From Nitrosopumilus sp. (GTDB taxonomy: Archaea; Thermoproteota; Nitrososphaeria; Nitrososphaerales; Nitrosopumilaceae), in the NCBI GenBank assembly GCA_965206745.1, contig OZ242220.1, forward strand, positions 1,760,001 to 1,824,000: 64,000 nucleotides of DNA, in the 5' to 3' direction. Numbering within the stretch: position 1 is the stretch's first letter; every line of letters starts with the position of its first letter. Positions 1 through 64,000 of the stretch are shown in pieces. A model generated the notes under the pieces. That model made no database searches, had not been told where the DNA came from, and saw only the letters and a program-made list of their open reading frames with translations. The translations under genes and the position numbers were made by a program.

Positions 1-241
1 CTAATCGTGATCCTTTTGAATCACATGGAAAATCATCCGTCCAGAATACGACATGATTGTATGGCTTTATAGTATTACCTGACATAGTAGATTTTGATAC
101 TAGTGATCCATATGCTATCTCTTTCTTGTCATTGACATATGGAACATGATGAATTATGAGGGTGGTATTAACAAACTCCATCTCATAACCTTCGTTTACA
201 AGTTGTCGCAGATCAGGATTACGATTTATCAGTTCTAACAA
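1..241 (-). CDS. 5' part of a DUF6791 (E2-like)/ThiF-family (E1-like) adenylyltransferase; runs off the window's left edge
   Basis: Not in the ORF track. Hand translation from TTG at 241: MLELINRNPDLRQLVNEGYEMEFVNTTLIIHHVPYVNDKKEIAYGSLVSKSTMSGNTIKPYNHVVFWTDDFPCDSKGSRL, open to base 1. Matches the recalled N-terminus pattern (xLIxxxPDLxxLxxEGY...HHVPYVN...YGxLVS...H..F....PC) of DUF6791-ThiF proteins. Overlaps the end of the Ubl gene. Confidence 0.75.
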   Translation of the reverse strand, partial: MLELINRNPDLRQLVNEGYEMEFVNTTLIIHHVPYVNDKKEIAYGSLVSKSTMSGNTIKPYNHVVFWTDDFPCDSKGSRL

Positions 242-479
242 TATCAAACACCATCCCACTCTTAATTTCAATGTCTTGACCATCTACAAGAGTACCTTCA
301 CGATTTTCCTTTGGACCGCGACTACATTGAACAGTGAATATTTCATTTGGCCCATGTGAAGAAGGAAATGCTAAATCAATTATTTGTGGATAATTGATTG
401 TTTTATATTTCCATAGATGTTGTCTTGCATTAACAATTATGTTAAAATGTTCGGAACATTCTTCATTTTCTTTTTGCAT
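219..479 (-). CDS. Multi-ubiquitin-domain (prokaryotic Ubl, beta-grasp) protein
   Basis: FNIIVNARQH...INYPQIIDLAFP...FTVQCSRGPKENREGTLVDGQDIEIKSGMVFDIVRTDKS fits the Multi_ubiq pattern. ATG at 479 is preceded by SD GGAGGTG, so it is preferred over 506. Confidence 0.85.
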   Translation of the reverse strand: MQKENEECSEHFNIIVNARQHLWKYKTINYPQIIDLAFPSSHGPNEIFTVQCSRGPKENREGTLVDGQDIEIKSGMVFDIVRTDKS

Positions 480-818
480 TGTTACACCTCCTTGAATTGA
501 TTGCACTGCAGAACTTTATTCCAGATACAATGTCACCTTGTTTATGAGATAACTGTAATTTGTTAAGTGAATAAAATAATGAATTGATAAAAAGAGAAAT
601 TATCTCTTTTATCTTATTTTTAGAATGAGGTTGAAATGTTTTTTTGCATTGAGATTGATCAGTGCTCAAAAGCAATCCTTTCTTAATTAGTTGTGTATCT
701 ATGTACATATCTACATATTGTAAATATGATCATCTATTTAAGTATTTAATAATTAGACACAAATAGCCATAACCACATATGTAGAAAACTAGAAATACAA
801 AGTTAATGTAATAATACT

Positions 819-959
819 GTGGGAAAAATCCATTTGTCAATTAATGATGAAATTGAAAAAAAATTTAGAATGGCAGTAGCAAAGAAAAAAGGATACAAAA
901 AAGGCAATCTTGCAGTATCCATTGAGGAAGCAATGAAAATGTGGACATCCAAAAAATAA
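819..959 (+). CDS. Small ribbon-helix-helix DNA-binding protein (46 aa)
   Basis: Below the ORF-track cutoff. GTG start: MGKIHLSINDEIEKKFRMAVAKKKGYKKGNLAVSIEEAMKMWTSKK, alternating beta-strand then two helices. Confidence 0.7.
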   Translation: MGKIHLSINDEIEKKFRMAVAKKKGYKKGNLAVSIEEAMKMWTSKK

Positions 960-1198
960 TCCTACTGAAGGAATGGATGCCTGATGAAAAGGAACTGTGT
1001 GATTCTAAGATCAAATGAGGATATTTTAGATAGTATTGATGCTAAACAAATTTTGATAAATTCGTCTCATTTTAAACAAGTTGTTACTTTAGTGGTGAAA
1101 TGTCTATTATATTATAAATTGGTTTCAAATAATGAGGGTCCATTAATGAAAAAGTTATTTATCAAAGATTTAGGAAAAAAGAAGAGGAGGATGTTTAG

Positions 1199-1513
1199 AT
1201 GACTGCAAATATAACGACTAAATCAAAAATCGGAAAATCGAACACATCAGTAATGGAATTATTCATAGCGATTGATTCACCATCGGATAAAAAATTGAAT
1301 GATTTTAGAAAAAATTCAGAATGGTTTGCTAAAAACAAAGACAGTTTAAGAAAGAAATATGGAGGAAATTATGTTGCAGTTCATAAGAATAAGATTTGTC
1401 TTAAAGATGAAGACCCAACAAAATTACTCGAACATGTTAAAGTAAAATATGGTCATGATCCAAGTGTTGTGGTAAGCTTTATTGGAAAAGAACAAGTGAA
1501 ATTTTTACTATAA
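1199..1513 (+). CDS. DUF5678-like protein
   Basis: WFAKNKDSLRKKYGGNYVAVHKNKI..DED motif; SD GAGGAGG upstream. Confidence 0.7.
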   Translation: MTANITTKSKIGKSNTSVMELFIAIDSPSDKKLNDFRKNSEWFAKNKDSLRKKYGGNYVAVHKNKICLKDEDPTKLLEHVKVKYGHDPSVVVSFIGKEQVKFLL

Positions 1514-1526
1514 ACTTATAAAAAAA

Positions 1527-1961
1527 TTGGAAATAAAAATTATGCAACATGGTACTAGAGCAATGGTACAAGTTGACATAGTTAGTAAAAAATTAGGAAA
1601 TCGAATAATACCAGTAAATTTTCTAATAGATACCGGAGCAGATATAACAACAATATCACCTCTTTGTGCATTAACTAATGAAATAGATTTTTCTAAATTA
1701 AGAAAAAAGAAGGAACCATCTGTAGGTATTGGTGGTACACAAATTTGTGAATATGAAATAGATGATGTGGGATTTAGATTCATGAATTTAAAAGGTAAGC
1801 CAATCTATGAAAAATTAGAATGTATTGATGTGATAGAACCAGACCTGGAAGCAGAAATAGGTTCAAATATGTTTAAAATTCCAAATCTATTGGGAACAGA
1901 TATGTTGAAAAAATTGAAACTGACTTATAATTCACATTGCAAACTTGAAGTAAAAAAATAA
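1527..1961 (+). CDS. Retropepsin-like (clan AA) aspartic protease
   Basis: FLIDTGADITTI catalytic motif, GIGG flap, LLGTDML C-terminal motif. Confidence 0.85.
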   Translation: MEIKIMQHGTRAMVQVDIVSKKLGNRIIPVNFLIDTGADITTISPLCALTNEIDFSKLRKKKEPSVGIGGTQICEYEIDDVGFRFMNLKGKPIYEKLECIDVIEPDLEAEIGSNMFKIPNLLGTDMLKKLKLTYNSHCKLEVKK

Positions 1962-1969
1962 TATAAAAT

Positions 1970-2254
1970 ATGGCTCTGGTCAAGAGTAGTAATTCAATTA
2001 TAGTATTACACCACTCAGAAGATACGTTGAAGATTAGATTTTACCTACTGGCTCTGCTATCAGGCTTGTTTCTCATTGTGGCCTTGCCTGTCGGAATTGT
2101 ATTTTTGGTCTTTGTTGCCCTGTACTATGTGGTTTCCAATAGGGAGGAAAGCAGGATTGAACCTGCTAGTGCTGATGTACATCCCCCGGATCCTGACTTT
2201 AACAGCTTGTTCAACAATGAAGACTTTGTAAACGAGCAAGAAAAGTTAAGATGA
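1970..2254 (+). CDS. Hypothetical membrane protein
   Basis: Long hydrophobic hairpin; 8 bp after the protease. Confidence 0.45.
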   Translation: MALVKSSNSIIVLHHSEDTLKIRFYLLALLSGLFLIVALPVGIVFLVFVALYYVVSNREESRIEPASADVHPPDPDFNSLFNNEDFVNEQEKLR

Positions 2255-2470
2255 TTCAATTACAAAATATATCCTCTAATGCTGGTTTGGCCTAGACTGC
2301 AAAAAGGCAGATAATCATCTGAGGGTAGCAAAGCACGATCTGTTAAAAATTAGTAAATTTTCACAGTACAGAAAAACCATCCTTTTCCATACGAGGATTT
2401 ATGATTGTAAAAGCAAATGAAACCACTCATGCAAGACAAACATGTGAACCTAGAGAGAGATTGATTAAAG

Positions 2471-2659
2471 TTAGATGTTCAGACCAAAATTGACTGATGC
2501 AACTTTGTTTTTGAATGGACAGGATTTTCCTTCATGCTCCCCATCTTGGCCAACAGGGAGTATGTCAGTGGTTTCTGCATAGACAGAGTCCATCGGAAGT
2601 GCCATGGAAAATATGGCAGCCAGTGCAAGTATTGAGAACATTGCAATTTTTGAATCCAT
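2471..2659 (-). CDS. Small secreted hypothetical protein
   Basis: Signal peptide ending VYA; HEGKSCPFK; TTAAATA upstream on the minus strand. Confidence 0.55.
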   Translation of the reverse strand: MDSKIAMFSILALAAIFSMALPMDSVYAETTDILPVGQDGEHEGKSCPFKNKVASVNFGLNI

Positions 2660-2863
2660 CTAGATACTGTTGAGTGCTTTAATATTTAAGGATATGGCGC
2701 ATTCTCGGATGTTATTCCATCCAGCTGATGTCTGGCAGTGTAGATCGCAGTCGAATCAGAGTAGCCTCAATGGTAGTGTCAAAGATATCTTTGAGCAGAC
2801 CTCATGCGCCTTTACAGAGATGATCTGATTTAGCATATCATATTTTAGGCACAGGAAAGGGGA

Positions 2864-2938
2864 TGGGCCCACGGGGATTTGAACCCCGGATCTTCGCCGT
2901 GTAAGGGCGACGTCATAACCGACCTGGACTATGAGCCC
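2864..2938 (-). tRNA. tRNA-Val(TAC)
   Basis: Reverse complement GGGCTCA...TCGCC CT TAC AC GGCGA...GGGGTTCAAATCCCC...TGGGCCCA forms a cloverleaf. Confidence 0.95.
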
Positions 2939-3017
2939 AGAAACCTAGCCTGTTAAAATCCATTTAAACTTTGAGACAAGTGAAAATCTAGAAATTTGGC
3001 AGTGAAGCAGCAAGAAC

Positions 3018-4034
3018 ATGTCTAATTGCAGATTCTTTACCAGCCCCATCGGACTGGGCCATGTAACCCGGGACATTGCAATTGCAGATTGTTTTGAGGA
3101 TATCTCAGCGAGTTTCATCACGGGTAGCGGTGCCGCAGAGATCCTAAAGAGACTGGACTATAACGTGCAGGATGCATACAATCCGCCCTCATTTGTCATC
3201 AAGAATGGGACCCTGAAGAGTCCTGCCAGATGGCTGTGGAACTATTATCGCTACTATAGGGACTGCAAGAGTATCTCAAGGGGACTGCTCCAAAGGGACA
3301 GGCCGGACCTGGTGATCAGCGATGAGGACTTTGCATCGCTGACTGTCGCCCAGGACATGAAGATTACAACGGTGCTAGTCACTGACGTACTGGAGACCCG
3401 CTTTACCAGGGGAATTGCATCGCTTGTTGAAAAAAAGATGAACAAGTCAATGCAGGAGATCATCAGCAGGTGCGATGCAGTGATCTTTCCTGAAATAGGG
3501 GATGACCATGACAACATCAGGATGGTGGGCCCGATAGTACGGCAGACGAATCTTACAAGGGAGGAACTGAGAAGAAAATTTTCATTCCAAAAAAGAACCG
3601 TGCTAATCTCCATAGGGGGCACGGATGCAGGACTGTTCCTAATTGAGGAGGCATTGAAGGCTGCCTCAAGGATCAGTGATCTGGATATAGTTTTGGTTTC
3701 AGGACCGGCAGTAAGCAAGAGATACGAGAATGTACGGAACCTGGGATTTGTGGATAACCTGCACGAGTTAATCTATGCTGCAGACGTGATTGTGTCGCTG
3801 GCAGGAAAGTCAACCATAGACGAGGCCAACGCCTATGGCACTCCGGCAATATTCATACCGATAAAGGGACACTTTGAGCAGGAGGACAATGCAAGGGAGC
3901 AGGGCTTTGCCTTCAATGATATCAACAGACTGGAGAAATTAATTTTGGAAAAGCTGGAAGAGAGTAGAGGCAGGGTAAGCACCGGCGGTGCCAAGATTGC
4001 ATCAGAGATCATTGAAAGATTGACAGATACGTGA
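3018..4034 (+). CDS. Glycosyltransferase, GT28/MurG-like
   Basis: GLGHVTR, ISIGGT, LAGKSTIDEA, HFEQEDNA motifs. Confidence 0.85.
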   Translation: MSNCRFFTSPIGLGHVTRDIAIADCFEDISASFITGSGAAEILKRLDYNVQDAYNPPSFVIKNGTLKSPARWLWNYYRYYRDCKSISRGLLQRDRPDLVISDEDFASLTVAQDMKITTVLVTDVLETRFTRGIASLVEKKMNKSMQEIISRCDAVIFPEIGDDHDNIRMVGPIVRQTNLTREELRRKFSFQKRTVLISIGGTDAGLFLIEEALKAASRISDLDIVLVSGPAVSKRYENVRNLGFVDNLHELIYAADVIVSLAGKSTIDEANAYGTPAIFIPIKGHFEQEDNAREQGFAFNDINRLEKLILEKLEESRGRVSTGGAKIASEIIERLTDT

Positions 4035-4129
4035 TATCAGTGCACCCCACATGTAGGATGACTGGAATGTACATGGAGAAAAGTCAAAGACCACACAGGT
4101 GAGTGAAGATCCCGACTGACCAGAACAGC

Positions 4130-5062
4130 TCACCACGACAAGTAATACGGTGCAAAGTAATGCAGAATATTCATCATGAGCTTTTGTACCTCTCCAATTA
4201 AGGGACTGTATGGTTCAGTGGATTGATTGCATGCATTCTGTAATCGTGCCGTATGTTCTCGATGTTCAATTATAATTGGAAGATCTCCAGTCATGCTCAC
4301 TATTTGTCCTACTGTGTCATGTTTTACAGTGTCTATGTTTACATGAATCTTTAATCGGCCCGTGGATGCATCAATTCCTGTACCTATCACAGAGTCGATC
4401 ATGAATAATCTGGGCGCGACAAAAGACATTCTGTCTTCTAACTCATCAGGTATTTCAATTACTTGAATCGACGGTACCAGCATGTTGAATTCGGCGGATA
4501 TCTCTTCTATCATTTGATCATTTGCCAGTATGGCAGCTTGTGTAGAATCATCACCGGGAGCTGCCTTGAGTTGCCTGTTCTGTTCCAATAAATCAGGTAG
4601 TGGAGCAGCAACACTTTGGCTCTGGTCGGTGAATTCGTGACTAAGTGCAGCACGAGTGGCATAATCTAGACTGGTCCTGACTGGAAATATGATAACGGGG
4701 TTGATGGTGCTGTTGTACAGATGATCCTCGTCTACGACAGTGTCTATTGCTGAATGACGGTGTGATTTATGAGCCAATACAAGGTTGTACAGGTATTCCT
4801 CGTTTCCGATGTCACATCCTCTTTGATTGCATCCTATGCACGCTTTCTGATTTAGATAGTGCCGATAGTCCTCGTTTACCATGTCATGCGGCAGTTTCAG
4901 AGTCGTGTTGTTGTACAGGTGATCCTCGTCTACGGGGATTGTATTTGGAAGGGGATCATCAAGTCCGGGCTCTATTTGGCCAAAAGATTCGCCGATTCCA
5001 AAAGTCATTACAGCTACCAAAGAGGCAAACAGTATCGTGTTGACTGTTTTTTTATCATCCAT
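4130..5062 (-). pseudogene. Secreted protein, probably a frameshifted and truncated pre-pro S1 (chymotrypsin-like) protease
   Basis: Signal peptide and long pro-like region. After ...EPYSPLIG a shifted frame reads GTKAHDEYSALLCTV; no TAGHC or GDSG before the convergent GT28 gene. Confidence 0.45.
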
Positions 5063-5503
5063 GTTCTTACACCCCCATGCATCTTTATGATATAATAATT
5101 ATCAATGACTGTTCTGGTCAAATACAGTGATCGGATCATCATTTGTGGGCAGAGCCAGACAGGATGATGCAAGCAGAGGCATAGATAACTTATCTGCGTA
5201 TTTTATAATAGACAACATAGAATATCAATTCGAAAACACCTACCCAAAAAATCCAAATGACAACTCCCTTTTTCCAACACTCTTTTGCTTGGTCCTCTGT
5301 TAGTGTTAATCTGTAATCATCAGGTTGCACATAACAGCCATTTGGAGCACTTGCCCAGATAACCCAAAATTACAAAACAGATGCCTGCCGTAACTACCAG
5401 GCTTAAATTTAGAACATCCATGACAGGAAATGTCAACGAGTGATTGATAAATCCTGTATAATCAAATGCTTAATAGAAGGCAGTTTGGTTTTGATAGAGT
5501 GCC

Positions 5504-6919
5504 ATGACAAAGCTGATAGTTGCCAAATTTGGCGGTAGCGCACTTGGTCCGGATGGCCAGACTATCCCAAAAGTCATCCAAAGGATCACGGATCTGAAAA
5601 AGGATTCCAAAGTCATTGCCGTCTTTTCGGCCCCACTGACAATGCACAACGAGAAGAAGCGCTCGCTGACAGACGTGGTACTAGAGCAGGGCAAGAATGC
5701 AGAGGATGGCACAAAGCCGTCCCTGGAGACTGTAAAGTCGACTTATCAGAGGATTCTAAAAATGGTTAATCAGGACAACAGGGAGAACTGTGAGAAGACG
5801 ATCCAGCACCACCTAGAGAAGGCACAGGGGGCGCTTGATAAAGCCTATGAGAGCAGAGAGTTTGCAAACGAGATCCGCTCTGAGGCACTGGGATTTTCAG
5901 GAGAGATTCTAATGTCGCATGTGATGAACCACATCCTGAGGAGCAACGGCATGAAAGCCGAGGCAGTAAAATTTGAAGACTGGCCGATAGTAACTGACAA
6001 GAATATAGAATTTACAAATTTTCTCACCGCCGAGTCCAGGGAAAAGATGGGCAAGACAGAGCAGCTGGTAAAAGACAACGATGTTGTCACCATAGGCGGA
6101 TTCATCGGCAAGACAGTGGATAACATCACCACGACGTACGAGCGCGGCGGTTCGGACAGGACGGCAGCAGACCTCGGGATACTGTTCCACAGAAAATACC
6201 AGACCAGCATAGACTTTGAGAAGGACAGCTCGGTGGTATCAGCCGATCCTAGAATTGTGGATTCGGATCTAAGGGAGATCACCCAGCTGTCGTACAACGA
6301 GGCAAGGCTGGCAGGAATGTTCGGAATGAAGATCCTGGATCCGATTGCAATAAAGGAGATTGTCGAGAACGGGGTGGACATGCCAATCACCATCACCAAC
6401 ATGAAGAGCCCTGAAAAGACGACCACGATAAAAAGAAACCTGCAAGAACAAAAGGGGCATCCGATAAAGATAGTCACGGGAAAGGAGAACTGCGCCATCT
6501 TTAGAATAGAGACAAGCGCGGTTCAGAAACTACTGACATCCCTGGAGAAGGACAAGCATTACAGCGAGTTTGTCATACTATCGCCATTTACAAAGGACGG
6601 AATCGAGTTCTCCAGGATACTGTTTCTGGATGGGGACTATGTAAAGAGGAATGAAAAGTATCTGCTGGGATTTGACTCGCTTGCCACAATAACGTACAAC
6701 AGGGGGGTCATAACGCTGATCGGTGATGAGATGTGGAGGGTGCAGCAGGTGGCATCGAGGACCAGTGCAAAGATAGGCCAGTCAGGACTGAACATACTGA
6801 ACATGGATGCACAGGAGGAGACCTCGCGGATAATCATCGTCGTGGAGGATGCGCATGGCAACATCGAGAAGGCCATTGCGGCAATACACCAGGAGATCTC
6901 TAGGAATAATTTTGAATAA
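5504..6919 (+). CDS. lysC: Aspartate kinase
   Basis: VAKFGGS, RGGSDRTA, SADPR, LSYNEA, C-terminal ACT region. Confidence 0.9.
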   Translation: MTKLIVAKFGGSALGPDGQTIPKVIQRITDLKKDSKVIAVFSAPLTMHNEKKRSLTDVVLEQGKNAEDGTKPSLETVKSTYQRILKMVNQDNRENCEKTIQHHLEKAQGALDKAYESREFANEIRSEALGFSGEILMSHVMNHILRSNGMKAEAVKFEDWPIVTDKNIEFTNFLTAESREKMGKTEQLVKDNDVVTIGGFIGKTVDNITTTYERGGSDRTAADLGILFHRKYQTSIDFEKDSSVVSADPRIVDSDLREITQLSYNEARLAGMFGMKILDPIAIKEIVENGVDMPITITNMKSPEKTTTIKRNLQEQKGHPIKIVTGKENCAIFRIETSAVQKLLTSLEKDKHYSEFVILSPFTKDGIEFSRILFLDGDYVKRNEKYLLGFDSLATITYNRGVITLIGDEMWRVQQVASRTSAKIGQSGLNILNMDAQEETSRIIIVVEDAHGNIEKAIAAIHQEISRNNFE

Positions 6920-6921
6920 TG

Positions 6922-7025
6922 AAAAGTGGCGTTACGGGCTCTCACCTGTAAACCGCCATTCATGGGTTTATTCTTGGACCGTTATCTAGACTTAGTCCGG
7001 CGTTACCCAAAACACGCGATACCAT
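6922..7025 (-). ncRNA. Candidate two-hairpin small RNA
   Basis: Stems TGGGT/ACCCA with GGAC/GTCC, and TGGCG/CGCCA; TAAATA about 20-25 nt upstream; TTTT at the 3' end. Confidence 0.4.
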
Positions 7026-7069
7026 ACGTTATAGTTACTAGTATTTAGAGTTGATCCATATAGATCCGT

Positions 7070-7285
7070 TCACACACGCTCAGCTGCATACCAAAGGACG
7101 ATGCCGGCGCCCAGCAGGGCATACCACTTGAAGTTCCTCCTGTTTAGAAAGACGTTTGCAGAGCCTGCGTCCTCATCCCTGTATGTAGTCAGGCGAATCT
7201 TTCTCATCTCAAATGCCTGACCGACCAGGCCCATTACAAGCAATGCTATTCCGGCAAATCCCAGGGTCCACTCCATGGTTACCAC
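7070..7285 (-). CDS. Small 2-TM membrane protein
   Basis: Two hydrophobic segments, core-like composition. Confidence 0.7.
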   Translation of the reverse strand: MVTMEWTLGFAGIALLVMGLVGQAFEMRKIRLTTYRDEDAGSANVFLNRRNFKWYALLGAGIVLWYAAERV

Positions 7286-7368
7286 TTGCGGGCAATCAGA
7301 TATGTAGTTTGGTATGAAATACCAATCAAAGTTAATTCTTTAAATTAGCATGGATCTTTTGCTCACCT

Positions 7369-8283
7369 ATGAAGGAGGTCGGCAAGATATGGATGAACGG
7401 CAGACTGGTACCGTTCAAGGATGCCAAGGTTCACGTGTTAACTCACGCATTACACTATTCAACATCAATCTTTGAGGGGATCAGATGTTATGATACCCCA
7501 AACGGATCCGCAATCTTCAGACTGCCTGAGCATGTTGACAGATTCTTCAAGTCTGCAAAGCTGTACTCGATGAAGATGCAGTTCTCAAAGAAGGCAATCT
7601 CTGATGCGATTGTAAAGACGGTGCAGGCAGGAGGACTCAAGGAGTCGTACATCAGGCCGCTGGCATACTACGGGTATGGTACGATGGGACTGACCCCGAC
7701 TCCAAACAAGGTGGACGTCTCAATCTCATGCTGGGAATGGAGGATGGGCGAGTCAAAGGCAGGCAAGTTTTCAGGTGCAAAGTGCAAGGTGTCAAGCTGG
7801 ACCAAGATCGATTCTAGATCCCAGCCGATGCAGGCAAAGGCCGCATCAAACTATGCAAACGCGGCACTTGCAAGAATGGAGGCACTCGATGGCGGATACG
7901 ATGAGGCCATCATGCTGAACCATCAAGGCAAGGTTGCAGAGGGAAGTGCCGAGAATATATTCATAATCAAGGATGACATAATTCAGACTCCGCCACTCTC
8001 GGCAGGAGGGTTGGAGGGAATCACCAGGGACAGCATTATACAGATCATCGAGGAGAACGGGAGCTTTGTAGTAGAGAGGGATCTGGAACGCGACGACCTG
8101 TACAATGCAGATGAGATCTTCATGACAGGTACGGCAGCCGAGGTAAAGTCCGTAAGCCAGGTAGACAGAGTAAAGATTGGCAGCGGAAGGATGGGCAGCA
8201 TCACCAAGGCACTGCAAAAGTCATTTACAGACGTGGTCATGGGCAAAGACGAGAGGTTCCTGCCCTGGCTAAAGTTTATCTGA
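7369..8283 (+). CDS. ilvE: Branched-chain amino acid aminotransferase
   Basis: ALHYSTSIFEGIRCY, AKAASNY, EGSAENIF, LEGITR, FMTGTAAEV. Confidence 0.95.
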   Translation: MKEVGKIWMNGRLVPFKDAKVHVLTHALHYSTSIFEGIRCYDTPNGSAIFRLPEHVDRFFKSAKLYSMKMQFSKKAISDAIVKTVQAGGLKESYIRPLAYYGYGTMGLTPTPNKVDVSISCWEWRMGESKAGKFSGAKCKVSSWTKIDSRSQPMQAKAASNYANAALARMEALDGGYDEAIMLNHQGKVAEGSAENIFIIKDDIIQTPPLSAGGLEGITRDSIIQIIEENGSFVVERDLERDDLYNADEIFMTGTAAEVKSVSQVDRVKIGSGRMGSITKALQKSFTDVVMGKDERFLPWLKFI

Positions 8284-8323
8284 GTTCCATGAAGTTTTTT
8301 ACCTGCAAGGGATACTGCTAATC

Positions 8324-8485
8324 ATGGATTCATGCTCTACTGGAGATGCACAGGAGATCTGCTGGTTCTGCAGAAAGGATCGCCATGAGGACTGCATGGG
8401 GGAGATTCCCACGCAGGGAAGATCAGATGGGCCGCATGACTGCACGTTTGACACAAAGCTTGTTCCCTGCAAGTGCAGGCACTGA
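8324..8485 (+). CDS. Small Cys/His-rich protein (53 aa)
   Basis: Not in the ORF track: MDSCSTGDAQEICWFCRKDRHEDCMGEIPTQGRSDGPHDCTFDTKLVPCKCRH; fills the ilvE-methyltransferase gap on the same strand. Confidence 0.65.
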   Translation: MDSCSTGDAQEICWFCRKDRHEDCMGEIPTQGRSDGPHDCTFDTKLVPCKCRH

Positions 8486-8521
8486 CATAATATCAAATAC
8501 AGCTTGTTCCTCATTGATTAC

Positions 8522-9076
8522 ATGGACTATGACGAGGGGTTTTGGGACAGATATGCAGATGATAACGAGTCAAGATACAACGAAGAGTTTGCAAAGTTTG
8601 TCAGGGATTTGGCTACATCACTGCGCTGTACAAGCGTGTTGGAGGTGGGCTGCGGGACGGGAATCGACCTGAGGCTGTTTCCAGATACGATTCAGTTCGG
8701 GGGCATTGATCCAAATGATCATGCGTTAAACATTGCAAGGGACAGACTGCCGGATGGAAACTTTGATAATGGTACCATAACTGAGCTGCCCTTTGAGGAC
8801 TCGTCAGTAGACTTTGTATTCACCCACGGGCTGATGAACTATCTGGAGGATGAGACAATCGAGAAGGGAATATCAGAGATGTTCAGGGTTGCTAGAAGGT
8901 ACATCATGAACTGTGAAAAGTTTGGAGAGACAGAGGATAGGATTGACCAGAACCATACATCACGCAACATGCAGAAGAGATGGTCAGGGTATGATGTCAG
9001 AGTCGTAAGCAATGTCGATATGCACGAGGAGATTGAACCGGACAAGCCAAGGTTTACGCTGTTGAGAAAACTGTAA
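8522..9076 (+). CDS. Class I SAM-dependent methyltransferase
   Basis: VLEVGCGTG, LPFEDSSVDFVFT; ATG 8522 preferred. Confidence 0.9.
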   Translation: MDYDEGFWDRYADDNESRYNEEFAKFVRDLATSLRCTSVLEVGCGTGIDLRLFPDTIQFGGIDPNDHALNIARDRLPDGNFDNGTITELPFEDSSVDFVFTHGLMNYLEDETIEKGISEMFRVARRYIMNCEKFGETEDRIDQNHTSRNMQKRWSGYDVRVVSNVDMHEEIEPDKPRFTLLRKL

Positions 9077-9283
9077 GGTCTTGGTTTGATTAATACTGTT
9101 AACTACAAGATGGAATCTGGCAATCAGGATTCAAGTCATGTCATCTCACCTTTGAACAGTGATTTTTGAATTTGAAGATCATGTTTTAGCTCATCTTTGT
9201 ACAGTAACTAGAAGAGATTACTATTCTTGACCAGAGCTATTTTTTAGGAGAACTATTTATCGATCATATTTATTCTGTTTAAC

Positions 9284-11065
9284 ATGGTTAATCAAAATAA
9301 ACCTCTCAAAGCCCCTTCTCTTACAGATGATTTGATAAAACAGGATTTTGAAGATGTTTTGTATGCTTTTTTTGATCTTGAGGATTTATGTAAAAAAGAT
9401 TCATTACACACTAAGAACTATGTAACGATTAGATTAGCAACCATTATTGAACAGTTTTGTAGAAAAATTGTAGAAAATCAAATCAAACATAAAAAAGGCA
9501 AGATTCCTAAAGAAATTACAATCAAGACTCAAGATTTGGATGAAATCATCAAAGCACATACCAAGTATGTGACAAAAAATATTTCCAACGATGTTCAAAA
9601 TTTAGATAAGATTGGTGAAATAAAACAAATTGTAATTGCTGCATCATATTCATTTCAAAATATAGATGCAATAAAAGATTTGAAAGATTATAAAATTATA
9701 GGAATTTTTGATGATGATAATCTAAAAAAATCGATAGATAAATTAATATCAAAACGTCACGACGTTGTTCACACAGTTATTGACACTGATTATGATGTAC
9801 AAAAAGGATTTAAAGAAACAGAGAAACTAATAAAGATAATTTTATCTAAATCCACTTTTAAAAATGAATCCGTTTTTTACGCTATACGAGGTTATTATAA
9901 ATTAACAAAAGAAAAATATAAAGATGCAATAGAATCGTATGATGAATCAATTAGGATCAAACCTAATTATTTTACATATGTTGGTAAAGGCAATGCACTA
10001 TACCAACTTGAAAGATATGACGATGCAATAGGATCGTATGATGAATCAATTAGGATCAAACCTAATTATTTGGCATATGCTGGCAAAGGCAATGCACTAT
10101 ACCAACTTGAAAGATATGACGATGCAATAGGATCGTATGATGAATCAATTAGGATCAAACCTAATTATTTGGCACATAATGGAAAAGGCGATGCACTATA
10201 CCAACTTGAAAGATATGACGATGCAATAGGATCGTATGATGAATCAATTAATACTGAACCTAATTATTTGGCATATGCTGGCAAAGGCGACGTACTATAC
10301 CAATTTAGAAGATACGATGATGCAATAGGATCGTATGATGAATCAATTAGGATCAAACCTAATTATTTTACATATGTTGGCAAAGGCAATGCACTATACC
10401 TACTTGGAAGATATGACGATGCAATAGGATCGTATGATGAATCAATTAGGATCAAACCTAATTATTTGGCATATAATGGAAAAGGCGATGTACTATACCT
10501 ACTTGGAAGATATGACGATGCAATAGGATCGTATGATGAATCAATTAATACTGAACCTAATTATTTGGCATATAATGGAAAAGGCGATGCACTATACCAA
10601 CTTGGAAGATATGACGATGCAATAGGATCGTATGATGAATCAATTAATACTGAACCTAATTATTTGGCATATAATGGAAAAAGCAATGCACTATACCAAC
10701 TTGGAAGATATGACGATGCAATAGGATCGTATGATGAATCAATTAGGATCAAACCTAATTATTTGGCATATAATGGAAAAGGCGATGTACTATACCTACT
10801 TGGAAGATATGACGATGCAATAGGATCGTATGATGAATCAATTAGGATCAAACCTAATTATTTGGCATATGCTGGCAAAGGCGATGTACTATACCAACTT
10901 GGAAGATACGATGATGCAATAGGATCGTATGATGAATCAATTAATACTGAACCTAATTATTTGGCATATAATGGAAAAGGTGATGCGTTATCTCAACTTG
11001 GTAGGGATGAAGAGGCAAAATATTGTTATGAATCAGTAAATAAATTAAAAACAAAAACTACATAA
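9284..11065 (+). CDS. Putative HEPN-domain plus tetratricopeptide-repeat protein
   Basis: N-terminal ~200 aa helical domain with IRLATIIEQF and KRHDVVH (Rx4H); C-terminal 11 x 33-aa TPR-like repeats. Confidence 0.8.
   Translation: MVNQNKPLKAPSLTDDLIKQDFEDVLYAFFDLEDLCKKDSLHTKNYVTIRLATIIEQFCRKIVENQIKHKKGKIPKEITIKTQDLDEIIKAHTKYVTKNISNDVQNLDKIGEIKQIVIAASYSFQNIDAIKDLKDYKIIGIFDDDNLKKSIDKLISKRHDVVHTVIDTDYDVQKGFKETEKLIKIILSKSTFKNESVFYAIRGYYKLTKEKYKDAIESYDESIRIKPNYFTYVGKGNALYQLERYDDAIGSYDESIRIKPNYLAYAGKGNALYQLERYDDAIGSYDESIRIKPNYLAHNGKGDALYQLERYDDAIGSYDESINTEPNYLAYAGKGDVLYQFRRYDDAIGSYDESIRIKPNYFTYVGKGNALYLLGRYDDAIGSYDESIRIKPNYLAYNGKGDVLYLLGRYDDAIGSYDESINTEPNYLAYNGKGDALYQLGRYDDAIGSYDESINTEPNYLAYNGKSNALYQLGRYDDAIGSYDESIRIKPNYLAYNGKGDVLYLLGRYDDAIGSYDESIRIKPNYLAYAGKGDVLYQLGRYDDAIGSYDESINTEPNYLAYNGKGDALSQLGRDEEAKYCYESVNKLKTKTT
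9920..11009 (+). repeat. 11 tandem 99-bp coding repeats (TPR units)
   Basis: gatgcaataggatcgtatgatgaatcaatt recurs every 99 bp (one substitution in unit 1). Confidence 0.97.
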
Positions 11066-11079
11066 ATATTTTAAATTAT

Positions 11080-11259
11080 TTAAAACAATAATTCCAAATC
11101 TTTGAAATTCTTCAATACTGTGTTTTCTTTTTTGTTGATTTTGTATATAGTTATCAATGATCTTGTTTGACTTACAGTTCCATCCACAAGCCCAAGATCT
11201 GTTAAACCATTGAGAATGATTGTAAGAGTTGCCCTGTTTATCTGTAAAAAATTTAACAT
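11080..11259 (-). pseudogene. Winged-helix regulator fragment (59 aa)
   Basis: Different frame from the listed 11045..11293 ORF: MLNFLQINRATLTIILNGLTDLGLVDGTVSQTRSLITIYKINKKENTVLKNFKDLELLF, resembling the recognition helix and wing of archaeal wHTH proteins. Confidence 0.4.
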
Positions 11260-11387
11260 CTTTGACTCTGGTCATAAACGGTGATCTGATCACTAATCTT
11301 GACTAGAACCGAGTGGATCACTATATTTGACCAAGATCATGGATCAGTTAAATCAAAGTGATGATCCAAACTGACAGTGAATAATAG

Positions 11388-11720
11388 ATGACCTTTCTTC
11401 CAACCCTTCTAAGGACCAACATGAAAAAGATAGTCATAATTCTCATATGTTTGACCATACCAATCCAGATAACCGTGACGTTTGGACTGGTGGTTACTGG
11501 TTCTCCTTTCTGTTATGAGGCAGGGCAGTATAAGTCAGAAGAGGATAAGAAATCTGACAATCCTAATCATGCGGTTCTTTCTGACATAGAAATTAAATGT
11601 ACTTGGGAAATAGATGCTTTATTCAAATTATATTACATTTTACCCTTAACCATTGTAACAATGCCCATAGTGTTGATAGTTTTCTCAATCTATTATGTGA
11701 TAAAGAGAAGAAGAGTTTGA
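11388..11720 (+). CDS. Hypothetical 2-TM membrane protein
   Basis: Two TM segments flanking a loop with two Cys; basic C-terminus. Confidence 0.6.
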   Translation: MTFLPTLLRTNMKKIVIILICLTIPIQITVTFGLVVTGSPFCYEAGQYKSEEDKKSDNPNHAVLSDIEIKCTWEIDALFKLYYILPLTIVTMPIVLIVFSIYYVIKRRRV

Positions 11721-11926
11721 GATTCTTTCCAGTTTTAGTTGATTTCTTCATCATATGTAGGGACATGCAATAACAACACGGTAGAAAGCAACTGGTACGC
11801 TTACAATATTCCTATTTTTCTGTGCATGAATTGATCTATAACATGACATATTCTTCGACGGTCACCTTTGGTTAAAAAAATTAGATCTGAATGATCCATT
11901 AAGGACTAGATTGACTTCCATGGATC

Positions 11927-12172
11927 TTGCACCTTGATTCAGATGCTTTGGAAGAAAAATGGCAGGAAGAATATCAGAAATTAGACAGAGCTTATTACAG
12001 ACTTCGTGCTTACTATAATCGTAATAGGAAATGTAAATGTCGTCATATTAACGAGTGTGATCATTTTGATGTCGTGCTTCAAAAAGTACTAGGGGATAAA
12101 GCACGGAAATTACGTCAATCTGGATTTGATATTAATTTTAGAAAATATTACGAGATAATGAAATCAGATTAA
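11927..12172 (+). CDS. Hypothetical protein with CxCxHxxxCxH motif
   Basis: RKCKCRHINECDHF. Confidence 0.5.
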   Translation: MHLDSDALEEKWQEEYQKLDRAYYRLRAYYNRNRKCKCRHINECDHFDVVLQKVLGDKARKLRQSGFDINFRKYYEIMKSD

Positions 12173-12720
12173 ATTTCCAAGAATTTCCCGGATTTTCTTT
12201 ACATCGTATTTGTCTTTGAATCTTTTGAAATTTTCATTTAATTTCACAATATTATAAGTTGCTACAGGAATAGATGGGTTACTTGTAAAATCTCTTACTG
12301 ATTCTTGTAATTTCTTTTTTGTTATTACACAAACAGCTGATGGCATAGATGAAAGCGGTTTGAATCGGAATTCCTCAAGTACTTGTTGATCCTGCTTCTT
12401 ATCCACGGATGGCCGCCATGTATTAGTCCTAAAGGAATATGCATCGTAACCATACCAATGTAATGTCAGAGAATTCGCTACACCATTTGTAGATTTTTCT
12501 ATGCAAGAAGCCAGTCGTAAGATTTTGTCTTGAGATCGCCCTCGAAGTAATGATAATTTAAGAGAACTGTTTGTATTTTTTTTATTTGGTGTCCTTCCAA
12601 AAAAGGATATTGCTTTATTGCACTGTAAAATATAGTGGTGTTTTCACTCACCTGTAAAGTTCGTGTGCTTTCAGTTCTATCTAGGTAGTTACTACCATCG
12701 GGTCTTATTTCTATCACAAA
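12164..12720 (-). pseudogene. Disrupted hypothetical gene abutting the tRNA-Lys 3' end
   Basis: The 12164..12406 frame stays open upstream to about 12645 with no ATG and overlaps a second open frame (12499-12720), consistent with a frameshifted remnant. Confidence 0.35.
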
Positions 12721-12728
12721 AAAGGAAG

Positions 12729-12802
12729 CGGGTCTAAAGGGATTCGGACCCTTGACAACCGGATTAAGAGTCCGGTGCGCTACCTGGCTGCGCCATAGAC
12801 CC
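12729..12802 (-). tRNA. tRNA-Lys(CTT)
   Basis: GGGTCTA...CCGGA CT CTT AA TCCGG...AAGGG TCCGAAT CCCTT TAGACCCG. Confidence 0.93.
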
Positions 12803-12867
12803 ACCAAAGTAATTAGGCTCAGAGTTGTTATTAATCTTGAGATTTTAAAATGATTGAAAATTCAGTT

Positions 12868-13467
12868 TTATGCCTTTGCTTCAATCTCGTTGTATTTTTC
12901 AATGATTGCAGTAAGTGCAGTTGAGACAGGTACGTCGTTCATCTTTTTCTTTTCTGCCAAGAGCTTTTGGTATGCATCCAGTGTAATGTATACCGGAATC
13001 GAGCCGTTTCCTTCAAGTAGCCCCCTGACATTATACAGGGCAGTCTCCATTCCCTTTTCGGCAGACTTGGCAAACTTTGCCTTGTCCAGTATTGCGCCTA
13101 GCGGGCCAAACGGCATGTCATAGTCGACTGACATGGTCACCCTGGTAAGATTATTGCCTAGTGCCTTAAACTCGTTGATTATCTGCCAGTTCTTGAAGGG
13201 ACCTTCAATCTGCTTGGCAGTGATCCTCTCATTTTTGATAAACTCTGTTGTCTCACAATCCCACTCTAGGCGTTTTCCGCTAAAGTCACCGATAATTCTA
13301 AAGGTTGTTCCAACGCCCATTCCTTCCTTTATATCCATAGGAACGACTGTCATGCCTACGGTGTCGTTTTTGATCTGATCAGAGACGTGCTCTGGTCTTG
13401 CAAAGTAGGTAAAGACATTCTCTACGGGTGTCTTTATGTCGATTGATTTTGTAACGAGGGTCAACAT
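12868..13467 (-). CDS. SRPBCC (START/polyketide cyclase-like) family protein
   Basis: SIDIKTPVENVFTY, EGPFKNW, TRVTMSVDY.PFGPLG. Confidence 0.85.
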   Translation of the reverse strand: MLTLVTKSIDIKTPVENVFTYFARPEHVSDQIKNDTVGMTVVPMDIKEGMGVGTTFRIIGDFSGKRLEWDCETTEFIKNERITAKQIEGPFKNWQIINEFKALGNNLTRVTMSVDYDMPFGPLGAILDKAKFAKSAEKGMETALYNVRGLLEGNGSIPVYITLDAYQKLLAEKKKMNDVPVSTALTAIIEKYNEIEAKA

Positions 13468-13561
13468 TTGGGTTTCTTGGCAATAAGGATTTAAAGGTTT
13501 TGAAGATTTTTACGCAAGAATTGATTTACAATATATTCACCGAGTTTGCACGTTATCTTAA

Positions 13562-14080
13562 ATGATTAAAAGGCGATCAGTTCTGTTGGTACTGGTTTTG
13601 GCCCTCTCTGCATCAGGTGCCGGCTCGGCATACGCGCATTCCATGTTCAACTCCGCTGAGCAGTCATACGGCGGGTACAGGGTCCAGGTGGCAACGGCAC
13701 CGGAATTCCCACAGATCGACGAGCCGTCCCAGTTTCTAGTCAAGGTAACGGAGGGATTTGACTATGACGAGGTGGACAGTTTTACGATGGGGATCAGGGT
13801 GTACTATAACGGGCAGCAAGTCGATGCGATCCCGCCTACACTGATAGAGGGAGCACACTGGGACTTTGACTATACTTGGAGAAACATAGGGAATCATGTA
13901 GTCAAGGTGGACTTGTATAATGCCGATGAGGCAGGTGATGTTCTGACCTATACGTTTAACATGGGAACGCAGAGCCCATTTGGGATACTGTTTATAGGTG
14001 CGATCACTACTGGTGCCCTGGTAATGACGGGAGTAATGCTGTATATTTACCTGCCAAGGGTCTTTAAGAGATCTAAGTGA
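13562..14080 (+). CDS. Secreted, membrane-anchored protein with His at mature position 1
   Basis: Signal peptide SAYA|HSMFNS; C-terminal TM. Confidence 0.75.
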   Translation: MIKRRSVLLVLVLALSASGAGSAYAHSMFNSAEQSYGGYRVQVATAPEFPQIDEPSQFLVKVTEGFDYDEVDSFTMGIRVYYNGQQVDAIPPTLIEGAHWDFDYTWRNIGNHVVKVDLYNADEAGDVLTYTFNMGTQSPFGILFIGAITTGALVMTGVMLYIYLPRVFKRSK

Positions 14081-14516
14081 TCGAAGGCTTTGGGGATCTT
14101 GCGATCCTAAATGCAAACAGGGTGGTCAGCAGAACCATGGCAAACAGCCAGATTCCTATTCCCAGGTGAACTGCAACTAGTACTGCGTGAAGCTGCGTGT
14201 CAATTACCAGTGCGCCCAGCGTAATCTGGGTGATCACCAGTATAGTCGCAGTCACGCTTGTAACCTTGATTTTAAAGTCAGAGTTCCTGTTGATCAGGCT
14301 TGCAACCATGGTTGCAATCACCAGTGCTCCTGTCGTTGCAGCAACGGTCCTGTGAATCCACTCGATGAGGTACTCCTCAGAGGGCATCACCCCGTTGGGG
14401 CACAGGGGCCATTCGGGGCAGGTCAGTCCGAGTCCGGCAGCTGAGATATATCCGCCAATGAACATCAGCGAGTACAGGACAACCAGTGTCGTTAGGGCAA
14501 GGTATTGGATTGCCAA
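14073..14516 (-). CDS. ctaA: Heme A synthase (CtaA/COX15, short archaeal form)
   Basis: GLTCPEWPLCPNG, EWIHR, VHL. Confidence 0.9.
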   Translation of the reverse strand: MAIQYLALTTLVVLYSLMFIGGYISAAGLGLTCPEWPLCPNGVMPSEEYLIEWIHRTVAATTGALVIATMVASLINRNSDFKIKVTSVTATILVITQITLGALVIDTQLHAVLVAVHLGIGIWLFAMVLLTTLFAFRIARSPKPSIT

Positions 14517-14518
14517 AA

Positions 14519-15481
14519 TTATTCTACGATAAAGTTGCCTTGCATGCCCAGAAATGCGTGGCCTGGAACGGTACAGACGTAATAGTAATTTCCTGGCGCG
14601 CCGGCAGTAAATGTGACACTCTCGCTCTGACCGGCAGCCAGTGAGTTGGATACGGATCCGATTGCCGAGTCCATGACTATGCTGTTGACGTCCTCAGGAT
14701 TTGAGACGACTCCAAAGGCATGGGGGGATCTGCCGGCATTGTTTACAGTTACAGTTACAGTATCCCCAGAGTTTACACGGATCTCAGGATTGTTTCCCTC
14801 CTCGCCAGATAAGGCATTAAACGCATAAGAACTAAAATCTTCAGCTTCTACAAAGTCCAAGGCCAGATCGTGTGATACGCCCGTCGGGGCGGCTGCCACT
14901 GCCGGTGAGCCGTCTGACGGGGTGATGATGATCTCCCCGACCATTCCCTGCTCCCTGTGGCCTGGAACCGTACAGATGTAATAGTAGGTTCCCTCCTCGC
15001 CTGCGATAAACTCAGATGAGCCGCCTTTGCCCGATGTCAGCGGGTTTGTTGCCAGTCCAATCTCACTTCCAGGTACGATACCGGCAAAGCCTTCATCATT
15101 TTTGGTCACACCAAAGGCATGCACGCCTATACCGCCATTATCAACATTGAAGGCTATCTTGTCACCGACACTCATCTGGATTGTCGGATTGCCCCCCTCC
15201 TCTCCAGGCAGGGCGTTAAACCCCAAAATTCTCAGGTCCGATGACTCTACAAACGTAAGATCCTGCGTTATGGTCTTGCCAGTCTGCGTTCCCACCTTGT
15301 GATCGACTTTGCCTGCCATCATTGCTACAACGGGGGCAGGTTCGGATATCCAATAGTCCCACAGTGAGAAGAATATTCCCCCGCCGACTATGCAGATGCC
15401 CAACATGATGATCATCATCTTTCCGGTCCTTTCCGTAGTCGTTCTGTAAACTTGGGTATTATCGTGACTCATCTCATGCAT
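14519..15481 (-). CDS. Membrane-anchored tandem cupredoxin (plastocyanin/azurin-like) blue copper protein
   Basis: Two copies of HAFGV...YYYxCTVPGHxxxGMxG. Confidence 0.9.
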   Translation of the reverse strand: MHEMSHDNTQVYRTTTERTGKMMIIMLGICIVGGGIFFSLWDYWISEPAPVVAMMAGKVDHKVGTQTGKTITQDLTFVESSDLRILGFNALPGEEGGNPTIQMSVGDKIAFNVDNGGIGVHAFGVTKNDEGFAGIVPGSEIGLATNPLTSGKGGSSEFIAGEEGTYYYICTVPGHREQGMVGEIIITPSDGSPAVAAAPTGVSHDLALDFVEAEDFSSYAFNALSGEEGNNPEIRVNSGDTVTVTVNNAGRSPHAFGVVSNPEDVNSIVMDSAIGSVSNSLAAGQSESVTFTAGAPGNYYYVCTVPGHAFLGMQGNFIVE

Positions 15482-15484
15482 CTC

Positions 15485-17011
15485 CTAATGTGACGGATTC
15501 TTTGCCTCAAATGGGTAATAGTACTTGCCGCCGACTCCGAATGGATCCTCGGTATTTGCAAGCGGTCCCTTTCCTGAACTGTGAATCATGTTTGCTAAGA
15601 AGATTGCCATACTGACACCTATAATCATTGCGCCAACTGATGCAATCTGGTTCATGGCAATCCATTCGGGGATTGGCGGATAATCAAATATTCTTCTTGG
15701 CATTCCGTACAGTCCAAGCACGTGCTGCGTGAAGAAGACCAGCACGGTTCCTACAAATGACATTATAAAGTGGATCTTGCCCATGGTCTCATTGTACATT
15801 CTTCCCGTCACATACGGGAACATGTAGTAGAGGAAGCCGATCGAGCCAAATGCGATGGTACCCATCACAAAGAGGTGAAAGTGTCCGACCACCCAGTACG
15901 TGTCGTGGGTAGTAAAGTCAAGCGGCATGGCAGCGTTTGCAACGCCGCCTGCACCTGCAGAGAAGAACAGTGCGATTCCGCCGACTGCCCACATCATTGG
16001 GGTTGAGAACTTTATTCTGCCGTTCCACATTGTTGCAACAAAGTTAAAGACGTGCATCGCAGATGCTGGAACTGCTGCAAGGGTTCCGACCATGAAGACG
16101 GTCTTTTCAGTAAATGACATTCCGGTTGCATACATGTGATGTGCCCATGATGAAAAGCCGACGATAGATAGCAGGACAAAGGCAAAGACTCCGGAATTGT
16201 AACTGTAGATTGGCTTTCTTGAGAATCTTGGAATAATCTCATACATCATGCCGATTGCAGGAATTACCAGCACATACACTTCAGGATGGAACGTAAACCA
16301 GAACAGGTGCGCATATGCTATAGGATCCCCGCCCATTGCGGGATTGAAGAATCCGCTGACTCCGAGCCTGTCAGTTAGCAGCATGAGAAGGGCTGCGGCA
16401 AATGTTGGAATTGCAACAAGAATGATTAGTGATGAGGACAGAAAGGACCATGCCAGCAACGGAACCTGGCCAATTGACATGTCAGGATGCTTGCATTTGA
16501 GGATTGTAACTACAAAGTTGATTGCGCCCAGTACCGATGAGATGCCCAGTATCTTTAGTCCGAATATCCACATGTCTGCTGCAGGACCGGGGGCGCTGAT
16601 GATGGAATACGGCGGCGTTGCATACCAGGTAAAGTCTGCAAAGCCCAGCCAGATAAGTGCCCCTGCAGGAGGAATCATCCAGAACGCAATTGCGTTGAGT
16701 TTCGGATATGCCATGTCCTTGTATCTTACCATGATTGGGACATAGTAGTTGCCTACTGCAGATGCAAAGGGAATGATGAACAAAAAGATCAGCGTCGTGC
16801 CGTGAACTGTAAATATTCGATTGAATGTCATCGCATCGCCGATGATCTGCGCGCCAGGCAGGAACAGTTCTGCCCTGATTGCAAGGGCCAGTGATCCGCC
16901 CAGGAACAGGAATGCAAGCGATGAGATAAGATAGAGCAGCCCAACATCAGTGTGATGTGTTGAGAACATTATTTGCCAGATTGGACGTGGCTTTTGTAAT
17001 TCTAGAACCAT
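15485..17011 (-). CDS. coxA: Heme-copper oxidase subunit I
   Basis: WFTFHPEVY, WAHHM, VGHFH. Confidence 0.97.
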   Translation of the reverse strand: MVLELQKPRPIWQIMFSTHHTDVGLLYLISSLAFLFLGGSLALAIRAELFLPGAQIIGDAMTFNRIFTVHGTTLIFLFIIPFASAVGNYYVPIMVRYKDMAYPKLNAIAFWMIPPAGALIWLGFADFTWYATPPYSIISAPGPAADMWIFGLKILGISSVLGAINFVVTILKCKHPDMSIGQVPLLAWSFLSSSLIILVAIPTFAAALLMLLTDRLGVSGFFNPAMGGDPIAYAHLFWFTFHPEVYVLVIPAIGMMYEIIPRFSRKPIYSYNSGVFAFVLLSIVGFSSWAHHMYATGMSFTEKTVFMVGTLAAVPASAMHVFNFVATMWNGRIKFSTPMMWAVGGIALFFSAGAGGVANAAMPLDFTTHDTYWVVGHFHLFVMGTIAFGSIGFLYYMFPYVTGRMYNETMGKIHFIMSFVGTVLVFFTQHVLGLYGMPRRIFDYPPIPEWIAMNQIASVGAMIIGVSMAIFLANMIHSSGKGPLANTEDPFGVGGKYYYPFEAKNPSH

Positions 17012-17060
17012 AAGACAGTCTCCTCAGAGTTGAGCATTGGTAGTTGTGATAAAAGCGTTG

Positions 17061-17492
17061 TCAAGCCGCCGGATCCTCCACGATCAGAGTTCCACGCATG
17101 TTGTAGTGAATCAGTCCGCAGTATTCCCTGCATTGAATGTCATGGGTTCCTGCCTCAGTCGGAGCAAACCACACGGTGTTTACTCTGCCAGGGATTGCAT
17201 CCATCAGGACAACGTAATCGTGAATGTTAAAGGAGTGATTGACGTCTGTGGACATTATCTCAAATTTGTAAGCCTTGCCGACCTCAACATGCAGTTCCCC
17301 AATCTCCTTGGTGCCGTCTTCATGCTCAAAGGTCCAGAACCACTGCTGGCCTGTCACCTTGATTATCTCGGCACCTTCGGGAACATGCTCGACTAGTCTT
17401 TCTGCCTCCCATGCTTCAGCACCCACCCAGACCATCAAGGCCACTACAACGCCGATGTAAATCCATTCAGGCCAGTTGGAGTGCCCGCCCAT
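17061..17492 (-). CDS. coxB: Heme-copper oxidase subunit II (CuA)
   Basis: GQQWFW, DVNHSF, CREYCGLIHYNM. Confidence 0.95.
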   Translation of the reverse strand: MGGHSNWPEWIYIGVVVALMVWVGAEAWEAERLVEHVPEGAEIIKVTGQQWFWTFEHEDGTKEIGELHVEVGKAYKFEIMSTDVNHSFNIHDYVVLMDAIPGRVNTVWFAPTEAGTHDIQCREYCGLIHYNMRGTLIVEDPAA

Positions 17493-17494
17493 TA

Positions 17495-17755
17495 TTACCA
17501 GTCCGTTCCCTCATAAGGCGTTGGTTTTGCCTTGGGATGAGACTCTCTGAACCTCCAGCACTGCCAAATGATGGTTCCAGATACGACTGCACCCACAGTA
17601 AATCCAACTGTCATCAATCTATAGAATAAATTCCAGATAACCACCCTTCGATCGAGATACTCCCCTGGTTCATCGCCTGCAGCAAATGCCAAATCCACAG
17701 CTGGAATTACCATCAAGACTGCCAATACCAAGAATAATCCGACGAATTTCTTCAT
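17495..17755 (-). CDS. Small oxidase-operon membrane protein resembling the N-terminal TM part of subunit II
   Basis: Signal peptide plus TM ending WRFRE; 2 bp upstream of coxB. Confidence 0.7.
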   Translation of the reverse strand: MKKFVGLFLVLAVLMVIPAVDLAFAAGDEPGEYLDRRVVIWNLFYRLMTVGFTVGAVVSGTIIWQCWRFRESHPKAKPTPYEGTDW

Positions 17756-17813
17756 AGTGATTGAATGACGTGGTTTGTAATTTCTATTTAAGGGTTTTCA
17801 AGATTATCGGCCA

Positions 17814-18434
17814 TCAGCCCTGATCGAATCGGGAGGGATGCATCAGGTTCAGTGCCGACAGGGAGAACTTTAGATCCTTCTCCCTGAAGACGTTAAGGGA
17901 CGCATTTGCAATGACTAGCTCAAAGAGGTTGGCAGGGGACAGGTCCACGACAGTTGAGAGCATGGCCTTTATGGGATCCATATGAGTGACAAGGACCACG
18001 TTCTCACCGGGGTGGGTCTTGAGGATGTCATCCACGATTCCCAGTACCCGTTTTTTGACCTGATCAAAAGTCTCCACCCCGTTGTGGGCAATCTCCAGCT
18101 CACCGTTGTAGAACTTCATAAAGACATTGCCATGGGTGGTAAAAATCCCGTCATATCGCATTCCAGTAAACTTTCCCATGTCCAACTCGATTAGGCGCTC
18201 ATCAACTGTAACATTAATCGAGTTGTGCTTGCCTACAATCTCTGCAGTGTGCTTTGCCCTCTGGATTGGACTGGAGTAGATTGCAGAAATGTTCATGTGC
18301 TCGAGCAGTTCTGCAGTATGCTCTGCCTGCTTGATTCCAAGATCTGTCAATGGGACTCCCGGTGTTCTTCCCGTCAGAATTCCCTGGGTATTGTTTGTTG
18401 CCTGGCCGTGTCTGAGGAAGATTATCTGTCCCAA
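17814..18434 (-). CDS. Histidine phosphatase (phosphoglycerate mutase family)
   Basis: LRHG, SSPIQRA, LVTH. Confidence 0.9.
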   Translation of the reverse strand: MGQIIFLRHGQATNNTQGILTGRTPGVPLTDLGIKQAEHTAELLEHMNISAIYSSPIQRAKHTAEIVGKHNSINVTVDERLIELDMGKFTGMRYDGIFTTHGNVFMKFYNGELEIAHNGVETFDQVKKRVLGIVDDILKTHPGENVVLVTHMDPIKAMLSTVVDLSPANLFELVIANASLNVFREKDLKFSLSALNLMHPSRFDQG

Positions 18435-18484
18435 ATTGATCGCTGTTCAAATAGAGATAATAATAACATTGTCAGGGAGATAGC

Positions 18485-19156
18485 ATGAAAGTTGGCATTA
18501 TTGGCGGAACAGGTGGAATGGGCAAAGGGTTTGCCCTGAGGTGGTCGCAGAACAATGACATAGTTATCGGCTCAAGGGATGCTGCAAGGGCATCAGAGTC
18601 CGCAGCAGAGTATGTAGCACTTGCAAGGGAGGCATTCGGCCAGATAAAGGGGACGATTACCGGAAGTGATAACCTCACAGTTGCAAAGGAGAGCGACGTT
18701 CTGATTCTATCAATTCCATATGAGAATATTGACTCTGTATGCTCGAATATACTATCTGAAATCAAAGACGGATGCGTTGTTGTATCTCCAATCGTACCAA
18801 TGACCAAGACGGATGTCGGATTTGAGTGCATCTCCATTAAGGAAGGCAAGCCGTTTTCATACAAGCTTGTTGCAAACCACATGAAGGACAAGTCAAGACT
18901 CGTATCTGCATTCCATGTAATCTCCGAGAAGAAGCTGGTCAACCCCGCACTGGAGTTGGACTATGACATCTTTGTCTGCGGGGATGATGAGGGTTCGGTG
19001 CAGACAGTCAACGGCCTGATCAATCAGATAAAGGGGCTGAGGGCAATCTACCTGGGACCAATCGAGTTGTCATATCTTGCAGAAATGTCAACACCGCTGC
19101 TGCTAAACGCGATGATCAGAAACAAGATAAAGAATCCAGGCATCAAAATAATCTGA
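18485..19156 (+). CDS. npdG: NADPH-dependent F420 reductase
   Basis: GIIGGTGGMGKG, IGSR, SAFH, VCGDD. Confidence 0.9.
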   Translation: MKVGIIGGTGGMGKGFALRWSQNNDIVIGSRDAARASESAAEYVALAREAFGQIKGTITGSDNLTVAKESDVLILSIPYENIDSVCSNILSEIKDGCVVVSPIVPMTKTDVGFECISIKEGKPFSYKLVANHMKDKSRLVSAFHVISEKKLVNPALELDYDIFVCGDDEGSVQTVNGLINQIKGLRAIYLGPIELSYLAEMSTPLLLNAMIRNKIKNPGIKII

Positions 19157-19170
19157 GTCCCCGATTCATC

Positions 19171-19404
19171 ATGAGTCACGAATACTACAAACGGGGCAGG
19201 AACTGGTTTACCGCAATTGGCATACTCTTCTGCGTCATGGGCGGTATCGTCTTGATTCAGCAGCTGCTTATCTGGGGCATCGAGTTTGTCGAGGACTTTT
19301 TGGTCAACGGAGAGTTTACAAACGAAAAGGTCTCAGTTGCAATGCTCTGCTTTGGGATATTTATGATAGCGTGGGGACTGAGAGGGCATGAGCAAAAGGG
19401 ATGA
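19171..19404 (+). CDS. Small membrane protein
   Basis: Two TM segments, operonic position. Confidence 0.7.
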   Translation: MSHEYYKRGRNWFTAIGILFCVMGGIVLIQQLLIWGIEFVEDFLVNGEFTNEKVSVAMLCFGIFMIAWGLRGHEQKG

Positions 19405-19789
19405 GTTTCTAAGGGATCAGAAGGTACTGCGGCTGGCGACAATCGGCAGGGACAAGGCCCCGCACATTGCCCCTGTCTGGTACATGTACAGTGATAAAAA
19501 GTTCTACATTGGCACAAACACGAAAACACAAAAGGCAAAAAATGTAAAGAACAACAAGCATGTCTGCTGCTGTGTGGATGTAGGGGTCAACTCCCCGGAC
19601 ATTTATGGCGTGCTAGTACACGGGGAGGCAAGCGTCATACTTGAGGAGTCAAGGGTAAAAGAGATTGCAGAAAAGATTCTCTTGAGATATTTTAAGACAC
19701 TAGATGACAAATCTGCAAGACAGCTACTAGGCGATACTGATTGTATAATTGAGGTTGCAGCCGAAAAGTTTACGGTCTGGGACTATTGA
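19388..19789 (+). CDS. Pyridoxamine 5'-phosphate oxidase-like (F420/FMN split-barrel) protein
   Basis: RLATIG..PHIAPVWY, TQKAKNV. Confidence 0.85.
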   Translation: MSKRDEFLRDQKVLRLATIGRDKAPHIAPVWYMYSDKKFYIGTNTKTQKAKNVKNNKHVCCCVDVGVNSPDIYGVLVHGEASVILEESRVKEIAEKILLRYFKTLDDKSARQLLGDTDCIIEVAAEKFTVWDY

Positions 19790-20954
19790 CAAACTCTTCA
19801 ATCTTGTTCATTGCAGAGTCCAGAATCTCAAGACTTGGCAGGTATACCAGCCTAAAGTGTCCGCTGCCGTACTGTCTGCCAAATCCGGAGCCATGGACAG
19901 TCAGCACGCCTTTCTGTTGTAATAGTTCGGTTACAAACTCCTTGTCTGTTCCGAATGGGTTCTCCTCTATCTTTGGAAATGCGTAAAACGCACCCCTTGG
20001 ATTGGGGCAGGATAATCCCGGCATCTCGTTTAGTCGTTTAACTACAAAGTCCCGGTGCTTTTTCATCTCTGAGACAAAGTCGCCGATGTAGTTTTGCGGT
20101 CCACGCAGTGATTCCAAGGCAGCATACTGTACAGGAAGGCTCGTTGCAATCCTGACTCTTGCCAGCTTTGGCAGGTGCTCACGCAGCTCTTTTAGCTGCG
20201 GGGATTGGTTAAATGCAATGTAGCCAATTCTCCATCCGGACATCAGGTGTACCTTGGAGAATCCATTGAGAATGATTACCGGCGAATCGCCTGCGACTCT
20301 TCCGATTCCAACGAACTTTTCATCAAAGACTATCTGATCGTAAATCTCATCACAGATGATGTAGAGGCCGTGCTGATCTGCAATCTCTACCAGCTCCTTT
20401 AGGGACTTTTCATTAAATACGACGCCGGTAGGATTGTTTGGACTGATTAGGCAGATGGCCACAGTCCTTGGGGTTATTTTCAATTTGATATCCTCAATGT
20501 CTGGAGTCGAGTTGTTCAAATCCACTGCAAACTCTACAGGTACTCCGCCATGCAGCCGTACATACGAGGCGTACGGCGGATAGTATGGTCCTGGCAGCAG
20601 CACCTCGTCACCCTCCTCGACAATCGATGAGATTACCATGTCAAGCCCCTCAGAGACGCCGTTTGTGATTAGAATATCATCAGCATCAATTGAGAGTCCC
20701 TTGGCATTCTCCTTCTTGGCTATCTCCTCCCTTAGTTCGAAAAGGCCTTCAGATGAGGAGTAAAAGTTATCGCCACGGTTAATGGCACTGACCAGAGCTT
20801 CTTTGACATTATCAGGCGGTTGGAATCCAAACTGGACGGGATCGCCGATATTCAGATAGTCAACTGGCATTCCCTTCTCCTCGACCTTTCTGGCAGCAAG
20901 GACAATGTCCCTAATTGCATACTCTACTCCTACTACTTTTTTAGATACCTTCAA
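19770..20954 (-). CDS. PLP-dependent class I/II aminotransferase (AlaA-like)
   Basis: VEYAIRD, LNIGDP, PNNPTG, DEIYD, SKVHLMSGWRIG; TTG 20954 chosen because the longer ORF overlaps tRNA-Arg. Confidence 0.9.
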   Translation of the reverse strand: MKVSKKVVGVEYAIRDIVLAARKVEEKGMPVDYLNIGDPVQFGFQPPDNVKEALVSAINRGDNFYSSSEGLFELREEIAKKENAKGLSIDADDILITNGVSEGLDMVISSIVEEGDEVLLPGPYYPPYASYVRLHGGVPVEFAVDLNNSTPDIEDIKLKITPRTVAICLISPNNPTGVVFNEKSLKELVEIADQHGLYIICDEIYDQIVFDEKFVGIGRVAGDSPVIILNGFSKVHLMSGWRIGYIAFNQSPQLKELREHLPKLARVRIATSLPVQYAALESLRGPQNYIGDFVSEMKKHRDFVVKRLNEMPGLSCPNPRGAFYAFPKIEENPFGTDKEFVTELLQQKGVLTVHGSGFGRQYGSGHFRLVYLPSLEILDSAMNKIEEFVNSPRP

Positions 20955-20998
20955 AGTATCTAGACAGATATTTAGACCCGTTAAAATCTTACTTGTTT

Positions 20999-21073
20999 GG
21001 ACTCGTTGCACAGTCTGGATAGTGCGAGCGGCTTCGAACCGCTAGGTCGAGGGATCGAAGCCCTCCGAGCCCT
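20999..21073 (+). tRNA. tRNA-Arg(TCG)
   Basis: GGACTCG..GCAC..GTGC AGCGG CT TCG AA CCGCT..GAGGG ATCGAAG CCCTC CGAGCCC. Confidence 0.88.
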
Positions 21074-21087
21074 TAATTTTTAATATT

Positions 21088-21167
21088 TGAAAAACAGTCG
21101 GCGTTGTTTTAGACGGATTCTTTGAATCATCAGGCGAGTCGGCGTCCCATGGCGGGAGCCATGCGAA
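21088..21167. ncRNA. Candidate GC-rich structured RNA
   Basis: Hairpins AAAACA/TGTTTT, GATTC/GAATC and CATGGC/GCCATG; repeated AGTCGGCGT. Confidence 0.3.
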
Positions 21168-21218
21168 AAAAACCCTTTAGATTCTCTTATAAGGTAAATT
21201 ATTTCTCTGCATTGTGAA

Positions 21219-21710
21219 ATGAAAGCATCGCCGTTTAAGATCGGATTGGCACTGGTTGCTATCGGAATGATTTGGACTGCACTGATCTTTGATGAAACCG
21301 AAAAGGGATACGATTCAGTCATGTTAAAACAGGCAAACTCTTTTGAAACAGAACTAGAGTTTTCTGGCACGGGTATCGGGTACTACAAACTGTACATGCC
21401 CGAGTTTGCAGGTGAGAAGATTTTTGTCCAGATATTGGATACTGGTGAGAATGTGATCTCAGAGCAGATAGTGCAGACAAAAATGTCGGTGGGATATTTT
21501 GACTTTGATGGTGATGGAAGATACACGCTAAAGATTGCAAATGTTGCAGAGAACCAGATTGATGTACAGACGGAGTTTGGAGATACAAACTCCCAAAAGA
21601 TGCTCCCCTCAGGTATGATGGTTCTTGTAGGTGCCCTGGTGCTGATGGCTGTATCGTATGTGAAGATAAAAAATTACAGTATAGAGCAGCCCGAAGAGAA
21701 TATCTCGTAG
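21219..21710 (+). CDS. Hypothetical membrane protein (TM-beta domain-TM)
   Basis: N- and C-terminal TM helices. Confidence 0.75.
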   Translation: MKASPFKIGLALVAIGMIWTALIFDETEKGYDSVMLKQANSFETELEFSGTGIGYYKLYMPEFAGEKIFVQILDTGENVISEQIVQTKMSVGYFDFDGDGRYTLKIANVAENQIDVQTEFGDTNSQKMLPSGMMVLVGALVLMAVSYVKIKNYSIEQPEENIS

Positions 21711-22267
21711 ATTTGAATGCACTGGATTGTGTGTCCGAAAAACAGTACCAGGTTAAATATCAGCCAGGTCGTAAAGAACAAAAATGCAACAATAGAGAAG
21801 GGGAGAAACAGGCCAAGCCTCGTGTGCTCCCTGTTTTTTAAAATTATAACAGCACCCAGCGATGCAAGCACCAGGCCCAGTTCCAGCGGTTGGTGGGACC
21901 AGGAGATCAGCCCGTCAATTCCAAAGACATCATGGGACAGCGAGTCTGCAAAGCCTGAGACAATCTGCAAGACGGATCCTGCAATGACTAGTTTGATTCC
22001 GGTTCTAAGAGAACCGTGAACGGATCCTCGAAGGATCAGCACTCCTCCCATTACTGCGGCACAGCTAGTCATGGATACCCCAAAGTATACCACGATGTGT
22101 GAGGGACTCCAGAAAAATTCCGGTTCCTTTTGAAGGTGGGAGATTGCGTCCCAGAATCCTGCCGAGACAATGACGATCGGGCCGATCACGGCCAGAATCG
22201 ATACAAGGGAGACCAGCGTGGTAGATTTTGCAAGTGAGGAGTTTGAAAGCCTTGCAATTAGTTTCAT
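21674..22267 (-). CDS. Polytopic membrane protein with two D-x3-H...H motifs
   Basis: WDAISH..FWSPSH and ADSLSH..ISWSH. Confidence 0.75.
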   Translation of the reverse strand: MKLIARLSNSSLAKSTTLVSLVSILAVIGPIVIVSAGFWDAISHLQKEPEFFWSPSHIVVYFGVSMTSCAAVMGGVLILRGSVHGSLRTGIKLVIAGSVLQIVSGFADSLSHDVFGIDGLISWSHQPLELGLVLASLGAVIILKNREHTRLGLFLPFSIVAFLFFTTWLIFNLVLFFGHTIQCIQIYEIFSSGCSIL

Positions 22268-22398
22268 CTTGTTTCTACAATTATAGGACTATTTGAAATA
22301 TTGTAAATGTGTAAATTTGAAAAAATTAACGTTATGGGTAATTTTGTGGGCTGGCAAGGGAACTAACTATATTAGATGATGTACAGTAGAGAAACCAT

Positions 22399-22638
22399 AT
22401 GAGCCCGGGAATAGGATTAATGAAGAGACGCCTTGAGAAGGAGAGGGATGCTATAGTGCTGGCCATCTCAGGCATTGCCAAAAAGTACGATGTAAAGCCA
22501 GATGACATCAAGACCCTGGAGACAAAATACCATGATGATGCAGGCGATTGGTATGTCGCTTTAGGATGGGACGAAAAAAAGGCAATTATACAGATGGACT
22601 CGGTGCTGGGAACAATTACAGAGATCAAAGAGATCTGA
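22399..22638 (+). CDS. Conserved hypothetical protein
   Basis: Clean ORF, core-like composition. Confidence 0.7.
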   Translation: MSPGIGLMKRRLEKERDAIVLAISGIAKKYDVKPDDIKTLETKYHDDAGDWYVALGWDEKKAIIQMDSVLGTITEIKEI

Positions 22639-22767
22639 ATGGCAGAGAGATCCTCAATTACGATTCCGACATTATATTTTGGAGAAGATCCGTATTTCAG
22701 GTTCTTCATGACCCGACAAAATCTTAGATCATAATGATTTTAAACTAGATTGTTGTTATTATAAAAT

Positions 22768-23010
22768 ATGAATAGACAAAGTATTATCACTGATATCGAG
22801 TCTAAAGTGTCCACTTATTCCGTATGGTATATTGGAATAACTGATAATCCGGATAGAAGGAAGGTGGAACATAAAAATCCCAATACTTGGCATTCTTGGA
22901 AAGCCGATAGTGAAGAGGACGCTAGAAGTATAGAAAAATATTTTCTCGATAAGGAAATGAAAGGAGATACAGGCGGAGGGCATAACCCCACATTTGTCTA
23001 TATCTACTAA
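22768..23010 (+). CDS. Small GIY-YIG-like protein
   Basis: WYIGITDNPDRRKVEH...DARSIEKYF. Confidence 0.6.
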   Translation: MNRQSIITDIESKVSTYSVWYIGITDNPDRRKVEHKNPNTWHSWKADSEEDARSIEKYFLDKEMKGDTGGGHNPTFVYIY

Positions 23011-23502
23011 TTTTTTTGAATAGTTGGATTAGCATCTTTATTCATAAAGTTGATGAAATAAAGACATCGTGTCTTGTACAAAAAGTAGTATATTGTACTT
23101 GAAATAAGATATCAGTTCATAAGAATTAATCACCATTCAGATAGATGGTAAACTGAAATGATTTCACATGAATTGCAACGTAAGATAGTAATATTTGAGG
23201 AGATCACATAGAACAGGACTAGAGTATCTGCCACAGACAGGTTGAGAGTGAATACATCAGAGATCTGTTTTACACTGCAAAAAGAAAGGATGTCATAACA
23301 CAGTTTGTAGAATGATACAACTATGGGTGCTCACACATGTTACCAGATGTAACAATTTAAGACAACATGAACGGACATATTAGTACAAGATGTCTCCGAA
23401 AGGAACAGTTGTTGATGAGGAATCAAAAGAATACTATGTTATCAAATAGAGAAGACATACTCTTTTTTGTATCCCTCAGATATCATAATAGAATTCAGAT
23501 AT

Positions 23503-24321
23503 TCAAATTCCACCAGATTTAAAAAATATAACTCTTGGATAATCGCATGTTATACAAAATCTAGTTGATATTTCACTAGTTACAGTATCAGATATTCCAT
23601 CAGGTCCAATATAAGGAGAAAAAAATCCACTATCACAGGATGCAATCATAAAGTTGTATTTTATTTCAGGTGTTTCTAATTTTTGTTTCAAAGTAATAGT
23701 TTCAGCTAATATTAGTTCATCTTGATGATTTGGATGTTTACGTTGAAATCGATAAAGTTGTTTAGATTCTCTATTAATTTGCTCTTTGTGTGTATCAACA
23801 ACTTCCTTTTTTTGACCTGGCGTCCAATGTTCTTCTTCTGCAATAGGATTAGATCGAGTTTTTAATTCTTTAATTCGCCATCCTTTCTTGCTATATTTTT
23901 TCCATTTATCCATTAGAAAAGATGACATCTCTTTTACATCTGTTAAATTATTTTGTACATCAGATCTAATGAGTTTTGCTCGTATTAAAGATCTTAAAAG
24001 ATTTCTCATTTTATGATCAGATGAATTCATTATAGCAACTGAATTATTGTAAAAAATTTCTTTTCTATGCACATCAGTCAACCCTGATGGAATAAAAACA
24101 CTTTTTACTGCTTTTGCTAAAACATGAAAAGATTCAGATCTAACTTTTGGTACAATATATCCGATTTTTTTATGATGGTATTTTCGAAATAAGCTAAATA
24201 ATTGAATAGATTGATCATAGAATTCATGTTTTATTTCAGTGTCAAGTTCAGCAATATTTTGAATTATACTTGCAGCTACAAGAACATTGGTGTCTACTAT
24301 AACTTTTGGATCAGTCATCAA
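23503..24321 (-). CDS. PIN-domain protein
   Basis: IVDTNVLVAA, VRSE, QDELILAE, IASCDSGF acidic motifs. Confidence 0.7.
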   Translation of the reverse strand: MMTDPKVIVDTNVLVAASIIQNIAELDTEIKHEFYDQSIQLFSLFRKYHHKKIGYIVPKVRSESFHVLAKAVKSVFIPSGLTDVHRKEIFYNNSVAIMNSSDHKMRNLLRSLIRAKLIRSDVQNNLTDVKEMSSFLMDKWKKYSKKGWRIKELKTRSNPIAEEEHWTPGQKKEVVDTHKEQINRESKQLYRFQRKHPNHQDELILAETITLKQKLETPEIKYNFMIASCDSGFFSPYIGPDGISDTVTSEISTRFCITCDYPRVIFFKSGGI

Positions 24322-24871
24322 CTACCCTATAATGATCATCAGATTTTATGTTTAACTTATCCATTAGTTGTGTAAAGCGATATCGTAAATTATCTTTATC
24401 AATAGAATCTCTATCAATCTCTAATGATTCAATTAAATTTCTATCAGCTGCTACATTTCTCAGCTTTCTAGTTTTTTCTAAAATTATATTTATTGTATAT
24501 TCAGAAATAATATTTTCTTCAGACATTTTTAGTACAGTGTCTATTTGAGGCATCAAGATTAAAGAATCTGCTGCAACTTTTGGATTATCATTCATAATTT
24601 GAGACTTTTCAAATCTGTCTTCCATTTTTCCTAAAATTAATTCTACATTTCTTGCAGCTTGATAAAAATAAAATGCATCAGTGCTAGGATGTTCAAGCCA
24701 TTTAGTTTTAATTTCACATAAAAATTTTCTAAGTTGTTTTAAATTATCCAGTATTGACAGATCAACTTTTCCTGTTTCTTCCATATGATTTAGGGAATCA
24801 TTAATTTCCTGAATAATCTGTTCTCTCATCTTTAGTTTACTCCTTTCCCGCATATATAATAACAATTTCAC
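24311..24871 (-). CDS. Hypothetical helical protein translationally coupled to the PIN gene
   Basis: AT-rich ORF whose stop overlaps the PIN start. Confidence 0.65.
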   Translation of the reverse strand: MKLLLYMRERSKLKMREQIIQEINDSLNHMEETGKVDLSILDNLKQLRKFLCEIKTKWLEHPSTDAFYFYQAARNVELILGKMEDRFEKSQIMNDNPKVAADSLILMPQIDTVLKMSEENIISEYTINIILEKTRKLRNVAADRNLIESLEIDRDSIDKDNLRYRFTQLMDKLNIKSDDHYRVVDD

Positions 24872-24938
24872 TTATTAACAATTGTTATGGATTGTACTGT
24901 AATCTTGGGGGATATGGATAAATTTTGTACGAGGTTGT

Positions 24939-24986
24939 CTCAAAAAACTAGGCACAAATATTTTCGACAGTGTTGATTTGTGCCTA
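24939..24986. repeat. CTCAAAAAACTAGG direct-repeat copy 1 with perfect 11-bp inverted repeat
   Basis: TAGGCACAAAT 24949-24959 / ATTTGTGCCTA 24976-24986. Confidence 0.7.
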
Positions 24987-25063
24987 ACTAAAAAACAGAG
25001 GTGTGGCCTTGGGAACAACCCTACTAGAGAAATTTAATTATCAAACAGATTCTAAAAGATAAC

Positions 25064-25711
25064 ATGACCAGAGCGATTGTACTTGGAGGCTCGCGTGGAA
25101 TTGGCAAGGCAATTTCCGATTCCCTCAAATCAGCAGGCATTGACGTCTTTGCGGCATCCAAGGACGACATTGATACATCGGATCTGGACAGCGTGAGGGA
25201 GTTTCTGAAAAAGCATGCCCAGACAGACATTCTGATTTTGAATACCGGAGGCCCTGCACCAAAACCATTCTCAACGATATCAGAGGAGGACTGGAATCTG
25301 TACCACAACCAGCTGTTTGTGGGATTCTGCACCATACTGCAGAACATCAAAGTTAGTGACGGGGGGTACATTTTTTTGATCAGCTCAAATGTGATCAAGG
25401 AACCAAACTCCAAGCTGGTAATTTCAGCAGCATATCGCGCAGCATTTGCCGAGGTCTTCAAGGTATTGAGCAAAGAGTACGCAGAAAGGAACATCAACTG
25501 CATAAACATTGCACCGGGCCCGATAAACACAGACAGGACTCGGGAGCTAGTAGAGAATGTAAAAGAGTTTGAAAAGACACTGCCCATGGGAAGGCTGGGG
25601 GAGCCCGAAGAGATTGGAGACTTTGTAAAATCAATCATCGAGAATGAGATAAAGTATCTTTCAGGCGTCACGATAAACTTTGATGGTGCAAATTCAAATT
25701 ATATTTTTTAG
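25064..25711 (+). CDS. SDR family oxidoreductase
   Basis: LGGSRGIG, LNTGGP, NIAPGPINT. Confidence 0.9.
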   Translation: MTRAIVLGGSRGIGKAISDSLKSAGIDVFAASKDDIDTSDLDSVREFLKKHAQTDILILNTGGPAPKPFSTISEEDWNLYHNQLFVGFCTILQNIKVSDGGYIFLISSNVIKEPNSKLVISAAYRAAFAEVFKVLSKEYAERNINCINIAPGPINTDRTRELVENVKEFEKTLPMGRLGEPEEIGDFVKSIIENEIKYLSGVTINFDGANSNYIF

Positions 25712-25713
25712 GA

Positions 25714-26352
25714 CTATTTCTTAAATTCGACATTTGGCGCGTCTGGCTGACCTGCAATTGCAATCAATCCGCCATCACGCAGCTGCTGTAGCAGTTGCAT
25801 GACCTCCTTCTCCACCTGCTTTCTCTGCAGTCCGGTCTGCTGTGCAAACACTTCAACTAGTTCAGTCACCTTGCGTTGCCCGTTGCATGACTTCCAAAAG
25901 TCAACAATTGCCTGATTAACCATAAAGCCCTGCTCGTGCTCGTTTGCCAGCACCATGGAGCCGTCTTCCTGCTGCACTATCTTGCCGACCCCTTGGGGCA
26001 AGGCAGTCTCGTAGTTTATCGGTGCAGGCGTGTTCATTGCAGTACCCATGTTCTTGATTTTCAGCTTGCCCTCCTCAGTCATCTTGTCCATGGACCATGC
26101 AGGCTCCCACACGATGTCGATCTTTACATTATTTACTCCGGGAACCTTTTTTGCAAATCTTGTTGCATCCTCAACCAGAGTCTCATGCAAAGGACAGCCT
26201 TGGGTGGTCATTGTCATCTTGATGTTGACATCGTTGTTCTCAGTCACGTCAATACCATAAATCAGGCCCATCTCCACGATGTTCAGGGGGACCTCGGGAT
26301 CCATGCATTGCCTGAGGGAGTCCTCAATTGCCTGTGCAGAAACGGTACTCAT
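25714..26352 (-). CDS. DUF59 (FeS assembly, SufT/MIP18) plus PqqD-like fusion
   Basis: DPEVPLNIVEMGLIY, TTQGCP, WEPAW; C-terminal FWKSCNGQRKVTEL...LLQQLRDGGLI. Confidence 0.85.
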   Translation of the reverse strand: MSTVSAQAIEDSLRQCMDPEVPLNIVEMGLIYGIDVTENNDVNIKMTMTTQGCPLHETLVEDATRFAKKVPGVNNVKIDIVWEPAWSMDKMTEEGKLKIKNMGTAMNTPAPINYETALPQGVGKIVQQEDGSMVLANEHEQGFMVNQAIVDFWKSCNGQRKVTELVEVFAQQTGLQRKQVEKEVMQLLQQLRDGGLIAIAGQPDAPNVEFKK

Positions 26353-26388
26353 ATTGTATATGGCAGCTTGAAAAACAATAAAAACTTA

Positions 26389-27447
26389 CTAATTATTAGC
26401 TTGAAATAATTTTGGGATCGATTCCTCATAGGGGGCAGTAGCCACGCCTTTTTCCGTGATTATTCCCGAAACTAGTTCAGGTGGGGTCATGTCAAATGCG
26501 GGATTGATCACCCCGATACCGTCAGGGGCTGTTCTTGTATCTCCGATGCCTGTCACCTCGGATCCTTTTCGCATCTCAATAATGACATCTTGGGCCTCTG
26601 TTTTGAGATCAATTGTGGATAGCGGTGCTGCAACATAGAACGGAATTCCGTGCTGTTTTGCCATTGTTGCCACCTGATACGTTCCAATTTTGTTAAAGAC
26701 ATGGCCTGTCCCCACAATTCTGTCGGCCCCGACTATAACCTTGTTGACCAATCCGTTTGCCATGGAGTATCCTACTGCAGTATCTGGAACCAGGCTGACA
26801 TCAAATCCGTCATGTTTCAGCTCAAATGCAGTCAGTCTTGAGCCCTGTTGGATGGGCCTTGTCTCAGTTGCGATAACTTTGATGTTTTTTCCGCTCTCCC
26901 GAGTCGCCCTAATCACTCCCAATGCCGTTCCGTATGCGACAGTTGCCAACGCTCCGGCATTGCAGTGGGTCATGATGGTGTCATTATCATCAAAGAGGAC
27001 AGAGCCGTTCTTTCCCATGGCCTTGTTAATATCAATGTCATCATCTGCCATTTTTTTGGCAGCAGATACTACCAGTTCCCTGATTTGTACAGCAGAGTCG
27101 CCAGTCTTTGCTACATTGATGATCTTCTCCAGCCCCCAGCCCAGGTTTACCGCAGTGGGCCTAGTTGCAAAAAGGATTTTTCTTGCAGCATCCAAGTCCG
27201 AGAGCAGTCCCTCCTTTGTTGTTGCAGTGCTTTGTAAGGCAGCCAGTCCCAATCCAAAGGCCCCTGACACCCCAATTGCAGGTGCCCCCCTTACAACCAG
27301 GGTACTGATTGCGTCTGCAACCTGGTTAAAATCGTCATATTTTACAAAGACAAGTTGGTTTGGTAATTTTGTCTGATCAATCATTACAACTTTGCCGTCT
27401 TTCCATTCCACGGTTCTAAGTGATGAATCGACTGCAATTTCATCCAT
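26389..27447 (-). CDS. mtnA: S-methyl-5-thioribose-1-phosphate isomerase
   Basis: VRGAPAIG, RPTAVNL, THCNAGALAT, ETRP, NKIGTY, NPAFD; ATG 27447. Confidence 0.93.
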   Translation of the reverse strand: MDEIAVDSSLRTVEWKDGKVVMIDQTKLPNQLVFVKYDDFNQVADAISTLVVRGAPAIGVSGAFGLGLAALQSTATTKEGLLSDLDAARKILFATRPTAVNLGWGLEKIINVAKTGDSAVQIRELVVSAAKKMADDDIDINKAMGKNGSVLFDDNDTIMTHCNAGALATVAYGTALGVIRATRESGKNIKVIATETRPIQQGSRLTAFELKHDGFDVSLVPDTAVGYSMANGLVNKVIVGADRIVGTGHVFNKIGTYQVATMAKQHGIPFYVAAPLSTIDLKTEAQDVIIEMRKGSEVTGIGDTRTAPDGIGVINPAFDMTPPELVSGIITEKGVATAPYEESIPKLFQANN

Positions 27448-27586
27448 GAATAATCTCAAAATGATGCTTTTTAAAAACCAATAGAAACAAGCAATCATAA
27501 GATATGATCCTAAAACAATATTTGATAAATGAGTAATTAGTATTATCAATAAATTTTTCTTCAAAGTATTCGTATGCGGCAAACCA

Positions 27587-27630
27587 CTCAAAAAACTAGG
27601 TACAAAAATATTGGTAACAATAATTCGTGC
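27587..27630. repeat. CTCAAAAAACTAGG direct-repeat copy 2 (degenerate inverted repeat)
   Basis: Exact 14-bp match to 24939-24952, continuing TACAAAAATATT versus CACAAATATT. Confidence 0.65.
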
Positions 27631-27707
27631 TCAATGAAAAGATACGAGTAACCTCACACATGCATTCAATGATAAATACAGGTTTAAGGCGTGGCTAGCT
27701 GTGATTT

Positions 27708-28331
27708 CTATTTAAAATTAAAGTAATTTAGTTTTGTCAGAATATTTTCAAGCGTGACATCGTTGTATCCTGAAACTTCAAAGGTATGGGCGCCTGAATT
27801 TTTTGCAGCAAGAATTCCTTTTGGAGAGTCCTCTACAATCATACATTCTTTCGGATCCAATTCTAATCTAGACATAGCTTGCAAGTATCCTTCTGAAGAG
27901 GGTTTAGGGGATGAAACATCCTCATTAGAAATTACAAAATCCATATATTCAAGCTGTCCTGTTTTATCCAACATTAAAAGAGCAGTTTTTCTAATACTAT
28001 TTGTAACACATACTCTCTTGTAAGATTTTGTAGCATCATGCAGCCTAATTTTATTTGGATCAACAAACGCATCTTTTTTAATTACTTCAATTGTCAAATC
28101 CTGTTTTTTTTCCCATATTAAATCAAAATCACTTTTTTCTATTCTTTTTTGTTCCAAAAGAATTTCAAGTTTTCTCATTGTTGGAAGACCATTAAAAGTT
28201 TGGATATGCTCATCTCGCTTAATTGTAAAATTCTTTGCTTGTTCTAATGCCAGATTAAGTGATTGATAATGCCATTCTGTTGCGTCAACTAAAACTCCAT
28301 CAAGATCATATAAAATTGCCTTAATCATCAT
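27708..28331 (-). CDS. HAD-family phosphatase
   Basis: YDLDGVLVD, VTNS, KPS, VEDS. Confidence 0.9.
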   Translation of the reverse strand: MMIKAILYDLDGVLVDATEWHYQSLNLALEQAKNFTIKRDEHIQTFNGLPTMRKLEILLEQKRIEKSDFDLIWEKKQDLTIEVIKKDAFVDPNKIRLHDATKSYKRVCVTNSIRKTALLMLDKTGQLEYMDFVISNEDVSSPKPSSEGYLQAMSRLELDPKECMIVEDSPKGILAAKNSGAHTFEVSGYNDVTLENILTKLNYFNFK

Positions 28332-28881
28332 TCCAATATTTCGGCATATCGGTACAAATTGCATCTGCTGAAATAGAATTTACAATTTCCTCAAATTGTT
28401 TGATTTCAAATTTTCTTCCATGAAGTTCAGGAGAAACAAGTGCAACTTTTAGATGTGACTTTTGTAATGATTTTAAAAAGTCAACGTCATACCAAATTTT
28501 TTCAAAACAATCTAGCCAAACCCAGTTGCAGTTTGGGATTATTTCCTTTTCATACTCACTCAATCTGAATGCACAATTCAAGTTATGTTTTATGGATTTT
28601 AGTAAAGAAGGGATACTATGATCAAATGTAAAATAGTTTTCAAAGCCATACTTGCCAAGGATTTTTTTTAATTCAAGCTCAATTTCTGAGGATTTTACGT
28701 TTATGGATAGAAACGTTTCATTGGGAATTTTATCAAGAAATGATTCTAAATCAGGTGAATTCCCATCTGGTGGATCATGTGATAGAACCAATTTATCTCC
28801 AAAATCCCTTACATCAATTTCTGCCCCATATCGATCATCAAAGAGTTCGATGGAATTTGTTCTATGTTTTAAAATTATCAT
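28321..28881 (-). CDS. PLC-like/GDPD-like protein of capsule loci
   Basis: HRTN, GAEIDVR, LSHD, NVK, RLSEYE, WLDCF, VSPELH, ICTD. Confidence 0.7.
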   Translation of the reverse strand: MIILKHRTNSIELFDDRYGAEIDVRDFGDKLVLSHDPPDGNSPDLESFLDKIPNETFLSINVKSSEIELELKKILGKYGFENYFTFDHSIPSLLKSIKHNLNCAFRLSEYEKEIIPNCNWVWLDCFEKIWYDVDFLKSLQKSHLKVALVSPELHGRKFEIKQFEEIVNSISADAICTDMPKYWNDD

Positions 28882-28963
28882 GAATCTTTCTATAATTCTG
28901 CATATTCAAGTCTTTTTTAGTATAAAATGCAATTTTATATGAAAGTATAAGATATTTTTTAAT

Positions 28964-29698
28964 ATGAAAATTTTAATTCCCATGGCAGGTCGTGGAAGAC
29001 GATTTGAGGATGCAGGGTATAGTTTTCCAAAACCAATAATTGATGTCAACGGCAAGCCCATGATTCAAATTATTATAGAAAATCTAAATTTCTCAGATCA
29101 GCATATCTTCATAACACAAAAGGAACACATGGAAAAATACTCGATAAAAGAGATGTTGAACTTGATCAAGAAGGATAGTGAATTAATTTCGGTAAATGAG
29201 ATTACAGAAGGAGCTACATGTACGGTTTTACTTGCAAAGGAATTGATCAACAATGACGAAGAATTAATCATTGCAAATAGTGATCAGTGGGTAAATTGGA
29301 ATAACCAACATTTCCTATCTTATTTGCGTGAAAAAGATGCAGATGGCGGAATTGTCACATTTATTGCGACACACCCAAAATGGAGTTTTGTCAAAACAGA
29401 TGAAGACGGACTAGTTACAGAAGTGGCTGAAAAAAAACCAATCAGCAATATTGCCACAGTTGGGATTTATTATTTTAAAAAGGGAAGTGATTTTGTAAAA
29501 GCGGCAGAACAGATGATTGCCAAAAACATCAGAACCAATAATGAATTCTATGTCGCACCCGTATTTAATGAGATGATTGAAAATAAGAAAAAAATTTTAA
29601 CGTATCCAGTTGCAGAGATGAGAGGCCTTGGCACTCCAGAAGATCTAAAAAGATTCATAGAAATTATCGATAAAAAAACAAATGCGACAGAATCATAG
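28964..29698 (+). CDS. Sugar nucleotidyltransferase
   Basis: IPMAGRGRRF..PKPII, TEGA, ANSDQ, EKKPIS, NEFYVAP, LGTPEDL. Confidence 0.88.
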   Translation: MKILIPMAGRGRRFEDAGYSFPKPIIDVNGKPMIQIIIENLNFSDQHIFITQKEHMEKYSIKEMLNLIKKDSELISVNEITEGATCTVLLAKELINNDEELIIANSDQWVNWNNQHFLSYLREKDADGGIVTFIATHPKWSFVKTDEDGLVTEVAEKKPISNIATVGIYYFKKGSDFVKAAEQMIAKNIRTNNEFYVAPVFNEMIENKKKILTYPVAEMRGLGTPEDLKRFIEIIDKKTNATES

Positions 29699-29752
29699 AA
29701 ATGACAATTCCAGTTTTATCATACAGAACTTTTAAAATTATTTGTAATGATT

Positions 29753-30640
29753 TTAATTTGTTTGACTAAGAGTTAACTCTAATCCTTTTTTGATTGATAC
29801 AGTGGGTTTCCAACCAAGTTCTCTGATATTTGATGTGTCGGATATAATATTCTGAACTTCAACTTTGCGCTTGCTTGTTTTTAAAGAGCGGATGGGTTTT
29901 TTGGAATTGGTAAGCTTTCCAAGCATATCACATATTTCTTGAATTGAATGACTATTGCCAGATCCGACATTAAAAATTTGAAATTTTTTCAAATTCTTCA
30001 TTGCTATATGGATGGAATCTATCACGTCAGAGACATAAATGAAATCACGTTTGGGTTGCAAATTTCCAAGTTTTATAACATCTGAATTTAGGAATTGGGA
30101 TATTATGTTGGAAGTTACTAAATGAGATGGACTGTTAGGCCCATAAACAGAAAAAAATCTCAATACAGTAACGTCCATCAAATATGTTTTTGAGTAAGAT
30201 TCACAAAGAGATTCTCCAGCAATTTTACTCATTGCATAAATTGATGTCGCATGTGTGGGATGATTTTCAGATACCGGTAATTTTTCAGGATTGCCGTATA
30301 CATGGCTGGTACTTGCAAAAATTATTTTGCAATCTTTTTTTCTAGCAATATCAAGTAATTTTTGAGTGGCAACGACATTAATTTCAAAACATTTCTCAGG
30401 GTTTGAATTGCATGACTTGACATCAGACATTGAAGCAAGATGAATGATTGTAGAGTTTTTTTTAATATCAGATGAATTGATTTTTCTAATATCTTTTTTA
30501 ATTTGTTTTATTTTAGAATTATCTGACAAAGAATTTGAAATTCCTGAAAGGCGATATTGTGTTGAATTTAATGAATTAACTAGATGAGTACCAATAAATC
30601 CATTATGTCCAGTAATCAAGAGAGTTTTCACAAATAACAT
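29753..30640 (-). CDS. NAD-dependent epimerase/dehydratase
   Basis: TGHNGFIG, YAMSK, RFFSVYGP. Confidence 0.9.
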   Translation of the reverse strand: MLFVKTLLITGHNGFIGTHLVNSLNSTQYRLSGISNSLSDNSKIKQIKKDIRKINSSDIKKNSTIIHLASMSDVKSCNSNPEKCFEINVVATQKLLDIARKKDCKIIFASTSHVYGNPEKLPVSENHPTHATSIYAMSKIAGESLCESYSKTYLMDVTVLRFFSVYGPNSPSHLVTSNIISQFLNSDVIKLGNLQPKRDFIYVSDVIDSIHIAMKNLKKFQIFNVGSGNSHSIQEICDMLGKLTNSKKPIRSLKTSKRKVEVQNIISDTSNIRELGWKPTVSIKKGLELTLSQTN

Positions 30641-30726
30641 AATTCATAAAAACATGCCAGATAAAAATTTTTAATTTTTCCAGTATACTTTTTAAGAATC
30701 ATGTTGGAGAGAAACACAGAGAATTC

Positions 30727-31740
30727 ATGAAAAATGCACTGATTACAGGGATAACAGGCCAGGATGGTGCATACCTTGCTGATCTGCTATTAAAAAAGGG
30801 ATACAAGGTATACGGTGCATATAGAAGACTCTCTACATCAAACTTTTGGAGATTGAGTCATCTTGGAATACAAGATAAAATTACACTTATTTCAGCAGAT
30901 GTAACTGATTCAAAGTCAATATATGAACTATTAAAAAAATCCCAACCCAAAGAGGTGTATCATTTAGCGGCTCAAAGTTTTGTTGCAATTTCATTTGATC
31001 AACCCATCTCAACTATCAATACTACCGGACTAGGGACAGTTAGGATGCTAGAAGAAATTAAAGAATTCGATAACAAGATCAAGTTTTACCAAGCAGGATC
31101 AAGCGAAATGTACGGGATGGAGAAATCAAATATCAAAAATGAACAGACACCTTTCAAACCAGTGAGTCCGTATGCTATTGCCAAAGTTTGTGGTCACTGG
31201 AGCACGAATATGTTTAGAGATGGTTATGGGTTGTTTGCAGCAAACGGAATACTGTTCAATCATGAATCACCAATAAGAGGATTGGAATTTGTAACACGTA
31301 AAATATCAAACGGGATTGCAAAGATTTCACTAGGATTGGAAAAAGAGCTCAAATTAGGAAATCTTTCCGCTAAGAGGGATTGGGGGTATGCTCCAGAGTT
31401 TGTAGAAGGAATGTGGATGATGTTGCAGCAGAAAAGTGCAGACGATTATGTTTTAGCAACCAATGAAACACATACAATTAAGGAGTTCGTGGATGAGGCA
31501 TGCAAGATTGCAGGTGTTTCAACAAAGAAAGTGACATCATCAAAAGAGAACTTGAGACCATTTGATGTTACGTATTTACGTGGGGATTATTCTAAGGCAA
31601 AAAAGAAATTAGGATGGCATCCAAAAATAAAATTTAAAAAATTGGTAAAAATCATGGTGGAAGAAGACATCAATAGATGGGAAAGATGGATGAAAAATGA
31701 GCATTTCCCCTGGGATGCTCCCACGTCAGCAACAGTGTAA
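30727..31740 (+). CDS. gmd: GDP-mannose 4,6-dehydratase
   Basis: ITGITGQDGAYLA, LAAQSFV, FNHESPIRG, RDWGYA. Confidence 0.95.
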   Translation: MKNALITGITGQDGAYLADLLLKKGYKVYGAYRRLSTSNFWRLSHLGIQDKITLISADVTDSKSIYELLKKSQPKEVYHLAAQSFVAISFDQPISTINTTGLGTVRMLEEIKEFDNKIKFYQAGSSEMYGMEKSNIKNEQTPFKPVSPYAIAKVCGHWSTNMFRDGYGLFAANGILFNHESPIRGLEFVTRKISNGIAKISLGLEKELKLGNLSAKRDWGYAPEFVEGMWMMLQQKSADDYVLATNETHTIKEFVDEACKIAGVSTKKVTSSKENLRPFDVTYLRGDYSKAKKKLGWHPKIKFKKLVKIMVEEDINRWERWMKNEHFPWDAPTSATV

Positions 31741-31764
31741 AAAATGAAATTTACAAGGAGATTT

Positions 31765-32775
31765 TTAAATCCTATTTTTTATAAAGTTTATTGAGCCTAC
31801 TGGGGAAGGATCAATCTTAGAAAAAATTGCAGAATAGATTGAAGTGTAATCGAGCAAGTAAATCAGAGTAATCAATTTGGTTAAAATATTTCCAGATACA
31901 GAGAATATTTCTTTAAAATCAATATTTTGTTCTATAAAATATTCTTTGAGTATTTCAAATCTATCCTTTGTTTTTATGAAATCATTTTGGCCTCGTAAAA
32001 GTATTGGACGAACTATAGTGGGTTTCTCCCATGCAACTATACCGTTATGACATGCCTCAATGACATCCTCTATCATTGCATGGGATTTTGCATTTTCCTG
32101 TAATGATGATTTGAACCTATTAGCAGCAGATTGGAGGCCGTGAGGATAGTAAATTATGGGAATTTCAGAAATCCAATTTGCCAAAGATAATGCAGGGTTT
32201 GAGTCAGACAGATTAGAAGAGCTGATTTGATCTTTCATCTTTGCTAGTTCATCAAGGGATTCTAGAATCTCACTTTCTTCAATAGGAAGTGTTGAGTTTA
32301 ATACTTTGAGAATAGAGTATGTAAAATTTACAAAAGAAGATCGCGGAGAATGAATCAAATCAATTTTTCTAAAATGAATCTTATTTTCTTTGCAATATTC
32401 CTGGATTTTGCCTCCAGAAGAGAAAGCTAGTAATTTACAATTGAGAGTACTTGCAGATCGCAACACAGTTAATGTCTCACTGGTATTTCCAGATACACTT
32501 GTTACAATAACCAGAGTATTTTCATCAACAGTTTTAGGTAAAAGATATCCTTTGACGGTGCTTACATGAATGTTACTTTTTGATAAAATGGATAAGAATA
32601 GATCCCCTATGGCACCAGACCCCCCCATTCCTGAAAATACAATATGATCTATTCCATCAAAGAAAATTTCCTCTGCATCTGTTTCATATGCTTTTTTTGC
32701 AATATCTGGCCACTGATCATAAATCTTGTGCATTTCTGCGGTATCATATTTTTTTAAATCAGAAATTGTAATCAT
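31765..32775 (-). CDS. Bifunctional phosphoglucose/phosphomannose isomerase (SIS)
   Basis: GMGGSG, SVSGNTSET, SSGG, QENAK, EACHN. Confidence 0.88.
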   Translation of the reverse strand: MITISDLKKYDTAEMHKIYDQWPDIAKKAYETDAEEIFFDGIDHIVFSGMGGSGAIGDLFLSILSKSNIHVSTVKGYLLPKTVDENTLVIVTSVSGNTSETLTVLRSASTLNCKLLAFSSGGKIQEYCKENKIHFRKIDLIHSPRSSFVNFTYSILKVLNSTLPIEESEILESLDELAKMKDQISSSNLSDSNPALSLANWISEIPIIYYPHGLQSAANRFKSSLQENAKSHAMIEDVIEACHNGIVAWEKPTIVRPILLRGQNDFIKTKDRFEILKEYFIEQNIDFKEIFSVSGNILTKLITLIYLLDYTSIYSAIFSKIDPSPVGSINFIKNRI

Positions 32776-33145
32776 TTAAAATTCAATGTGAGTATTATAA
32801 TATAATGATTTATCACAGATGCCATCAAAGCAGTCAACACATTGATTAGATGTGTTGAATGTGATGTTGAGTGTGTAATTTTTCATTTGAAAAAAATAAG
32901 AATATGTCTTTAAAAGTGATTGTAAAAATTTCGGTACAAAAAAATCACAAAATACCCATAACCATCAAAAGAAAAACATTCAGAGTCAACAATTTTAAGA
33001 TACTAGAGTCAATTTGACATTAAAGCATGGAATAAACTGGGCCATATAATGTCAGAGATGTGATTAATGCGCCTAAAATTAGAAAAATGCACACAGGTAC
33101 TTTATTTTCAATATTTTCAACGATGCATGTAATTCAATAATTAAT

Positions 33146-34018
33146 TTAGTTTTTACTATTCAAATACTTTTCAAGAATCTTCTTTGAAACACTTTTGGGT
33201 AGAATTTTGAACATAATGTCACGTGATGATCTTCTGATTCTAGTTCTGAATGGTTTCTGCTTTTGGTATTGTTTTAGTGCAGACAGATATGCATTTCTTG
33301 ATTCTTCTGATAGTTGATTTATGATAAGCGATTTAATGTTTTGAGTTTTTTCCAAAGCATCACCATATCGTACCTTGGTCATTTGGTTTTCATGGATTCT
33401 GTATTGGGCTAGATTTTCAGGCAATAAATGAAGGGTGTAATTAAAAAGAATACAGCATCTCAGCCAAAATTCATAATCATCTTTGAATTTTAAGGATTCA
33501 TCGAATAGTCCACATTTTGTAAAAATGGATTTGTGCATTATTGACGTAGTTCCATTTCCATAGTAGTGATCCAAGAGAATGACATTCTTCTGAAAAGCAG
33601 AAAGGGAATTATAATTGGGTTCTACAAAGGTGTCAATTGTATTTCCCCTTTGATTGATCAGATCATAGTTTGAATACAAGATGCAATTTTCTGCATTTTT
33701 TCCAAGTTTTTTAATCTCCAAGACCAGCTTTTCAACTGCGTTTGGTTTAAGAACATCATCTGCACTTAACCACTTGAACCATTCCCCAGTCATGCTATTT
33801 ATTCCGGTATTCAAGGCAGAGGCAGTACCACCGTTTTGTTGATCAATAATTTTTATTCTATCTTTAAAATTATTTAGAATTGACAGTGATGAATCAGTTG
33901 ATCCGTCATTAACTGCGATAATCTCAATATTTTCATATGTTTGATTAAGGGTAGATTGGATGCAATCATCTAAAAAAATTTCTGCATTAAAGACGGGAAT
34001 AACAATTGAGATTTTCAT
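33146..34018 (-). CDS. Glycosyltransferase family 2
   Basis: SIVIPVFN, VNDGSTD, LSADD, DDYEFW. Confidence 0.92.
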   Translation of the reverse strand: MKISIVIPVFNAEIFLDDCIQSTLNQTYENIEIIAVNDGSTDSSLSILNNFKDRIKIIDQQNGGTASALNTGINSMTGEWFKWLSADDVLKPNAVEKLVLEIKKLGKNAENCILYSNYDLINQRGNTIDTFVEPNYNSLSAFQKNVILLDHYYGNGTTSIMHKSIFTKCGLFDESLKFKDDYEFWLRCCILFNYTLHLLPENLAQYRIHENQMTKVRYGDALEKTQNIKSLIINQLSEESRNAYLSALKQYQKQKPFRTRIRRSSRDIMFKILPKSVSKKILEKYLNSKN

Positions 34019-34485
34019 AAATCATCAAATTTTTGGGGAATGTCGAGCATTCCTCCCTTTGCAAGCAGATCTAGTTTTTTATCAAGTTCTGATAGTCGCT
34101 CAGTCTCCTCTTCAGTCATGTCATCTAAATGAGATTTTTGCAACAATTTCAAAAGTTCCAATAGCAAGGGTGCAAGGACTTCCTTATGAATACCAGGAAG
34201 AAGTTTGTAATTGTAGGGGTTTGATTCACTGCTTATTTCAGATTCAGCTCTGAACGCCCCTGATCTTCGCATATGAATAAAACCCAATAGGATTAAAACT
34301 GGCAATCCAATTGAAGATGAAACGATTACGTATGTTGAAAAACTTGAAAATATTGAAAAAGAATTTTCTATTGCAAGATAGTACGTTAAGGTGTACATGT
34401 TGACAACTGCAATAATGAATGAGAAATATTGGATATATCCGGTACGAAAATAATACCATGCGCGGAATATGAGAGATTTCGTCAT
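34015..34485 (-). CDS. Hypothetical membrane protein (paralog B)
   Basis: FRAWYYFRTGY...TYYLAI...GLP..GFIH...YNYKLLPGIHKEV. Confidence 0.75.
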   Translation of the reverse strand: MTKSLIFRAWYYFRTGYIQYFSFIIAVVNMYTLTYYLAIENSFSIFSSFSTYVIVSSSIGLPVLILLGFIHMRRSGAFRAESEISSESNPYNYKLLPGIHKEVLAPLLLELLKLLQKSHLDDMTEEETERLSELDKKLDLLAKGGMLDIPQKFDDL

Positions 34486-34967
34486 CGAAAAGCTCCTTTG
34501 GGGGGATTACCAGCATATTCACCATCAATAAGATCCTGTAATTGTTTCTCAATTTTATTCATATTTTGGATTTCCTCATCTGATAGTTTTTCAGATTTGG
34601 CCTGCTTTACTGTGGCACGGAATATTGCCAGGTAAGCATGACTGAACACCTCTTTGTGGTATCCAGGCAACCATTTGTAATTGTAAACATGGTTTTGTTG
34701 TGCTATGGATAATTCCGCAGAATAGGTTCCTGCTTTTTTATAATGAAACCAACCAGAAAAGATAATGACAGGAAGGCCAATTGCTACTGCAGTTAGGATG
34801 TAGAGTTCAAAGGTAGGAAATATGGCTTTGATGAAAGGAGCTCGATCTATGGCAAGAAAATATGTAGAAGTTAGAACATTGATCACACCTACCAATAATG
34901 CAAGGTAGACAGCATATCCTAATCGAAAATAAAAAAAAACCCGAAGACCTTTACGCTGTTTGCCCAT
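34482..34967 (-). CDS. Hypothetical membrane protein (paralog A)
   Basis: RVFFYFRLGY...TYFLAI...GLP..GWFH...YNYKWLPGYHKEV. Confidence 0.75.
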   Translation of the reverse strand: MGKQRKGLRVFFYFRLGYAVYLALLVGVINVLTSTYFLAIDRAPFIKAIFPTFELYILTAVAIGLPVIIFSGWFHYKKAGTYSAELSIAQQNHVYNYKWLPGYHKEVFSHAYLAIFRATVKQAKSEKLSDEEIQNMNKIEKQLQDLIDGEYAGNPPKGAFR

Positions 34968-35124
34968 AGATGTAGTTTGTATCAGATTTCTATTTCATAT
35001 AGTTTATGCTAATTTTGACTCTTGAGTTAAAAAGAATAAAGAAAAATATTATTGGAAAATGATAATCCTGAAATCAATGCGTGGCAATTATAAAATAATT
35101 TACAGTATTTTATGAATTAGTCAG

Positions 35125-36252
35125 TCATTCAAAGATGACAATTTTGGGATTGATTTTTTTTAATTGATCAATAATCTCGTTCCTATAAGATCCAACTTTG
35201 ACTATAACACCAACATCTTTCTCATTTTCTATTGTATTTGGATCAAACACATTCAGTCGTGTGCCATACAGCCGCTTTCCAATTTTTAAGGCAGAATTAT
35301 CCAAGATGCCAAAAATTTTAGATTGATCCAAGCCAAATGATAGGAGGTATTGGGAGAACAAATGTGCTCCGAAAATATACAGTTTTCCAGGAAAATTTTC
35401 AGTTTTGGAATTTATCTCATTAACAAAATTTTTGTAATATTTTATAAATTCAGAATATAGATTTTTGTTTTTTTCATATAGGTTTGGATAATCTAAATTA
35501 TTCTTAATTCCAGTATATTTTGTGGCATAAAAAATACTGTGATCATCCTTAAAATATGATTTTTCAATAATTTCAAACCCAGTTTTTTTTAATATAATAT
35601 CCAAATAATCTTCAATGAGGAAGATTGAGTGTTCAAACATCATGCAATTTAGATATTTTTTTTGTAACCAAACCAACATGTTGGGAAATGAGAATACATG
35701 TAAATTTCCAGGAATCAAATGCTTGGAAATGTCGTTTAGGAATTCTTCAGGGTTTGGAGTATGTTCTATTACGTGTGAATGAACTATTGTATCGAAATTT
35801 TCTTCAAATTTTAGATCAGAAGAAAAATATTTCCTGATGCTATGAATGGAGGGTTCATTTTGATACAAAGGATTGGGATCTAAAAGGGTCCAGTCATAAT
35901 CGTTGTTATTCTGAAGGCATATTTTTGCTAGTTTTGCAGGACTCCCTCCGATCTCTAAAATTTTTCTGGGGTCAAATTTCATCAAAAAAGTTGCAAATTG
36001 TTCGTTATGTTCTTGCCAGGTTTTACCAATTGCATCATTATGAGGAAAAAGATAAATTTGTTCGATTGGAGGGATGTTTTTCAGTTGCAATATTCCTGTA
36101 TCTTTACAAATATCGACTTGAAGATCAAGTAAATAATCATCAGTGTCATTACCAGATATACAGCCAGCATAAACAGGGAAATTTGAAAAAGTGTAGAGAG
36201 TTTCCAACCTATTCTTATTGGTAAGCACACTTGAATTTCTAACGAGTGACAA
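35125..36252 (-). CDS. SAM-dependent methyltransferase, NDP-sugar C-methyltransferase-like
   Basis: ILEIGG, SHVIEH, MFEHSIF, YIFGA, LDNSALKIG. Confidence 0.75.
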   Translation of the reverse strand: MSLVRNSSVLTNKNRLETLYTFSNFPVYAGCISGNDTDDYLLDLQVDICKDTGILQLKNIPPIEQIYLFPHNDAIGKTWQEHNEQFATFLMKFDPRKILEIGGSPAKLAKICLQNNNDYDWTLLDPNPLYQNEPSIHSIRKYFSSDLKFEENFDTIVHSHVIEHTPNPEEFLNDISKHLIPGNLHVFSFPNMLVWLQKKYLNCMMFEHSIFLIEDYLDIILKKTGFEIIEKSYFKDDHSIFYATKYTGIKNNLDYPNLYEKNKNLYSEFIKYYKNFVNEINSKTENFPGKLYIFGAHLFSQYLLSFGLDQSKIFGILDNSALKIGKRLYGTRLNVFDPNTIENEKDVGVIVKVGSYRNEIIDQLKKINPKIVIFE

Positions 36253-36317
36253 TATTTTTTGTGAAATTTAATGAAGATATAAACGTGTAATAAATTTTGC
36301 AGTATTTAAAAAATCTG

Positions 36318-37052
36318 TCAAAAATAATCTTTAAGAGTTTGTAAGAATTTTGAAATTTTTGGTTGTGGATAATTATATTTTAGACCTTTTATGCTACCAG
36401 GATATGCAAGATTACTTATTAAAAAAATAGAATTATGAAAATTCATTTTATTATCAATTAGAAAATTATTTAAATTATCTCCAAAACATTGCTCAGATGT
36501 GAAAGGATTAGTTATTTTAATATCTGTAAAAAGGCCTTTCTGAATTAGATCAGATTTTACTATAAAAAAGGTCGCAGTGAAAGTCGTGGTGTCTTTGATA
36601 ATTAGGTGGTTTAGTTTCCCATCTGAATCGTAAAGTGTTTGTCCAAGTGGCCTTGTAATACCTAGAAATTTATTTTGCTTTTCCATTTTTCTAATAATTT
36701 TTTGAATGCCAGACAAGTTGTTTAATAGCACATCACCCATAATGAACACCCACCAATCAACATCAAATGAATTTGCAACTTGAAATCCCATACTGCAATT
36801 ACGACTCAGAGCTCTTGCAGGAGTGGTAGATGGCCCTCCCTGTTTTCGTTCATTTTGATAGTTTTCAATTGACGATGCAAGATCAGGCAATAATTCATAG
36901 TGATCTGCCAAAGAAGGATCAATGAGTTTTTTTTCATCGTCTGGATTAGATTGGATAACAATTATTTTGTGGAAGCTCTTTTTCGTGTTTTTTATGGTTT
37001 CAATAACTTTTTCAGTTTCATCATACATGGAAACTATCAATCCCAAACTCAT
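36318..37052 (-). CDS. Divergent GT-A fold glycosyltransferase-like protein
   Basis: LIVSMYDE, FIMGD; position inside the glycan island. Confidence 0.55.
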   Translation of the reverse strand: MSLGLIVSMYDETEKVIETIKNTKKSFHKIIVIQSNPDDEKKLIDPSLADHYELLPDLASSIENYQNERKQGGPSTTPARALSRNCSMGFQVANSFDVDWWVFIMGDVLLNNLSGIQKIIRKMEKQNKFLGITRPLGQTLYDSDGKLNHLIIKDTTTFTATFFIVKSDLIQKGLFTDIKITNPFTSEQCFGDNLNNFLIDNKMNFHNSIFLISNLAYPGSIKGLKYNYPQPKISKFLQTLKDYF

Positions 37053-37188
37053 TTTTCTCTGAAATTTATCACAAAAACATCTAATAAATAGTCATTATCA
37101 CCAACTTGCTCTAATTTTCAATAGAACATAAGATAAATATCTAAAAATATTTAAAAAATGATAACATGGACTTTGGAGGCAGGAAAAA

Positions 37189-37986
37189 ATGAAAATAGGA
37201 CTTGTAGGACTAGGCATGGTTGGTTCTGCTGTAAAATACGGTTTTGAGGTTAAACGTGGACATTCAGTTTTTGTTCATGATTTGAAACTTCCAGATACAA
37301 CACTAGAAAATGTCTACGATAATTCGGAGATTATATTCATCTGTGTAAGCACTCCAAAGACTCCAGACGGTTCATGTAACATTGATAATGTCTCAGAAAT
37401 TTGTATGAAAATAAACTCGATTGCAGAAAGTAAAAATGAAACAAAGGATGTAGTAATCAAATCAAGTGTGATTCCAGGTACAACAGATCAGTTAGCAAAA
37501 AAAAATACTTCAATCAGACTAGCTATGAATCCAGAATTTCTTTTAGAAAGAGCAGCAATGCATGATTTTTGCCATCAGGATATTTGTGTAATTGGAACAA
37601 AACATGATGACATTTATAAAAAGATTGTAGAGATTCACGGTAATTTAGCCCAAGAGTTTATCAAAACAACTCCTGCTAATGCAGAGGTTGTAAAATATTA
37701 TTGCAATGTGTTTAATTCAACACGAATAATTTTTGCCAACATGTTTTATGATATTTCAAAAAAAGTAGGTGCAGATTATGATGAGGCTAAAAAAATTGCC
37801 ACAAAAAGATACAACATGATAGATTCATACCTAGATTGCAATGAAAACTTGCGGGGATTCGGTGGAGCATGTTTGCCAAAAGATACTTTCGCTATTCTTT
37901 CATTATCTGAAAAGTTAGGAATACACTATAATTTTCTTAAAGGATTAATAGATGATAACGAGAGACTGAATCATGAAACAGAATAA
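37189..37986 (+). CDS. UDP-glucose/GDP-mannose dehydrogenase family (short form)
   Basis: GLGMVG, CVSTP, KSSVIPGT, NPEFL, GFGGACLPKD. Confidence 0.9.
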   Translation: MKIGLVGLGMVGSAVKYGFEVKRGHSVFVHDLKLPDTTLENVYDNSEIIFICVSTPKTPDGSCNIDNVSEICMKINSIAESKNETKDVVIKSSVIPGTTDQLAKKNTSIRLAMNPEFLLERAAMHDFCHQDICVIGTKHDDIYKKIVEIHGNLAQEFIKTTPANAEVVKYYCNVFNSTRIIFANMFYDISKKVGADYDEAKKIATKRYNMIDSYLDCNENLRGFGGACLPKDTFAILSLSEKLGIHYNFLKGLIDDNERLNHETE

Positions 37987-39025
37987 AACAGTTCTGGTAA
38001 CAGGTTCTCAAGGGTTCATAGGTTCCTACATATGCAATGAATTGTTAAGCAAGGGATACAAAATAATTGGAATTGATAATTATTCTAAATATGGAAAAGT
38101 GAGTAGGGCTCATGATAAAAATTCCAACTTTAGATTGATTGAGGAGGATTGCTCTTCGGAGAAATTTAAAGAAAGGTTTCTAACAGGCAATGAAAGAGAT
38201 ACAGAGTTTGATTTTGTCATAGCAGGCGCAGCCATGATTGGGGGGATTTCTTATTTCCACAAGTATGCCTATGATCTATTAGCCGTTAATGAAAAAATTT
38301 TGGCAAATACATTTGATATTGCAATTAACAGATTAAAGAAAGAAAAATTAGAGAGGATTATTGTGTTGAGTTCAAGCATGGTGTATGAAAATGCCACTAT
38401 TTGGCCTACACCGGAAGGACATGAATTAATCTGTCCGCCTCCATTTTCCACATACGGATTCCAAAAATTAGCTTCTGAATATTTTACAAAAGGTGCATCA
38501 GAACAATATGAAATGCCATATACAATCATTCGTCCATTCAATTGTGTCGGAGTCGGTGAGGATAAGGCACTAAATGAGGAGGAAATTTTTTCAGGCAATG
38601 TTAAATTAATGATGTCTCACGTAGTTCCGGATTTAATTAACAAATGTTTGCTAGGTCAAGATCCATTGCACATACTAGGTTCTGGGGATCAGATTAGACA
38701 CTATACAAATGGGAAAGACATTGCACTTGGAATAAGACTCGCTTTGGAATCAGACAAGGCGATAAATGAGGATTTTAACATATCCATATCAGCCAGTACC
38801 ACCGTATTAGAGCTAGCAGAGATGATATGGGGGAAAATCAATCCCGATAAAGACTTTAGATTTATTTCAGATAAGCCCTACATACATGACGTACAAAAAA
38901 GGATGCCAGATGTTACAAAAGCTGGGAAAATTCTAGGATTTGGGGCAAAGATTGAACTATCTGAGAGTCTAGATGAAATAATTAAATGGATGAAATCAAA
39001 TATGGAATTGATAAAAAATGAGTGA
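37973..39025 (+). CDS. NAD-dependent epimerase/decarboxylase
   Basis: TGSQGFIG, SSSMVYE, YGFQK, RPFNCVG. Confidence 0.9.
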   Translation: MKQNKTVLVTGSQGFIGSYICNELLSKGYKIIGIDNYSKYGKVSRAHDKNSNFRLIEEDCSSEKFKERFLTGNERDTEFDFVIAGAAMIGGISYFHKYAYDLLAVNEKILANTFDIAINRLKKEKLERIIVLSSSMVYENATIWPTPEGHELICPPPFSTYGFQKLASEYFTKGASEQYEMPYTIIRPFNCVGVGEDKALNEEEIFSGNVKLMMSHVVPDLINKCLLGQDPLHILGSGDQIRHYTNGKDIALGIRLALESDKAINEDFNISISASTTVLELAEMIWGKINPDKDFRFISDKPYIHDVQKRMPDVTKAGKILGFGAKIELSESLDEIIKWMKSNMELIKNE

Positions 39026-39413
39026 CGTGTCAGAAACAAAAGAAAATTTTGGTGAATTCGGAGATAAGGTTGAAAATGTAATAGAATTTGTATCATCGTG
39101 CAACTCTTTTTCTGAGATAATTGACAAATTATGCATTGAAAACATCAGATTATGGCACATACTGGACGATACAATTGCATTAAAAAAGGAATTAGGGAAA
39201 CCGGGAATGGGTGAAAAAGAAAGGGTAGAAATTTTGGAAAGAATTGCTAGAAAATCATTTGAAAATGTAGAGACAGTTAAAAGAAGATCAGTTTTCAAGA
39301 AAGCAATTGATGAATTGTTTATCATTAATACAAAATCAATCATGCAAGGAAATGATTCAAACGTATGCAATGAAAACAAAAGTTATGGAAGAGATAACCC
39401 CAAGCAATCTTAA
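39018..39413 (+). CDS. DUF4254-like helical protein
   Basis: IIDKLCIENIRLWH...RRSVFKKAIDE. Confidence 0.55.
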   Translation: MSDVSETKENFGEFGDKVENVIEFVSSCNSFSEIIDKLCIENIRLWHILDDTIALKKELGKPGMGEKERVEILERIARKSFENVETVKRRSVFKKAIDELFIINTKSIMQGNDSNVCNENKSYGRDNPKQS

Positions 39414-39469
39414 TGAAGATGGGATTTTTGAATAGATAAATTAATTATTGATATTAAATTTGTCATAAT

Positions 39470-39928
39470 ATGAAATTAAATTTGGGTTGCGGAACTGATT
39501 ACAAATCAGGCTGGGTAAATGTGGATAGTGGAAATATAAAATGTGATGTAAAACATGATATAGAAAAATTTCCTTGGCCTTTTGAGGATTCAAATGTTGA
39601 TGAAATTCTTATGAAACATGTCTTTGAACACATATCAAAAGCAAATTTTTTAGATGTGATGAAAGAGATTTACAGAGTTTGTGAAAATGGGGCAATAATC
39701 AATATCGAGGCACCATATGGCGGTTCTGATAATTTTTGGACAGATCCGACACACAAATTTCCAATGACAACTAGAACGTTTGATTACTTTGATTCAACAA
39801 AACCACTTGGAATTAGTGGTCAGATATATGGATGGGATAAAGTGAAAATAAGGGTTTTGGAAGCAAAGAAGGTGAAAAATAAACCAAATGGTCCAGACGT
39901 ATTCTATAAGCTTGGAGTAACAAAATGA
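39470..39928 (+). CDS. Methyltransferase (type 11-like)
   Basis: KLNLGCG, WVNVD, HVFEH, DPTH. Confidence 0.85.
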   Translation: MKLNLGCGTDYKSGWVNVDSGNIKCDVKHDIEKFPWPFEDSNVDEILMKHVFEHISKANFLDVMKEIYRVCENGAIINIEAPYGGSDNFWTDPTHKFPMTTRTFDYFDSTKPLGISGQIYGWDKVKIRVLEAKKVKNKPNGPDVFYKLGVTK

Positions 39929-40836
39929 TGGAATTCACTTATTATACAATTATTGGAAAGGATTTGGAACTTTTCAAAGGCCATGTTGAAAATGTTAAAA
40001 AATATGCGGGCTTTGATAAATTGCCTTGCAAAAAAAATTTTAATACTATTATTTACAAAAATGATAGAATTAAAAAAGAAACAACAGATTCAATTTTAGA
40101 ATTTTGTAAAGAGCAAAACATCAAGCCAATAATCTATAATGAACTCACAGATACATTTATTGATAATCTGTATGCATGCTGGAATTTGGGATATGAAACA
40201 GCATCAGATGGTTATGTTTTTCGGGGGGGATCAGATCAAGTGTTTTCAAAAGATTCATTCTTGGCACTGTATGATGCGGCGGAGAAATTTTCAAAAGAGT
40301 ATCCAGAAAAAAATGTAATATTGCAGGCAAATACAATCGAATGTAAAAACAGGTTGAGGATGATAGGAGTTAAAAAAAGTAGGCATTTTGAAGAAGATTT
40401 TGGAGATAATTTTACAAATATGGATTATGGTTCTTTTGAAAAATTTATTGAGCAAATTAATTCATCCGTAAAAGAAAATTTGTTAACAATAGATATGGCA
40501 TTAAAATATTGGAAAAAACCAACCTCGTTATATGGTAAATTTGGGAAAACCAACAGAACTGATGGTTGTTCTTGGTTAATGACAAAACAGGATTGGTTGG
40601 ATCACGGTCCTCTTCCTGTTTTTGAAAATAACATTACTGGAGATGTAATAATTCACGACAGATTTCAGGAAAATGATTATAAAAATTATATTGTAAGGGA
40701 TTGTATAACCTATCACTTTGTACAAGGAGAAAGTTCGGATAAGCAAGCATTGTCTAAAAAATCAACTGCATCAAATAATTTCATGAAAAGAATTGCCAGA
40801 TACATTAAATCAGGTAGATTGTGGTCAACTAGATAG
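39925..40836 (+). CDS. Glycosyltransferase-like protein
   Basis: YACWNLG, GSDQ, TGD, YHF; island context. Confidence 0.55.
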   Translation: MMEFTYYTIIGKDLELFKGHVENVKKYAGFDKLPCKKNFNTIIYKNDRIKKETTDSILEFCKEQNIKPIIYNELTDTFIDNLYACWNLGYETASDGYVFRGGSDQVFSKDSFLALYDAAEKFSKEYPEKNVILQANTIECKNRLRMIGVKKSRHFEEDFGDNFTNMDYGSFEKFIEQINSSVKENLLTIDMALKYWKKPTSLYGKFGKTNRTDGCSWLMTKQDWLDHGPLPVFENNITGDVIIHDRFQENDYKNYIVRDCITYHFVQGESSDKQALSKKSTASNNFMKRIARYIKSGRLWSTR

Positions 40837-40870
40837 TGATTATACAGGTATTTTGAGTGCAATTTCTCGT

Positions 40871-42592
40871 TTATTTATCCAAAACTTTTTTTTCAAGTAT
40901 TTCTATCAGATCGTTTGTATATTTTTTCATAGAATAATCTTCAATTTTTTTTCTCCTTTCTAATAATGGCTCTCGTATCTTTTTCAATATGTCTAAAAGA
41001 CCTGATTCGTCGTTTGGTTTATACAAATATTCAATATTAAATTCAGAAACCCATCCAACATCTGAAGATATAACAGGTACGCCTTTTGCAAGAGCCTCAG
41101 GTACAGACATTGGGCCGCCTTCCCATAAAGATGGAATCAGTAGATAATCAATGGAATCATAGATTTTTGGATAATTTTCATAGTTTTCATCTGCCGTACT
41201 GCATTGGATATTTTTAGATCTGTATAGAGTAACAACTTCATCCCAGTTATTTCCACAAAAAATAAATTCAAAATTTTTCATGTAATCATGTTCTGCCATT
41301 TGAATCATGAAATTATGTCCTTTTCCTTCAAATCCTCCTCTTTGTACAATACCGAGTTTTAACTTTTTCAAGTTAAATTCTGGAAAAATTTCGATGGGTT
41401 TTAGAACAGACATTTTTTCTTTCGGATAAAATTCGGAAAATATTTCAAAATATTTTTTGTTCATATGAACTATATAATCACATGTAAGCCAATGTTTGTT
41501 TTTTAATAAGTGATCCTTACTATTACGATCCAGATGTGTAAAAAATCCTACATCCTTTGTTTTACTTTTACCGGTATAACAATTTTGAATGTCAATGTAG
41601 AAGTTTACATCAACATCATCTCGTGGTGAATGTGAAAGTGAGAATGTGGCAGTGTCAGATGCAGCAGAAACTATACGTTCTGCAATCTTTTGAAGTATCC
41701 ATCCACTGCTTACAGTAACAACATTTACCTGAAAAGTTTTTTCAATTTTTAATGAGGGATCCAAGGTGGATGAGGGAAACCAATCTTTTTCAAATTTTTT
41801 GGTTTTGAGGGTTTTTTCATCTTTTATTCTTGATAAAGAATTTCCTGTTTGTCCAAGCGATTTATAATTATCATATTTTTTGTTAATAGATGATTCGCTT
41901 GCAAATCCATAATGAATGAGTTTCATATCAGTGCGGCGATCATTGTTGAGACCTAGCGGATGTAAGCCCAAATGCAACCCTTCACGTACATTAAATCGCA
42001 AATTTCCTGTATTTTTCCATAATTTAGGCTGCCAGTTTTTCAGCCACAATTCATCAACACGATATTTTGCTGTATTCTTCCAAAGATTATGAAACAGGAA
42101 TGAAAATGAGTCAATATTGTGATGGTTGCCATAATTACATAATTTACGAACTCCTCCATCCTCACCATCTCTATCAAAAATCTCATCAGGATCTAAAGAC
42201 ACAATCCAATCAGGTTTTAATTTTAACGTTAAATCAAGTAATTTTTGTTTGTGCTCAAGTTCCTTTGTAAATTCATCAGGTAGTATAATTATATTATCGG
42301 TGAATTTTTTAGCAATCTCTACACTATTATCTGTGGAACTGTCATCACAAAATGCAATATCGTCACAAAATGATGATAAATGTTTAAGACATCTTTCTAA
42401 ATTACCATTTTGTCCCTCATTGAAGCATTTAACAAAACCAACTAATTTCAACGATTTGTTATCAGTAACAGGCGGAAGAGTAGAATGTTTAATTGCACGC
42501 AAGTTTTTGTAAACACCCAAACCTTTTTTTGCAAGTTTTTTAATCCTCAATATTAAATTATATCTAAATGAGCTATTTATCTTATTGATCAA
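40871..42592 (-). CDS. Bifunctional GT2 plus GT4 glycosyltransferase
   Basis: DDSSTD and LDPDE (GT-A); PSLWEGGPMSVPEALAKGVPVISSDVG (GT-B). Confidence 0.85.
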   Translation of the reverse strand: MINKINSSFRYNLILRIKKLAKKGLGVYKNLRAIKHSTLPPVTDNKSLKLVGFVKCFNEGQNGNLERCLKHLSSFCDDIAFCDDSSTDNSVEIAKKFTDNIIILPDEFTKELEHKQKLLDLTLKLKPDWIVSLDPDEIFDRDGEDGGVRKLCNYGNHHNIDSFSFLFHNLWKNTAKYRVDELWLKNWQPKLWKNTGNLRFNVREGLHLGLHPLGLNNDRRTDMKLIHYGFASESSINKKYDNYKSLGQTGNSLSRIKDEKTLKTKKFEKDWFPSSTLDPSLKIEKTFQVNVVTVSSGWILQKIAERIVSAASDTATFSLSHSPRDDVDVNFYIDIQNCYTGKSKTKDVGFFTHLDRNSKDHLLKNKHWLTCDYIVHMNKKYFEIFSEFYPKEKMSVLKPIEIFPEFNLKKLKLGIVQRGGFEGKGHNFMIQMAEHDYMKNFEFIFCGNNWDEVVTLYRSKNIQCSTADENYENYPKIYDSIDYLLIPSLWEGGPMSVPEALAKGVPVISSDVGWVSEFNIEYLYKPNDESGLLDILKKIREPLLERRKKIEDYSMKKYTNDLIEILEKKVLDK

Positions 42593-42624
42593 AACATATA
42601 TGCAAATAACAAGTTGTTTAGTTA

Positions 42625-43818
42625 TTGAAAGCCAAATGCATGATTGTTCTGGGCATAAGGCCAGACATAATTAATTATCAGCCTCTAGTAAATGAATTCA
42701 AGCGTAAGAAAATAAATTTTTCAATTGTTCATACAGGACAACATTATTCATATTTTTTTGACGGATTATTTTTTAAGCAACTAAATTTTCCAAAGCCGGA
42801 TTATCATTTAAAAATTGGTTCAGGTACTCAGTCTCATCAGCTTGGCCAACTGGCTCAAAAATTTGAAAAAGTTCTATTAAAAGAGAAACCAGACCTGGTG
42901 TTCTCATTTTCAGATGCAAATCCCGCATTATCAGGAATTCTAGCCTCAAAAATGGGAATCAAGGTTGCCCATTTGGAGGCAGGAATGAGAAGTTTTGATT
43001 GGAGGATGCAAGAGGAAAAGAACAGGAGACTATTAGACAGTATTTCAGATTATCTTTTTACTCCAACATCATCTACAAAACAGAATCTGATTAACGAAGG
43101 AATCTCAAATCATAGGATTTTCCAAGTAGGCAAGCCAATCTTCGAGGTATTGGAAAATTTTAAGGATCAAATAGACAGGAGCGACATATTAGACAAATTA
43201 AAAATATCTAAAGGAAATTATTTCCTTGTAACATCACATAGGCCAGAAAATGTGGGAGTAAGACGGCCATTAAAAAATATTTTGAATGCACTAGGCAAGA
43301 TTCATAAAAAATATGAAAAGGAGGTTATTTTCCCAATGCACCCAAGAACTAGGGCATCAATTAAGAAATTTGATCTTAAAATTCCAAAAGGTATTAGAAT
43401 ATCAGATCCGGTAGGATTTTTGGAGTTTTCAAAGCTTGAAAAAAATGCATTTTGTTGTGTAACAGATTCTGGAACGGTTCAGGAGGATGCCTGTATTTTT
43501 AGAGTTCCCTGTGTTACTATGAGAGTAAGTACTGAACGCTCAGAAACAATAGAAGTGGGTTCAAGTATTGCAGCAGGTGTTAATTCAGATCATATTGTAG
43601 ATGCCGTAGATAAAATGGTAAACCGAAAGACAAACTGGAGGAATCCATACGGGAAACCTGACTTTTCTAAAAAAATGATCAAGATCTTGGATAAATTAGA
43701 TAAGGAAATATGCTCACCAAAAGTTTGGTGGGATCATCCAAAAGTTAGCTCCAGTAAGTCAATCAGTCAATATAAAACAAAATGGAAAAATCAGTCAATA
43801 CCTGATGAAATTTTTTAG
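42625..43818 (+). CDS. wecB: UDP-N-acetylglucosamine 2-epimerase (non-hydrolysing)
   Basis: GIRPD, HTGQHY, HLEAGMRS, HRPENV, TDSGTVQED. Confidence 0.92.
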   Translation: MKAKCMIVLGIRPDIINYQPLVNEFKRKKINFSIVHTGQHYSYFFDGLFFKQLNFPKPDYHLKIGSGTQSHQLGQLAQKFEKVLLKEKPDLVFSFSDANPALSGILASKMGIKVAHLEAGMRSFDWRMQEEKNRRLLDSISDYLFTPTSSTKQNLINEGISNHRIFQVGKPIFEVLENFKDQIDRSDILDKLKISKGNYFLVTSHRPENVGVRRPLKNILNALGKIHKKYEKEVIFPMHPRTRASIKKFDLKIPKGIRISDPVGFLEFSKLEKNAFCCVTDSGTVQEDACIFRVPCVTMRVSTERSETIEVGSSIAAGVNSDHIVDAVDKMVNRKTNWRNPYGKPDFSKKMIKILDKLDKEICSPKVWWDHPKVSSSKSISQYKTKWKNQSIPDEIF

Positions 43819-43831
43819 GTAAAGTTAATTA

Positions 43832-44302
43832 TTGAACAGTTTTGGACATATATCGATGATACAGGGATTGGCATGTAATAGGGTAGAATCATTTGTAGAC
43901 GATAGGGGATTCCTCTCGCAGATTTTACCAGAAGGTGATGAGTCATTTGATATTAAAAGAATCTATTCCACTGGAAACTTCTCTAAAGGGACAATTAGGG
44001 GATTTCATAAACATTCAAAAGAGAAAAAAGCTTTCTTTGCAACTTCAGGCGTAGCCAAATTTGTTGCAGTGGATGATAGAAAAGACAGCCCAACTTACAA
44101 GCAAATCAATACTTTCATTTTGTCACAGTTTAATCCTTCAGTACTAATAGTCCCAACCGGGATTTACACGGGATGGATGTCATTGGAAGATAAAACAGTG
44201 ATCATAGGCATATCTAATAAAATATTTGATAAAAATAATCCCGATGATGAGCGATTGGAACCATTTTCATACGGAGATGTATGGAAGGTTAAAGACAGAT
44301 GA
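43832..44302 (+). CDS. RmlC-like NDP-sugar 3,5-epimerase (cupin)
   Basis: DDRG, IRGFHKH, VDDRKDSPTY. Confidence 0.85.
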   Translation: MNSFGHISMIQGLACNRVESFVDDRGFLSQILPEGDESFDIKRIYSTGNFSKGTIRGFHKHSKEKKAFFATSGVAKFVAVDDRKDSPTYKQINTFILSQFNPSVLIVPTGIYTGWMSLEDKTVIIGISNKIFDKNNPDDERLEPFSYGDVWKVKDR

Positions 44303-45291
44303 AAATTTTACTTACGGGCGGTTCAGGATATCTAGGATCCATTCTAACTAGAAAATTATTGGCAAATGGCCACAGTGTTAGAATATTAGATAATTTTCTC
44401 TTTGGAAAAGAATCACTCAAAGACATTCAGAAAAATAAGAAATTGGAACTGGTGACAGGGGACATTAGAGACTTGTCAATAGTGGGGAAATCATTAAAAA
44501 ATATTGATTCGGTAATCCATCTAGCATCAATAGTGGGAACACAGTCTGCAGAGTTGGATCCAAAAGCATCAATAGAGGTTAATTTCATGGCAACAAGAAA
44601 TATTGCAGAATTATGTAAAATATACAAAATTAAACAGTTCATTTTTGCAAGTACCTGTTCAGTTTATGGTGCCCAACCGGATCAGTTGATTGCAGAAAAT
44701 TCTGAAGTCAATCCGTTAGATTCGTACGGACTATCAAAATTCCAATCCGAGCGTGCAGTTTTACAGGCTTATGACTATCCTACAATATTGAGATTGGGAA
44801 CATTATTTGGCGCATCCCACAGAATGCGATTTGATCTTGCAATTAATTTATTCATCGCACAGGCAATGAATAAAGAAAAGCTAACAGTGTTCGGAGGCGA
44901 CCAATGGAGGCCATTTTTACACGTAGATGATGCTGCAGAAGCATTTAGTTTTGCAGTTGAAAATAAAATGGAGGGAATATACAATGTGGTTTGGAAAAAT
45001 CTTACCATAAACCAGATGGCAAAAGATATTAAAAAATTGATCCCGTCTCAGATCAATTTATCAAAAGACATTGTAGATAAGAGGAACTATAGAGTAACGG
45101 GCAAAAAATTAGAGCATTTCAGTTACAAGGCAAGAAAAGATATTGCTTTTGCAGTCAAAGAGTTCAAATCCAAAATATCAGATGATGTAAAAAATTACAG
45201 GCAGGACAAATATAGTAATTACAAATCATTCTTCAATTCAAAAGCAATCCAACGAAAAGTTTACACGCAGGGACCAATCTTCAAGAAATAG
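44299..45291 (+). CDS. NAD-dependent epimerase/dehydratase
   Basis: TGGSGYLG, ASTCSVYG, YGLSK, RMRFDL, WRPFLHV. Confidence 0.9.
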   Translation: MKILLTGGSGYLGSILTRKLLANGHSVRILDNFLFGKESLKDIQKNKKLELVTGDIRDLSIVGKSLKNIDSVIHLASIVGTQSAELDPKASIEVNFMATRNIAELCKIYKIKQFIFASTCSVYGAQPDQLIAENSEVNPLDSYGLSKFQSERAVLQAYDYPTILRLGTLFGASHRMRFDLAINLFIAQAMNKEKLTVFGGDQWRPFLHVDDAAEAFSFAVENKMEGIYNVVWKNLTINQMAKDIKKLIPSQINLSKDIVDKRNYRVTGKKLEHFSYKARKDIAFAVKEFKSKISDDVKNYRQDKYSNYKSFFNSKAIQRKVYTQGPIFKK

Positions 45292-45294
45292 GAA

Positions 45295-46020
45295 ATGACT
45301 GTTTTCATAACTGGTGCAGCAGGGGCTTTAGGTTCAGAACTGAGAAAAAGATATCCTGATGCCTTGACACCAACGCATAAAGAACTAGATATTGGAAACG
45401 GAGAACAGGTCTCAGATTTTTTTAAAAAACATTCAGATATCGATGTCATAATTCATGCAGGAGCTTTGACTGGAATAAGGCCTTGTGAAGAAAATCAGCA
45501 ATTAGCATGGAATACAAATGTTGAAGGAACTAGAAATTTAATTGATGCAGTGTCAGAATCGAAACAAAAGATTCAATTCATCTATGTAAGTACTGCATGT
45601 GTTTTTGACGGACATCATGAAATGTATAAGGAAAGTTCTATCCCGTATCCTGAAAATTACTATGCTTTAACAAAATTGGTAGGTGAAAGTGAGGTACGAA
45701 AATTACCGGAATTTCTGATTGTAAGGACAAATTTTGTAGCCAAAGAAAAATGGCCATATCCAAAAGCATTCACAGATAGATATGGAACATATCTATTTGC
45801 AGATGGAGTCGCAGAAGGGATTGAAGACGTACAAAAAGAAAAAATCTCAGGCATTGTGCATGTTGTTGGAGATAAAAAAATCTCAGTGTATGAATTGGCA
45901 AAAATGACAACCCCGGATGTTCAACCAATGACTATAGATGACTACTCTGGTCCGCCATTGACTATGGATATGAGTTTGGATACAGAAAGATGGAAAAAAT
46001 ATAAAATTAGTGAACCTTAG
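45295..46020 (+). CDS. RmlD-like NDP-4-keto-sugar reductase
   Basis: TGAAGALG, STACVFDG, YALTK. Confidence 0.85.
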   Translation: MTVFITGAAGALGSELRKRYPDALTPTHKELDIGNGEQVSDFFKKHSDIDVIIHAGALTGIRPCEENQQLAWNTNVEGTRNLIDAVSESKQKIQFIYVSTACVFDGHHEMYKESSIPYPENYYALTKLVGESEVRKLPEFLIVRTNFVAKEKWPYPKAFTDRYGTYLFADGVAEGIEDVQKEKISGIVHVVGDKKISVYELAKMTTPDVQPMTIDDYSGPPLTMDMSLDTERWKKYKISEP

Positions 46021-47096
46021 TTATTTGACAAATTCTCCAAAACATACAAGAACGATTTTTTGAAGGTCTTTTGATCAAATTTTTGTATAGATTTCTGCAA
46101 AGAGTCTTTGAAATGATCCAATTCTCCTGACAATGCTCGCTTAATTTTTTCTTGTGCATCATGAATGTTATTAGATTCATATCGCAGTTCTTCAAATGGA
46201 ACAGTTTCTTTATGTGCAGAATTATCTGGAACAATCGGTATGCATCCTGCAGCAATACTTTCAACAACAGAAATACCAAAAGTCTCCTTAGAACAATGAA
46301 GATAAACCTTGGAATGACTCATTTTTTTAACAAGATGATTTCTTTCTATGTTTTTTAATAAATGAATTTTTTCATAATTTTTATTTTTGACTATATTATC
46401 CAATTTTTTATAATAAATCATATTAGATTTTGTATTAGTATTTCCAACAATATCATAATTGCAATCTATATCCTTCATTACGCTGATTCCAAAATCGTGA
46501 TTTTTTTCTTGAGAATAACGTCCGATTGTTATCACAGAATTTTCTTTTATGCCAGCCTTAAATTCATCTAAATTAACAGGAGGATAAATCACCTTGGAAT
46601 CTTTGTTGTGATTTTCTTCAATGCAATTTTGTATGTATTTGGAATTACTAATTAGACATATTCTAGAATCAGTGACACTTTGAATGAATTTTTTCGTCAT
46701 TGAATAATATGATTTGTAATACAAACTCCATAATCCTTTGTATTTTGTATCAGAATTATCAAGTTCTCCTGAAAAATCTGCATGACAGTAAACTAGGATT
46801 TTTTGACTAGGATTTTTTGGAATTCCTAGACCTCCCGATGATTGTATTAACAGATCTTCATTCTTTGCTTTGGAGATTAGTTTTGGTTCCATAGCACGTT
46901 GAAACAGTCCAAATAAAGGGAGCGATATAGGAATCATTGTTTTTATCTTGATTTTTTTAAATTTAATTTTTGGTTTTGAAAATGTGTAGAGAGTTACATG
47001 GTGATCTGTTTGTTCTAATGCTTCAAGGATTCCGTATAGTGTTTTTTCTGTTCCACCTCCCCCACCTACAAAGCCATGAATAATTCCTATTTTCAC
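46017..47096 (-). CDS. Glycosyltransferase family 4 (Alg11-like)
   Basis: GGGGTEK, YPPV, EKNH, ETFGISVVESIAAG. Confidence 0.88.
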   Translation of the reverse strand: MKIGIIHGFVGGGGGTEKTLYGILEALEQTDHHVTLYTFSKPKIKFKKIKIKTMIPISLPLFGLFQRAMEPKLISKAKNEDLLIQSSGGLGIPKNPSQKILVYCHADFSGELDNSDTKYKGLWSLYYKSYYSMTKKFIQSVTDSRICLISNSKYIQNCIEENHNKDSKVIYPPVNLDEFKAGIKENSVITIGRYSQEKNHDFGISVMKDIDCNYDIVGNTNTKSNMIYYKKLDNIVKNKNYEKIHLLKNIERNHLVKKMSHSKVYLHCSKETFGISVVESIAAGCIPIVPDNSAHKETVPFEELRYESNNIHDAQEKIKRALSGELDHFKDSLQKSIQKFDQKTFKKSFLYVLENLSNN

Positions 47097-47662
47097 AATA
47101 AAATACAGGAAAAAGCTTTTAATATATTACCATGATTTATTATCTTCAAACTAGGTTTTTGTGCAGAAAATTTTTAAAAACTAGAACAAAATATCTATTG
47201 TCTTTGATTAATTTATCTGACAAGTTTTGATTGCTTTATCTAGTTGATTGTAAATGTCTTCATATTGATGAAGTTGTTCCTTGCTAATCTTGCATCAGGG
47301 TGATTATCATAAAAATCCACACCCAACACATATTTTAAAAACATACTCAGTTTTTCAACTGTCCCTGCAATCAATTCAGGTGGGACATGCATTAAAGTTT
47401 CAACTCCTAGCACCAGATAGTATTTTTCTGTATCAGCATAGTCTTGAATTGATGAGATTTGAAAATCTGTGTCACAAGTTTCACAAAATTTCTTTGCATT
47501 ATTAATTTGAACTAATGATAAATCAGATGCTTTGTATTGTTTTTATAGCCTATTAGGCGGGCTTTCTCTCTCTGGGTATTCATCATCTCGAGTAAATTTG
47601 TCTACGCTTAGTTCCAATAATCTACTGATCTGTATTTTGAGAAATATTTGAATATTTTAAAA

Positions 47663-49327
47663 TTACATTGTTGCCTGTGAAGCGTCATGGAACATTTGAC
47701 TCTTTGCGCAGCCAGCGGCAAGTTCATCACCTGCACCGCGTCTCATCAGTCCCCTGTAAAGACCGTCTTCTAGTTTGACACCCTCTCTCTCTTCCCATTC
47801 TTCTACCGTGATGGAGTATTTCTTTTGGATTCTATCCCTGTACCATTCTGGAATCACATTGAATGCACAGAATGGAACTATTCTAAGGTCCGGAGTCACA
47901 TAGTGAATATCACATCTTTGCAGCCTCTCCAGGTCTTCGTTGTATTTGTCCTGAAAGTGCATCATGCCAAGGAACAGTCCCTTTACGTGCCATGAACCAA
48001 CTGAATCAAATGATCTTTTCATGAGTATATTGCCAAACATCTTTGCCAAGTCCAATCCTGCCGGCTGTTTCTTTGAATCAACGAATCCCTTGAGTTTTCT
48101 GACAACCTCAAGCATCGTAAAGTACTTGTTTTTACCAGAGCGAATCTCCTCTGCCTTGTCCTCAAAGAGTTCCAACATTCCTTGAATGTCACAGAACTTT
48201 GTTAATGGAACAAACTTTTTTGTATCTGCATCCTCAAAGATGTACGTTCCTGCACCGCAGGCAAAGTGAATGGATAATTCATATTTTGGTTTGCTTGAGA
48301 ATGCCTCAATTACATTTGTCAGTGGCATGCAACTTGGAACTGGGAACCAGTCATCAACAGTTACTTGACCGTCTGTCTGCTCTTCGATTCTTTGGACGCA
48401 GTCAGGAACGGTAATTCTGTATTTTTCACGTTCAGTTTTGCCCATTCTTCCAGTCAGTGATACTGGTTGGAAGTTGACAGCATGGACTACGTCCATGTTC
48501 TTTTGTGCATATCTGATGATTCCACCTAGTTCGTGGTCGTTAATTGATTTGATTACAGTTGGAACAAATACCACTGTGGTGCCCGTTTTTCTGCAGCTGT
48601 CAAGTGCATATGGAATTTCCCAGTGGTTCTTTGGGTTTGTTCTTGCAGTTACACCGTCAAAGGAAAGGTACAGGTTGTTACATCCGGCAAGCCTTACCTC
48701 TCTTGCAGCCTCTGGATCCATTGCGTGTCTAATACCATTGGTGTTCATCTGAATATGGTCAACACCCTCTTCTTTCATAATTTTGATAACATCGGCGATA
48801 TCTTCCCTGAGCATTGGTTCACCGCCAGTGATTTGCATAGAGTTTCCTGGAATTGGTCTCTCAGCTCGTAGAGTCTTCATCATGCCTCTAATTTGAGTAT
48901 GATCTGGTTCATACATGTAAGCGCCTTCAAGTCCCTTCTTCACATAGAAGAAGCAGTACCAGCATGTCAAATCACATCTGTTAGTTACAATCATGTTTGC
49001 TAATCCGCTGTGTGAGAGGTGGTTTGAGCACAATCCACAGTTGTTTGGACATGAGCATTTGTCAATCATTACGTTTGGAGAGTGGGCACCCTTGCCATCC
49101 ATCCAGTATGTACTGAATTTCTTGTACATCTCATAGGAACCAAAGTATAACTCCTCACATTCGCCGTGAGTTGGACAAACTTTTGACATAAACACCTGAC
49201 TGTCTCTCTCAAAGACTTCGGCATCGAGAATCATGTTACAGTCAGGACAGATACTTTGAGTGAATCTGATTGTGGATTTCTTGCCTAAATTTTTCGTTGA
49301 CTGATTGGATATCTGAATTAGTGCCAT
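47663..49327 (-). CDS. tes: Tetraether lipid synthase (radical SAM)
   Basis: N-terminal CPDC..CPTHG, CPNNCGLC, CDLTCWYC radical SAM motif, HFACG, RCDIHY, PFCAFN. Confidence 0.88.
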   Translation of the reverse strand: MALIQISNQSTKNLGKKSTIRFTQSICPDCNMILDAEVFERDSQVFMSKVCPTHGECEELYFGSYEMYKKFSTYWMDGKGAHSPNVMIDKCSCPNNCGLCSNHLSHSGLANMIVTNRCDLTCWYCFFYVKKGLEGAYMYEPDHTQIRGMMKTLRAERPIPGNSMQITGGEPMLREDIADVIKIMKEEGVDHIQMNTNGIRHAMDPEAAREVRLAGCNNLYLSFDGVTARTNPKNHWEIPYALDSCRKTGTTVVFVPTVIKSINDHELGGIIRYAQKNMDVVHAVNFQPVSLTGRMGKTEREKYRITVPDCVQRIEEQTDGQVTVDDWFPVPSCMPLTNVIEAFSSKPKYELSIHFACGAGTYIFEDADTKKFVPLTKFCDIQGMLELFEDKAEEIRSGKNKYFTMLEVVRKLKGFVDSKKQPAGLDLAKMFGNILMKRSFDSVGSWHVKGLFLGMMHFQDKYNEDLERLQRCDIHYVTPDLRIVPFCAFNVIPEWYRDRIQKKYSITVEEWEEREGVKLEDGLYRGLMRRGAGDELAAGCAKSQMFHDASQATM

Positions 49328-49443
49328 CTCTGTATTGTTGACTTTTCGGGAATGGTATATAATCTATTTCCTACTTGCCCTAGGGGTAATTCAGGCCACA
49401 GGCATGCCTATTTAAATACCAAAGCTGATCGAAGAGATCGCAT

Positions 49444-50211
49444 ATGAGCATATCAGATAAAACAAGAAAGTCACTAGAAAGAATAGGTCTTACCAGCTAT
49501 GAGATTAGAACATTTTCAGCCCTGCTCCAATCAGAGGAATTGACAGCATCGGATCTTAGCCAAAAATCAGGGGTCCCATACTCAAAGATTTACGAGGTGC
49601 TGGGTACTCTGGAGGAGAAGGGATGGGTTGGTTCAGATGATTCAAGGCCAACAAAATATTTTGCAAACTCTCCATCAACGGGACTTGAAACTACAAAGCA
49701 AAAGATGGAAAGCAATTTTTCAGAGAATCGGAACATAATTCTAAATGAACTGGTCCCATTGTATGAGAAGAACGGCACCAGTGAAAGGCCAGACATCTGG
49801 GTATTGTCTGGCGGGGCAAACATTGCAGCCAAAATCTTGGAGATGGTAGATACCTGCAGAAGTGAGGTGATGATTGCATTGCCTGAGGCGGGAGTGGAAC
49901 TGGTAAAGCAGGCATTGCCAAAATTGAGGTCACTTCATGATAAAGGGGTGAGTATCACGATTCTAACATCAGATAAGATGGACAAAGAGTCAATCAAGGC
50001 AATCAAGAGGGTTGCCACCGTAACAATCAAGAAAGGCCTGTTTGGAGGGGGCATAATTTCGGATAAAAGGTACGTAGTGATTCTGCTAGGCCCGGAGATA
50101 GGAGGGATGAACTCTTCAGAAATTGTTGCAATATGGGCAGATCATACAGGATTGGCGGGATTTGCACGCCAATATTTTGAATATTTATTAAAAGATTCCA
50201 AGAAGGTATAG
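49444..50211 (+). CDS. TrmB family transcriptional regulator
   Basis: GLTSYE, SGVPYSKIYEVL..LEEKGW, RPTKY. Confidence 0.9.
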   Translation: MSISDKTRKSLERIGLTSYEIRTFSALLQSEELTASDLSQKSGVPYSKIYEVLGTLEEKGWVGSDDSRPTKYFANSPSTGLETTKQKMESNFSENRNIILNELVPLYEKNGTSERPDIWVLSGGANIAAKILEMVDTCRSEVMIALPEAGVELVKQALPKLRSLHDKGVSITILTSDKMDKESIKAIKRVATVTIKKGLFGGGIISDKRYVVILLGPEIGGMNSSEIVAIWADHTGLAGFARQYFEYLLKDSKKV

Positions 50212-50213
50212 AC

Positions 50214-50696
50214 ATGGACGCAATAGATGAGGAGACACTTTTTGTAGGTACAGCAGAGGCAGAACACGTAGAGATGTATCTTAAGGCAATTTGGCACATC
50301 AAAGAGAGGGGGGAGGATGTGAAGATCAGCACAATTGCAAAGATGCTCAATGTCAGGCAACCAAGCGTTGTTCAGATGCTCAAAAAACTAAATCTGAAAA
50401 GCCTTGTAAACTACAACAAGGCAGGAGTGAAACTGACAGAAGAGGGCGAGAGGATCGGCGCAAGCATGATGCGAAACAGCAGACTGCTTGAGGTCCTCAT
50501 GGACAGTGCACTAAAAGTGGAAATTGATGAGGAGATGGTTTGTGGAATTGAGCATCACATGAACAAGCAGTTTACCGATGCGCTTTGCGTAATGCTAAAG
50601 CATCCAAGAAAGTGTCCACATGATCATGACATTCCGATAGGTGAGTGCTGCAAGTCGCCAGAGACAAACTACAACCCAAAAGATATATCATCTTAG
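50214..50696 (+). CDS. DtxR/MntR metal-dependent regulator
   Basis: EMYLKAIW, PSVVQMLKKL, CGIEH, CPH. Confidence 0.9.
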   Translation: MDAIDEETLFVGTAEAEHVEMYLKAIWHIKERGEDVKISTIAKMLNVRQPSVVQMLKKLNLKSLVNYNKAGVKLTEEGERIGASMMRNSRLLEVLMDSALKVEIDEEMVCGIEHHMNKQFTDALCVMLKHPRKCPHDHDIPIGECCKSPETNYNPKDISS

Positions 50697-50711
50697 AGAC
50701 GATATTGATTC

Positions 50712-50876
50712 ATGGCATGTTTCTGCGGGTGCGAGACGTATGAGAAAAATGAGGATGGATTCAAGATTGCATGTGTAAAATGCGGACACGGACCTCAAAA
50801 TCATAGTGACGAATTCAGAGATGCAGCAAGAAAGAATGAATCGCAGAGTCAGAAACGTGATGCAGACTTTGGATGA
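50712..50876 (+). CDS. Small Zn-binding protein (54 aa)
   Basis: Not in the ORF track: MACFCGCETYEKNEDGFKIACVKCGHGPQNHSDEFRDAARKNESQSQKRDADFG; fills the gap between dtxR and yjbQ. Confidence 0.7.
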   Translation: MACFCGCETYEKNEDGFKIACVKCGHGPQNHSDEFRDAARKNESQSQKRDADFG

Positions 50877-51296
50877 CTATTCCCCAATAATTTTGACCAA
50901 AACTCTTTTTGGTCTCTTGCCATCAAATTCACCATAAAAGATCGCCTCCCACGGTCCAAAATCCAATTTACCGTCAGTTATAGCAACTACAACTTCTCTT
51001 CCCATCACTTGTCGTTTGAGATGTGCGTCTGCATTATCCTCACCTGTTTTGTTGTGATCATACTGTGTGGTTGGTGCATGTGGAGCTAGTCCTTCCAACC
51101 ATTTCTCATAATCACAGAGTAACCCAGATTCATTATCATTGATGAAAACACTTGCAGTGATATGCATTGCATTTACAAGGCAGAGGCCTTGCCGAATCTT
51201 GCTCTTTGCAACCAGTCTGCTTACATCAGAAGTAATATTGACAAATGCCCTCCTGGTTCTGACTTCAAATGTCAGGTACTCGGTGAGGGATTTCAT
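50877..51296 (-). CDS. yjbQ: YjbQ/UPF0047 family protein
   Basis: [33 protein letters not shown]. Confidence 0.9.
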
Positions 51297-51470
51297 GATT
51301 TTTTTTTATGATGGTGATTAATTAAAATCCTAGGGCAGGGCTCAGAACTCAAGATCCTCATCATCAATCAAAGGGATAGGTACATCACTGCCCGCAAGCC
51401 ATATTTGAAGCGGTTTACTATTGAGTCTTTCAAAAAGCTTGATAAATGGCCAATGGTTTAATCATTCAAA

Positions 51471-51887
51471 ATGGTTGCAATAGATACCCCCTCCTCACTG
51501 GAAAGTTTTAGAAGATTTGTCATTTCAAGCACATGCATGTCTTATGCACCGAGGGCCTATCTGGAGGACTCGGAGGTCTTTGCCGAAAGGGATGACGGTC
51601 TCGGGGCAATTTACGTTGAGGCAGCCGATAAAGTCACTTTGAAGAAAATAAGGGACATTACGTTTGTCAATGGAAAGGATGTCCTGGGGATAATCTACAA
51701 CTCAAAGAGTGGAAATACATCGCTAAAATGGAGGCAGTTAAAAAGAAACAACGGCAAAGTTACGGGAGAAGCTTCTGCAAACTCTTTGGCAAATTTATCA
51801 GAATCAGGCGTTCTCACCTTAGAATGGGTTGAAAATTATCTAAAAAAGAAATCACAAGAAGCAAAGGCTGAAGAGACCTCAAGCTAA
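51471..51887 (+). CDS. Conserved hypothetical protein
   Basis: Clean ORF upstream of pelota. Confidence 0.75.
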   Translation: MVAIDTPSSLESFRRFVISSTCMSYAPRAYLEDSEVFAERDDGLGAIYVEAADKVTLKKIRDITFVNGKDVLGIIYNSKSGNTSLKWRQLKRNNGKVTGEASANSLANLSESGVLTLEWVENYLKKKSQEAKAEETSS

Positions 51888-51919
51888 ACGCTTTTCTTTT
51901 TGTAAATTAGGATAACATC

Positions 51920-52972
51920 ATGATTACAAAGGCAATAGATGAGAACTCAATTTCTGTCATGCCAGAGGATTCAGAGGATCTTTTGAATTTGCGCCGCATC
52001 ATCAAAGAGAATGACAAGGTGGTCGGGGATACGACAAGGGTCCTAAAACAGGATAAGGACTATGCAAGGCCGGACAAGGGCGAGAGAATCAAGGTTAGAA
52101 TTGCGCTGTCTGTGGAAAAAATTTCCCTTGATGATGTGTTGGATAAATTAAGAATAGGCGGTACAATCTCTGAATCAAGTAACGAATCAGTACCGCACGG
52201 ATCACACCACTCATTTATTCTCAAGCTCAATGACGGAATTACAATTTCAAAGAAAAGTTGGCAGCCTATAGAAAAAAAACTTTTGGAATCAAGTAACGAT
52301 CAAATCAGCTTTGTTCTAGTTGCAATTGACACAAGCGATAGCGGTATTGCAAGATTGAGGGGGACGCATCTGGAGTTTATGCCAAACATCTATTCGGGAT
52401 CCGGTGGTAAGAGATACAAGACTAGTTTCAACATTGAGAAATTCTTTGAGCAGGTACTGCAGGCACTATCAAGCATCTTCAAAGAGGGCGATACCATAGT
52501 AATTTTCGGTCCCGGTGAGACAAAGAAGAGATTTGCAAATTTCATAGAAAAATCGCAAAAACTTCAGAAATTCAAGATTCAGGTGGTCGATGGAATTGAT
52601 TCTGGAGGTGAGGACGGAATTTACACGTTTACAAAGTCACAGGCAATGCAGGAGATAATGTCAGGGAGCAAACTGGCCAAAGCCTCATCGATTATCGATG
52701 AGGTCATGATCCTGGCAAACAAGAAGAGTAGAAAGTTTACAATGGGGTATGCTGAAACCTTCAATGCAAACCAAATGGGCGCAGTTGAATCACTGGTCTT
52801 CTCCGATAAAGCAATACAGGATAATGACGAGCAAGAGATGATGGATTTTCTAAATGATGCAGAAGGCAAGGGGGTGAAAATTTACAGTGTCGACTCGTCA
52901 ACTGATATCGGTCTTAGGGTTACAGGTCTGGGCGGAATTATTTCCCTGCTAAGATATTCTGTGGGATCTTAG
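51920..52972 (+). CDS. pelA: mRNA surveillance protein Pelota
   Basis: PEDSEDL, TTR, GSHHS, GPG, GLGGIISLLRY. Confidence 0.92.
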   Translation: MITKAIDENSISVMPEDSEDLLNLRRIIKENDKVVGDTTRVLKQDKDYARPDKGERIKVRIALSVEKISLDDVLDKLRIGGTISESSNESVPHGSHHSFILKLNDGITISKKSWQPIEKKLLESSNDQISFVLVAIDTSDSGIARLRGTHLEFMPNIYSGSGGKRYKTSFNIEKFFEQVLQALSSIFKEGDTIVIFGPGETKKRFANFIEKSQKLQKFKIQVVDGIDSGGEDGIYTFTKSQAMQEIMSGSKLAKASSIIDEVMILANKKSRKFTMGYAETFNANQMGAVESLVFSDKAIQDNDEQEMMDFLNDAEGKGVKIYSVDSSTDIGLRVTGLGGIISLLRYSVGS

Positions 52973-53280
52973 ACTGTGGATTCGGCCAACCATTTCAGAT
53001 ATGATTTGTTCATTGAGACAATGTCAATTTCTGCTATCTCTGGAACATCGTATGGATGTGTCAGTCTGATTTTCCTCTTTAGCAGGGTCTTGTTCTTTGC
53101 AGTTGTTTTGAATATGGCAAGATACTCTGCAGAATCTACTATTTTTCCCTTCCAGGAATAAATCGATGAGATTTTGGAAATATTGACGCATGCCACTGTC
53201 TTGCTTTTTACAAGTTCATTTGCAATTTTGGAAACTGATTTTTTGTCAGGATATGTCGAGATGATTACTACTGGTTTCAT
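52969..53280 (-). CDS. cutA: Divalent-cation tolerance protein CutA
   Basis: ACVNI, SIYSWKG, HPYDVPEI. Confidence 0.93.
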   Translation of the reverse strand: MKPVVIISTYPDKKSVSKIANELVKSKTVACVNISKISSIYSWKGKIVDSAEYLAIFKTTAKNKTLLKRKIRLTHPYDVPEIAEIDIVSMNKSYLKWLAESTV

Positions 53281-53323
53281 AGTAACCGATAAATGACTGT
53301 ACCTTAAAAAATTAACAATTAGT

Positions 53324-54544
53324 TTGGAACTTGATTTTATTACTCAGAATTCGATAATCTACGTCTTGATCGCCTGGGTGGTCATTATCGTGATTGCAAA
53401 GGCCCTCAAATTAGAGAGGTATGGTTGTGAGTTAAAGGCATACAGCCTAGTATACAAGAATAAGAGCATAAATGACGTACTGATCAGGGTCCTGGGAAGA
53501 ACAAGGAGAGGCATCAGGGTTTTTGCGGATCTAAGCGTTGTTGCAGGTTTCATAATGATGGGGTTTGCGTTTTACTTTTTGTTAAACAATGTCTCAAATT
53601 ATTTTGTGGAACCGGGCGCTTTTTCAGAATTAACAGTGCTTATTCCTGGAGTCACATTGACTTCGGCGCCGGCTATCACATACTTTTTGCTTTCAATTCC
53701 AATCGTACTAATCATTCATGAAGGCGCACACGGTATTGTTGCTGCATTAGAAAAGATAAAGATCAAGACCGGCGGATTTGCGATATTCATTGCATTGTTT
53801 GCAGGGTTTGTGGAACCAGATGAGGAGGAGTTTGACAAGGCCAAAAAGATTTCAAAACTAAGAGTGATCGGTGCAGGTGCCACCTCAAATGTACTCTTCG
53901 CGATTGTCTTGGGTGCAATCATGCTGACAAACCCAGTCTTTGGACTGGTCTTGGAGAGCATCCCACTGTTTGGGGATGTAATCCTAAACACGTTTTATGA
54001 GTTATCGCAGGGGGTTCTGGTACTTTCAATCATAGAAAACTCGGGAGCTGAGCAAGCAGGACTGCTTGCAAATGACATCATTACCACAATTGACGGGAAG
54101 CAGATACACGGTCCGGGTGATTTTCCCGCCTTGAATCCGGGGGATACGGCCAGCGTATCGATAATTAGAGACGGCCAGGAATTAGAAAAGACATTAGAGG
54201 TGATGGCATCGCCAGACGATCCCCAGAAAGGACTGATAGGAATTATGAGGGACAATTCAATTCCATACAAGCCGGTAATCGGTTTGATCGATTGGTCAGG
54301 TGTTGATTTTAACATTTCAATGTTCCTGCTGTGGCTCTGGATGATTTCATTCTTCATAGGCATCATCAACATGCTGCCCCTTCCCATTTTGGATGGGGGA
54401 AAGTTTGTCCACATCATTATTGACAAGAGAATTTCAGAAAAGTCAGTCAACATGGTAATGTGGGGAATATACGCATTTACTTTTGTCTTATTTGGCCTCA
54501 ACATCGCCTTGTCATATCTGAAATCAGGCTGGTTTACAATCTAG
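53324..54544 (+). CDS. Site-2 protease (M50) with PDZ domain
   Basis: HEGAH, AGATSN, NMLPLPILDGG. Confidence 0.93.
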   Translation: MELDFITQNSIIYVLIAWVVIIVIAKALKLERYGCELKAYSLVYKNKSINDVLIRVLGRTRRGIRVFADLSVVAGFIMMGFAFYFLLNNVSNYFVEPGAFSELTVLIPGVTLTSAPAITYFLLSIPIVLIIHEGAHGIVAALEKIKIKTGGFAIFIALFAGFVEPDEEEFDKAKKISKLRVIGAGATSNVLFAIVLGAIMLTNPVFGLVLESIPLFGDVILNTFYELSQGVLVLSIIENSGAEQAGLLANDIITTIDGKQIHGPGDFPALNPGDTASVSIIRDGQELEKTLEVMASPDDPQKGLIGIMRDNSIPYKPVIGLIDWSGVDFNISMFLLWLWMISFFIGIINMLPLPILDGGKFVHIIIDKRISEKSVNMVMWGIYAFTFVLFGLNIALSYLKSGWFTI

Positions 54545-54585
54545 AAAATACCTAAAGAATCATTAATGAAAGCAGACTGGTTGAT

Positions 54586-55503
54586 TTGATGAATTGTGAC
54601 AGATGCGAGAATCCTGCAGCATACACAAGAAAGTACTCTGGTGAAAAACTGTGCTCACAGTGCTTCTCAAGGTCAATTGTAAGAAAAACTGCAAAGACGA
54701 TTTCAAAATACAACATGATCAAGCATAACGAACTAGTCGCAGTTGCAGTATCGGGAGGAAAGGACTCGCTTGCACTATTGAAAATTATTAATGAGATGGC
54801 ATCAACCCATAGTTTCAGGATAAAGGCAATTACCATTGATGAGGGGATACCTGGATATAGGAACGAGGCCCTGGAGATAGTTGAAAAGTTTTGTGCCGAG
54901 CTAAACGTGGAACACAAAGTCTACTCGTACAAGGATCTCTTTGAGATGACACTGGATGAGGCCCTGGATCTGCGGGAAGGCGAAAAGACATCGTCATGCT
55001 CAATCTGCGGGACCCTTAGAAGAAGGGCAATAGACCATGCAGCAAAGGATATCGGTGCTGACGTCATTGCGACAGGCCACAATCTGGATGATACGCTGCA
55101 GACGTTTGTGATAAACATGATCTCCGGTGATACGACCAAGATCGGATGGATGGATCCTGATACTTCGGCAAATGATTTGAGAAAGATAAAACCATTTTGT
55201 GAGATTTACGAGTCAGAGATAGTCTTTTACGCATTCACAAATGAGATGCCATTCCAGTCAGAACCATGCCCGCACATGAATGAGGGAATAAGGACGGAAA
55301 TTCGTGAGTTTTTAAATTCGCTGGAAAATCAGCATAGCGGAATCAAGAACAACTTGTATCAGTCAGTTCTCAGAGTCTCGGCAGCCGTAAAGAGTTCTGG
55401 TTCCAAAGAAAAAACAAGATGCGAGAAATGCGGAAGTGATTGCACAGGCAAGGTGTGCTCAGTGTGTAGCATGGTTTTAAAACTAAAGAAGAGTCAAACC
55501 TAA
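54586..55503 (+). CDS. tRNA 2-thiolation enzyme (TIGR00269, NcsA/Ncs6/TtuA family)
   Basis: SGGKDS, CSICGTLRR, TGHNLDD, terminal Zn fingers. Confidence 0.9.
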   Translation: MMNCDRCENPAAYTRKYSGEKLCSQCFSRSIVRKTAKTISKYNMIKHNELVAVAVSGGKDSLALLKIINEMASTHSFRIKAITIDEGIPGYRNEALEIVEKFCAELNVEHKVYSYKDLFEMTLDEALDLREGEKTSSCSICGTLRRRAIDHAAKDIGADVIATGHNLDDTLQTFVINMISGDTTKIGWMDPDTSANDLRKIKPFCEIYESEIVFYAFTNEMPFQSEPCPHMNEGIRTEIREFLNSLENQHSGIKNNLYQSVLRVSAAVKSSGSKEKTRCEKCGSDCTGKVCSVCSMVLKLKKSQT

Positions 55504-55535
55504 TGCAAATATAACATACTTTCTTAGCAAAAACG

Positions 55536-55850
55536 GTAGTAGGTAGGATCAGGGTGCCAGCCGTGCCCTATTCTGAAACCGGCTATACGCAGAGATCAGC
55601 AACTGTTGGGTAAATCTCTAGATGGGTAATTCCCGCTTGGTGTGCGGAAATGAGATCACGCCGAGGCGGGTGGTTGCAGGACTAGAAATATCCGAAGGGA
55701 TAACTTCTAAGACCGAACCATCGAAAGTGATGAGGTCCGGGAGGGAGCAATCCTAAGGTGGAGCATCCACGCTTCCTCGTCAACGTGACGGATCTTGTAC
55801 GCCTTGAAATGGGGCTATTCGTTTAGACTGGAGCCAGCAGGTCTACTACC
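55536..55850 (+). ncRNA. ffs: Archaeal SRP (7S) RNA
   Basis: About 310 nt, GC-rich, complementary ends (GGTAGTAG..CTACTACC); helix-8-like AGGTCCGGGAGGGAGCAATCCT. Confidence 0.85.
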
Positions 55851-55879
55851 TTTATAATTAAAACAAGAGTTGGGACATC

Positions 55880-56212
55880 ATGGAAGGAATCATCTCATTT
55901 GGAAACAAGAGAAGCTATGAGGACTTTAAGAAGCAGATTCCAACGCCGGTGCTGCCGTTGTTTGACTCAATTAGGGAGTTTTGCCTCTCTTTAGGAGACA
56001 AGGTCATCGAGGATGTAAGGATGCACAGGGTGGTTTTTTGCAAGTCAATGACATTCAGATGGTTTGCAGATGTGGAACCAGAAAGAGGGGGAGTGATCAT
56101 AAAAATTCAGAAGAGCAGAAAGGATCCAGTCCAGATTATCCAGGTAAAAATAGATCAGGGGATCTCAGATACAAGCCAGGCCATCAAAGAGGCCTTTGAG
56201 AAGATCCACTAG
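55880..56212 (+). CDS. DUF5655-like protein
   Basis: LFDSIREFCLSLG..V.E..F.K..RWFADV. Confidence 0.6.
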   Translation: MEGIISFGNKRSYEDFKKQIPTPVLPLFDSIREFCLSLGDKVIEDVRMHRVVFCKSMTFRWFADVEPERGGVIIKIQKSRKDPVQIIQVKIDQGISDTSQAIKEAFEKIH

Positions 56213-56487
56213 TACAGCACATCAAATTTTGAAAATTCCCCAGTGAATTTTTCATTACGTATCTCCACATCCTCAACTCTTGCATTGGCAGGACCGCCGT
56301 GCGCCCATTCAATTAACCGGTCAATTTTTTCTGCATCACCCTCCAAAACAGCTTCGACCCTGCCATCCTTGAGATTTTTTACCCAGCCAAGAATATCATT
56401 CTGCTTTGCCTTTACCTTCAATGTCTGACGGAAGAAGACACCCTGTACCTTTCCTGTTACAAAAAGCCTGATACGTTGTTTTGACAT
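56209..56487 (-). CDS. acyP: Acylphosphatase
   Basis: GKVQGVFFR, GWVKNLKDGRVE, GPANARV. Confidence 0.93.
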   Translation of the reverse strand: MSKQRIRLFVTGKVQGVFFRQTLKVKAKQNDILGWVKNLKDGRVEAVLEGDAEKIDRLIEWAHGGPANARVEDVEIRNEKFTGEFSKFDVLY

Positions 56488-56533
56488 TAGGGGAATACTT
56501 TACAAGCCATTAATCAGTTTTAGGTTAAAGAAT

Positions 56534-57268
56534 CTACTTTCTTTCTTTGATTCGAGCTCTGCCTGTCTTTCTTGCTGCAATACTGCCCACCTTTGCACCA
56601 GGAGGAGCATCCCTTGAAACCGTGGAACTCTGTCCCACATGCTGATGACGGCCACCACCGTGCGGGTGCACATATGCTGCTTGAGCAACGCCTCTTACAA
56701 TTGGATATTTCTTGCCTTTAGCTTTAAAACTGCGCCACTTGTTACCTGCGCTCATAAAGTGTCGCTCAGTTGCACCACCGCCGGCCAGAGTACCAATCAT
56801 GGCCCTGTTTTTGGGATTAAGGGTGGCAAACTTGCCAGATGGAAGCTTGACTGTTACACCGTCATCACCGTGTGAAAATATGGTCGCATCAGTTCCTGCA
56901 GATTTCACAATGGCACCACCATCACCAAAGTGCTTCTCAATGTTGCACACAATTGTGCCATCAGGGATATTTTGAACGCTGATTACGTTTCCTTTCTTAA
57001 TTTCTGATTTTAATCCAAATTGTAAAGTTGCGCCCACCGTGGTTCCCAGAATTGCAGGTACAAATGAGACAGAGCCATCCTCAAATCTTATCTTGGCTAA
57101 TGGCGCTTCTCTTCCACGCTCATGAATCAGATCGATGATTTGTCCCTCATGCTGTTCAGATAGTGGAAAACGCGGGTAATTCGCCTTTACGCCTACTTTT
57201 CCGGTGGATGTGGATCTAAACTGATTGCCTCCACGGCCCCGTCTTCGTACTAGTGGTCTCTTACCCAA
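56534..57268 (-). CDS. rpl2: 50S ribosomal protein uL2
   Basis: RRRGRGG, VRGVA, HPHGGG, PPGAKVG; TTG 57268. Confidence 0.95.
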   Translation of the reverse strand: MGKRPLVRRRGRGGNQFRSTSTGKVGVKANYPRFPLSEQHEGQIIDLIHERGREAPLAKIRFEDGSVSFVPAILGTTVGATLQFGLKSEIKKGNVISVQNIPDGTIVCNIEKHFGDGGAIVKSAGTDATIFSHGDDGVTVKLPSGKFATLNPKNRAMIGTLAGGGATERHFMSAGNKWRSFKAKGKKYPIVRGVAQAAYVHPHGGGRHQHVGQSSTVSRDAPPGAKVGSIAARKTGRARIKERK

Positions 57269-57367
57269 GTTGATCGTTTCTGATACAGAGAGAATTTTAA
57301 GCTTGTGGTATTGCCAATTCTGCAAATTACCACAAAGATATAAAAATTAGAATTCAGGCAGTTATGT

Positions 57368-59554
57368 ATGAGTCAAAACGCTCTTTCCCTGAAAGTTCTC
57401 GAAGCATATACACGGGATGTTGGAAGAGGGGTGGCAAGAATCGATTATGACTCTATGGACACGTTAAATGCCTCAACAGGCGATGTTATTGAGATTAAAG
57501 GTAAAAGAAGGACAGTCGCAAAATGTCTTCCGCTTTATCCTTCAGATGAAGGCAAGGGAATCATAAGAATTGACGGGCTTGGAAGGAACAACTCAGGAAT
57601 TGCAATTGGCGATACGATATCTGTTAGAAAGATAAAGGCAGTGGCTGCAGAAAAAGTGGTGGTTGCGCCACTTGAGGCAATTCCGCCAATTGATGAAAGA
57701 TATCTTGCAGATGCTCTAGAGAGCGTCCCTTTGATTAAAGGGGACAACGTGATGGTTCCATACTTTGGAGGACGTCTAACTTTCCAAGTAATAGCAGTAA
57801 ACCCATCGGCTGATGCTGTCTTGGTAACTCAGAAAACTATTTTCAATATTGCAGAAAAGGGAGAGACACTACGTGGAGTTCCGCAAGTAACCTATGAAGA
57901 CATTGGTGGAATTTCAAATGAGATTAAAAAGGTCAGGGAGATGATTGAGCTTCCATTAAGACATCCTGAAATTTTTGAAAAGCTGGGAATTGAAGCTCCA
58001 AAAGGCGTACTGTTGTACGGCCCACCAGGTACAGGCAAGACACTGCTTGCAAAAGCAGTTGCAAATGAAAGTAATGCACATTTTATCAGCATTTCAGGTC
58101 CTGAAATTATGAGCAAGTTTTATGGTGAGAGTGAAGCAAGGTTAAGGGAAATTTTCAAAGAGGCAAGGGAGAAGGCTCCATCAATCATCTTTGTTGATGA
58201 GATTGATTCGATTGCTCCAAAGAGAGAGGAGGTCACAGGAGAAGTCGAACGAAGAGTAGTTTCCCAAATGTTATCATTAATGGACGGATTGGAAGCAAGA
58301 GGCAAGGTGATTGTCATCTCTGCAACAAACAGGCCAAATGCGATAGATCCCGCACTGAGAAGACCGGGAAGATTCGACAGGGAGATTGAGATCAAAGTTC
58401 CAGACAAGAAAGGAAGAAAGGACATTCTTGCAATTCACAGCAGAAACATGCCATTGGAGGAGGATGTCAACATGGAGAAGATATCGGCAGTAAGTCACGG
58501 GTATGTCGGTGCGGACTTGGAATACCTCTGCAAGGAGGCTGCAATGAAGTGTCTGAGACGACTATTGCCAGTCTTGAATTTGGAGGAGGAGAAACTCCCA
58601 CCGGAGACCTTGGATAAGCTAGTTGTAAATCATGATGATTTCCAGAAGGCCCTAATCGAGGTCACACCATCTGGAATGCGAGAAGTTTTCATTGAGAATC
58701 CGGATGTGAAATGGGAGGATGTCGGAGGATTGGAAGATGTAAAGCGAGAGTTACAGGAAGCCGTGGAATGGCCAATGAAGTATCCTGGTCTTTATGATAA
58801 ACTTGGGCACAACATGCCAAGAGGGATATTGCTGCACGGTCCGAGCGGGACTGGCAAGACCCTGCTTGCAAAAGCAGTTGCCACCCAGAGTGAGGCAAAC
58901 TTTGTTTCAGTCAGGGGTCCGGAACTCTTATCCAAGTGGGTGGGGGAATCAGAGCGAGGAATTAGAGAGATTTTTAAACGTGCACGTCAGTCTGCCCCAT
59001 GTGTCATATTCTTCGATGAGATTGACTCCATTGCGCCAATCAGGGGAGCAGGCGGAGAGACTGCAGTTACCGAAAGAGTGGTCAGTCAGCTACTGACGGA
59101 GCTTGATGGCATGGAAAACATGCACGGTGTCATAGTACTGGCTGCAACAAACAGGGCAGACATGATCGATCCCGCACTATTAAGACCGGGAAGATTTGAC
59201 AAGATTATTCAGATTCCACTTCCAGACAAGGAGAGTAGAAAGAACATCCTGAGGATTAATGCCGAAAAGATTCCAACAGTCAGTGATGAGAAGGATCCTC
59301 AACATGTTGATTTTGCAAAACTTGCAGAGCTAACTGATGGCCTCAGTGGTGCAGATACGGCATCCATTGCAAATACTGCAGTATCCCTAGTAATTCATGA
59401 ATTCTTGGATTCACACCCAGATGTAAAGGATATCGAAAAGAAGGATGTCGATGCCAAGGTGACCATGAAACACTTTGAGGAGGCAGTAAAGAAGGTGAGG
59501 GAGCAAAAAGACCTCAAGATAGGCGAAAAACTGGTAGCCTCCTATTACAGGTAG
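57368..59554 (+). CDS. cdc48: CDC48/VCP family AAA+ ATPase
   Basis: Two AAA modules ([16 protein letters not shown]); C-terminal YYR. Confidence 0.96.
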
Positions 59555-59586
59555 TTTTAATAAAATAACAGATCTAATCCTCGTAA

Positions 59587-60876
59587 ATGTCAGAGTATAC
59601 AGGATATGAGGGGGATTCCTTGGAATTTCTAAAAGCCAATAAAATTTCAATTGGCAGTACTGTAAAGATCCTAGCAGATATCACCTATCTGGGGATTGTA
59701 ATGCCAAGATACGAGCACAGTGATGACAAGCACATTGTCTTGAAGCTAAAGAGCGGATACAACATAGGCTTGGAGATTGCAAAAATTCAAAAGATTGAGA
59801 GTACTCTGACACCAGAAAAAATCATCGAAAAGGATCAAAAGACTGCAAAGGATGAAAAGTTGCCAAACATTCTATTGCTGTCAACTGGAGGCACGATTGC
59901 AAGCAAGATAGATTACAGAACCGGAGCAGTTACTCCGACATTGGCTGCAGAGGAGCTAAATTCGTCAGTTCCCGAGCTTGCTAAAATTGCAAACATTGAC
60001 ACCAGGGTGCTGTTTTCAGAATATTCAGAGAACATCATGCCCAAACACTGGCTAAAGATCGCCCAGACAGTCAACGAGTATGTGGATTCTGACTATGATG
60101 GAATCATTATTGCACACGGTACAGATACCATGCACTATACATCATCCTATCTCTGTTTTTCACTGGCAGGGTTTCCAATTCCAATAGCATTGGTTGGTTC
60201 ACAGAGATCATCGGACCGTGCATCCTCAGATGCGGCACTAAATCTGATCGGGGCTGCAAAATTCCTTACAGAATGTAAGACAAACGGAATCTACATAGCA
60301 ATGCATCAGGATGAGAATGACCAAACAGTTGCATGCCATATTGGAACAAGGGTGAGGAAAAATCACACCAGCAAAAGGGGGGCATTTCAAACGGTAGGAG
60401 ATGATCCGGCATTCCTGATTGTGGATGATGAGATTCACAGCAACATGAAGGAGGAGTTTTTTACAGCCAACCAATACGATCCCAAAATAAAGATAAACGA
60501 AAAGGTTGCCCTGGTAAAATACTATCCCGGATATGATCCAACTATGCTCAAAAACATCATAGATGCCGGATGCAAGGCAGTAATTTTTGAGGGTACAGGA
60601 CTGGGACACATTGGGGAAGGCATGTACCCGGTGGTAAAGATGGCAGAACAGAGAGGCATCTTTATGGGAATGACTTCACAGTGTGTGGATGGCAGGGTCA
60701 GAATGACAGTTTACGAGAGTGGCAGGGACCTTCTTAATTTGGGAATAACTCCCCTGGAGAACATGATTCCAGAGACTGCCTTGGTAAAGGCAATGTGGGC
60801 TGCGGGAAACACCCAAAGTCGTGAGGAGATCAAAGAGATCATGCTAAATAGAATTGCATCAGAATTTTCAATGTAA
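59587..60876 (+). CDS. gatD: Glu-tRNA(Gln) amidotransferase subunit D
   Basis: KLKSGYNIG, TGGTIAS, HGTDT, GSQRSSDR. Confidence 0.95.
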   Translation: MSEYTGYEGDSLEFLKANKISIGSTVKILADITYLGIVMPRYEHSDDKHIVLKLKSGYNIGLEIAKIQKIESTLTPEKIIEKDQKTAKDEKLPNILLLSTGGTIASKIDYRTGAVTPTLAAEELNSSVPELAKIANIDTRVLFSEYSENIMPKHWLKIAQTVNEYVDSDYDGIIIAHGTDTMHYTSSYLCFSLAGFPIPIALVGSQRSSDRASSDAALNLIGAAKFLTECKTNGIYIAMHQDENDQTVACHIGTRVRKNHTSKRGAFQTVGDDPAFLIVDDEIHSNMKEEFFTANQYDPKIKINEKVALVKYYPGYDPTMLKNIIDAGCKAVIFEGTGLGHIGEGMYPVVKMAEQRGIFMGMTSQCVDGRVRMTVYESGRDLLNLGITPLENMIPETALVKAMWAAGNTQSREEIKEIMLNRIASEFSM

Positions 60877-60891
60877 TCAGGTGATATCGAT

Positions 60892-62796
60892 ATGGAAGAA
60901 TTCTCAATAAAAGATGCAGGTGTCAAAGTGGGATTGGAGATCCACCAGCAGTTGGCTACAAACAAGAAGCTGTTTTGCAACTGCAACCCGATAGAATCCG
61001 ACGAGTATTCAATCAGATTTCAGAGGAAGTTACGTGCATCAAAAAGTGAGTTAGGCGAGTTTGATCCTGCAGCACTCTTTGAGAGCACAAAATCAAAGAC
61101 AATAGTATACTATGCAAATGAACAAAGCAGCTGTCTGGTTGAACAGGATGAAGAGCCGCCACATGAGCTAGATGAGGATGCAAGAAAAACTGCATTGATA
61201 ATCTCTTCTGCATTGAAATCGAATATTTTTAGTGAGATTTATCCCATGAGAAAGACGGTGATTGACGGATCCAATACGACCGGATTTCAGCGTACCATGC
61301 TGATGTCCCAGGGGGGATTTTTTAATGCAGGAGAAACAAGGATAGGGGTTCAGTCAATCTGTTTGGAGGAGGACGCAGCCAAGAATCTGGGAGATGACGG
61401 TCCTGTAAGAAAATTTGGCTTGGAACGTCTAGGGGTTCCCCTAGTTGAAATTGCAACGGAGCCTTTCGAGGTTGAATTGACAGAGATCAAGAAAATTGCA
61501 CTCTCACTAGGAAGGATTTTGAGGAGTACGAAAAAAGTAAAGAGGGGACTGGGTTCTATAAGACAAGACGTCAACGTGTCGATAAAAGATGGGGGCGTAG
61601 TGATTGAAGTAAAAGGGGTACAGCAGTTAGATCAGCTAGAAAAGGTCGTAGAGTATGAAGCTAAAAGACAGCACGGTTTATTGAAAATCTCAGAGAAGAT
61701 CCAAGAAATGAATTGGATGCATGATAAAAGAGACAGCAAGGACATTACAGAGTTATTTTCAGGTTGCAGTTCAAAGATTATCCAATCTGCCTTGAAGAGG
61801 AAGCAGAGGATTGTGGCAATTACATTTAGAGGCATGGCCGGAATTTTCGGGTATCTGCCTTACGAAGGCATAAGACTGGGCAAGGAGGTGGCAGAACTGG
61901 TCAGATTCTTTGGAATAGGAGGAGTTTTTCATTCAGATGAATTGCCCAACTACGGAGTAGAGCAGGCAGACTTGGAGAGACTAAGGGAACATTCACAGAT
62001 TGGTGAGAATGACGCTTTTCTGATCTTGGCATCCCCTGAGGAAAAAGTTCAGACCATAACTGATCAAATTATTCTAAGAGTCAAGCATATCAAAGATCAC
62101 GGAATACCAATAGACACCAGATTGGCTACTCAGTCAGGTGAGACAAAGTTTCTAAGACCAAGGCCGGGGGCAGCCAGAATGTATCCCGAGACAGACATTC
62201 CCCCGATAATCATTACAAGGAATGATCTATTGCAGGCAAAGGAAAGCATTCCGAAAGCTTGGGATGACTCTATAAAAGAGCTAGAGACAAAATACGGACT
62301 TAATCCACAGCTGGCTGAGCAGATCTTTGATTCACGGCATATCGGATTGTTTGAAAAAATTGTTGAAGAGATTAAAACTAATCCCACATTTGTCGCATCA
62401 ATTCTTTGCTCGACGATTACAAATCTGGAGAGGAGTGGTTTGAATTCTGATCTGTTAAAGAACGACGAGATTTTCAAGTTGTTTGGCTTGCTAGAGGGGG
62501 GTAAAATTGCCAAAGAATCAATTGAGATAATATTTGAAAGCATAATGTCTGGAAAATCAAAGACTGCAGAAGAGGCAATGAAAAATGCGTCAATCGAGTC
62601 TGTTGGTGATGAGGAACTCGAAGAGATTATTACACAGATAGTGGACAAAAATGAGGGAATCATTAAAAACCAAGGGGAGAGGGCAGTTGGGCCTCTGATG
62701 GGAATTGCCATGAAGGAGTTGAGAGGAAAAGCTTCTGGAGAGACAATTAACAGCTTGCTTTTAAAAAATATCAAGGACAAGTTGGAAAAAATTTAG
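60892..62796 (+). CDS. gatE: Glu-tRNA(Gln) amidotransferase subunit E
   Basis: GLEIHQQL, DGSNTTGFQRT, RQDVNVS, RPRPGAARMYPETD. Confidence 0.96.
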   Translation: MEEFSIKDAGVKVGLEIHQQLATNKKLFCNCNPIESDEYSIRFQRKLRASKSELGEFDPAALFESTKSKTIVYYANEQSSCLVEQDEEPPHELDEDARKTALIISSALKSNIFSEIYPMRKTVIDGSNTTGFQRTMLMSQGGFFNAGETRIGVQSICLEEDAAKNLGDDGPVRKFGLERLGVPLVEIATEPFEVELTEIKKIALSLGRILRSTKKVKRGLGSIRQDVNVSIKDGGVVIEVKGVQQLDQLEKVVEYEAKRQHGLLKISEKIQEMNWMHDKRDSKDITELFSGCSSKIIQSALKRKQRIVAITFRGMAGIFGYLPYEGIRLGKEVAELVRFFGIGGVFHSDELPNYGVEQADLERLREHSQIGENDAFLILASPEEKVQTITDQIILRVKHIKDHGIPIDTRLATQSGETKFLRPRPGAARMYPETDIPPIIITRNDLLQAKESIPKAWDDSIKELETKYGLNPQLAEQIFDSRHIGLFEKIVEEIKTNPTFVASILCSTITNLERSGLNSDLLKNDEIFKLFGLLEGGKIAKESIEIIFESIMSGKSKTAEEAMKNASIESVGDEELEEIITQIVDKNEGIIKNQGERAVGPLMGIAMKELRGKASGETINSLLLKNIKDKLEKI

Positions 62797-62879
62797 TCAA
62801 CAAACGTGATCGTATATTTGGGATTTCATGAATCATTGAGGGTTTTTCCACCATTAATCATTCATAGAAATCAAAGGGG

Positions 62880-62964
62880 TGCGGGAAGTGGGATTTGAAC
62901 CCACGAACTCCTAAGAGATAAGGATCTGAACCTTACACCGTTGGCCAGGCTGGGTGACTCCCGC
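62880..62964 (-). tRNA. tRNA-Leu(CAG)
   Basis: GCGGGAG...TAAGG TT CAG AT CCTTA, variable arm, GTGGGTTCAAATCCCAC, TTCCCGCA. Confidence 0.93.
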
Positions 62965-63202
62965 ATTGGGAAAAATTTGGAGCTAGAATATGATTCTTTA
63001 TTATACCATAAAGCAATCATAAAGACTAATCAAGAGATAAAATGGAATTCAGAGAAATATATTGTTCAAATTGTAAGAAAGTTTTGGGACGATACAACAT
63101 TAAATTCTATACTGAGGATAAAATTAGTGAGCTAGTCAATACAACGCATTCTGCACATATTAGGAATGGCCATCATGTTAACATTAGAAAATTTGAAAAG
63201 GG

Positions 63203-63742
63203 TTAGGACTGTATTTTTTTAATTGCCTCTGATAGATTTGAAACTCGATGAATGTTATTTCCAGAGACATGTTTATTCCATGGTTGCGAATAAAGGATTA
63301 CTTTTTTCTTATTTTTAAGGAATTTTTCTGCATTCAACGGGGAATCATCAATGAACACGTCATAATCTAAATCGGCTTTCATTGGACCGTCAATTACCGA
63401 TACATAATCATCATATGCAATATCATGGTGGGCCAACCAGGATTTTACAGATGAGTCAGTGGAACGTTCTCTTGCAGTCACAATATCTACGTGGCCAATC
63501 TCTGCAAGTGACGCAGTTACTGAGGCCAAATTTTTTTCAGTAGTGGGAATGGCGGTCCAATTTTTCCAACAAGTGTTGAGTTCAGTGTAAAAATCATAGC
63601 GATCGATATCAAACTCCTTCCAAAAATCCCAACTGGTTATCTGATGTTTGGCGATTTCTGATCTAATAGAATTGCTATAATTTAACCAAGAAGCTATGAC
63701 ATCTGCAAGTACGCCATCGACATCTAGTGCAATTTTCATCAT
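63203..63742 (-). CDS. 5'(3')-nucleotidase, NT5C-type HAD
   Basis: LDVDGVLAD, VTAR, FIDDS, QPWN. Confidence 0.85.
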   Translation of the reverse strand: MMKIALDVDGVLADVIASWLNYSNSIRSEIAKHQITSWDFWKEFDIDRYDFYTELNTCWKNWTAIPTTEKNLASVTASLAEIGHVDIVTARERSTDSSVKSWLAHHDIAYDDYVSVIDGPMKADLDYDVFIDDSPLNAEKFLKNKKKVILYSQPWNKHVSGNNIHRVSNLSEAIKKIQS

Positions 63743-63747
63743 GCCAA

Positions 63748-64000
63748 TCAGTCACCAGATTCTTTAAGCTCAGATAAAAGATTTTTCTGGTGTTTGCTGA
63801 GTTTTTTAGGAATATTTACTACGATTCTTACAAATTGATCACCCGTGCCTCTAGAATTGATATGAGACACGCCCTTTCCTTTTAATTTGATAATGGTGTT
63901 GGGTTGACTGCCTGCATTAACCTTAATTTTTTCTGTTCCCTCCAGGGTTGGAACAATAACTTCACATCCCAAGGCAGCATCAACCATTGAGACGTCATGA
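63748..64000 (-). CDS. dnaJ: DnaJ C-terminal part (gene starts beyond the window)
   Basis: AALG..VPTLEG, GSQP, LKGKG, GDQFV, PKKLS. Confidence 0.9.
   Translation of the reverse strand, partial: HDVSMVDAALGCEVIVPTLEGTEKIKVNAGSQPNTIIKLKGKGVSHINSRGTGDQFVRIVVNIPKKLSKHQKNLLSELKESGD

Follow-up and report, generated by a model that had tools for sequence, protein, structure and literature searches.

Dimerisation that brings two Rx4-6H motifs together is common among HEPN RNases. These enzymes are described as 'typically dimeric' (PMC13092281), and PMC3710099 gives as features of the domain an acidic residue in helix-2, typically within an Ex3[KR] motif, and an Rx4-6H motif that ends helix-3 and in which the arginine is followed by a polar residue (N, D or H). 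Table 1 of that paper presents HEPN RNases as common toxins of toxin-antitoxin pairs, and lists the RiboL-PSP-HEPN family (PF18735) as bacterial with a conserved Rx4-6H motif; the founding members of this family are described there in a fusion to endoRNase L-PSP and in a ParB operon. The same table includes LA2681, C6orf70 and DZIP3/hRUL138, in which Rx4-6H HEPN domains are fused to or lie beside TPR genes, so that the combination of HEPN with TPR is, in general, already known. The defence systems PD-T4-2, PD-T4-5, PD-T7-3 and ApeA are listed under PF18735 in PMC10952713. Among single-protein systems, HepS of the prophage Gifsy-1 is described as a HEPN protein that senses a phage tail-tip protein, cuts tRNA anticodon loops and causes abortive infection, and that forms a tetramer (PMC13043305), while DS-11, from the DefensePredictor study, is described as a CBS-HEPN defence system of one protein, whose protection is abolished by mutation of HEPN catalytic residues (PMC13092281).

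We analysed a gene, here called the HEPN-TPR gene, within a 64,000-nucleotide stretch of archaeal DNA (the window). Its product resembles RiboL-PSP-HEPN proteins in having a HEPN part that scores above the curated cut-off of PF18735 and a conserved Rx4-6H motif, and differs from them in that this part is joined to a TPR array and the gene occurs in archaea of the Nitrosopumilaceae. Neither the protein nor the scanned neighbours contained an L-PSP or ParB family; as these are contextual traits that lie outside the Pfam model, their absence does not exclude the protein from the family, and it marks a different architecture while leaving PF18735 membership intact. LA2681, C6orf70 and DZIP3/hRUL138 belong to other HEPN families, whereas the protein studied here matches PF18735 only. 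It shares with HepS the single-polypeptide form, and the HepS structure (9oik_A) was among its structural neighbours (Z 7.3); however, the published abstract on HepS mentions no TPR arm, and the PDB searches gave no sequence similarity to it. Compared by published description, DS-11 likewise combines, within one gene, a HEPN nuclease with a domain for sensing or regulation, but it is bacterial, and its regulatory domain is a CBS domain proposed to bind adenine derivatives and not a protein-binding repeat. PADLOC-DB v2.0.0, which includes PD-T4-2, PD-T4-5, PD-T7-3 and ApeA, gave no defence-system match for the HEPN part; the protein matched the generic 'TPR' model PDLC01172 (E 4.4e-12), and aa 1-210 alone matched only RmrA (E 0.0072). 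Our literature search of titles and abstracts returned no paper on a TPR-fused archaeal subfamily, although the supplement of PMC3710099 may list such proteins. Within a known HEPN family, the HEPN-TPR protein is thus a new variant, archaeal and fused to TPRs. The features of the gene are as follows.

9284..11065, plus strand: coding sequence of the HEPN-TPR protein, 593 aa plus stop, ATG start
9284..9850, plus strand: HEPN domain, aa 1-189 (Pfam PF18735, AlphaFold2 model, VIA-align)
9449..9463, plus strand: E56-x3-R60, the Ex3[KR] motif of HEPN helix-2 (E56 invariant, R60 at least 90% conserved)
9755..9772, plus strand: R158-H159-x3-H163, the Rx4H catalytic motif at the C-terminal end of helix-3 (conservation and model)
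9869..11056, plus strand: TPR solenoid, aa 196-591, 12 helix pairs of 33 aa (Pfam TPR_1, full-length model)
9916..11001, plus strand: near-identical DNA tandem array, 99 nt x 11.0 copies, 90% matches

The HEPN domain and its active-site residues

The first-pass annotation had proposed that the N-terminal region is a HEPN ribonuclease domain, and our searches bore this out. With aa 1-210 as the query, PF18735 matched aa 44-187 at 32.8 bits (E 8.5e-8), relative to a curated gathering cut-off of 28.4 bits, and the score was also above this cut-off when the whole protein was used (29.4 bits). No other Pfam HEPN model matched the protein at E <= 1, and a PF18735 scan of the 1.86-Mb genome returned the HEPN-TPR protein as its single match (32.1 bits). 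The nearest language-model neighbours in the ESM Atlas were PF18735 clusters (scores 0.83-0.84), which we regard as a lead only.

The annotation had named two outcomes that would count against its proposal, namely a non-HEPN fold and a lack of conservation of the Rx4H motif in homologues, and neither was observed. The AlphaFold2 model of the HEPN part (pLDDT 89.3, pTM 0.86) showed helix-1 (aa 22-35), helix-2 (41-68), helix-3 (145-163) and helix-4 (172-188) in the canonical HEPN order, with a helical insert (helices 82-99, 109-120 and 127-136). When this model was compared with 48,161 chains in VIA-align, the best 14 rows were all HEPN-type entries, with 109-124 residues aligned and Z scores of 8.3-10.5, which lie below the value of about 13 that helical bundles can reach without kinship according to the tool. 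Eleven of these 14 are HEPN by entry title or published description; the other three (1ufb, 5yep and 4txa) are likewise HEPN-type structures. HEPN-MNT pairs (7ae2, 5yep and 8xdj; Z 9.3-10.0) were among the closest solved folds, share the same type of catalytic motif and supplied the best HEPN rows in Foldseek; in contrast to these pairs, the archaeal protein is TPR-fused and has no adjacent MNT gene, and the helical insert makes its HEPN domain about 60 residues longer. In Foldseek, no PDB entry reached E <= 0.001 with the HEPN part, and 7ae6_B was the highest-ranking HEPN toxin (E 0.29, probability 0.80); viral models (BFVD) gave no match at that threshold either, and the sole HEPN-named row there ranked 28th (E 1.7). 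Sequence searches of the PDB returned only two rows (E of about 0.2) for phmmer with aa 1-195, and no row at E <= 10 for a 21-sequence profile.

The Rx4H motif had been placed at KRHDVVH (nt 9755-9772), and R158-x4-H163 lies exactly there, the segment carrying R158-H159-D-V-V-H163. The 'helical E-containing segment' noted in the same annotation proved to be the Ex3[KR] motif: IRLATIIEQFCR (aa 49-60) lies within helix 41-68 and includes E56-Q-F-C-R60. E56, R158 and H163 were invariant in 74 of 74 aligned sequences of 21-89% identity, as well as in a separate alignment of the N-terminal part only (n = 21). R60 was conserved in at least 90% of the 74 sequences, and residue 159 was H in at least 90% of them, with N in the exceptions seen. 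By itself, the Rx4H motif was not significant relative to chance, as shuffling the first 200 aa 20000 times produced a bare Rx4H in 1442 cases (7%) and Rx4-6H in 3960; it stands above chance because it is invariant in the homologues and is accompanied by the Pfam match and the fold. We conclude with high confidence that this region has a HEPN fold with a conserved catalytic motif, and consider it probable that the predicted RNase is catalytically active.

The TPR arm and its repeat array

The open reading frame at 9284-11065 is intact, with no internal stops. Tandem Repeats Finder gave a single array, at 9916-11001, with a period of 99 nt, 0% indels and a score of 1682, in agreement with the near-identical array that the first-pass annotation had reported. 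At the protein level this corresponds to 11 units of 33 aa, each opening with PNY, of which the first begins at aa 227 and the last at aa 557. The count of 11 units holds for the array itself and falls short of the TPR total, as a more divergent TPR (aa ~196-225) precedes the array and brings the number of Pfam TPR_1 stretches to 12 (E 7.3e-73). The full-length model (pLDDT 90.9, pTM 0.84) placed 24 helices in aa 196-591, mostly at pLDDT above 90; NCBIfam returned TPR-family rows only, all of them sub-threshold.

Units 1-10 of the array were 84-98% identical to one another in DNA, and unit 11 was 66-73% identical to the other units. The identity of units within a gene was 83% in the HEPN-TPR gene and 85% in a relative, P0002, and only 67% between the two genes (a comparison that used five full P0002 units), while the HEPN parts of the two proteins were 88-89% identical; P0002 also has fewer than the 11 units found here. 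An array that gains, loses and homogenises units in this manner could shift its binding specificity or reach rapidly. Among the units, pN/pS was 0.92 (1.16 for positions 1-19 and 0.62 for positions 20-33), a pattern that relaxed or concerted evolution fits as well as diversifying selection does. Public sequencing-run contigs cover the stretch, and one of these (X1) was identical to it, while a contig from another study (X3) was a variant with 30 differences in 679 nt and a 3-nt insertion. No RNA data covering the gene were found among 16 public runs, and the four runs inspected consisted of contigs only.

Genomic setting and distribution

The gene lies in an AT-rich interval beside a tRNA gene, in which the following features were placed.

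9077..12727, strand not applicable: AT-rich variable interval, from a methyltransferase gene to tRNA-Lys, GC 0.32
9163..9237, plus strand: dispersed element of ~55-75 nt, 46 nt upstream of the start codon (genome copies)
12728..12802, minus strand: tRNA-Lys (CTT), the only Rfam match over 8900-13000

As tRNA-Lys is on the minus strand, its 3' end points toward the HEPN-TPR gene, which lies 1.66 kb beyond it. An AT-rich gene beyond this 3' end was what the first-pass annotation had described, and the composition agrees: the GC content of the gene is 0.31 (0.26 in its N-terminal part and 0.34 in the array) versus 0.47 and 0.48 in the flanks (5000-9076 and 12803-17000, respectively). The same interval in five relatives of the genus measured 1.1, 2.5, 2.6, 3.5 and 12.2 kb and held unrelated content, with no similarity to our interval in blastn or blastp searches. 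The description of this region as a tRNA-Lys-linked island consequently stood in part, in that the composition is foreign and the content varies, but not with respect to an integrase, a repeat of the tRNA end or conserved cargo. None of the five small ORFs of the interval matched an integrase in Pfam or PHROGs, no plasmid or viral genes were found in the interval, no repeat of the tRNA-Lys end occurred within 8800-13200, and no conserved cargo was found among the relatives compared. ORFs in the intervals of two relatives looked recombinase-like by eye and were dropped as integrase candidates, having no Pfam match. The interval is therefore a variable, compositionally foreign islet beside a tRNA, with no support as a true integrative element.

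The gene is flanked by small ORFs at 11045-11293 (minus strand), 11388-11720 (plus), 11927-12172 (plus) and 12164-12406 (minus), for which no Pfam match and no counterpart in the relatives' intervals were detected. PHROGs gave no match for the HEPN part and, for the neighbouring ORFs of 82 aa and 80 aa, only rows at E of about 0.04. The genes within 10 kb (aspartate kinase, class IV aminotransferase, methyltransferase, SRPBCC protein, CtaA and cupredoxin) are housekeeping genes, and no defence genes were found within this distance in the window. The element at 9163-9237, which may be promoter-proximal, has three other copies in the genome at 80-82% identity, all in the same orientation and each just upstream of an ORF. 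We also considered an imperfect inverted repeat that flanks the gene (9215-9236 / 11266-11287; 22 nt, 77%) as possible transposon ends and rejected it, because its arms belong to different dispersed sequences, one to a short element that precedes several unrelated genes and the other to the conserved region upstream of the members of a small paralogous family.

The family comprises 86 clusters at 50% identity. PF18735 was matched at E <= 0.001 by 45 of 74 members, TPR_2 was present in 56 of the 74, and all 18 longer relatives among the matches listed for the N-terminal profile carried only TPR families besides HEPN. Homologues were found in 15 of 400 other Nitrosopumilaceae genomes (6 of 98 in the same genus) and in none of 344 genomes from 60 other families of the phylum. 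Only one homologue is named, from the MAG of Candidatus Nitrosoabyssus spongiisocia; its NCBI name, 'tetratricopeptide repeat protein', is what the first-pass annotation had expected of automated annotation. In four relatives (L005, L006, L008 and L024) the gene has a GC content of 0.37-0.44 in loci of 0.54-0.61. A DDE transposase adjoins the relatives L004 and L024, a rve transposase adjoins L008, and TIR_2 and Schlafen-AlbA_2 genes lie near L005. In the high-GC genus g18, homologues occur in several copies and share the GC content of the host, so the family is not foreign in every host. There was no conserved partner next to the gene here or in five related loci examined, and no MNT nucleotidyltransferase in the flanking ORFs of the window or among the neighbours in L004, L005, L008 and L024. 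These observations make this a rare accessory gene of Nitrosopumilaceae, which has probably moved horizontally.

Proposed function and alternatives

We propose that the gene would encode a one-polypeptide RNase with a regulatory repeat arm, which as an overall explanation is the best available and to which we give about an even chance. On the basis of established HEPN biology, the HEPN domain would act as an endoribonuclease that needs no metal and produces 2',3'-cyclic phosphate ends, and two HEPN domains would probably have to come together for an active site. By analogy with HEPN defence proteins, the TPR arm may keep the RNase off until a trigger protein, most plausibly a viral or mobile-element one, is bound; the triggered enzyme might then cut tRNA, rRNA or mRNA and arrest growth (abortive infection). 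A role in conflict or defence, with the TPR arm as sensor or regulator, is by this analogy nearly as likely as its opposite, and the reading of the gene as a one-gene sensor-effector defence system, as the first-pass annotation had it, is plausible. This reading draws on the analogy to HepS and DS-11, together with the patchy distribution, the AT-richness and the mobile or defence-type neighbours in some relatives. The HEPN-TPR architecture is fixed and shows no swapping of sensor domains, which is less usual among modular defence effectors.

If the protein were instead a cellular RNA-processing or regulatory RNase, its TPR arm would anchor HEPN on some complex of the host, for example the ribosome, a chaperone or the machinery of RNA degradation, and its role would lie in the stress response or RNA quality control rather than in antiviral defence. 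TPRs serve generally as scaffolds for protein-protein contacts, housekeeping genes surround the gene in the window, the TPR fusion is constant in the 18 longer relatives listed, the g18 copies resemble a resident gene family, and known defence models gave no match, all of which would suit such a role. However, a gene with so few carriers in the family and the genus is too patchy for a core function, and its strong AT-richness relative to the flanks, here and at four other loci, the transposase or TIR/Schlafen genes that adjoin relatives and the different host interval in all five relatives examined argue against it, so we consider this explanation unlikely. The foreign composition and the transposases next to L004, L024 and L008 would suit a mobile element's selfish toxin or addiction-type module, which its own TPR arm or a small neighbour that has escaped recognition would hold in check and which would stabilise its carrier DNA rather than defend the cell; small ORFs do flank the gene, and HEPN RNases are common in toxin-antitoxin pairs (PMC3710099, Table 1). 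Neither an MNT gene nor any other conserved partner was found here or in the related loci examined, however, the flanking small ORFs lack Pfam matches and counterparts in the relatives' intervals, and the interval holds no integrase, plasmid or viral genes, which makes this module quite improbable.

The origin of the sole named homologue raises a further alternative, as the name Candidatus Nitrosoabyssus spongiisocia denotes an organism that lives with sponges, and sponge symbionts are rich in TPR proteins. The protein would then be an 'eukaryote-like' TPR protein of a host-symbiont relationship, with HEPN acting on host or symbiont RNA. Against this, the first 35 residues are polar by eye and contain no hydrophobic signal-like stretch, homologues come from many metagenome contigs, and the HEPN catalytic residues are conserved as in intracellular RNases, so that a symbiotic role seems very unlikely. 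Finally, the HEPN-like part might be catalytically dead or a chance resemblance in a plain TPR scaffold, as could be suspected from the frequency of Rx4H in shuffled sequences, the lack of a significant Foldseek match in the PDB and the lack of a solved relative found by sequence. The Pfam score above the curated cut-off, the invariance of E56, R158 and H163 at identities down to 21% and the HEPN identity of the best 14 VIA-align rows speak against this explanation, to which we attach hardly any weight.

Within the preferred reading of an RNase with a regulatory TPR arm, we tentatively suggest a more specific, and rather doubtful, form: a lineage-restricted single-protein immune sensor of ammonia-oxidising archaea, in which the TPR array, able to expand, would work as a ruler or bait for some viral protein that is repetitive or abundant (such as a capsid or tail-like polymer), and binding would release a RiboL-PSP-type HEPN RNase that shuts down translation, with specificity evolving by gain, loss and conversion of units. 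Ammonia-oxidising archaea are among the sea's most abundant microbes and belong to the phylum that GTDB names Thermoproteota. A 2026 survey of 7747 archaeal genomes reports that known defence systems have a generally low prevalence in this phylum (PMC12988326). If the immune-sensor reading is true, the protein would be the first antiviral effector described in Nitrosopumilaceae outside the standard catalogue of systems; as a virus sensor, it would bring an archaeal member to the few HEPN sensor-effectors that consist of a single protein, and would be a natural example of specificity that evolves via a self-homogenising repeat array. Even if it is not a virus sensor, the RiboL-PSP-HEPN family gains from it both an archaeal branch and a new domain architecture.

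The HEPN-TPR gene and the fold of its N-terminal part

The open reading frame under study proved real and intact, encoding 593 aa from an ATG with no internal stops, and its start codon occupies the same position in its closest relative, P0002, whose N-terminal part is 88-89% identical. The gene and its neighbours, from left to right, are:

5504-6919, amino-acid kinase
7369-8283, class IV aminotransferase
8504-9076, SAM methyltransferase
9284-11065 (+), HEPN-TPR gene
12728-12802 (-), tRNA-Lys(CTT)
beyond tRNA-Lys, SRPBCC protein, CtaA-like protein and cupredoxin

The first-pass annotation had described an AT-rich gene with an Rx4H motif beyond the 3' end of tRNA-Lys, and these observations held: GC is 0.31 in the gene versus 0.47 and 0.48 in its flanks, the 3' end of the tRNA faces the gene at a distance of 1.66 kb, and KRHDVVH, with R158-x4-H163, lies exactly where it had been placed, at nt 9755-9772. 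The peptide IRLATIIEQFCR corresponds to aa 49-60 of the protein. Shuffling of the first 200 residues produced an Rx4H in 1442 of 20000 cases; the motif alone is not beyond chance, and the case for a HEPN domain therefore rests on the family model, conservation and fold. Contigs from another study (public run X3) contain a divergent copy of the N-terminal part, with 30 differences over 679 nt and a 3-nt insertion, which shows that the gene is no artefact of a single assembly; these contigs do not vouch for the number of repeat units.

These three independent lines concurred, and we are highly confident that the N-terminal part is a HEPN domain. Pfam PF18735 (HEPN_RiboL-PSP) matched residues 44-187 (E 8.5e-8; 32.8 bits against a curated cut-off of 28.4), the only match to this family in the 1.86-Mb genome. 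A phmmer search of 1.84 billion cluster representatives with aa 1-210 returned 86 proteins at E <= 0.001 (45 at <= 1e-10). R[HN]xxxH was present in 73 of the 87 homologues collected, and the 14 that lacked it (13 fragments of <= 174 aa and a doubtful 1018-aa match, P0085) were omitted from the alignment. Across the 74 aligned sequences, which were 21-89% identical to the query, exactly three columns were invariant (E56, R158 and H163), so that a failure of Rx4H to be conserved, named in the first-pass annotation as counter-evidence, was not what we observed. L51, T53, Q57, F58, R60, Q125 and H159 were at least 90% conserved, and E56, R158 and H163 were again invariant in an N-terminal-only alignment of 20 genomic loci and the window. 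Neighbours of the HEPN part in the ESM Atlas were PF18735 clusters (scores 0.83-0.84, graded by the tool as a lead only), and sequence searches of the PDB found no solved relatives.

AlphaFold2, run on this 21-sequence N-terminal alignment, gave a model (pLDDT 89.3, pTM 0.86) with helices at 22-35, 41-68, 82-99, 109-120, 127-136, 145-163 and 172-188. Among 48,161 representative PDB chains compared by VIA-align, all 14 best rows were HEPN-type, with 109-124 residues aligned at rmsd 3.0-4.0 and Z of 8.3-10.5, a range to be read with the caution that unrelated helical bundles may score Z of about 13. These rows included AF_0298, YutE, the sacsin HEPN domain, Csm6, HI0074, ST0689, the C-terminal part of AbiA and three HEPN toxins from HEPN-MNT pairs; three of the 14 (1ufb, 5yep and 4txa) we take to be HEPN. 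The remaining 11 of the 14 were classed by entry title or by PMC3710099. With Foldseek no PDB entry matched at E <= 0.001, the top HEPN row being 7ae6_B (E 0.29, probability 0.80).

The HEPN hallmarks described in PMC3710099 include an acidic residue in helix-2, typically within an Ex3[KR] motif, and a polar N, D or H right behind the R of the motif. The predicted fold agrees with this description point by point: in the model, E56-x3-R60 lies within helix 41-68, three insert helices follow, and R158-H159-x3-H163 closes helix 145-163. The PF18735 match, the HEPN order of helices and the HEPN-type VIA-align rows thus all speak against a non-HEPN fold, the other outcome that had been held to contradict the proposal.

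The TPR array and the family

Eleven near-identical 33-aa TPR units had been claimed, and the array itself was borne out, although the total is 12 TPRs, with one divergent TPR ahead of the array. Tandem Repeats Finder reported one array at 9916-11001 (period 99 nt, 11.0 copies, 90% matches, no indels, score 1682), corresponding in the protein to eleven units of 33 aa, each opening with PNY, from aa 227 to 557. Units 1-10 share 84-98% DNA identity, and unit 11 has diverged (66-73%). Pfam TPR_1 covered 12 stretches, and the full-length model (pLDDT 90.9, pTM 0.84) contained 24 helices over aa 196-591, its solenoid beginning six residues past HEPN helix-4.

In TPR structures the inner, ligand-binding groove is lined by the first helix. 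Among units 1-10 no change was seen at positions 18-30, which form most of the second helix, and variation was confined to positions 4-7, 10-12 and 15-17 of the first helix and to 31-33 in the inter-unit loop. Over all unit pairs pN/pS was 0.92 (1.16 for positions 1-19 and 0.62 for 20-33), a pattern that hints at relaxed or diversifying change in the first helix and is far from proof. Because identity between units is higher within a gene (83% here; 85% in P0002, where five full units were compared) than between the two genes (67%), despite HEPN domains that are 88-89% identical, the arrays must have been homogenised and resized lineage by lineage.

To judge from domain content, the fusion of HEPN to TPR is the rule of the family and no accident of this genome. 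Of the 74 aligned members, 56 had TPR_2 and 45 had PF18735 at E <= 0.001; all 18 longer proteins (343-2000 aa) retrieved with an N-terminal profile carried only TPR-type Pfam families beside the HEPN part. Members of at least 280 aa ranged from 283 to 574 aa, with 687 aa at one locus, and repeat number therefore varies widely; some short members, of about 210-260 aa, show no clear TPR arm.

The family is rare: each cluster that was looked up had 1-5 members, all from metagenome assemblies, and the sole named homologue was annotated 'tetratricopeptide repeat protein'. Whole-genome searches detected it in 1 of 24 genus relatives and in none of 16 genomes from other families of the order; across Nitrosopumilaceae, 15 of 400 other genomes carried it (6 of 98 within the genus), and it was seen in 7 of 27 genera, one of them the window's own. 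A profile search added 3 of 56 further genomes of Nitrosopumilaceae and gave no match in 344 genomes from 60 other families of the phylum. Four of five loci were labelled Nitrosopumilus, Nitrosopumilaceae or Thaumarchaeota MAGs, and the fifth was a 3-kb contig binned as an alphaproteobacterium. One large-genome, high-GC genus had 6-7 matches per genome, some within 6 kb of each other (G111 C1:1172528-1178699, and several places in G129), which indicates a lineage-specific expansion.

The tRNA-Lys interval and probable gene mobility

In five relatives of the genus, tRNA-Lys again sits between the methyltransferase and SRPBCC genes. The interval is a variable spot, since in these relatives it differs in length (1.1, 2.5, 2.6, 3.5 and 12.2 kb) and its genes are unrelated (histidine kinase plus response regulator; cyclase; NYN and others), and none of the five resembled the window's interval by blastn or blastp. 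Beside the tRNA-Lys no integrase, repeat of the tRNA end or viral genes were found; what stands of the proposed tRNA-linked island is thus a variable AT-rich spot beside a tRNA, and not a demonstrated integrative element.

The four or five small ORFs between the gene and tRNA-Lys had no Pfam or PHROGs assignment. One, at 11388-11720 (110 aa, hydrophobic N-terminus, no Pfam match), belongs with its upstream 125 nt (stretch 11263-11745) to a family that has at least seven paralogous copies elsewhere in the genome, of 69-86% nucleotide identity, set in arrays with a spacing of about 540 nt (C1:1686.6-1688.5 kb and 1707.7-1711.9 kb). An element of about 55-75 nt at 9163-9237 (+), 46 nt upstream of the HEPN-TPR start codon, recurs at C1:1370992-1371068 (-), 1436238-1436293 (+) and 659370-659417 (+) with 80-82% identity, each copy in the same orientation and just ahead of an unrelated ORF; at this element metagenome contigs break off, and it had no Rfam match. 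A shared regulatory or promoter-proximal element is one possible reading, a small RNA another. A 62-nt stretch just past the tRNA-Lys 3' end (12613-12674) recurs at C1:225022-225077 and C1:228818-228879 (85-94% identity), intergenic in a tandemly duplicated gene pair (about 419 and 591 aa) and each time upstream of the 591-aa gene.

Elsewhere in the window, a long AT-rich stretch at about 27700-47100 (GC 0.29-0.36) looks like a surface-glycan island, with nucleotide-sugar and glycan biosynthesis genes that include GDP-mannose dehydratase-like enzymes, epimerases, UDP-GlcNAc 2-epimerase, dTDP-sugar isomerase and reductase, UDP-glucose dehydrogenase and several glycosyltransferases. Two adjoining ORFs (272 and 186 aa) at 23503-24871 (-), in a short AT-rich patch (GC 0.28-0.29), had no Pfam match at E <= 1e-8.

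No conserved neighbour accompanied the HEPN-TPR gene across the relatives' loci, where DDE transposases (L004 and L024) and an rve transposase (L008) were among the neighbours. At four loci of high-GC genomes the gene lay 0.10-0.21 below its locus in GC; in a genus of GC about 0.7 the copies match the host.

Table. GC of homologues of the gene and of their loci
Locus: gene GC, locus GC
L005: 0.37, 0.56
L006: 0.39, 0.57
L008: 0.40, 0.61
L024: 0.44, 0.535

Overall this looks like a gene in movement among Nitrosopumilaceae genomes, at times retained and amplified. Defence-type genes, a TIR_2 protein (GC 0.39) and a Schlafen-AlbA_2 protein, lie near the HEPN-TPR homologue of one MAG, at L005:3808-7270 (locus GC 0.56). 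At L008:7395-8549, in a Nitrosopumilaceae MAG, a TPR-less HEPN homologue of 220 aa starts one base past the stop of a 163-aa ORF without a Pfam match; both are AT-rich (0.40-0.44 versus 0.61), the rve transposase lies 1.4 kb downstream, and the two ORFs are a possible two-gene form of the system.

Proposed function

The predicted active site is complete, every conserved active-site residue being held by a HEPN domain fused directly to a 12-TPR solenoid. RNase activity is probable, and an inactive scaffold is scarcely credible. By the HEPN biology set out in PMC3710099, cleavage of RNA would be metal-independent, with H163 as the catalytic histidine assisted by R158, H159 and E56.

The gene behaves as patchy, compositionally foreign and partner-less. 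For a gene of this behaviour we tentatively favour a role in conflict or defence in which the TPR arm would serve as sensor or regulator; a housekeeping RNase tethered to a host complex seems unlikely, a selfish toxin module somewhat more so, and a symbiosis factor very improbable. The conflict or defence reading draws on analogy. HepS, as summarised in PMC13043305, is a single HEPN protein that a phage tail-tip protein activates to cut tRNA anticodon loops; DS-11 is listed as a CBS-HEPN defence system of one protein (PMC13092281); and PF18735 is tabulated in a review under the validated systems PD-T4-2, PD-T4-5, PD-T7-3 and ApeA (PMC10952713). By comparison with these, the repeat arm might control the RNase and a protein trigger might activate it. 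PADLOC models of the last four systems did not match the HEPN-TPR protein, which is therefore no close relative of them.

HEPN domains as such and the RiboL-PSP-HEPN family are already known, as are combinations of HEPN with TPRs in other HEPN families (LA2681, C6orf70 and DZIP3 among those named in PMC3710099). In the 2013 table of that paper RiboL-PSP-HEPN is a bacterial family with fusions to L-PSP and a link to ParB, whereas the protein described here is archaeal and TPR-fused. A literature search by title and abstract found no account of a RiboL-PSP-type HEPN regularly fused to a TPR solenoid; this combination, confined to Nitrosopumilaceae among the genomes searched, would thus be new. 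The principle is familiar and the function predicted, and the HEPN-TPR gene stands as a solid, testable prediction in a lineage that is ecologically important and defence-poor.
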